Shown here: piece by piece, positions 1-32,000 of the stretch
Numbering within the stretch: position 1 is the stretch's first letter
How the letters are laid out: each line of letters opens with the position of its first letter
Assembly (NCBI RefSeq): GCF_000354175.2
Contig: NC_022359.1
Span: 870,001-902,000, forward strand
Origin: Vibrio alginolyticus NBRC 15630 = ATCC 17749
Lineage (GTDB): Bacteria; Pseudomonadota; Gammaproteobacteria; Enterobacterales; Vibrionaceae
Length of the DNA: 32,000 nt
Direction of reading: 5' to 3'
Position numbers and translations under genes: made by a program
The notes under the pieces: generated by a model
Databases searched by the model: none
Seen by the model: the letters and a program-made list of their open reading frames with translations, nothing else
Told to the model about the DNA's origin: nothing

Positions 1-383
1 ACCAAGTAGGGCTATCGGCATCACCTTGTGCAAGACGCATTAAGCGTTTGGAGCAGGAAGGTGTAATAAGTGGTTATCGAGCTATTGTGTCCAGAGACAC
101 TGTAGGCATCGCGATGACTGTATTTGTTGAAGTGAGTTTAAATAACCACCAAGCTTCTTCGATTGATGAGTTTGAACATGCCGTTGTTGAGATGGATGAA
201 GTGATCTCATGCCATGTCGTATCAGGGGCCTATGATTACCTGTTAGAGGTGGTCAGTAAAGATCTCGCTGGTTATGAAACATTTACTAGAAAGTTACAGC
301 GATTAGAAAATGTGAAAGATATTCATACCCACCTGGCGATTAGACAAGTGAAAGGAAATGGCAGTTTGCCGATTTATGCATAA
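1..383 (+). CDS. Lrp/AsnC-family transcriptional regulator, 5'-truncated by the window edge (codon frame of position 3)
   Basis: The frame stays open to the window start. It reads ..QVGLSASPCARRIKRLEQEGVISGYRA.., the end of an AsnC-type HTH, followed by a RAM-like C-terminal half (VFVEVSL...CHVVSGAYDYLLEVVSKDL..YE.F). The TTG at 48 in the ORF track is not the real start. Confidence 0.85.
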   Translation, partial: QVGLSASPCARRIKRLEQEGVISGYRAIVSRDTVGIAMTVFVEVSLNNHQASSIDEFEHAVVEMDEVISCHVVSGAYDYLLEVVSKDLAGYETFTRKLQRLENVKDIHTHLAIRQVKGNGSLPIYA

Positions 384-388
384 GAAAG

Positions 389-1012
389 ATGAAATTTTTC
401 GATAGACTTAAGATTGCCCACTATCATCGAAAGCGATATAGACAGTTTGGTAAAGACAGAGCCCGAACTCTGGGATGGGCAGATAAGTATAGTCAGATCA
501 GCCGTTTTGAGGCGTTGTGTCGAGGGTTAACGTTAGACGGTTCAAGTATTTTAGATATTGGGTGCGGCTACGGAGACTTGTTAGCGTTTATCGAACTTAC
601 GGGGGGGCTTCCTCAAAGCTATATTGGCATTGATCAGCAAAAACAATTTATCTCTGAAGCCAGAAAACGAGATTTTCGTACGCAAAGTAAGTTTATATGT
701 GGCGACTTTTCAACGTTGGTATTGCCTCGTTGCGATTTTGTTTTTGCTTCCGGATCATTGAACTATCAATCCACCAACCCAAATCATGCCATTGAAATGA
801 TTGATAAAATGTTCCGAGCGACAGAGAAAGGTTGTGTGTTTAACTTGTTGGATGAATCCAAACTACCCAGCATGAAAATGTTAGCGTCGCACAATAAAGA
901 AGGTGTCTTTCGCTATTGTCGGTTGCTGTGTCCGAATACACGATTGATTGAGGGGTACTCCGAGCACGACTTTACGATTGCCATGATCAAAAAAGCGGAG
1001 TCCGTTTCCTGA
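389..1012 (+). CDS. Class I SAM-dependent methyltransferase
   Basis: 207 aa with the SAM-binding motif I ILDIGCGYGDL and a downstream acidic/aromatic pattern typical of the Rossmann methyltransferase fold. It lies 5 nt after the regulator's stop. Confidence 0.75.
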   Translation: MKFFDRLKIAHYHRKRYRQFGKDRARTLGWADKYSQISRFEALCRGLTLDGSSILDIGCGYGDLLAFIELTGGLPQSYIGIDQQKQFISEARKRDFRTQSKFICGDFSTLVLPRCDFVFASGSLNYQSTNPNHAIEMIDKMFRATEKGCVFNLLDESKLPSMKMLASHNKEGVFRYCRLLCPNTRLIEGYSEHDFTIAMIKKAESVS

Positions 1013-1018
1013 CTCCGC
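995..1018. terminator. Bidirectional rho-independent terminator (overlaps the methyltransferase stop codon)
   Basis: GCGGAGTC-cgtttcct-GACTCCGC is a perfect 8-bp stem, flanked by an A-run (989-994) and TTTA. It sits between convergent ORFs. Confidence 0.7.
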
Positions 1019-1036
1019 TTTATAAATTCTTAAGCC

Positions 1037-1291
1037 TTATTGGTTTTTGTATTGTGAGATTTCACAGTTACCTGTGTATCTATCAACCTTGAATGAGAAC
1101 GCGGCTGAATGGTATTCCCTCCCATCACTCCATATTGTTTCTCCGAAGATTTTACACAGATCCAAATCACTGATTGAACCGAACTCTTTTACGTGCCTAA
1201 CTACTGACAAAAACTTGGCTTTGGTAGCATTAGGACATTCCCTGTTACTTAATCGATTGATAACCATGTTTGTAGCATCATCTCCAGCCAA
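1037..1291 (-). CDS. Hypothetical small protein, possibly HTH-like; start uncertain (TTG at 1291 or ATG at 1267)
   Basis: 84-aa ORF with a charged, protein-like composition (..KAKFLSVVRHVKEFGSISDLDLCKIFGET..). It ends just upstream of the bidirectional terminator. The competing plus-strand ORF 1047-1325 looks less protein-like. I recognise no family. Confidence 0.35.
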   Translation of the reverse strand: MAGDDATNMVINRLSNRECPNATKAKFLSVVRHVKEFGSISDLDLCKIFGETIWSDGREYHSAAFSFKVDRYTGNCEISQYKNQ

Positions 1292-1538
1292 ATGTGACTT
1301 TTTATTAAATTTTATTAATGGCTAAACTAACCAAAAAATGTCCATAAGTAAAGCATTAATGTGACGTATGTCTCTATAAATTGATTGTCTTGGTCATGGT
1401 TTAGTCAAGTTTGTCAAAGGGAACAATCCCATTATTTACATTTGATATCATTCACGACTAAGGAAAGATAAAAAGCACGAATAACGTCCAATATTGGAGT
1501 GAAAAACCAACATCGTCTATTCAAAACTGGCTCTGTTT

Positions 1539-2087
1539 TTACTTCGAAACATCTTGAGCGTATTGAAGCGCTCGAGCTTCTTTATCATAGACTTGTGACA
1601 GAGTTTGATATTGTGAAGAGAGGCGCTTGTAATCTTCAGCAAGTTCCAAAGCGTTGGTGTTATACCATTCCGCAGTTATTTGATTGGCTGTTTTGTTTGA
1701 CTCGCGGCACTTCTGGGCCAGTATCTCCCACCCATTTGCTGACCATTGGGATTGTGTGCTCAATTTAAGCAGCTGATTCGCTTTAGTTGTGAGCTCTTCT
1801 TTGTATTGAATCGATGCTTTTAATTGCGCTTTGAACACATTTTGGTTCGACTTGGCACGCCAAAGTAGCACGAGCTCATGCAGTGAAAAGGTTTCGGACA
1901 ATAACTGACGCTGTTTATGTTCGGTCAAAAGTGTATTGAATACCTCAACATGCTGATTGTAATTGGACTCTAAACGATTGAATTGGGTAAGATTGTCATT
2001 CCACGACGATGGGTTACATTGAATATTGGCGTGCCCCGTTATCGGGAACAGAAGAAATAGTAGTATCCAATTGAGTCTGTTGATCAT
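1539..2087 (-). CDS. Hypothetical secreted or periplasmic protein, helical and Gln/Asn-rich
   Basis: 182 aa with an N-terminal signal peptide (MINRLNWILLFLLFPITGHA|N). The remainder has heptad-like, coiled-coil-like composition. I recognise no family. Confidence 0.6.
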   Translation of the reverse strand: MINRLNWILLFLLFPITGHANIQCNPSSWNDNLTQFNRLESNYNQHVEVFNTLLTEHKQRQLLSETFSLHELVLLWRAKSNQNVFKAQLKASIQYKEELTTKANQLLKLSTQSQWSANGWEILAQKCRESNKTANQITAEWYNTNALELAEDYKRLSSQYQTLSQVYDKEARALQYAQDVSK

Positions 2088-2190
2088 TATTGCTCGCGTT
2101 AGTTGACCTGCTCTTTTGAGTATATACCCAAATTTCTACGACATGCGTGCTGCTGGTGGGATAAGAATAAAGAATGAAAAGGAAAAGGGC

Positions 2191-2859
2191 ATGAAGAAAA
2201 TTCTCGTCGCATTGATTGTCATGCTGTTGCTCGGCGGAGCGGGGGCTGGATACTATTTCTTCTTTATGCAGAAAGATGAACCTGAAGCACCAAAGGCTAC
2301 ACAAGTCGAGCAATCGTCACTGCAAAAAGAAACATCCAAACCGATTCTGGATTTAGAAGTCGCTCCCCCGGAAGTTACCGAGTACTACGTTATTGAGCGT
2401 CGTGTCAATGTTTACAACAAGCCTAACCTTAATGCTTTAGTTGTCGATACGCTCTATAAGGGAGAAAAAGTATCGGTGTTAGAAAAAGTAGATGGGTGGT
2501 ACCGAATCTCCGGTTATCTTGTCTATGAAGAGGGTGGAGAAGAAAAAGCCGAATGGTTGAATGCTGAAGGGTTATCGGATGCAGAGCCAGTTATTAAAGA
2601 GCAAGAGCGCTTAGAGATATTGGATGAATACCTACAGAAGTCGGATGATTTAAAAGTTCACTTGGATATTTTCCGTAAGAAAACACAGCAATTGTTAGAC
2701 GATGAAACCTGTGATCCGAGTGATTTTGAGGAGCTCGGTGGTTGGGTGCGTTCTGTGACGTTCAAAAAGCGCAACGTTTACTTCATCTATTGTGGCGGTT
2801 TGGAGCAAGAGAATAAGATCTACTTAGATGTTGATAAGGGCGAGATTTTTTATCGATAG
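2191..2859 (+). CDS. Membrane-anchored protein with a bacterial SH3-like domain
   Basis: I place the start at the internal ATG 2191 (MKKILVALIVMLLLGGAGAGYYFFF, a TM anchor) preceded by AAGGAAAAGGG. The segment YVIERRVNVYNKPN..VVDTLYKGEKVSVLEKVDGWYRISGY matches the SH3b pattern. The 2116 start in the ORF track is probably an over-extension. Confidence 0.65.
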   Translation: MKKILVALIVMLLLGGAGAGYYFFFMQKDEPEAPKATQVEQSSLQKETSKPILDLEVAPPEVTEYYVIERRVNVYNKPNLNALVVDTLYKGEKVSVLEKVDGWYRISGYLVYEEGGEEKAEWLNAEGLSDAEPVIKEQERLEILDEYLQKSDDLKVHLDIFRKKTQQLLDDETCDPSDFEELGGWVRSVTFKKRNVYFIYCGGLEQENKIYLDVDKGEIFYR

Positions 2860-2984
2860 CTCACCACTAATTACACTCGTTCTCTAAAGACGTTTTGATA
2901 AAAGCAATAACGATGCAAACCTGAAATCAGAGATTTATAACTTTTTAGTTGTGAACCATAATCAATAGGAATACTATCATTAAG

Positions 2985-3016
2985 CCAAGTGACCTAACTT
3001 GGTTCTTTGTTTTTTT
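2985..3016 (+). terminator. Weak terminator-like hairpin plus T-tract immediately 5' of vemP
   Basis: CCAAGT-gaccta-ACTTGG (6-bp stem) followed by TTCTTTGTTTTTTT. It ends 11 nt before the vemP ATG. Confidence 0.35.
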
Positions 3017-3027
3017 AGTGAGTTCCT

Positions 3028-3507
3028 ATGCCTTGGATTTACCTTAGAAAATTGATTTTGCTGCTATTTGCAATGGTATTGCTACCAGTGCATGTATCTG
3101 CTGCGCAAATCGATCACAAGGCTCACGTACCGCACTTTTCTAAGCTACAACCTTTTGTAGCCGTAAGTGTATCGCCAAACTCTTCCGTCGATTTTTCTGA
3201 AGCTTCAGAAGAAAGCTCTCAATCTCCAGTATCTGAAGGCCATGCAAGTCTCGATTCCGTTGCTTTGTTTAACTCTCAGCGCTGGACGTCTTACTTACGG
3301 GAAGGGCTTGATGACGAGCACGTAGATTTTGTCGGCGATCTCACTACTCCGTTTTACGCTGATGCGGGTTACGCATACAGCTTGATGGACATTAACTGGC
3401 GTCACAACCAGTCCACATTTTATCATTTCACAAGCGATCATCGCATTTCTGGTTGGAAAGAGACCAATGCCATGTACGTCGCACTCAATAGTCAGTTTTC
3501 TGCCTAA
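3028..3507 (+). CDS. vemP: VemP, the secretion-monitoring translation-arrest leader peptide of the secDF2 operon
   Basis: 159 aa with a Sec signal peptide (..LLPVHVSA|AQ). The C-terminus reads FTSDHRISGWKETNAMYVALNSQFSA, which I recognise as the VemP arrest motif (H138-Q156, stall at Q156). It sits directly upstream of, and co-oriented with, secD-secF. Confidence 0.9.
   Translation: MPWIYLRKLILLLFAMVLLPVHVSAAQIDHKAHVPHFSKLQPFVAVSVSPNSSVDFSEASEESSQSPVSEGHASLDSVALFNSQRWTSYLREGLDDEHVDFVGDLTTPFYADAGYAYSLMDINWRHNQSTFYHFTSDHRISGWKETNAMYVALNSQFSA
3439..3495 (+). promoter_or_regulatory. Codons for the ribosome-arrest motif HRISGWKETNAMYVALNSQ (residues 138-156; Gln156 codon at 3493-3495)
   Basis: Direct translation of 3439-3495. 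The residue numbering matches the reported arrest point, three codons before the stop. Confidence 0.85.
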
Positions 3508-3640
3508 ACACCATTTATTTGCACCATTGTGCACTCTTAACACGACGATTGTATTCGACAGGACGTGAGCGTTCTGAGCATTTCATACCTTGAATTTATT
3601 CTGGGAGCACCTGTCGTGTGTTAAGCCTTGTTATTAAAAG

Positions 3641-3658
3641 CTTCACTTCATCGTGAAG
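3641..3658 (+). promoter_or_regulatory. Hairpin occluding the Shine-Dalgarno sequence of secD
   Basis: CTTCAC-ttcatc-GTGAAG. The 3' arm contains 4 of the 6 nt of the only SD-like element (GAAGGG, 3655-3660) ahead of the secD ATG at 3672. Confidence 0.55.
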
Positions 3659-3671
3659 GGATGATGTTTAC

Positions 3672-5510
3672 ATGAAAAAAACACCAAAGCAGCAAAAGAA
3701 CAGAAAGCTGATGAATCACTACTCAGCTTGGAAATATGTAGTATTAATCACGACGGTCATTATTTTAACCCTAAGTGCTATACCAACTTGGTTTGGCGAA
3801 CAGCCTTCTATCCAGTTGACGTTTTCGGAGCAAAACAACAGTGAAATGTCGGTTGTTCATCTGAATCAACTGCTAAAAACCAACCATATTTCAGCCGACA
3901 AAATCATCGAAAAAGACGGCAAAACAACCATTGTATTCGATGGTGAAGATGCGCAAAGTAAAGCTCGTGCGTTGTTAAACAAAGAGCTAAATAAAGACGA
4001 CAGCATCACTTTCTCATACGTATCGGTTGCGCCAGAATGGTTAAATGAGATGGGCTTTAGCCCAATTAAGCTCGGTCTTGACCTTCGTGGTGGCGTTCAG
4101 TTCTTGTTGAATGTTGATGTGAATAAAGCGTTTGAAGAACAACGTGATGCGTTGATTGATGAAATCAAAGCGAATCTGCGTGATCAACGTGTTCGTGGTG
4201 TGCAAGTTCGAGCAGAGAACGGCAACCGAATTACGGTAAACAGTGACAGCGAGCAAGCATTGTCGGAAGTGAACAAGTTCTTGCGTCAAAATTACCCGGG
4301 CTGGATTTCAAAAAGTTCATCTCGTGGCTTTGTGCTTGAACCGAGTGAACAAAATATCCAAGAATTTCAATCGTCGACTCTTCAACAAAACCTGAAGATC
4401 ATGCGTGGTCGTATTGAAGAACTTGGTATCACAGAAGCACTAGTGCAACGCCAAGGTAAAGAGAGCATTCGAATTGAGCTCCCTGGTGTACAAGATCCTG
4501 CTCAAGCGAAAAACGTTATTGGTGCAACAGCAAGCTTGGCGTTTTATGAAGTGAAAGATGCGAGCCAAGCACACAGCAGCCAAGATCTTGTTCTTCAAGA
4601 TAATGATGGTCGTACTGTGATTTTGGCAAAACGACCAGTTCTAACGGGCGAGCACATCGTGAACGCTCGTGCTGGTGTCGACAAAATGGGCATGTCAGAG
4701 GTAAATATTTCTCTTGACCACGCTGGTGGTAAGAAAATGAGTGACTTCTCAGCAACTCACATCGGCAAGCCAATGGCGACCGTTTACCGAGAGTACAAAA
4801 CAAACGATCGCGGTGTAACTGAGCGTAGTGAGCGCGTTATCAGCGTCGCAACTATTCAATCTCAACTTGGTAGCCAGTTCCGTATTACTGGGGCAGGTAG
4901 CATGGACGATGCGCAGCAGTTGGCGCTATTGCTTCGCGCGGGGTCACTGACCGCGCCAGTTACTATTGTGGAAGAGCGAACAATCGGTGCTTCTCTGGGT
5001 GCAGAAAACATTGAAAACGGTTTTGCAGCACTGGCTTTAGGTATGGGACTAACACTGACCTTTATGGCACTTTGGTACCGCCGCTTAGGTTGGGTAGCAA
5101 ATGTGGCGCTTTGTGCCAACATGCTTTGTTTACTTGGCTTAATCGCCTTGTTACCAGGAGCGGTTCTAACGCTTCCAGGTATTGCCGGTTTAGTGTTAAC
5201 CGTCGGTATGGCAGTAGACACCAACGTTATTATCTTTGAACGTATTAAGGACAAAATGCGTGAAGGCCGCAGCTTCGCTCAAGCGATTGATCTTGGCTTT
5301 GACAGCGCATTCTCGACCATCCTTGATGCCAACATTACTACCATGATCACCGCCGTGATTTTGTACGCCATCGGTAATGGCCCAATCCAAGGCTTTGCCT
5401 TAACACTCGGATTAGGTTTGTTAACCAGTATGTTTACAGGCGTATTTGCCTCTCGAGCAATGATCAATTTAATTTGGGGCCGCGATGCCCGTCGTGATGT
5501 GAGGGTTTAA
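3672..5510 (+). CDS. secD: Protein translocase subunit SecD (second paralogue, SecD2)
   Basis: 612 aa with an N-terminal TM, a large periplasmic domain containing the LDLRGGV motif, and a C-terminal 5-TM bundle. An alternative start at ATG 3711 (MNHYSAWKY..) aligns better with the E. coli SecD N-terminus. Confidence 0.93.
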   Translation: MKKTPKQQKNRKLMNHYSAWKYVVLITTVIILTLSAIPTWFGEQPSIQLTFSEQNNSEMSVVHLNQLLKTNHISADKIIEKDGKTTIVFDGEDAQSKARALLNKELNKDDSITFSYVSVAPEWLNEMGFSPIKLGLDLRGGVQFLLNVDVNKAFEEQRDALIDEIKANLRDQRVRGVQVRAENGNRITVNSDSEQALSEVNKFLRQNYPGWISKSSSRGFVLEPSEQNIQEFQSSTLQQNLKIMRGRIEELGITEALVQRQGKESIRIELPGVQDPAQAKNVIGATASLAFYEVKDASQAHSSQDLVLQDNDGRTVILAKRPVLTGEHIVNARAGVDKMGMSEVNISLDHAGGKKMSDFSATHIGKPMATVYREYKTNDRGVTERSERVISVATIQSQLGSQFRITGAGSMDDAQQLALLLRAGSLTAPVTIVEERTIGASLGAENIENGFAALALGMGLTLTFMALWYRRLGWVANVALCANMLCLLGLIALLPGAVLTLPGIAGLVLTVGMAVDTNVIIFERIKDKMREGRSFAQAIDLGFDSAFSTILDANITTMITAVILYAIGNGPIQGFALTLGLGLLTSMFTGVFASRAMINLIWGRDARRDVRV

Positions 5511-5512
5511 TC

Positions 5513-6415
5513 ATGGTCGAAATGCTAAAACAAAATATTCGTAAAATTCGCTACTTTACTACGCTAGTTTCCATCATTTTAACGGTGATCGCGATCGTCG
5601 CTCTAGGCTTTAAAGGGTTGAACCTAGGTTTGGACTTCACTGGCGGTATGGTGACAGAAGTAAAGGTAGATAAGCAGCTAACTAACCATGATCTGCTTGA
5701 CGTTCTGCAACCAAAGCTTGGTGAATCTGCGTCAGTGACACGCTCTGGTGAAGATGGCCGTTGGGTGATTCGTTACTCTGCGCCGGAAGATGGACAAACG
5801 TTGCCAAGTGTAGAAGAGGTGTTGAAGCCAATCTCTCACCAAGTTGATGTTGTCAGCAACAGTATAGTTGGCGCTCAAGTTGGCCAAGACTTGTTTGAAC
5901 AAGGTGGCTTAGCATTGTTGATTTGTGTGTTGAGTATTCTCGGTTACTTGTGTTTCCGTTTTGAGTGGCGTTTGGCAAGCGGTTCACTGTTTGCTTTGGC
6001 TCATGATGTGATCTTAGTGCTTGGTTTCTTTGCAATTACTCAAATGGAGTTCAACTTAACCGTTTTTGCTGCTGTGCTGGCGATTTTAGGTTACTCATTG
6101 AATGACTCGATCATCATTGCAGACCGAATCCGTGAGCTGTTGATTGCGAAACAGAGTTGGAAAACAGAAGACATCAATGATCAAGCTGTTATCGCGACGT
6201 TTTCACGCACTATGGTGACATCTGGTACGACATTGATCACTGTTGGTGCATTATGGATTATGGGAGGAGCGCCTTTGGCTGGTTTCTCAACCGCCATGTT
6301 TATTGGCGTTCTGTCGGGTACATGGTCTTCGATTTCGATTGGTACTGTGCTGCCGGAGTGGTTGAAACTGGAGCCGAAACATTATCTTCCAGTTGAGATT
6401 GACGCAGCGCCGTAG
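5513..6415 (+). CDS. secF: Protein translocase subunit SecF (SecF2)
   Basis: 300 aa starting 2 nt after the secD stop, with SD GAGGG 7 nt upstream. It has typical SecF TM topology and the conserved LNDSIIIADRIRE segment. Confidence 0.93.
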   Translation: MVEMLKQNIRKIRYFTTLVSIILTVIAIVALGFKGLNLGLDFTGGMVTEVKVDKQLTNHDLLDVLQPKLGESASVTRSGEDGRWVIRYSAPEDGQTLPSVEEVLKPISHQVDVVSNSIVGAQVGQDLFEQGGLALLICVLSILGYLCFRFEWRLASGSLFALAHDVILVLGFFAITQMEFNLTVFAAVLAILGYSLNDSIIIADRIRELLIAKQSWKTEDINDQAVIATFSRTMVTSGTTLITVGALWIMGGAPLAGFSTAMFIGVLSGTWSSISIGTVLPEWLKLEPKHYLPVEIDAAP

Positions 6416-6440
6416 CATTATTTTTAAGGTAAAAGTGCTT

Positions 6441-6469
6441 GCGCCACTCATCTTGAGTGGCGCTTTTTT
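6441..6469. terminator. Bidirectional rho-independent terminator (secF and the 88-aa ORF)
   Basis: GCGCCACTC-atctt-GAGTGGCGC (9-bp stem) followed by TTTTTT, with an A-rich 5' flank. Confidence 0.85.
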
Positions 6470-6473
6470 GTGC

Positions 6474-6740
6474 TTATTTCACGCGCATCAAGCGATGTTT
6501 CACAAGTCCCAAATCGAACTCTAAGACTTGTGAGCGCTTCATTGCTTCGACTTTATTCAACATCGACTCTTGGTAGCCTTTCTTCTTCATCCACTGAAGA
6601 GGTACAGAGAAAGTATCTTCATTAACGACATAAGACTCGCCTTTATGCTCACCGCTATAGACGTTCACAACCCAAACTCGGGCTTGAAAGTCCAATACTT
6701 CACCCATGACTTTAGCGATTTTATTCAGAATATTTTTCAT
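6474..6740 (-). CDS. Hypothetical 88-aa protein
   Basis: This ORF starts 15 nt downstream of the LysE-family gene on the same strand and ends at the bidirectional terminator. It has a balanced composition. I recognise no family. Confidence 0.5.
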   Translation of the reverse strand: MKNILNKIAKVMGEVLDFQARVWVVNVYSGEHKGESYVVNEDTFSVPLQWMKKKGYQESMLNKVEAMKRSQVLEFDLGLVKHRLMRVK

Positions 6741-6755
6741 TGTTTCCAGTTTGCC

Positions 6756-7376
6756 TTAGCTTAGTAGCAACCAGACACCAACTCCCATCATTAAAGTGCC
6801 TGCGATACGGTTCATTAGGCGTACATTCTTAGACTGACCTAATACGTGTTTCAACCCTTTACCACCAGTAGCGTACAGAGACATGCAAATGAACTCAAAC
6901 AGTAAAATAATGGAGACAAGTATGATCAGTTGCGGTGCAAGTGCTGCGTTTTGGTCTATAAAAGGCGGTAAAAGAGAAATCATAAATGCCCAGCCTTTTG
7001 GGTTTGCGATTGCGGTAACGAAGCCTTGCATGATAAGTGCGATATTGTCACTCTTTGGTGTTTCTAAGTTGTCGACATTAATCGCAAGTTTCCCTCGCGA
7101 CCGCCACATTTCAACTCCAAGATAGAGTAAATAACCGCCACCAATGAACTTTAACGCGATAAACATCCAAGGATAATTGAGCATAATCGCAGCGATACCT
7201 AACACCGCAGAGACTGACACCAGCGCGACACCGAGAAGTTCTCCTATCATCATCCATAACGTGCGACGATAACCGATACTCATACCTAACGTTAGGGCGA
7301 GAGTCATGCACATACCAGGCGTGATTGAGACAAAAAAGAAAGTAGGGATGAACATACTGAGCAATGCAAGATTCAT
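6756..7376 (-). CDS. LysE/RhtB-family amino-acid exporter
   Basis: I choose the start at ATG 7376 (MNLALLSMFIPTFFFVSITPGMCMTLAL..), which gives about 206 aa, typical of the family. It has six hydrophobic segments and family-like motifs (ITPGP-like N-terminus, NPKGW). The 236-aa form in the ORF track is probably over-extended. Confidence 0.85.
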   Translation of the reverse strand: MNLALLSMFIPTFFFVSITPGMCMTLALTLGMSIGYRRTLWMMIGELLGVALVSVSAVLGIAAIMLNYPWMFIALKFIGGGYLLYLGVEMWRSRGKLAINVDNLETPKSDNIALIMQGFVTAIANPKGWAFMISLLPPFIDQNAALAPQLIILVSIILLFEFICMSLYATGGKGLKHVLGQSKNVRLMNRIAGTLMMGVGVWLLLS

Positions 7377-7466
7377 ATCTGTTGATGATTTAGTGATTAA
7401 AGAGAAGCCACAAAGATAGTGCAAAGTGGAAAAGGATGCTACTACAAAGCGAGCGATTACTTTCAC

Positions 7467-8090
7467 TAGTAGCTAGTTGATGTTCTTCGAATATATAAAT
7501 TTAAAATGAAATTATATTTTAATCTATGCGTCATAATAGTGCGTATTGCACCAGTATGAGACAAGCTCTTATATCATTTTTAGATTAAATATATTTAATT
7601 TATTATATTTTATCGGTATTAATCATCACTGTGTTAAAATAATCGAATTGATAACTAAATTATCATTAAATGCAGTAATTAAATGATATGTTTGATAATT
7701 ATTTTTACTGATAATTGAATTATTATTCTAATCTCAAGTTTGTTGTAATCATATAGGCTTAAAATTCAGATCTTAAATCATGACATAATGTAACGTCTAC
7801 CATTCTGTATGTAAGTGTATGATATTTAATAATTATATTTCTATTTCTGTTGGTGTAGCTTTTGTGGAAGTGTGATTTAAAACAATGACTTATGTAAAGT
7901 TAACCATTTTATAACATTTCACGGGTAATGAGATCTAAATCAATCTTATGCAATTGGGTGAGTTTTTTATTTGAAATGTAATATTTCTAGGTTAACTTAA
8001 AATAAAGGCAGCACGGGATTGGTTGTCAAAAGAATAAATAAACACGTCAGTTGGTGAACTATTTCATCAGTGTATTAAGTTTGCTTTTTA
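7467..8090. promoter_or_regulatory. Long, very AT-rich divergent control region between the LysE-family gene and phaB
   Basis: About 650 bp with no credible ORF, containing A/T runs and several short dyads and repeats. Examples are ATTGATAA-ctaaa-TTATCATT at 7647-7667 and TGATAATT at both 7693-7700 and 7709-7716. Confidence 0.6.
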
Positions 8091-8115
8091 AATGCCGTTA
8101 AGAATGGAGTCTTCA

Positions 8116-8856
8116 ATGAAGAAAGTCGCTTTGATCACTGGATCAAAAGGCGGAATTGGTTCTGCTATTTCCTCTCAATTAGTCAATGACGGTTACCGTG
8201 TAATCGCTACTTATTTCACAGGTAACTACGAATGTGCGCTGGAGTGGTTCAACAGCAAAGGGTTTACCAAAGATCAGGTTCGCCTTTTTGAGTTGGATGT
8301 AACAAACACGACAGAGTGTGCAGAGAAATTGGCGCAATTGCTTGGGGAGGAAGGAACCATTGATGTTGTTGTCAACAACGCAGGAATCACACGTGATGGC
8401 GTGTTTAAAAAGATGACTGCGCAAGCTTGGAATGATGTCATCAATACCAACCTCAATAGTTTATTCAACGTTACGCAACCCCTCTTTGCAGCAATGTGCG
8501 AAAAAGGCGGTGGTCGTGTCATCAATATCTCTTCAGTCAATGGTCTTAAAGGGCAGTTTGGTCAAGCAAACTACTCGGCGGCGAAAGCTGGGATGATCGG
8601 TTTCTCTAAAGCCTTAGCATACGAAGGTGCTCGCTCGGGTGTGACAGTTAATGTTATCGCTCCGGGTTACACGGGTACGCCAATGGTTGAGCAAATGAAG
8701 CCAGAAGTGCTGGAATCCATCACGAACCAAATTCCAATGAAACGTCTTGCGACACCAGAAGAAATTGCAGCATCAGTGAGCTTCTTGGTCAGCGATGCGG
8801 GCGCCTACATCACCGGAGAGACTTTGTCGGTGAACGGCGGCCTATACATGCACTAA
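8116..8856 (+). CDS. phaB: Acetoacetyl-CoA reductase (SDR family), PHB pathway
   Basis: The start at 8116 (MKKVALITGSKGGIGS) has GGAG 7 nt upstream. It carries the TGxxxGIG cofactor motif and the catalytic YSAAK, and sits in a cluster with a thiolase, a phasin and a PHA synthase. Confidence 0.92.
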   Translation: MKKVALITGSKGGIGSAISSQLVNDGYRVIATYFTGNYECALEWFNSKGFTKDQVRLFELDVTNTTECAEKLAQLLGEEGTIDVVVNNAGITRDGVFKKMTAQAWNDVINTNLNSLFNVTQPLFAAMCEKGGGRVINISSVNGLKGQFGQANYSAAKAGMIGFSKALAYEGARSGVTVNVIAPGYTGTPMVEQMKPEVLESITNQIPMKRLATPEEIAASVSFLVSDAGAYITGETLSVNGGLYMH

Positions 8857-8865
8857 GGAGAGAAG

Positions 8866-10077
8866 ATGATGGAAAAAGTATTTATCGTAGCGGCGAAGCG
8901 TACTCCAATTGGTGCTTTTGGTGGCAGCCTGAAAAATACTTCTGCTGGCGATCTGGCAGCAGTAGCGATTAAAGGCGCGTTGGAAGCGGCAAAGTTGCCT
9001 GGCGACAAGGTTGACGAAGTGATTGTTGGCAACGTTGTTGGTGCAGGTCAAGGAATGGGTGTTGGCCGCCAAGCGGCACTGTTTGCGGGGATTCCTGAAT
9101 CTGTTCCTGCATATGGCGTAAACATGGTTTGCGGTAGTGGCATGAAAACGGTCATGGATGCCGTGTCCCATATCCGTAGTGGCGATGCTGAGATCGTTGT
9201 TGCAGCGGGTGTTGAAGTCATGTCTCAGATTCCGTTTGCCGCACCAAGCAGCATTCGTGATGGCAACAAAATGGGCAATCTGGAGCTAAAAGATCTGCTC
9301 GTAGCGGACGGTTTAACCGATGTTTACAACCAATATCACATGGGTGTGACGGCAGAAAACGTAGCAAAACAAATCGGCTTAACTCGCCAGCAGCAAGACG
9401 AATACGCGCTGTCTAGCCAACAGAAAGCGGTAGCCGCTATCGAAGCTGGCAAATTTCAAGACGAAATTGTGCCAGTGGAAGTAAAGCAACGCCGTGAAAC
9501 CGTGATGTTTGATACGGATGAATACCCAAAAGCGAACGCGACAATGGAAGCCTTAAGCAAGCTACGTCCTGCTTTTGACCGCGAAGGCACTGTGACTGCG
9601 GGTAATGCATCAGGCATTAACGATGGAGCGAGTGCGATTATCGTGGCGTCTGAAAGCGCAGTTAAAGCGCATGGATTAACGCCGCTTGCTGAGATCGTAA
9701 GCTATGCGCAATCGGGTCTTGATCCGAAGATCATGGGCCTAGGTCCTGTTGAGTCGGTCAATAAAGCACTCGAAAAAGCAGAACTCACAGTAAATGATAT
9801 CGACGTTTACGAGTTAAACGAAGCATTTGCAGCGCAAGCACTTGGCGTGATTCATCAGTTGGCGGAAACAAACCAAGTTCCAGTTAACGCGATTCAAGAT
9901 AAAGCGAACTTTAACGGTGGTGCTATCGCGCTAGGACACCCGCTTGGTGCATCTGGAAACCGAATCTTAGTCACGCTGGTTCACGAGCTTCATAAGCAAA
10001 ATGGTCAATATGGCGTTGCTTCACTTTGTGTGGGCGGCGGCATGGGCACGGCTGTGGTTGTAAAGACAGTTAAGTAA
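8866..10077 (+). CDS. phaA: Acetyl-CoA acetyltransferase (biosynthetic thiolase)
   Basis: 403 aa with the active-site Cys context NMVCGSGMK and the C-terminal GNASGINDGA, NGGAIALGHPLGASG and CVGGGMG motifs. SD AAGGAG lies 5 nt upstream. Confidence 0.93.
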   Translation: MMEKVFIVAAKRTPIGAFGGSLKNTSAGDLAAVAIKGALEAAKLPGDKVDEVIVGNVVGAGQGMGVGRQAALFAGIPESVPAYGVNMVCGSGMKTVMDAVSHIRSGDAEIVVAAGVEVMSQIPFAAPSSIRDGNKMGNLELKDLLVADGLTDVYNQYHMGVTAENVAKQIGLTRQQQDEYALSSQQKAVAAIEAGKFQDEIVPVEVKQRRETVMFDTDEYPKANATMEALSKLRPAFDREGTVTAGNASGINDGASAIIVASESAVKAHGLTPLAEIVSYAQSGLDPKIMGLGPVESVNKALEKAELTVNDIDVYELNEAFAAQALGVIHQLAETNQVPVNAIQDKANFNGGAIALGHPLGASGNRILVTLVHELHKQNGQYGVASLCVGGGMGTAVVVKTVK

Positions 10078-10122
10078 TTATTTAAACGGACATTTTTTAA
10101 TTCTTTCTCTAGGAGACAAACC

Positions 10123-10470
10123 ATGTACACAGATTTCTTCAAAACATTTAGCGATCAAACTGAAAAAAATCTAGAACCTTACTTGAAGTTCAACAAGCTA
10201 GTGACAAAAAACGTAGAAGTGTTGACCGAGCTTCAATTGAACGCCATTCGCACATACAGTGAAGTGGGTCTAAACCAGATGAAAGCAGCGACAGAAATCA
10301 AAGACGTAACGTCATTGACTGCTTTCAACAGTCAGCAACTAAGCGTACTTACTAAACTTTCTCAACAAATGATGGATGACAGCAACAAGCTTCAAGCGAT
10401 TGCAAAAGAGTTCAAAGAAGACGTTGAGAAAATGACTTCGGAAAATCTAAAGACTGTTACTCCAGCGTAA
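10123..10470 (+). CDS. phaP: Phasin-family PHA granule-associated protein
   Basis: 115 aa, helical, amphipathic and lacking Cys and Trp, located between the thiolase and the PHA synthase. It has a strong SD (AGGAG, 7-nt spacer). Confidence 0.8.
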   Translation: MYTDFFKTFSDQTEKNLEPYLKFNKLVTKNVEVLTELQLNAIRTYSEVGLNQMKAATEIKDVTSLTAFNSQQLSVLTKLSQQMMDDSNKLQAIAKEFKEDVEKMTSENLKTVTPA

Positions 10471-10483
10471 TTTGTCCGATTCT

Positions 10484-10516
10484 CGCCGCCCCTAGATTTG
10501 GGCGGCGTTGTTTTTT
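10484..10516 (+). terminator. Strong intrinsic terminator or attenuator between phaP and phaC
   Basis: CGCCGCCC-ctagattt-GGGCGGCG (8-bp GC-rich stem) followed by TTGTTTTTT. It begins 14 nt after the phaP stop and ends 8 nt before the phaC SD. Confidence 0.8.
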
Positions 10517-10536
10517 CCGAATATAGGAGTAAGACT

Positions 10537-12312
10537 ATGTTTCAACACTTCTTTTCGGACTATCTTGTGAAGCTTCAGGAAACCAATCATCAGTGGTGGC
10601 ATGATTTCGAAGTGAACAAGGCAGTCGTGAACTCTCCTTTAAACAAGGCCATGCAAGAAGTGAACTTTGAGGATACTGCCAAACTGTTCGAACAAGCTGC
10701 GAATCAGCCTGCTGCGATTTTAAAGCTGCAAGCACAGTGGTGGGAACAGCAGCTGCAAATTTGGCAGAATGTTGCATTGGCAGGGAACCAAGCACAAATC
10801 GTCGAAGCTGAAAAAGGGGATAAGCGTTTCTCAAACGAAGCGTGGCAAAATGAAGCCATGTATAGCTTCATCAAACAATCCTACCTTTTATTTAGTAAGA
10901 CCTATCTGGACACCATCGAGTCTTTGGAAGGCTTAGATGAAAAGACGAAAGAACGTATTATTTTTTTCTCTCGCCAAGCCATTAACGCCCTTTCTCCTTC
11001 CAACTTCATCGCCACTAACCCAGAGCTTTTGAAGCTGACACTTGAGCAAAACGGTCAAAACTTACTGGCAGGCTTAGAGCAGTTGAAAGAAGACGTTGAG
11101 TCGAGCGCAGACATTTTAAAAATTCGTATGACGAATAACAATGCATTCCGCGTGGGAGATGACGTTGCGACGACACAGGGCAATGTGGTTTTTCAAAACG
11201 AATTGTTTGAGTTGATTCAATATCGACCTCTAACAGAGAAAGTGAATGCGACGCCGCTGCTCATCGTCCCACCTTTCATCAATAAATACTACATCCTTGA
11301 TTTAACGGCAAAGAACTCAATGGTTCGATGGTTGTTAGAGCAGGGGCACAGTGTATTTATGATGTCTTGGCGCAATCCAGGCAAGGCACAAGCGCACATA
11401 GAGTTTGGTGACTACGTGACAGAAGGCGTAGTGAAAGCCGTCGCTGCAATTGAAGATATAACAGGACAAGAGCAAATCAATGCTGCTGGTTATTGTATTG
11501 GTGGTACTGTTTTAGCAAGCACGGTTGCGTACTACGCTGCAAAACGTATGAAGAAGCGCATTAAGTCTGCCACTTTCTTCACCACGTTGCTCGACTTCTC
11601 TCAACCAGGTGAAGTCGGCGCGTATATCAATGACACCATTGTTAGTGCAATTGAAGCGCAAAATAACGCGAAAGGGTATATGGACGGCCGTTCCTTAAGC
11701 GTGACGTTTAGTTTACTGCGTGAAAACAGCTTGTACTGGAACTACTACGTAGACAACTACTTGAAAGGCAATAGCCCAGTCGATTTTGACTTGTTGTACT
11801 GGAATAGTGACAGCACCAACGTCAGCGCTGCATCTCACAATTTCTTGCTTCGCGAGCTCTATTTAGAGAACAAGCTGGTGCAAGATAAAGGCGTCAAAAT
11901 TGGTGGAGTATGGATTGATCTAAATAAGATCAAAATTCCTAGCTATTTTGTGTCAACGAAAGAAGACCATATTGCGTTATGGCAGGGAACTTACCGTGGT
12001 GCGCTGAACACGGGTGGTAACAAAACATTTGTCCTCGGTGAGTCTGGTCATATTGCGGGCATCGTGAATCCTCCAGCTAAAAATAAGTATGGTTATTGGT
12101 TGAACGATAATTTGGATGACTCTGCTGATGAGTGGTTGAATAACGCGGAACACAAAGAGGGATCGTGGTGGACACACTGGAACGAGTGGTTACTCCAATT
12201 CAACCCTAAAGAGCAAGTTGAGCCTTTCCCTATTGGCTCAGAAAACCATCCGGTTATTGATGAGGCGCCAGGACAATACGTCAAACAGGTTCTGCCAGTA
12301 AAAGAATCTTAA
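10537..12312 (+). CDS. phaC: Class I poly(3-hydroxyalkanoate) synthase
   Basis: The start at ATG 10537 (MFQHFFSDYL) has AGGAG 7 nt upstream; the 10498 start in the ORF track would lie inside the terminator. About 591 aa with the lipase-box catalytic Cys (GYCIGG) and an alpha/beta-hydrolase C-terminal half. Confidence 0.93.
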   Translation: MFQHFFSDYLVKLQETNHQWWHDFEVNKAVVNSPLNKAMQEVNFEDTAKLFEQAANQPAAILKLQAQWWEQQLQIWQNVALAGNQAQIVEAEKGDKRFSNEAWQNEAMYSFIKQSYLLFSKTYLDTIESLEGLDEKTKERIIFFSRQAINALSPSNFIATNPELLKLTLEQNGQNLLAGLEQLKEDVESSADILKIRMTNNNAFRVGDDVATTQGNVVFQNELFELIQYRPLTEKVNATPLLIVPPFINKYYILDLTAKNSMVRWLLEQGHSVFMMSWRNPGKAQAHIEFGDYVTEGVVKAVAAIEDITGQEQINAAGYCIGGTVLASTVAYYAAKRMKKRIKSATFFTTLLDFSQPGEVGAYINDTIVSAIEAQNNAKGYMDGRSLSVTFSLLRENSLYWNYYVDNYLKGNSPVDFDLLYWNSDSTNVSAASHNFLLRELYLENKLVQDKGVKIGGVWIDLNKIKIPSYFVSTKEDHIALWQGTYRGALNTGGNKTFVLGESGHIAGIVNPPAKNKYGYWLNDNLDDSADEWLNNAEHKEGSWWTHWNEWLLQFNPKEQVEPFPIGSENHPVIDEAPGQYVKQVLPVKES

Positions 12313-12337
12313 ACAACTCCCTATAGCAGTAAATCTT

Positions 12338-12362
12338 AGCGGCCTTTATGGTCGCTTTTTTT
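12338..12362 (+). terminator. Rho-independent terminator of the pha cluster
   Basis: AGCGGCC-tttat-GGTCGCT (7 bp, one G-U pair) followed by a T-run. Confidence 0.65.
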
Positions 12363-12404
12363 ATGTATGATTGCTTGTTTATTGTTGGCAAGTACCATTG
12401 AGTA

Positions 12405-12438
12405 ATAAATAAAAAGCGCCGAGCATTTGCTCGGCGCT
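12405..12438 (-). terminator. Rho-independent terminator of the nap operon
   Basis: AGCGCCGAGC-attt-GCTCGGCGCT is a perfect 10-bp stem, with the A-run at 12410-12415 forming a U-tract on the minus strand. Confidence 0.85.
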
Positions 12439-12482
12439 CAGTGTCAACAAATAGGCTAGTTGACGAGTAGAGATGCGTTACG

Positions 12483-12617
12483 TTACACCTCTTTATCCTT
12501 ACCAAATGACAGCAGCCAGAGAGAGATTGCTGCTACCGCCACAAAGCCGGAAAGAATAATCACTGGCATAGCACTGTAGCCAAGGATATGCCAAATTACA
12601 GATTCTAATGTACTCAT
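12483..12617 (-). CDS. Small 44-aa single-TM membrane protein, translationally coupled downstream of napC (absent from the ORF track)
   Basis: The minus strand encodes MSTLESVIWHILGYSAMPVIILSGFVAVAAISLWLLSFGKDKEV. An AAGGAG SD overlaps the napC stop codon and lies 7 nt before the ATG. The ORF has one hydrophobic helix and a charged tail, and ends just upstream of the nap terminator. Confidence 0.65.
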   Translation of the reverse strand: MSTLESVIWHILGYSAMPVIILSGFVAVAAISLWLLSFGKDKEV

Positions 12618-12628
12618 GGTAAGTCTCC

Positions 12629-13207
12629 TTAGTGCCAGCCTTCAACGCCGCTCATGTCTGGTAGTTTGTGCGCAATACCTTTGTGACAGTCTACACATGT
12701 TTTCTCGCCTGAAGCGAGAGCGGTGGAGTGCTGTTCTGCCGCACGTGATCCTTGCTGAGAGTAATCCATGAAATCAAACTCATGACAGTTACGACATTCA
12801 AGAGAGTCATTCTTTTTCATACGTGCCCACTCTCGCTCTGCGAGGTGTCCACGACGCTCTTGGAACTTCTCTGGCGTATCGATCGTCTTCGTTACGAAGT
12901 GTGCAAATAGCTCTTTAGATGCCTGTACTTTACGAACGATCTTATCCGTCCATTCATGAGGAACGTGACAGTCTGAACAAATCGCACGAACACCAGAACG
13001 GTTGGAGTAGTGAATTGTTTCTTGAATTTCAGCAACGATCGGCGCGTGACAGCCAGAACAGAATTCTTCTGTGTTGGTTGCTTCCATACCTGTGTTGAAT
13101 GCGCCCCAAAATAGAAGGCCACCAGCGAAGCCTAGAAATAAAACCACACCAGCGGCAGCTTTACTCGGGCTCGACAGTCTCTTCCAAAACGCTTTAAGTA
13201 TTTTCAT
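12629..13207 (-). CDS. napC: Tetrahaem cytochrome c quinol dehydrogenase NapC
   Basis: 192 aa with an N-terminal TM anchor and four CxxCH motifs (CSGCH, CSDCH, CRNCH, CVDCH). It is the last large gene of the nap operon. Confidence 0.95.
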   Translation of the reverse strand: MKILKAFWKRLSSPSKAAAGVVLFLGFAGGLLFWGAFNTGMEATNTEEFCSGCHAPIVAEIQETIHYSNRSGVRAICSDCHVPHEWTDKIVRKVQASKELFAHFVTKTIDTPEKFQERRGHLAEREWARMKKNDSLECRNCHEFDFMDYSQQGSRAAEQHSTALASGEKTCVDCHKGIAHKLPDMSGVEGWH

Positions 13208-13235
13208 AAGTAACCTCTTAGTACTCGCGTTTCAA

Positions 13236-13694
13236 TTACTGAAGCGAATCGACTGCCTTAAACTCGTTTTCCACTAGTGGTTTTGCATCCGTTTGTGGAA
13301 CGTGACATTGCAAACAGAAGTAACGACGAGGAGACATATCTGCCAGTACCGCATCTTCTCTGTTTACATAGTGCGTTACGCTAATTTTAGTCGCACCTGA
13401 CTCTTTTGCATTTTTCCAGCTATGGCATGCAAGACACTTGTTAGCATTTAACGAAATTTCGTAGTGACGAATGCTGTGTGGGATCAACGGTGGTTGATAA
13501 ACATAGCTGTCTTCAACAATTTGATCTTTAGGGAAGTCTTTGAACTCGTCTGCTGGACGCGTATCTTCCAATTGAGACATTCCACGTAAAGATTCTAGAC
13601 CTCCAATACCACCTGGATTATCCAACTCAGCTTGCGCAATGCCTGTCACTAACGCACCTACAGATAAAACTGCGACAAGTAATTTTTTCATCAT
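13236..13694 (-). CDS. napB: Dihaem cytochrome c NapB
   Basis: 152 aa with a signal peptide (..GIAQA|E) and two CxxCH motifs (CLACH, CLQCH). It follows napA. Confidence 0.95.
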   Translation of the reverse strand: MMKKLLVAVLSVGALVTGIAQAELDNPGGIGGLESLRGMSQLEDTRPADEFKDFPKDQIVEDSYVYQPPLIPHSIRHYEISLNANKCLACHSWKNAKESGATKISVTHYVNREDAVLADMSPRRYFCLQCHVPQTDAKPLVENEFKAVDSLQ

Positions 13695-13769
13695 TTCATC
13701 TCCGCCTTTATGGCTTAAATTCTTTATTAGGCCGCCATAATGACGGCCGTAGCATTCAGTATCTGAAGG

Positions 13770-16259
13770 TTAAGCAATCTTAGTGATTTTGACTGGGCAC
13801 TTCTTAAAGTCTGTCTGTTTAGACAGTGGATCAGTCGCATCTAGGATAAGCTTGTTAATCAAAATACGTGCATCAAAGAACGGTACGAATACCAAGCCTT
13901 TTGGCGGACGGTTACGACCGCGAGTTTCAACACGAACGCGTACTTCACCGCGTTTGTTTGCCATGAGTACTTCTTCACCACGACGAACATTGCGTGCTTT
14001 TGCGTCTTCTGGGTGCATGTAACACACTGCGTCTGGTACTGCTTTGTATAATTCAGGTACACGACGAGTCATGGTGCCTGTGTGCCAATGCTCAAGAACA
14101 CGACCAGTACATAACCACATATCAAATTCATCGTTCGGTACTTCTGGTGGCGCTTCGTATGGCGCGGAAATGATCTTCGCTTTGCCATCAGCATTGCCGT
14201 AGAAGTCCCAACCAGAACCTTCTTTTGCGTATGGGTCTGAACCTTCTTTAAAGCGCCACTGTGTTTCTTTACCATCAACAACAGGCCAACGTAGACCACG
14301 TACTTGATGGTAGCGGTCGTATGGAGCCAAATCATGCCCGTGACCACGGCCAAATGTTGCGTATTCCTCAAACAGACCTTTTTGAACATAGAAACCGAAG
14401 TGGTGAGCATCGTCATTCAGTTCACGAGCTTCTTCGATAGGGAATTTGTCGACGTTACCATTGCGGTAAAGTACGTCGTACATTGTTTTACCACGGTATT
14501 GAGGCGCTTTCGCTAGAAGCTCTTCAGGCCACACTTCTTCCATTTTGAAGCGTTTCGAGAACTCCATTAGCTGCCACAGGTCGGATTTTGCTTGACCGAC
14601 TGTGCCCACTTGTTGGTACCAAGCTTGAGTACGACGCTCTGCGTTACCGTAAGCACCTTCTTTTTCAATCCACATTGCGGTAGGAAGAATAAGGTCTGCT
14701 GCTTGTGCTGTTGCTGTCGGGTATGGGTCAGACACAACGATGAAGTTTTCTGGGTTGCGGTAACCTGGAAGACGTTCTGTGTTGATGTTTGGACCGGCTT
14801 GCATGTTGTTGTTACATTGAACCCAGTAACAGTTCAGAACGCCGTCATTCAGCATACGGTCTTGCAATACGGCGTGGAAGCCAGGTTTTGGTGGAATCGT
14901 ACCTTCTGGCAGTTTCCAGATGTCTTCTGCAATCTTACGGTGTTTAGGGTTAGCAACCACCATGTCCGCTGGTAGGCGGTGAGCAAACGTACCAACCTCA
15001 CGAGCGGTACCACATGCTGATGGTTGGCCCGTTAGTGAGAATGGACTGTTCCCCGGAGTCGAGATCTTACCGGTTAGTAGGTGGATGTTGTAAACCAAGT
15101 TATTCATCCATACACCACGAGTATGCTGGTTCATGCCCATTGTCCATAGAGACATCACTTTCGTGTTTGGATCCGCGTATTGCTTCGCAAGCTCGATAAG
15201 CTTCTCTTTCTCAACACCAGAGATTTCAGATGCTTTCTCTACTGTGTATGGCGCTACTGATTTCTTGTACTCTTCGAATGAGATAGAAGTGAGTTTGCCA
15301 GAGTTCGGGTTCTTCGCTGCTTTTTGTAGCGGATCATCGTCACGTAGACCGTAGCCGATGTCAGTGTCTGCTTGAGTGAAGTTCGTGTGTTTGTTCACGA
15401 AGTCCCAGTTTACTGCATCGTTTTCGATGATGTAGTTTGCGATGAAGTTAGCAATTGCAAGGTCAGACTGAGGATTGAAAATGTAGCCGTGGTCTGCCAA
15501 CTCAAATGAACGATGGTAGTAAGTAGAAAGCACGTTCACTTTAACGTGAGGGTGGCTTAGGCGGCGGTCAGTAATGCGAGTCCATAGAACCGGGTGCATC
15601 TCTGCCATGTTTGAGCCCCAAAGAACGAAAGCGTCTGCGTTCTCAAAGTCATCGTAACAACCCATTGGCTCATCGATACCGAATGCGCGCATGAAACCTA
15701 CAACGGCAGAAGCCATACAGTGGCGAGCGTTTGGATCAATGTTGTTTGATCGGAAGCCTGCTTTCATTAACTTTGATGCAGCGTAGCCTTCCATTACTGT
15801 CCATTGGCCTGAGCCAAACATACCTACGCTTGTTGGGCCTTTTTTCTCGAGGGAAGCTTTCCATTTCTCAGCCATGATGTCGAAAGCGTCATCCCAAGAG
15901 ATAGGTGTAAATTCACCATCTTTGTGGAATTTGCCATCTTTCATTCGTAGCATCGGTTGAGTTAGACGGTCTTGACCGTACATGATCTTAGAAAGGAAGT
16001 AACCTTTGATGCAGTTCAGACCTTTGTTTACTGGTGCTTCTGGGTCACCCTGTGTTGCTACCACTTTGCCGTTTTGAGTGCCAACAAGAACAGAACAGCC
16101 TGTACCACAGAAACGACAAGGTGCTTTGTCCCATGTGATTTTGGTTTGATCAGAGCTTGCAATCAGGTTGGCTGCAGATGCTGGTAGTGTCACACCTGCG
16201 ACAGCAGCAGCTGATGCAGCCGCGTTTGCTTTCACAAACGCACGTCTTGTCATTTTCAT
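13770..16259 (-). CDS. napA: Periplasmic nitrate reductase catalytic subunit NapA (Mo-bisMGD, 4Fe-4S)
   Basis: 829 aa with a twin-arginine signal ([13 protein letters not shown]) and an N-terminal 4Fe-4S motif (CRFCGTGC). It has molybdopterin oxidoreductase architecture. Confidence 0.97.
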
Positions 16260-16564
16260 ACTTCACCCTCGATTTGGGAATGTTGTGTTCCAGTGTCTTC
16301 TTCATCCGTTTCTTCAAGCCCAGTTTCGATTTGGTGATAAACCAATACCGTGCTTAAGACGTTCGGTAAATTGTTAATGGCATCGATAGTGTCTGTGATG
16401 AAACCTTGGTTCTCAGTTTCAAGTACGACGATAATCTTGCCTTCAGGACTGTCACCATAGATTTCCGCATTTTCGTGTGCTTCTATCTTTTGTTTGATTT
16501 CGTCCAAATGTTCCGGCAGCACATGTACTACCAAACTTGAAATATGCACTTCATTTAGTGACAT
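16256..16564 (-). CDS. napD: NapA chaperone NapD
   Basis: 102 aa with the typical HISSLVV N-terminus. A 4-nt ATGA overlap joins it to the napA start, and it sits between napF and napA. Confidence 0.9.
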
Positions 16565-16611
16565 ATAGCTCTCTCATTTATTTTTATTGCCTTTGGCCGA
16601 CGACATTCGGC

Positions 16612-17097
16612 TTAGGCTGTTGTATTGCTCACATTGATGGATGAAGTCGGGCAAACTGAAACACAGGCGCCGCAGCCGTTACACTCATCAAGGTCTAAAT
16701 TGGGTTGTGCTACTTTCCCCAGTTCTAATTTGAACTGAATTGCCATCGGGTCGCACATATCCCCACAGCTTCGGCATTCGACATTTTGTTTTGCTAAGCA
16801 GTTATCGTTGATACTTGCTTTTGCTTGCCAAGGTTGTTCTGTTTCTGGCAAGAAAAGGGGCTCAGGACAGGCGTTTGCACATTGATAGCAAAATGTGCAT
16901 TCATCGATGGAAAAATCGACCGAGGGGAATCCGCCATCACTTTTGGTTATAATCTTTGTTTCACAGGCCTCAATGCATTTACCGCAGCGAGTGCAATCGT
17001 CCGTAAACTGTTGCGGTTTAGTTAACCAAGGCAAACGTACGGCGTTGTCGGGGTGCGCTTTTCTTGCAAAGAGTCTTCTTCTGGAAAGGTCTACCAC
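16612..17097 (-). CDS. napF: Ferredoxin-type iron-sulfur protein NapF
   Basis: 161 aa with a GTG start and SD GAGGTG 5 nt upstream. It has four Cys clusters (CTRCGKCIEAC, CTFCYQCANAC, CRSCGDMC, CNGCGACVSVC) and an N-terminal SRRRLF pseudo-Tat motif. Confidence 0.93.
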   Translation of the reverse strand: MVDLSRRRLFARKAHPDNAVRLPWLTKPQQFTDDCTRCGKCIEACETKIITKSDGGFPSVDFSIDECTFCYQCANACPEPLFLPETEQPWQAKASINDNCLAKQNVECRSCGDMCDPMAIQFKLELGKVAQPNLDLDECNGCGACVSVCPTSSINVSNTTA

Positions 17098-17204
17098 TTA
17101 GTCACCTCGAAACTTGGAACCCAAACTAAGCATAGTCCACAATTTTCATTAATAAACTGTCATTTAAACTAACGAAATTGTAGTTTTTGACATATTTGTA
17201 TAAA

Positions 17205-17220
17205 TACCTCTTAGGGGGTA
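17205..17220. promoter_or_regulatory. NarP/NarL 7-2-7 heptamer pair in the napF-narQ divergent region
   Basis: TACCTCT-ta-GGGGGTA against the consensus TACYYMT-nn-AKRRGTA, with one mismatch. It lies about 42 bp upstream of the TSS implied by a minus-strand TACAAT -10 hexamer (17182-17177). Confidence 0.6.
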
Positions 17221-17234
17221 AATGGTATGCAATA

Positions 17235-17248
17235 TTGTTTTGGATCAA
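17235..17248. promoter_or_regulatory. FNR-type site upstream of napF
   Basis: TTGTT-ttgg-ATCAA against TTGAT-n4-ATCAA, with one mismatch. It is centred about 29 bp upstream of the NarP site relative to napF. Confidence 0.45.
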
Positions 17249-17326
17249 TAAATTCCGTCGCAGGTGATCACATATTGATAAAGTTGAAAGGTAATGGGTT
17301 CATTGCACGTACAAATAGGATTGTTA

Positions 17327-19081
17327 ATGGGCGAGGAACTCAGATTGTTTAAAAATGTGAAAAAGTCAGTGACGCGCACGATTGCGTCCGCGATGCTTCT
17401 TATTTTGCTGCTCTCAGTCGCTACGACTGGTTTTGCGATTTTTACGTTAGCGTCCAGTTTGAACGATGCTGAAGCCGTCAATGTTGCTGGCTCGATGCGA
17501 ATGCAAAGCTACCGTCTGGCGAATGATATTCAGGTTAAATCTGTTGACTATTCTTCACATATTGACGCATTTGAACATTCGATATATTCACCTTCAATGA
17601 AAGCGCTTCAGCATTGGTCTGTGCCTGAAGACATCACTCACGATTACTACCGTCTTATTATCAGATGGCATGAACTCAAGGCGGTGCTGAGAGGAGACAA
17701 CCCGGCAGAATATCAACTCCTAGTGGCCGGTTTTGTTGAACAAATCGATGAGTTTGTATTTAAGCTGCAAAGCTTTTCGGAGCAAAAACTGATTAACTTA
17801 GCCTGGATCGGCGGGTTAGGGTTGGGTGGCATCCTTTGTGTCAGTATGTTTGTCGTTCATTTTGTGCGCCTCGAAGTTGTTCGGCCTCTGCGTGCCTTAG
17901 TTTTTGCTAGCGAGCAAATTAAAAATCGCTCATTCAATATATCGCTCAATGTATCTAGCGACAATGAAATGGGAATACTGACTCGAACCTTTAACCGGAT
18001 GGCGACAGACCTTGGTAAGTTGTACCGAGGATTAGAACAAGCGGTTGATGAGAAAACACGTAAATTGCAGCATGCCAACCAGTCTTTAGAAGTGCTGTAT
18101 GACTCGTCAAAAGAACTCACGGCGTCGCGTATTAATCAAGACAATTTCCAGGCGATTTTGCAGCATATCGTCAGTCTTGAGGGCATTAAAGCGGTCAAAC
18201 TTGAAATCGAGCAGCTGGGAGAACCGAGCTGGATATTGATGGAAGGAGAAGAATGCTGCCAAGATTGTGATGAAGATTGCCACGGTAAAGCCCTGATGCT
18301 AGATGGTGAGCACTTGGGTTATTTATATTGGAAAGCAGGGTTACCTTGTCCGAACGAGGCTCTTATTGACAACTTCGTGCAGATTTTATCACGCGCCGTG
18401 TATTACAATCGGGCGCAGCGCCAAGCAGAACAAATTCTGCTGATGGAAGAGCGAGCCACTATTGCTCGGGAGTTGCATGATTCATTGGCTCAAGCACTCT
18501 CTTACTTAAAAATTCAGGTCGCTTTGTTGAAGAGAAGCGTAAAGAACTTGCCTGACGAAAAGGCGATCGCGCAGGCTAATCAAGTTATTGCCGAGCTAGA
18601 TACGGGCTTATCTGCCGCTTATACGCAGTTACGCGAGTTACTGACGACGTTTCGTCTTACGATTAAAGAGGGCAGTTTTGGCCAAGCATTGCAAGACATG
18701 GTTGAAACGCTCAGTGAACAAACTGCTGCGGACATTACGCTAAAAAATAGACTTTCATCAACTGAACTGGATGCACATCAGCAGGTTCATTTACTACAGT
18801 TGATAAGAGAAGCGGCAATTAATGCTATCAAACATGCGCAAGCAGATAATATTCACATTCAATGTCTCGATAATGATGGAAAAGTCACAGTAACCGTTAG
18901 CGACGATGGAATAGGCTTTGAACATCAAGACGAAAAATTAAATCATTACGGTATGAGTATCATGCAAGAGCGGGCCGCTAGACTGCATGCCGATCTGCAC
19001 ATCGAAGCATCGATAAACAAAGGTTGTACCGTAAAATTAGAATTCCAACATAGTAAGGAAGTAAACAGTGACAGTGTGTAA
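17327..19081 (+). CDS. narQ: Nitrate/nitrite sensor histidine kinase NarQ
   Basis: It has two TMs flanking a periplasmic domain with the P-box DAEAVNVAGSMRMQSYRL, then HAMP, a Cys-containing central module, the H-box RELHDSLAQ and an ATPase domain. The start is uncertain: ATG 17327 has the better SD spacing (AGGA, 6 nt), while the ORF track uses 17294. Confidence 0.9.
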   Translation: MGEELRLFKNVKKSVTRTIASAMLLILLLSVATTGFAIFTLASSLNDAEAVNVAGSMRMQSYRLANDIQVKSVDYSSHIDAFEHSIYSPSMKALQHWSVPEDITHDYYRLIIRWHELKAVLRGDNPAEYQLLVAGFVEQIDEFVFKLQSFSEQKLINLAWIGGLGLGGILCVSMFVVHFVRLEVVRPLRALVFASEQIKNRSFNISLNVSSDNEMGILTRTFNRMATDLGKLYRGLEQAVDEKTRKLQHANQSLEVLYDSSKELTASRINQDNFQAILQHIVSLEGIKAVKLEIEQLGEPSWILMEGEECCQDCDEDCHGKALMLDGEHLGYLYWKAGLPCPNEALIDNFVQILSRAVYYNRAQRQAEQILLMEERATIARELHDSLAQALSYLKIQVALLKRSVKNLPDEKAIAQANQVIAELDTGLSAAYTQLRELLTTFRLTIKEGSFGQALQDMVETLSEQTAADITLKNRLSSTELDAHQQVHLLQLIREAAINAIKHAQADNIHIQCLDNDGKVTVTVSDDGIGFEHQDEKLNHYGMSIMQERAARLHADLHIEASINKGCTVKLEFQHSKEVNSDSV

Positions 19082-19700
19082 AGTAATGCTGGTGGATGAT
19101 CATCCACTCATGCGAAGAGGTATCCACCAGCTTTTAAGCTTTGAGCCTGAGTTTGAGGTTATTGCAGAAGCAAGTAATGGCGCGGATGCAGTAGCGAAAG
19201 CGCATGAGCTGGAACTGGATCTTGTACTTCTTGATCTTAATATGAAAGGCATGTCTGGCCTTGATACTTTGCAAGCACTGCGTGCAGATGGCTGTGAAGC
19301 CAGAATTGTCATTCTAACCGTTTCAGATAGCCCAGCAGATATCGAAGCAATAGTTCGAAGTGGTGCCGATGGCTATTTATTGAAAGACACTGAGCCCGAT
19401 GAGTTGGTTGAGTTGCTAAAACAAGCGCACCAAGGGGACAAGGCATACAGCCAAGAAGTTTCTAAGTATTTGAGTGAACGTTCAGAGCAAGAGGACGTGT
19501 TTGATACACTGACCGATCGTGAATCTCAGATCTTAAGAGAGGTGGCAAGAGGTTTCCGCAACAAGCAAATTGCCGATCGTCTTTTTATCTCTGAGTCTAC
19601 GGTTAAAGTACATATGAAGAGTTTACTTAAAAAGCTTCAAGTTCCTTCTCGTACTGCAGCAACCGTCCTTTATCTTGAGCGCTTTGGCGACATCAAATAA
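19068..19700 (+). CDS. narP: Nitrate/nitrite response regulator NarP (NarL/FixJ family)
   Basis: 210 aa with a receiver domain (VMLVDDHPLMRRG, LVLLDLNMKGMSG) and a LuxR-type HTH (ESQILREVARGFRNKQIADRLFISESTVKVH). The GTG start overlaps the narQ 3' end by 14 nt, with AAGGA upstream. Confidence 0.92.
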   Translation: MTVCKVMLVDDHPLMRRGIHQLLSFEPEFEVIAEASNGADAVAKAHELELDLVLLDLNMKGMSGLDTLQALRADGCEARIVILTVSDSPADIEAIVRSGADGYLLKDTEPDELVELLKQAHQGDKAYSQEVSKYLSERSEQEDVFDTLTDRESQILREVARGFRNKQIADRLFISESTVKVHMKSLLKKLQVPSRTAATVLYLERFGDIK

Positions 19701-19763
19701 CATTGTTGGATTTGAATCTGTAATAATAAATAAAATCAAACAGTTATATTTATTCTGACAAAT

Positions 19764-19793
19764 AAAAAAACCGCCTGTTAGGCGGTTTTTTTT
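19764..19793. terminator. Bidirectional rho-independent terminator (narP and the 57-aa ORF)
   Basis: AAAAAAA-CCGCC-tgtta-GGCGG-TTTTTTTT. Confidence 0.8.
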
Positions 19794-19965
19794 ACTTGTC
19801 TGGGCGAATAGAGTACAAGTCACTGTTGTGCTTACCACACTCCAAATAGTACTGATAAGCCACTTTTTTGCTTTCAGCAATGACTCTCATGCAGTGCATT
19901 TTCCCCTGTTCAAAATATCGAATCTCATATTCTACACTGGTATCAAGTTGCTCAGCGGCTGCCAT
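19792..19965 (-). CDS. Hypothetical 57-aa protein
   Basis: The start is at ATG 19965 (MAAAEQLDTSVEYEIRYFEQGKMHC..) with GGAGG 6 nt upstream. The ORF ends in the bidirectional terminator. I recognise no family. Confidence 0.5.
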   Translation of the reverse strand: MAAAEQLDTSVEYEIRYFEQGKMHCMRVIAESKKVAYQYYLECGKHNSDLYSIRPDK

Positions 19966-20226
19966 ACTTCGCCTCCATAAACCATCCAAAAAACATCCAT
20001 GCAAATTATATGCCGTTATAGGGAGCGTCGTTCGGTACGTTTTTTAGCCGATAATTGCGCTCTAACTCACTTTTTTGCGGATAGCTGTGATCAAAAAGTT
20101 AATTTCAAACTCTATATATTATTAAGGTGGCAATCAATATTTGTCACACTGGTGTAAGTTTGCCGCAATACTAAGTGATACAGGTTGAGTATAGAACTTA
20201 ATCAACAGAAAAGGGAATACGAATAA

Positions 20227-21090
20227 GTGACTAAATTAAAGGATGTATCTAATAAGGCGCTTCGTTATGGCCTTCTATTTTGTTTCGTATTTCTGCTTGC
20301 CGGTTGTGCGAAAAAGTTTTTATACAGCAATATCGATTGGTTCGTGCTCGATTACTTAGAGGACTATGTCTCGTTGCAAGGGGAACAAGAAGTCCTGGTG
20401 GAAGAGCGCTTATTATTGTTGGCAGACTGGCACAAGAAAGAGGAGTTACCAATATATATCGAACATTTAAAAGACCTTGAGAGATTAAAAGCGAGCGATA
20501 TCACCTTAAATTACTTGCAACAAAATCGAGATAGAATGCGAGCGCATTACGATAGAGTGGTCAGCAAAGCAGCACCAGATCTTTTTGCGTTAAGTTTGCA
20601 ATTAACGAAAGATCAAGAACGCGAGTTTTTGAGTAATGTACAAGAACATTATCAAGAGCGAAACGCAAAATATGCCGATAAGACAGAAGACGAAGTGCGT
20701 GAAATTATTCTGGATAACACTGAAGAGTGGATGGAAGAATGGCTAGGGAATCTATCAGGAAATCAGCGTCAATTAGCTCAAACATTTTCTCAGCAAGTTA
20801 TTTTAAACAGCCCTTTATGGAGAGATTATCGAGCCACGGTATATCAAGAGCTCGAATACTTGTTCGACAACAAATCTAATGTTGTGACTTATCAAGATAT
20901 ATTTATGCGACTCTTGTTCGAACCAGAGAGTTATTATAGTGAGCAGCTTTCTCTGAATATTGACTCTAACTTTGCATTGGTTGATCAACTGACATTAGAT
21001 GTTTCTCGTTCGATGACCGATAAGCAATGGCGTCATTTTCGTGAAAAGGTTAAAGAGTGGCGAGTACTGGCTGAGGAACTTTTAGATTAA
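20227..21090 (+). CDS. Putative lipoprotein of unknown function
   Basis: 287 aa with a GTG start, a signal peptide and a lipobox (FVFLLAG|C). The mature part is helical and acidic. Function is unknown. Confidence 0.7.
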   Translation: MTKLKDVSNKALRYGLLFCFVFLLAGCAKKFLYSNIDWFVLDYLEDYVSLQGEQEVLVEERLLLLADWHKKEELPIYIEHLKDLERLKASDITLNYLQQNRDRMRAHYDRVVSKAAPDLFALSLQLTKDQEREFLSNVQEHYQERNAKYADKTEDEVREIILDNTEEWMEEWLGNLSGNQRQLAQTFSQQVILNSPLWRDYRATVYQELEYLFDNKSNVVTYQDIFMRLLFEPESYYSEQLSLNIDSNFALVDQLTLDVSRSMTDKQWRHFREKVKEWRVLAEELLD

Positions 21091-21260
21091 ATTCATGCTT
21101 CAATGAGCGAAAGCAAAGCGCAAAAGCCTTTCTTATCAAAAAATGATTCAAAGCAAATTCTTATTGAGCTATGAGCGTAACATAGCGTGAGGTTTGATGA
21201 GGCAACGTCAGATTATCAATGCGTGATAAGGCCTCATCGTACAAAACAATGAGAATAAAT

Positions 21261-22490
21261 ATGAAACATTTAGTTGAAAGATTTCTTCGATACGTCACGT
21301 TTGATACCCAATCCAATCCACATGTGACGCTTTGCCCAAGTTCACCTGGCCAGCTTGTGTTTGCTGAGTTACTTAAAAAAGAGATGCTCGAACTTGGCTT
21401 AAGTGACGTGACTTTGGATAAAAATGGCTACTTGATGGCTAAACTGCCAGCCAATGTTGATTATGCGGTTCCTCCTATCGGCTTCATTGCCCATATGGAT
21501 ACCGCGCCGGATGCATCTGGCAAAAACGTAAAGCCGCAATTCATCGAAGATTACCAGGGTGGCGATATTGCATTAGGGTTGGGGGATGAAGTGTTATCTC
21601 CCGTGCAATACCCAGATTTACATCACCTACATGGCCACAATCTTATTACTACCGATGGCACTACATTACTTGGCGCGGATAACAAAGCCGGTATCGCAGA
21701 GATTCTTTCCGCGGTAGCTCTGCTACTGGAAAACCCAGACATTCCACACGGCGACATTTGTATCGGCTTTACTCCGGATGAAGAAATCGGTCGTGGTGCA
21801 GATTTGTTTGATGTTAAAAAATTTGGCGCGAAATGGGCATACACTATAGATGGTGGCCCGCAAGGTGAATTGGAATACGAAAACTTTAATGCAGCAAACG
21901 CTGATGTAATTTTTCATGGTGTTAGCGTTCATCCAGGTACTGCAAAAGGCAAAATGGTCAATGCGATGAACTTGGCTGCGAAATTTCAAGTTCAAATGCC
22001 CCAAGATCAAACTCCGGAAACAACCGAAGGTTACGAAGGGTTCTTCCATCTAAAATCGGCAGAAATGGGCGTTGCACGAAGCGAGCTAGGTTACATTATT
22101 AGAGACTTTGACCGTCAAAGACTTGAGGATCGAAAAGCCTTTATGCAGAAACTCGTCGATGAAATGAACACGGGTTTACGCCATGGTTCTGTAGAGCTAA
22201 AAATAAAAGACAGCTATTACAATATGAGAGAAATGGTTGAGCCTTACCCTCATATCATTGAGCTGGCAAAGCAAGCGATGGAAGCGTGTGATGTGGAACC
22301 GATTATAAAACCTATTCGTGGTGGTACAGATGGTGCTCGTTTATCTTTTATGGGTTTGCCGTGCCCGAATATCTTCACCGGTGGTTTTAACTTCCACGGA
22401 ATTCATGAGTTTATTTCTGTTGAAATGATGGAAAAATCAGTACTCGTTATTGTCAAAATTGCTGAGCTCACAGCGAAAAAACACAGTTAA
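21261..22490 (+). CDS. pepT: Tripeptide aminopeptidase (peptidase T, M20B)
   Basis: The start at ATG 21261 ([20 protein letters not shown]) aligns with the enterobacterial PepT N-terminus. About 409 aa with metal-ligand contexts ([22 protein letters not shown]). Confidence 0.92.
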
Positions 22491-22526
22491 AAGACTACGT
22501 CGAGACCTCTTGCAGATTTAATAACA

Positions 22527-22554
22527 AAATAGCCCAGATCTTCCTGGGCTATTT
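22527..22554. terminator. Bidirectional terminator (pepT and the deaminase gene)
   Basis: AAATAGCCCAG-atcttc-CTGGGCTATTT is a perfect 11-bp stem. Confidence 0.8.
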
Positions 22555-22572
22555 AAATATTAAGATGGAATA

Positions 22573-23037
22573 CTAGCGCACGTCTTTGTCTTCAATTTCA
22601 ATGTCTTCTAGTGGTAACCAGTCGACTTTCACACCCGCTTGATCGAACATATCTTGACTGACTTGGATTTTATCTCCCCAGCGAGATAAAAAGTCTTCAG
22701 ACTGCTCAGGGCAGTGTACGTGTGAGATCCCTGTTTGAATGATCTTTGCCGCGCAGTTAGGGCAAGGAAAATGCGTTACCCAAATATCACATCCGTCTAA
22801 GTCACGTTTTGAGAACAAAATTGCGTTCTCTTCCGCGTGCAGTGTTTTAAGGTATTTCAACTCGCGCTCATCGGTGTCGACACTGTCAGAAACACCATGC
22901 GGATAGCCATTAAATCCAACAGATACAATGCGATTCTGTTTAGTAATAACGGCACCGACTTGTGTTGATGGGTCCTTACTCCAAGACGCCACTAGTTCTG
23001 CCATCTGGTAAAAGCGTTTCGCCCATTTAGAAATCAT
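22573..23037 (-). CDS. dCMP/cytidine deaminase-family zinc enzyme (ComEB-like deoxycytidylate deaminase)
   Basis: It has the HAEENAI (H-A-E) and PCPNCA (PCxxC) zinc motifs. The start is most likely ATG 23037 (MISKWAKRF), with GAGAGG 6 nt upstream. The ATGs at 23043 and 23085 have poor or no SD spacing. Confidence 0.85.
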   Translation of the reverse strand: MISKWAKRFYQMAELVASWSKDPSTQVGAVITKQNRIVSVGFNGYPHGVSDSVDTDERELKYLKTLHAEENAILFSKRDLDGCDIWVTHFPCPNCAAKIIQTGISHVHCPEQSEDFLSRWGDKIQVSQDMFDQAGVKVDWLPLEDIEIEDKDVR

Positions 23038-23373
23038 AGTCATCCTCTCTGTCGAAGGCGTTGAATTAATTGAATGATAACCCATTTATATTAAAAAAAT
23101 AGTCAAAATCGGGGTCTTGAGTATGAAGGCGTCACTTTTTACCTTTTTAGCCACAAAACGTTCTTATCTTGAGCACTGAATCTCACTTTACGCCCGAATA
23201 CAATACTCCCGTTAGTGTTTCCAAGCACACGCTAAAATTCGCGATCTCCTAAGGCGTATATTAAATAGTTATGATTGAGTTGTATGTATATTGCTCATTG
23301 AATACCACTGTTAACTAAATTACTTTATTTTCCTTTTGTTTCTCATGTTTACATTTAGAAACACCTTGGGCGC

Positions 23374-23394
23374 TTTTCAGTGAAGTTTTCAGTG
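23374..23394 (+). repeat. Direct repeat TTTTCAGTG-aag-TTTTCAGTG upstream of the RND operon
   Basis: Two exact 9-mers at 12-bp periodicity, 63-83 bp upstream of the adaptor-gene ATG. Confidence 0.5.
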
Positions 23395-23456
23395 GCAGCA
23401 AGGAGTAAGGTTGATAGGAATTCAACAATATCCTGTTCTATAAAGACGGTAAATAC

Positions 23457-24584
23457 ATGCAAAAGAAACCACTTGTCGCACTAATGGCGGCTACAGCAAT
23501 CCTCGCTGGATGCGGGGAAGCTAATAATGCCCAAACGAAAGGTCAAGCGCCTCTCGTAGTGACTCAGGATGTCACGGTTATCGACTATCAACCGAGCAAG
23601 TCTTATATCGGTCGCATTGAAGCAGTAGAAGATACCAATATTACCGCGCAGATTTCTGGCTACTTAAAAGCTCGTCACTTTGAAGAGGGGCAAATGGTAG
23701 AAAAAGGGCAGCTCCTTTACTCTATCGAGCCATCTTCTTTTGAAGCCCAAGTCGCGAGTGCTAAAGCCGCACTTGCACAAGCTAAAGCGGCGCTAAAAAA
23801 AGCCGAATTAGATCATACTCGAGGTAAAAACTTGTTGCCTCGCGGTAGTATCTCTCAATCTGAGTTTGATGCTTTAACTGCGGCACTTCTTGGTGCGAGA
23901 GCAGAGCTAGAAGCGGCAAATGCTCAACTTAAACTTGCTGAAGTTAACCTTTCCTATACTCAAATCCGAGCACCTTTTAGCGGACGTATTAGTGATACCA
24001 AAGTGAGTACGGGTGATCTGGTTTCTCCGTCATCTGGCGTGCTGACAACTCTGGTGAGTTTAGATCCAGTTCATACCTCATTTAGTGTGAGTGAGCGTGA
24101 GCGTTTAGCTATGGGTATGGATCAAGTAAAAGGTGATGGCTCGGCTGAATCAAACCGCGTTGAAGTTCAGCTTGAACTGGAAAATGGACAGTTTTTTGAG
24201 CATCTTGGTAAGCTTGATTTCTTAGGTAATCGTATTGACACCAAAACGGGTACGATTGCTATGCGCGCGCTAGTGCCAAACCCAGAGCAGAAGTTACTTC
24301 CGGGTCAACACATCAAAGTGAACTTGAGAGATAAGAACACGAAAGACGTTATTGTTATCCCACGACGTGCCGTACAGACTGACTTAGAAGGTGACTTTGT
24401 GATGGTGATGGCTGAGGGAAGTGTGGCAGAGCGTCGTAACGTCGAGCTTGGCCCTCAGGTTGAACAAGGCATTATCATTCGAGAAGGGCTCGATCAGGAA
24501 GATACGGTTATTACACAAGGCCTACAACGTGTGCGTAATGGTGTAGAAGTGCGCCTTCAAGCACCTGCTGAAGATAAGCAGTAG
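23457..24584 (+). CDS. RND efflux periplasmic adaptor (membrane fusion) lipoprotein
   Basis: 375 aa with a lipobox (AILAG|C), a coiled-coil hairpin ([23 protein letters not shown]...) and biotinyl/lipoyl-like and beta-barrel segments typical of the AcrA/HlyD family. Confidence 0.9.
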
Positions 24585-24592
24585 GGGGCACT

Positions 24593-27500
24593 ATGTTAAG
24601 TCGTTTCTTTATTCAGAGACCTAAATTCGCGCTGGTTATTTCGATCATATTAACGCTAGCCGGCGCGATCTCACTGGCGATTTTGCCAGTGGCTGAGTAT
24701 CCACAGATAAGCCCGCCATCAGTAAGCGTTTCGGCTTACTACACTGGCGCGAGTGCGGAAGTTGTCGAGCAGGCCATTGCGGACCCCATAGAGACCTCAG
24801 TCAACGGCGTTGAGGATATGATATACATGTCTTCAAAGAGCGCGAACGATGGCTCTTACAGCCTAAACGTCACGTTCGATGTTGGCACCGATCCAGATAT
24901 GGCGCAAGTTAACGTGCAAAACCGCGTGTCACAGATTGAGTCAAAACTGCCTCAAGAAGTTCGCATGGTTGGTGTGACGGTGAAAAAGCGTTCACCTGAC
25001 TTGCTGATGGTACTTAACTTCTATTCACCTGATGGCAAATACGATGATCAGTTCTTGATTAACTACATTAACTTGAATGTAAAAGATCAGTTGGCTCGTG
25101 CGAAAGGTATCAGTGAAGTTAACGTGATTGGTGGTGGCGAATACGCAATGCGTGTTTGGTTAGATCCTGAAAAAATGGCCAACCTTAAGCTAACCACGTC
25201 AGACGTATACGCCGCTTTGGCTGAACAGAACGTTCAAGTTGCGGCAGGGCGTGTAGGTGCAGCACCATACAACAATCCGCAAGAAGTTCAGTTTAACCTT
25301 GTGACCAAAGGTCGCTTGGAAAGCGTGAGTGAGTTTGAGAACGTAGTCCTTCGAGCTAATCCCAATGGCTCTACGGTTTATCTGAAAGATGTTGCTCGCG
25401 TTGAACTAGGCAAAAAGTTCTACGATGGTAACGGTAAGTTCCGTGGCCAGGACGCGTCAATCGTTGCGTTGTCTCTTCAATCGGATGCGAATGCGTTAGA
25501 AAGTGGTCAGGCCGTCATGGAGCTCCTTGAAGGCTTGAGCAAAAACTTCCCAGAGGGAATGGAATACGAGACCAGCTACGATACAACCGTGTTCGTATCT
25601 GAATCGATCAAAGGGGTAGTAAAAACACTGATTGAAGCGATTCTATTGGTGATTGCTGTAACTTACTTGTTCTTAGGTAGTGCGCGTGCAACGTTGATTC
25701 CTGTTGTCGCGATCCCCGTTTCTCTGATTGGTACGTTTGCCATCATGCAGGCAACGGGCTTCACCATTAATACGGTTACTTTGTTTGGCTTGATCCTTGC
25801 GATTGGTATCGTGGTGGATGATGCGATTCTGGTTATCGAAAACGTCGATACTACCATGGCGAAAGACCCAACCATCTCACCGCGTAAAGCGACGTTGCTA
25901 GCGATGAAAGAAGTAACGGGCCCAATCATCACGTCGACCTTGGTTCTACTTGCGGTATTCATACCCGTAGCCATGCTGCCAGGTATCACCGGTATCATGT
26001 ATCGCCAGTTCGCTTTGACCATCTGTATTTCGGTTGTTATTTCATCCATCAATGCATTGACGCTGTCTCCAGCACTTTGTTCCCTGGTATTGAAGCAGGG
26101 TGGGGGCAATACCGCTAACTGGTTCCAGGCTTTCAACAGAGGCTTAGAGCGCATCACTACGCGTTATGGCCAGATCGCTGGTTTCTTGGTGAAGAAGTCT
26201 TTACTGCTCGTGACGTTCTTTATAGTTGCTATCGCAGCGGTCACTTTCTTTGCGAAAACCACCTCTACAGCGTTTGTTCCTCAAGAAGATAAAGGCATTT
26301 TGCTGGTTAACGTACAGCTACCAGATTCAGCCTCTTTATCACGTACTGAAGAAGTCACCAATGATTTAATGAAAATGATCGGTGAAGAACCTGGTGTGGA
26401 TGGTGTGACGGTTGCGAACGGTTACTCGTTTATGACAGGCGCAGCAGCATCAAACGGTGCTTCTGTATTTATCAAATTGCATGACTGGGATACTCGTAAC
26501 TCGCTGCAAGGAGAGCACTCTGCTAATGCTATCGCGGCACGTATTAACGGTCGAGCGGCGACAGAGCTACCTCAAGCGGTTGTTTTTGCGATGGGACCAC
26601 CGGCGGTTCCTGGTATGGGCGCTGCGTCTGGTTTTGAGTTTGTGCTTGAAGACACGCTAGGGCGAAGTCGTACCGATTTGTCGATGGTCATGGGAGAAAT
26701 GATCCAAGCGGCTAACCAAGCGCCTGAAATTGCCTACACGTTTAGCACGTTCCGCGCGAATGTTCCGCACTACTACGTTGATATCGATCGTGAGAAAGCG
26801 CAGCAATTAGGTATTTCGCTGTCGTCTATTTTCCAAACCTTGCAAGGCAACTTAGGTTCGCTTTATGTGAATGACTTCACCATGTTTGGTAAGAACTTCC
26901 GCGTAACCATGCAAGCTGATAGCCAGCACCGTAGCAGCATGGAAGATCTAGATCGTTTCCATGTTCGTTCTTCGAACGGTGATATGGTTCCGTTAAGTAC
27001 GCTAGTGAGCTACGAGCAAGTGTTTGAGCCTGATGTGGCGTGGCGTTACAACATGTACCGCAGTGCTATCATTCAAGGCCAACCAGCACCGGGTTACTCT
27101 AGTGGTGATGCGATTGCCGCAATGGAACGCGTTGCTGCTGAAGTTCTTCCACAAGGGTATACGTATGAATGGACAGGTATGGCTTATCAGGAAGTGCTTG
27201 CGGGCAACCAAGCCATTTATGCGTTTGCGCTGGCTTTGATATTCATTTACTTGTTTATGGTGGCTCAGTATGAGAGTTGGAGTATTCCACTGGCTATTAT
27301 TTTGGTGGTCCCAGTAGCAACGTTAGGTTCCTTCCTTGCGTTGAATCTAACTGGCACGCCGCTTAACTTGTATGCCCAAATTGGTCTTGTCTTGCTCATA
27401 GCCTTGGCGGCGAAAAACGCAATTTTGATTGTGGAGTTCGCCAAGCAAGAGCGAGAAGAAAAAGATGCTGATATCGATAGTGCAGCGGTTAAAGGAGGCA

Positions 27501-27745
27501 CGTTACGTTTCCGCGCTGTGAATATGACATCTTGGTCATTTATTCTGGGTATCTTCCCGCTTATCTTTGCCGCTGGCGCGGGGCACGTGAGTCAAAACTC
27601 ACTCGGCGTGTCGCTGATTGGTGGTCTATTGTGTGTGCTTCTAGCAGGTACATTCTTGATCCCAGGCTTCTACGCTCTGGTGCAAAGACAGCGTGAGAAA
27701 GTTCATGGTGGCAACACCAAGCTGGTTCCTCTTGATGATGAATAA
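24593..27745 (+). CDS. RND multidrug efflux permease (AcrB/AcrD/AcrF family)
   Basis: 1050 aa with a 12-TM architecture and two large periplasmic loops. The conserved TM4 segment is [19 protein letters not shown]. It starts 8 nt after the adaptor gene, with SD AGGGGG. Confidence 0.95.
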
Positions 27746-27784
27746 TCACATCCGAAGTGCGCAGTAAGCACGAAGTGACAATTG

Positions 27785-27825
27785 AAAAAAGCCCGAAGCA
27801 ATGATTGCCTCGGGCTTTCTATTTT
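27785..27825. terminator. Bidirectional terminator (RND pump and MCP)
   Basis: AAGCCCGA..GCA-atgat-TGC..TCGGGCTT is a long imperfect stem flanked by an A-run and a T-run. Confidence 0.8.
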
Positions 27826-27834
27826 GAAAAAGGG

Positions 27835-29604
27835 TTATTTTAGCGCAGTTTTGAATTGTGCAACGGCTTCATCCATATCATGAGCTTGAGCAGAGACAGA
27901 GTTCACTTCATGCAAGCATTCCTGAGCGGATTGCATGTTATTCTCAGATATTGCGTTTAGCTCGGTGATTGAACCGCTAACTTGGTTCATAACGATACCT
28001 TGTTCTTCAATTGCTGAAGCTATGCGCTCCGAATTACCTTGAATTGAATGCATGTCAGTGATGATCTGCTGTAGGCTAGAATCCAGTTTTTCAGAAGCAT
28101 TAAGTGTTTGTTGCCCTTGAGCGTTACATTGATCAATATCAGCAACAACTGTAGACATTTGAGTTTGAATATCTGCAACGACCCGCGTGATTTCCTCAGT
28201 GGATTGATGAGTTCGGCTAGCTAGGGCGCGTACTTCATCGGCGACAACTGCAAACCCGCGGCCTTGTTCGCCTGCTCGCGCGGCTTCAATTGCTGCGTTG
28301 AGAGCTAGTAGGTTGGTTTGCTCTGCAATTTCTTGGATGATGTTCACGGCACCACCAATTTTATCTACATGCTGATTCAGCGAGCCAATCGACTGCTGGC
28401 TGTTTGATAAAATCGTGGTTAGTTGACCGATGTTGGTTACCGTCGCCTCAACAACTCCTCGACCTTGTTCGGCATTATTCGCTGCCTGATGTACGCCTTC
28501 TACCGCAACTGATGTGCTTTCAGAGATTTCACCTATTGTGGCAACCATTTGCTGAACTGCCGTCGCCATTGATGCAGTGTGGTCAGTTTGAGTGTGGAAT
28601 TGCTCCATAACGCCTTCTAACTCACGATGCATATTATCGGTACTTGCAGTGAGTTGCGCCGATTTTTCTTGGGTACTACTAATTAGATGCTCAAGCTTAT
28701 CCAATAGGTCATTGAGGTGATGACTGATATCAAATAGCTCGTCTTGACCTTTCAAATCAGATCGAAGTCCCATATTGTTCGTTTCGCTGATACTTCGAAT
28801 GGTGCCAAGTAAGCTATTCACTCGCGTATTGATTGAACGTGAAATTTGCCAAATCAATGCGAAAATAACGACTAAGATCAGAGCTGTAATGACCTGCTTG
28901 ATGGTCGACATTTGTTCATCACGTTGTGCGGCAGCAGAGCTAAGGGCTGTGGAAAAGGTTTCAAATTGCTCTTCTACGGCATGAGATAATGCGCGAGTTT
29001 CACCGAGTAGGCCTTTGTCATAAGCAACCCCAACAACTTGCTTTTGGGCCGCCAATTGCTTACCTGTTTTGATAAGCTCAGGAGCATATTGCCCCTCAAG
29101 CAAGTCACTATTGAATAGTCCTGCTTTTACCGCAGAGTCAAAACGGACTAATGCCAATAACTGCTGGTGGTCTGAACGTTGTTTTGCTTCTAATAGTGCT
29201 TGTTCGTAACCAGCGAGAAGCCCACTCTTTGAATCAAGCCCGTATCGTTGGTAAGCGCTGACCAGATTCTGAAAGCCCCTTTGGTATGCGAGCAAGTCTT
29301 GCTTAAATTGTTGACTGGAAGGTAATTCATTACTCTTGAGTATATTCGCAAGCTCTTTTTCTGTGTCTGTAAACTTGTCAACATTGGCGTCAAACTTATT
29401 TAGATATTTGTCATTACTACGTAGTAGGAAATCTTTTTCATTTCTGCGTAAGTTGAGTAAGCGTATTTCTAGATCACCAACGAGTTTGATGGCGTGATTA
29501 AGGTCATTGCTCTTATTTTCAAAATGGGATGACGTACCCAAAAGGGCCACGATGCCTAAAATGGCGATAACTCCGAGGAAGTAGAGTTTTTGCCTAATAG
29601 TCAT
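27835..29604 (-). CDS. Methyl-accepting chemotaxis protein
   Basis: The start at ATG 29604 ([23 protein letters not shown]) removes the overlap with arfB. It has a periplasmic helical sensor of about 210 aa, a second TM, HAMP and the highly conserved signalling hairpin [35 protein letters not shown]. Confidence 0.92.
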
Positions 29605-29704
29605 ATTGTTGTTTCCTGAATAAGTAACTAAAAAGAGAAATCCAATGAGATTTCCAAGGGCTAGCAAACGTTGTTCAACTAACATGTCGAGAAAACGACA
29701 TGCA

Positions 29705-30118
29705 CTAATACAGCACTTTTTTACGTTGCTGTTTTTTCGCTCCGTGCTTGTTTTTTGTATCAAGTCGTCGGCGTTGAGAAGCGCGGGTTGGTTTCGTTTT
29801 AATACGCTTCTTCTCCTGTAAAGCGGCAGCTTTTATCAATGCTTGAAGCCGATTTAGGGCGTCTTCCTTATTTTGTTCTTGTGTCCGAAATTGTTGCGCT
29901 TTGATGATGATCACGCCATCTTTACTTATACGACTATCAGAAAGTGCAAGTAATCGCTCTTTGTAAAAGTCAGGTAAGCTGGAATTCCGGATATCAAAGC
30001 GCAGGTGTATAGCGGACGCTACCTTGTTAACGTTCTGGCCACCATTTCCTTGAGCTCTAATTGGGGATAATTGAATTTCCCACTCTTGAATTGTGACGGA
30101 GTTCGAAATTTTGAGCAT
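29705..30118 (-). CDS. arfB: Alternative ribosome-rescue factor ArfB (YaeJ), a peptidyl-tRNA hydrolase
   Basis: 137 aa with a GGQ motif ([10 protein letters not shown]) in an RF-1-like catalytic domain and a Lys/Arg-rich C-terminal tail. Confidence 0.9.
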
Positions 30119-30194
30119 GATAAGTAAATGCCGGTAAGGACGATTGAAAGAGCTGATAAATTAACATTACAGATGCACAAATAGAAGAAAAGAC

Positions 30195-30797
30195 ATGAGC
30201 ACGATTGATTTTAGACCCTATGAGGGATTCATATTTGATATGGATGGTACTCTAATCGATACCATGCCAGCCCACTTGGCAGCTTGGCAAGCAACTGCTG
30301 AGCGTTTTGATTTTCCGTTTTGCCAGGAATGGTTTCACAGTTTGGGAGGGATGCCGAGCTTTAAAATTGTTGAGGAACTAAATCGTGTGCATGAGCTTTC
30401 GTTAGATCCTAAAACTGTCGCGACATTTAAAATGGAAACATTCGCTGCTATGGAGCTTCATGGTGACGTTATTCCTTGCACGAACATCGTGTTAGAGGAA
30501 TATTTAGGCCATAAGAAAATTGCAGTCGGGACTGGCAGCCAACGAGAAAGTGCCATGCGCTTATTAAGTCATGCAGGTTTATTAGACAAGTTGGATGTTG
30601 TAGTAACCGCGAGTGATGTAGAGAACCATAAACCCTTTCCAGATACCTTTTTGGTGGCCGCGGAACAACTCGACTTGGAGGCGTCACAGTGTCTTGTGTT
30701 CGAGGATACTGAGTTGGGGAAGCGAGCGGCGCATGCAGCTGGTATGGATTGCGTTATGGTGCAAGATAATGAGTTGATCTTTTTCCCAAAACCATAG
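30195..30797 (+). CDS. HAD-superfamily sugar phosphatase, beta-phosphoglucomutase family (YqaB-like)
   Basis: 200 aa with HAD motif I FDMDGTLIDT, motif II AVGTGS and motifs III/IV NHKP..DTFL and FEDT..G..AA.AAGMD. The layout is collinear with E. coli YqaB as I remember it. Confidence 0.8.
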   Translation: MSTIDFRPYEGFIFDMDGTLIDTMPAHLAAWQATAERFDFPFCQEWFHSLGGMPSFKIVEELNRVHELSLDPKTVATFKMETFAAMELHGDVIPCTNIVLEEYLGHKKIAVGTGSQRESAMRLLSHAGLLDKLDVVVTASDVENHKPFPDTFLVAAEQLDLEASQCLVFEDTELGKRAAHAAGMDCVMVQDNELIFFPKP

Positions 30798-30822
30798 TGG
30801 CAATATCCCTTAATATGAGATC

Positions 30823-30855
30823 AAAATGGGGTGCAAATGCACCCCATTAATTTTT
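30823..30855. terminator. Bidirectional terminator (HAD phosphatase and ompA-family gene)
   Basis: AATGGGGTG-caaatg-CACCCCATT is a perfect 9-bp stem flanked by an A-run and a T-run. Confidence 0.8.
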
Positions 30856-30885
30856 ACCACATCATCGATCATGAATCATAGATGC

Positions 30886-31878
30886 TTATTCTGGTTGAAC
30901 TAGCTCTTGGTATTCAAATGAAGGTACCACAACTTCTACGCGACGGTTTTTCTCACGACCTTCGCGAGTGCTGTTGTCAGCAACTGGGTTTTCTTCACCC
31001 ATACCTTTAACTGTCAAACGATCTGAACCAATGCCAGCTGCGGTTAGGTAATCAGCAACAGATTGAGCACGACGCTCAGACAGTTTTTGGTTGTATGCCG
31101 CAGGGCCTGAGCTATCCGTGTAACCAGTAATCTCTACTTGAGCTTGAGGATATTCGTTCAAGAATGAAACAAAGTTGTCCAGACGTTCAGAAACGGACTC
31201 TGTTAACTTAGCACTATCGAATTCAAACGTACCTGTACCGTACTCTTCTTTGTGCACCTTGCTCATCATCACTGGTTCTGGATCTGGCTCGATCACTTCT
31301 TCCGTTACAACTGCTGCAACAACTGGAGCTGCTGCAAATTTGTAGTTAACACCGATACCAAAGAAGTTAGCATCCATGTCGTCCCACACGTCGTCAGACA
31401 TGTCTTGGTAGCGTTGGTATTCAGCGCGAACACTCCAGTTTCTATCGATCGAGTATTCAGCCCCCAAAGAACCTGTTGGGACAAAGTCTGTTTCGTCATC
31501 AGACATCATGTAAGCACCACCGATCTTAGCAAACAGATTCCAAGAGTCGTTTAAGTGCCAGTTGAATTTAGGTGCAAGTGTTAAAGCCGTTAGATTGCCG
31601 TCAATCGTATTAACCGTGTTAGCCCCTGACATCGAGTTAGCTTTGTAGTCGCCTAAGAAGTCTACGCCGTACTCTAGCCCAATGATATCGGTAAAGTCAT
31701 AACCGATATGTAGTCCTGCACCGAACGCTTCATCATCACAAGGGCTATTTAGATAGCAAGCGTCGTCAAGTGTAGTCATGCCCACTTTGCCCCCGATGTA
31801 CATTTCAGCTTGAGCAGAGTTTAAAAGCGCGCTACTACCAGCTACCACTGCTGCTACTGCAATTGCTACTTTGTTCAT
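30886..31878 (-). CDS. OmpA-family outer-membrane protein (N-terminal beta-barrel plus C-terminal peptidoglycan-binding domain)
   Basis: The start at ATG 31878 (MNKVAIAVAAVVAGSSALLNSAQA|E) has AAGGA 6 nt upstream. It has a beta-barrel with alternating aromatic residues, an Ala/Pro/Val/Glu linker, and an OmpA_C domain (TGYTDSSGPAAYNQKLSERRAQSV, NRRVEV). Confidence 0.9.
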   Translation of the reverse strand: MNKVAIAVAAVVAGSSALLNSAQAEMYIGGKVGMTTLDDACYLNSPCDDEAFGAGLHIGYDFTDIIGLEYGVDFLGDYKANSMSGANTVNTIDGNLTALTLAPKFNWHLNDSWNLFAKIGGAYMMSDDETDFVPTGSLGAEYSIDRNWSVRAEYQRYQDMSDDVWDDMDANFFGIGVNYKFAAAPVVAAVVTEEVIEPDPEPVMMSKVHKEEYGTGTFEFDSAKLTESVSERLDNFVSFLNEYPQAQVEITGYTDSSGPAAYNQKLSERRAQSVADYLTAAGIGSDRLTVKGMGEENPVADNSTREGREKNRRVEVVVPSFEYQELVQPE

Positions 31879-32000
31879 AATGTTTCCTTGTATTGATTGC
31901 ATATTAACTTCTACTTCGTTTTATCAAAAAATTAGAAAAAACCAGCGTTTATAAGAAATTAGTTTAATATTCTAATCATTTCATATCAAGCAACAATATA

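Follow-up and report, generated by a model that had tools for sequence, protein, structure and literature searches.

The vemP-secD2-secF2 locus

Three complete, co-oriented genes occupy the plus strand between positions 3028 and 6415 of the window, by which we mean the whole 32,000-nt stretch of DNA analysed here. The first is vemP (3028..3507), identified from the listing of open reading frames (ORFs) and a match in the PDB. It has an ATG start codon, 159 codons and a stop codon at 3505-3507, and encodes a secreted monitoring substrate, an arrest leader peptide. A spacer of 164 nt (3508..3671) separates vemP from secD2 (3672..5510; 612 aa), and a gap of 2 nt lies between the stop codon of secD2 and the start codon of secF2 (5513..6415; 300 aa). 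Together they form the vemP-secD2-secF2 operon, probably on chromosome 2. A secD-secF pair also follows the vemP-like ORF in every related locus for which ORFs were listed.

Both secD2 and secF2 were assigned with Pfam and NCBIfam. SecD2 contains the Pfam domains SecD-TM1, Sec_GG, SecD_1st, SecDF_P1_head and SecD_SecF_C, while SecF2 contains Sec_GG and SecD_SecF_C. Both exceed their NCBIfam cut-offs (SecD2, NF009545, 1094 bits vs 728; SecF2, TIGR00966, 268 bits vs 160), and TIGR01129 scored 437 against a cut-off of 244 at this secDF2 locus. They align with E. coli SecD (5mg3_D; E = 1e-151) and SecF (5mg3_F; E = 1e-54), respectively. A transmembrane Asp of SecD and an Arg of SecF are needed for ion-driven activity. 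D516 of SecD2 aligns with D526 of 5mg3_D; assuming a tag offset of 7, this would be native D519, presumably the essential Asp519 of E. coli SecD. Likewise, R232 of SecF2 aligns with R247 of 5mg3_F, presumably the essential arginine R247 of E. coli SecF. With complete domain sets and the aligned Asp and Arg, SecDF2 looks functional, as judged from its sequence. Neither yajC nor a second secDF was found within the 32,000-nt window; according to the VemP literature, V. alginolyticus carries both SecDF1 and SecDF2 sets.

Upstream of vemP, the sequence and an alignment point to a sigma-70 promoter at 2949..2977 on the plus strand (TTGTGA at 2949-2954, a 17-nt spacer and TACTAT at 2972-2977), which we regard as the candidate promoter of the operon. 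It is enclosed by a conserved block (~2925-2980) in an alignment of 11 Harveyi-clade upstream regions, across which the TTG of the first hexamer and the TAnTAT of the second are kept. A consensus promoter scan chose the adjacent site 2934-2962 instead. The candidate promoter is followed by a conserved leader hairpin on the plus strand (2983..3004) and a T-run (3005-3017). This hairpin was picked up as a terminator-like scan match and shows covariation: in Harveyi-clade loci 87% of its cells are paired, versus 22–44% with slid partners, and four pairs are altered on both sides. At the other end, a terminator scan and the sequence itself revealed an intrinsic-terminator-like hairpin on the plus strand (6441..6473; 10 bp, 7 of them G-C) with a T-run, which is likely the end of the operon.

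VemP and its arrest motif

VemP residues 24-159 match the 'VemP nascent chain' of PDB 5NWY (chain 5nwy_s) with E = 3e-87, which excludes a chance match. The Gly-Ser linker of 5nwy_s aligns to S24-A25, and residues 26-159 equal the VemP portion of this chain, with H30 for Q as the sole exception. An exact-sequence look-up found the exact VemP, SecD and SecF sequences each under V. alginolyticus accessions, and this is the basis of the species assignment. In NCBI and UniRef, VemP is named 'hypothetical' or 'uncharacterized', and no Pfam or NCBIfam model matched it when both family libraries were searched.

The first 25 codons of vemP (3028..3102, plus strand) encode an N-terminal cleavable Sec signal sequence. 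On reading the sequence, R7 K8 precedes a hydrophobic core (L9-L19), and V23-S24-A25 stands before the cleavage site; the signal-sequence-deleted PDB construct begins at A26 behind its Gly-Ser linker. Signal-sequence processing of VemP has been reported in the VemP literature. All elements for regulated cancellation of the arrest are present as well, namely Q65-S-P67, the segment V78-N82 (S77-VALFN82) and S83-Q84-R85, where Arg-85 stands three residues past the short hydrophobic segment. The Q65-x-P67 pattern, this hydrophobic segment and Arg-85 are all published cis elements of VemP (including PMC11470409).

The arrest motif, located from the published motif, spans codons H138-Q156 (HRISGWKETNAMYVALNSQ; 3439..3495, plus strand), and the Gln156 codon lies at 3493-3495. 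Residues 138-156 are identical to 5nwy_s, and the window motif, H138-RISGWKETNAMYVALNS-Q156, fits the published HRIxGWKETNAMYVxLNxx. It also satisfies RxxxWKxxNxxY, the consensus used in the literature to classify VemP-like ORFs, since R139, W143, K144, N147 and Y150 are all present.

We compared the motif in 28 sequences, i.e., the window and 27 further Vibrio and Photobacterium loci. Thirteen of its 19 positions are invariant, and 10 of these 13 are encoded by two to six synonymous codons. Only the C-terminal arrest motif is conserved among the Vibrio and Photobacterium loci; the N-terminal part of VemP is divergent, and whole-protein identity of VemP-like proteins is as low as 31–38% in the genome scan. 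The distance from arrest codon to stop is always 1–4 codons (28 sequences). Because the motif residues are invariant despite synonymous codons and low whole-protein identity, the comparison argues that selection acts on VemP at the peptide level. The best match in the genome scan was V. diabolicus (79%), V. alginolyticus itself being absent from the matches. Two matches in an Arthrobacter metagenome-assembled genome covered only 24 residues and were treated as spurious.

These results agree with an earlier note on this DNA, which had described a 159-codon ORF with the N-terminus MPWIYLRKLILLLFAMVLLPVHVSA, followed by AQ, and the C-terminus FTSDHRISGWKETNAMYVALNSQFSA, and had named it VemP. The ORF list reproduces both termini exactly, and the Ser/Glu-rich middle that the note mentioned is seen at S47-S77 ('SVSPNSSVDFSEASEESSQSPVSEGHAS'). 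The proposed classical Sec signal peptide is recognisable by sequence reading in R7 K8, the hydrophobic core and V-S-A25. Its assignment of the C-terminus to the arrest motif H138-Q156 and of the ORF to VemP is borne out by the alignment with 5nwy_s and the fit to the published motif. Coordinates and family scores likewise confirm the complete, co-oriented secD-secF pair that it placed 164 nt downstream, and the NCBI and UniRef names fit its remark that pipelines call the ORF hypothetical.

RNA structure of the spacer and the secD2 start region

A consensus fold was calculated with RNAalifold from 16 Harveyi-clade sequences. In this fold 97% of the cells are paired, versus 35–49% with slid partners, seven pairs are altered on both sides, and the covariation score was reached by none of 500 shuffles. 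The single-sequence minimum-energy fold of 3493-3680 recovers the consensus structure (z = -1.9). The secD2 ribosome-binding site is involved in two elements of the fold, both on the plus strand. A long-range helix has its 5' strand at 3496..3516 (UUUUC 3496-3500, UAAACA 3505-3510 and CAUUU 3512-3516), spanning codons 157-159, the stop codon and 9 nt beyond. Its 3' strand, which is also seen in the pair counts, lies in the secD2 start region (3659..3678) and takes in the 3' half of the Shine-Dalgarno region as well as the spacer and the AUG. A local hairpin (3641..3658; CUUCAC-6 nt-GUGAAG) occludes the other, 5' half of this region; 100% of its cells are paired, and UUCAC/GUGAA is replaced by UUCGC/GCGAA in one species. 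The short-spacer clade has an analogous covarying hairpin, CUCGGC...GCUGAG.

Harveyi-clade sequences conserve the long-range helix, but none of its pairs is altered on both sides; hence, its support rests on the comparison between clades. The short-spacer clade follows this logic with other bases: UCCC behind the stop codon is paired with GGGA at the ribosome-binding site, and 4 of 10 sequences carry a joint change to UCUC/GAGA.

The spacer contains further structure on the plus strand. Just past the stop codon lies a small hairpin (3520..3533; UGCAC-cauu-GUGCA), found by RNAalifold, in the pair counts and in the minimum-energy fold, and short-spacer loci have an equivalent GTGACnnnGTCAC hairpin at this position. 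Comparative folding further revealed a structured insert of ~90 nt (3534..3628), which is restricted to the Harveyi clade and missing from the other Vibrio and Photobacterium loci (spacers of 48–97 nt). It consists of a long stem (3537-3547/3612-3624) around two hairpins (3559-3565/3570-3576 and 3588-3594/3599-3605), and two pairs of these inner hairpins covary from AU to GC. The conserved 5' leader hairpin and this clade-specific structured insert are two extras in the operon. Rfam gave no matches at gathering thresholds in the whole window, and a permissive scan of 2860-3760 gave chance-level matches only (E above 3).

Hard folding constraints served to imitate a stalled ribosome. They raised the mean accessibility of the ribosome-binding site from 0.30 to 0.46, but only when the upstream coding region was also occupied; blocking -15..+15 alone brought no increase. 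The effect is weak and model-dependent and amounts to a partial opening, with the 6-bp Shine-Dalgarno hairpin predicted to remain. Equivalent runs on related loci had the P-site one codon too far 3' and were used qualitatively only. In the computed folds, an mRNA structure that would sequester the secD2 ribosome-binding site is located where the stalled ribosome could reach it.

Interpretation and comparison with known systems

According to the VemP literature, VemP of V. alginolyticus is exported via SecYEG. Inside the exit tunnel of the ribosome, residues 138-156 adopt a compact fold and prevent the peptide bond from forming while Gln156-tRNA occupies the P-site. The arrest is cancelled when the active Sec machinery (SecDF1, PpiD) pulls the nascent VemP, whereas under weak export (e.g., at low Na+) the ribosome remains parked on vemP. 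An mRNA stem-loop contains the secD2 ribosome-binding site and is melted by the stalled ribosome; Na+ governs the switch between the primary, Na+-driven SecDF1 and SecDF2, the back-up protein-export motor. Arrest at Gln156 and its relief by Sec-dependent translocation have been demonstrated for a protein near-identical to the one encoded here.

We consider it almost certain that the window carries an intact vemP-secD2-secF2 operon, in which the arrest switch would unmask secD2 via the 3496-3516/3659-3678 helix. In the free mRNA, comparative folding suggests that 3496-3516 would pair with 3659-3678, while the 6-bp hairpin at 3641-3658 would mask the 5' half of the Shine-Dalgarno sequence. A ribosome parked at the codon 3493-3495 would cover ~3478-3508 and occupy the 5' strand of the helix, so that the secD2 start region would be freed and SecD2, with SecF2 closely following, would be made. 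The earlier note had likewise postulated an intact operon, and all three genes are complete and the published cis elements present. Its mechanism (Gln156 in the P-site, mRNA remodelling and Na+ switching) and its view that the system is a described rather than a new one are both in line with the literature on V. alginolyticus VemP.

Possibly, the same logic operates through another RNA switch, with the secD2 start (3662-3674) masked mainly by vemP codons 148-152 (3471-3481). This pairing occurs in the minimum-energy fold of 3440-3700 and recurs when the footprint -15..+15 alone is blocked, and a ribosome stalled at Gln156 would cover 3471-3481 or have just passed it. However, the helix has an internal loop as well as two G-U pairs, RNAalifold did not choose it in the 16-sequence alignment, and the longer fold, in which the start region pairs with this strand instead, does not outperform shuffles of the sequence (z = -0.04). 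Conservation of the strand is uninformative on structure, because the invariant Met-Tyr-Val-Ala codons constrain it. We regard masking by codons 148-152 as decidedly unlikely.

Transcriptional control would offer a different explanation, with a terminator or attenuator in the spacer, at which the stalled ribosome would cause anti-termination instead of uncovering the ribosome-binding site. Although the 164-nt spacer is long and rich in structure, and a terminator-like hairpin also occurs upstream of vemP, the spacer has no terminator-like site on the plus strand; the sole match is the Shine-Dalgarno hairpin on the opposite strand, and none of the spacer hairpins has a U-run behind it, which makes this explanation very improbable. 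It is scarcely credible that the ORF encodes an ordinary small periplasmic protein that stands beside secDF by chance, with no regulatory role in this strain. Its database name 'hypothetical protein' and the lack of a family model would fit such a protein, but the ORF is near-identical to VemP as characterised by experiment and structure, its conservation is limited to the C-terminal arrest motif, secD-secF lies downstream in every locus with ORFs listed, and the complementarity between stop-codon region and ribosome-binding site is conserved. The arrest switch acting through the 3496-3516/3659-3678 helix is our preferred reading.

Further, undescribed RNA-level control of the operon via the leader hairpin and T-run (2983-3017) or the insert (3534-3628) seems rather unlikely. 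Either element could serve for attenuation, affect mRNA stability, or offer a binding site to a small RNA, protein or ion through which SecDF2 induction is tuned, and both leave minor questions for research on VemP. The discovery value of the locus is little, because the system was described in V. alginolyticus in 2015 and structures and detailed genetics followed. The cross-clade comparison supplies exact positions at which the masking helix of the ribosome-binding site can be tested, and a family model based on [HY]R[IL][SA]GWK[ED]TNAMYVALN[SN][QH] plus secD context would fix hundreds of annotations.

This is an established system, and V. alginolyticus is the species in which it was discovered. 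VemP-SecD2/F2 of V. alginolyticus was described by Ishii et al. (2015), as cited in Su et al. (2017, eLife, PMC5449182), and was the subject of later papers (Miyazaki et al., 2020, PMC7793623; 2024, J Biol Chem, PMC11470409). The window contains the same gene from the same species, with 159 aa and identical motif 138-156, R85 and Q65-x-P67, and shares the operon order vemP-secD2-secF2 and the ribosome-binding site within mRNA structure. Differences from published VemP are strain polymorphisms only: residue 30 is H in the window and Q in PDB 5NWY, and SVALFN-S83 of the window reads TLALFN-T83 in the strain of PMC11470409.

In SecM-secA of E. coli, too, a monitoring substrate is secreted and bears its arrest sequence at the C-terminus, Sec force relieves the arrest, and the stalled ribosome opens a stem-loop masking the downstream ribosome-binding site. 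In contrast to VemP, SecM has an unrelated arrest sequence (FxxxxWIxxxxGIRAGP, with Pro at the A-site) and an extended rather than a compact, helical nascent chain, and it regulates secA instead of secDF. Similarly, MifM-yidC2 of B. subtilis combines a monitoring substrate with a downstream gene for a back-up protein-localisation factor, a paralogue induced when the primary factor fails. However, MifM monitors membrane insertion by YidC, uses an unrelated motif with several stall sites, and has an N-terminal membrane anchor, whereas VemP has a cleaved signal peptide. ApdA, ApdP and uDF_RQH of actinobacteria, alphaproteobacteria and Alteromonas are upstream ORFs that control a secondary secDF and likewise combine a localisation signal with a C-terminal arrest sequence; for uDF_RQH, the literature demonstrates stem-loop masking of the Shine-Dalgarno sequence experimentally. 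Their motifs (RAPP-type or RQH) are unrelated to that of VemP, and their evolution was independent of it.

Identity and layout of the operon

The operon is securely identified as VemP-SecDF2, a known system that was discovered in this very species. The reading given in the earlier note is supported, and the note was right to call the system described rather than new. A PDB sequence search matched residues 24–159 to the 'VemP nascent chain' (5NWY and four further entries; E=3e-87). The first two aligned positions are the construct's Gly-Ser linker, and over the VemP part of the chain (26–159) the sole difference is H30 in the window versus Q in the chain. Alignment to V. alginolyticus VemP, which the earlier note had proposed as a check, thus bears out the identity. 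Both NCBI and UniRef list the exact 159-aa VemP sequence and the exact SecD and SecF sequences as Vibrio alginolyticus proteins (e.g., AGV19712.1, AGV19713.1). VemP goes by 'hypothetical protein' or 'Uncharacterized protein' there, and searches of Pfam and NCBIfam found no model for the protein. Therefore, the remark that pipelines call this ORF hypothetical is correct.

The vemP ORF (3028..3507, + strand) begins with ATG and encodes 159 aa, as read from the ORF list and raw sequence. Its product has the N-terminus MPWIYLRKLILLLFAMVLLPVHVSAAQ, a Ser/Glu-rich middle and the C-terminus HFTSDHRISGWKETNAMYVALNSQFSA. A 164-nt spacer separates the vemP stop codon (3505–3507) from the next gene, which begins at 3672. 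Downstream lie secD (3672..5510; SecD2, 612 aa), with SecD-TM1, Sec_GG, SecD_1st, SecDF_P1_head and SecD_SecF_C domains, and secF (5513..6415; SecF2, 300 aa), with the SecF domain set. Both genes score above the curated NCBIfam thresholds (NF009545, 1094 bits against a cut-off of 728; TIGR00966, 268 against 160), and a strong terminator-like hairpin with a T-run (6441–6473) lies 3' of secF. The 159-codon ORF, 164-nt spacer and downstream secD-secF pair claimed previously are hence confirmed by the ORF list and domain searches. Compared with the E. coli proteins, SecD2 matches SecD along its entire length (E=1e-151) and SecF2 matches SecF (E=1e-54). In these alignments, SecD2 D516 corresponds to SecD D519 and SecF2 R232 to SecF R247, two residues that are essential in E. 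coli.

The upstream neighbours of vemP are a gene for an SH3-domain protein and an unannotated 182-aa ORF. Neither yajC nor a second secDF was found within the window, which fits a secondary secDF copy. V. alginolyticus also has a primary secD1/F1 (Su et al., 2017, PMC5449182; Miyazaki et al., 2020, PMC7793623; J Biol Chem 2024, PMC11470409; hereafter the VemP papers). An RND efflux pump at 23457–27745 comprises a membrane-fusion protein and a 1050-aa AcrB-family transporter. We rejected this transporter as a second SecDF; its SecD_SecF_C match is weak and secondary, as expected for a member of the RND superfamily. Elsewhere, the window carries a polyhydroxyalkanoate cluster (8092–12312; PhaB-like short-chain dehydrogenase, thiolase, phasin and PhaC synthase) and, on the - strand, a periplasmic nitrate reductase operon (12629–19700; NapC, NapB, NapA, NapD and a NapF-like ferredoxin), which adjoins a NarQ/NarP-like sensor kinase and response regulator pair on the + strand.

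The arrest peptide and its conservation

Published work places the arrest window at H138–Q156, with Q156 in the P-site (VemP papers). The published VemP motif is HRIxGWKETNAMYVxLNxx, and VemP-like ORFs have been classified by the consensus RxxxWKxxNxxY. Regulated cancellation of the arrest needs Q65-x-P67, a short hydrophobic segment and Arg-85 three residues beyond this segment (VemP papers, including PMC11470409). All published elements are present in the window: H138-RISGWKETNAMYVALNS-Q156, Q65-S-P67, S77-VALFN82 and S83-Q84-R85. The C-terminal stretch, claimed to be the arrest motif H138–Q156, indeed fits the published definitions. The signal sequence reads as R7 K8, a hydrophobic core and V-S-A25 followed by A26, the residue at which the PDB construct, made without signal sequence, starts. 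At codons 77–83 (3256–3276), the window shares SVALFN-S83 with the PDB chain, and the strain of the 2024 J Biol Chem paper (PMC11470409) has TLALFN-T83. This difference and H30 (codon 30, 3115–3117) are strain polymorphisms.

One scan of species-representative genomes with the window's VemP yielded 29 convincing loci, all from Vibrio or Photobacterium. A vemP-like ORF is followed by secD (~612 aa) and secF (~300 aa) in 27/27 loci, a count that leaves out two loci on short or truncated contigs. The ORF list of locus L028 likewise has secD and secF directly 3' of the vemP match; the homologous V. harveyi locus (L009) lies on chromosome 2. Two matches on separate contigs of an Arthrobacter metagenome-assembled genome (L030, L031) were rejected as spurious and most likely due to chance, as they cover VemP residues 91–114 only (71% identity over 24 aa) and lack the arrest motif.

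Whole-protein identity to the window's VemP drops as low as 31–38%, and the motif [HY]R[IL][SA]GWK[ED]TNAMYVALN[SN][QH] is near-invariant among the loci. In the window plus 27 loci (28 sequences), the amino acid never changes at 13 of the 19 motif positions. Ten of these 13 use 2–6 synonymous codons, the other three being Trp, Met and a Lys that is always AAA. Invariant residues with varied synonymous codons point to selection on the peptide, not on the RNA. The arrest position is His, not Gln, in six species, which are mostly Photobacterium and include V. metschnikovii and V. injensis. The arrest codon lies only 1–4 codons before the stop (28/28 sequences), so the start of the spacer stays within reach of a stalled ribosome.

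RNA structure at the secD2 start and the proposed switch

We ran RNAalifold on 16 aligned sequences of the Harveyi clade (the long-spacer Vibrio loci), from the motif end to the secD start. The consensus predicts a long-range helix in three parts: UUUUC (3496–3500) with GAAAA (3674–3678), UAAACA (3505–3510, the stop codon plus 3 nt) with UGUUUA (3665–3670), and CAUU (3512–3515) with GAUG (3660–3663). It further predicts a local hairpin (3641–3646 with 3653–3658) containing the 5' half of the Shine-Dalgarno region (GUGAAGGGAUGAU), a small hairpin (3520–3533), and a long stem (3537–3547 with 3612–3624) around two covarying hairpins. Pairing in this structure reaches 97% of cells, compared to 35–49% with partners slid by 1–3 columns; seven pairs changed on both sides, and the covariation score was reached by 0/500 shuffles. 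The window's own fold of 3493–3680 gives the same structure plus a G-U pair (3516/3659), with z=-1.9 and 7/200 shuffles folding as well. The long-range helix is conserved in the Harveyi clade with no pair changed on both sides, which is expected because it overlaps the stop codon and the start region.

At the short-spacer loci (48–97 nt), the ribosome-binding site contains GGGA, which pairs with UCCC just 3' of the stop. In four of these species the pairing is UCUC with GAGA, both strands having changed together, and a covarying hairpin over the Shine-Dalgarno (CUCGGC...GCUGAG) adjoins the UCCC/GGGA pairing. These loci give independent support for the helix, with other letters and the same logic. 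Both clades also carry a palindrome, or small perfect hairpin, 3' of the vemP stop: UGCAC-n4-GUGCA (3520–3533 in the window) and GTGAC-n3-GTCAC (short-spacer loci L017–L029). This palindrome may serve either as an RNA element or, at the DNA level, as the binding site of a dimeric protein.

In the free mRNA, comparative folding suggests that the region after the motif, with the stop, would pair with the secD2 start region. By the general size of ribosome footprints, a ribosome with codon 3493–3495 in the P-site covers roughly 3478–3508; parked there, it would occupy most of the helix's 5' strand. Helix and ribosome position agree with the literature, according to which the stalled ribosome dissolves a stem-loop that contains the secDF2 ribosome-binding site (VemP papers). 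When a stalled ribosome was imitated by hard constraints, the ribosome-binding site's mean unpaired probability rose only from 0.30 to 0.46, a gain seen only if the upstream coding region was also set as occupied, and the 6-bp Shine-Dalgarno hairpin was predicted to persist. Our exact masking helix is a well-supported prediction.

Transcriptional attenuation within the vemP-secD2 spacer is unlikely, because no terminator-like site was found on its + strand. That VemP is an ordinary secreted protein without a regulatory role is excluded; both the conservation pattern and the near-identity to the characterised VemP contradict it. What remains is a minor variant of the same mechanism, in which the ribosome-binding site pairs instead with vemP codons 148–152. 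This pairing of the secD2 start region appears when the longer fragment 3440–3700 is folded, but that fold is no better than that of shuffled sequence.

Leader, spacer insert and the known system

A conserved block upstream of vemP (2925–3017) contains a plausible promoter (TTGTGA 2949–2954, 17 nt, TACTAT 2972–2977) and, directly 3' of it, a hairpin (2983–3004) with a T-run (3005–3017). Covariation maintains this hairpin among species of the Harveyi clade. Its possible roles are termination of the upstream SH3-domain gene, stabilisation of the mRNA 5' end, or attenuation in the leader.

The spacer insert (~90 nt, 3534–3628) holds several helices, namely the long stem and the two covarying hairpins that it encloses; between these inner hairpins, an unpaired GAGCAUU is conserved. 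The insert is present in Harveyi-clade loci (spacers ~150–170 nt), shortened in V. mytili, and absent in the other Vibrio and Photobacterium loci (spacers 48–97 nt). The insert has no match in Rfam. The leader hairpin with its T-run and this clade-specific insert are the sole loose ends of the known system, from which the window's system differs only by strain-level substitutions, all outside the arrest motif.
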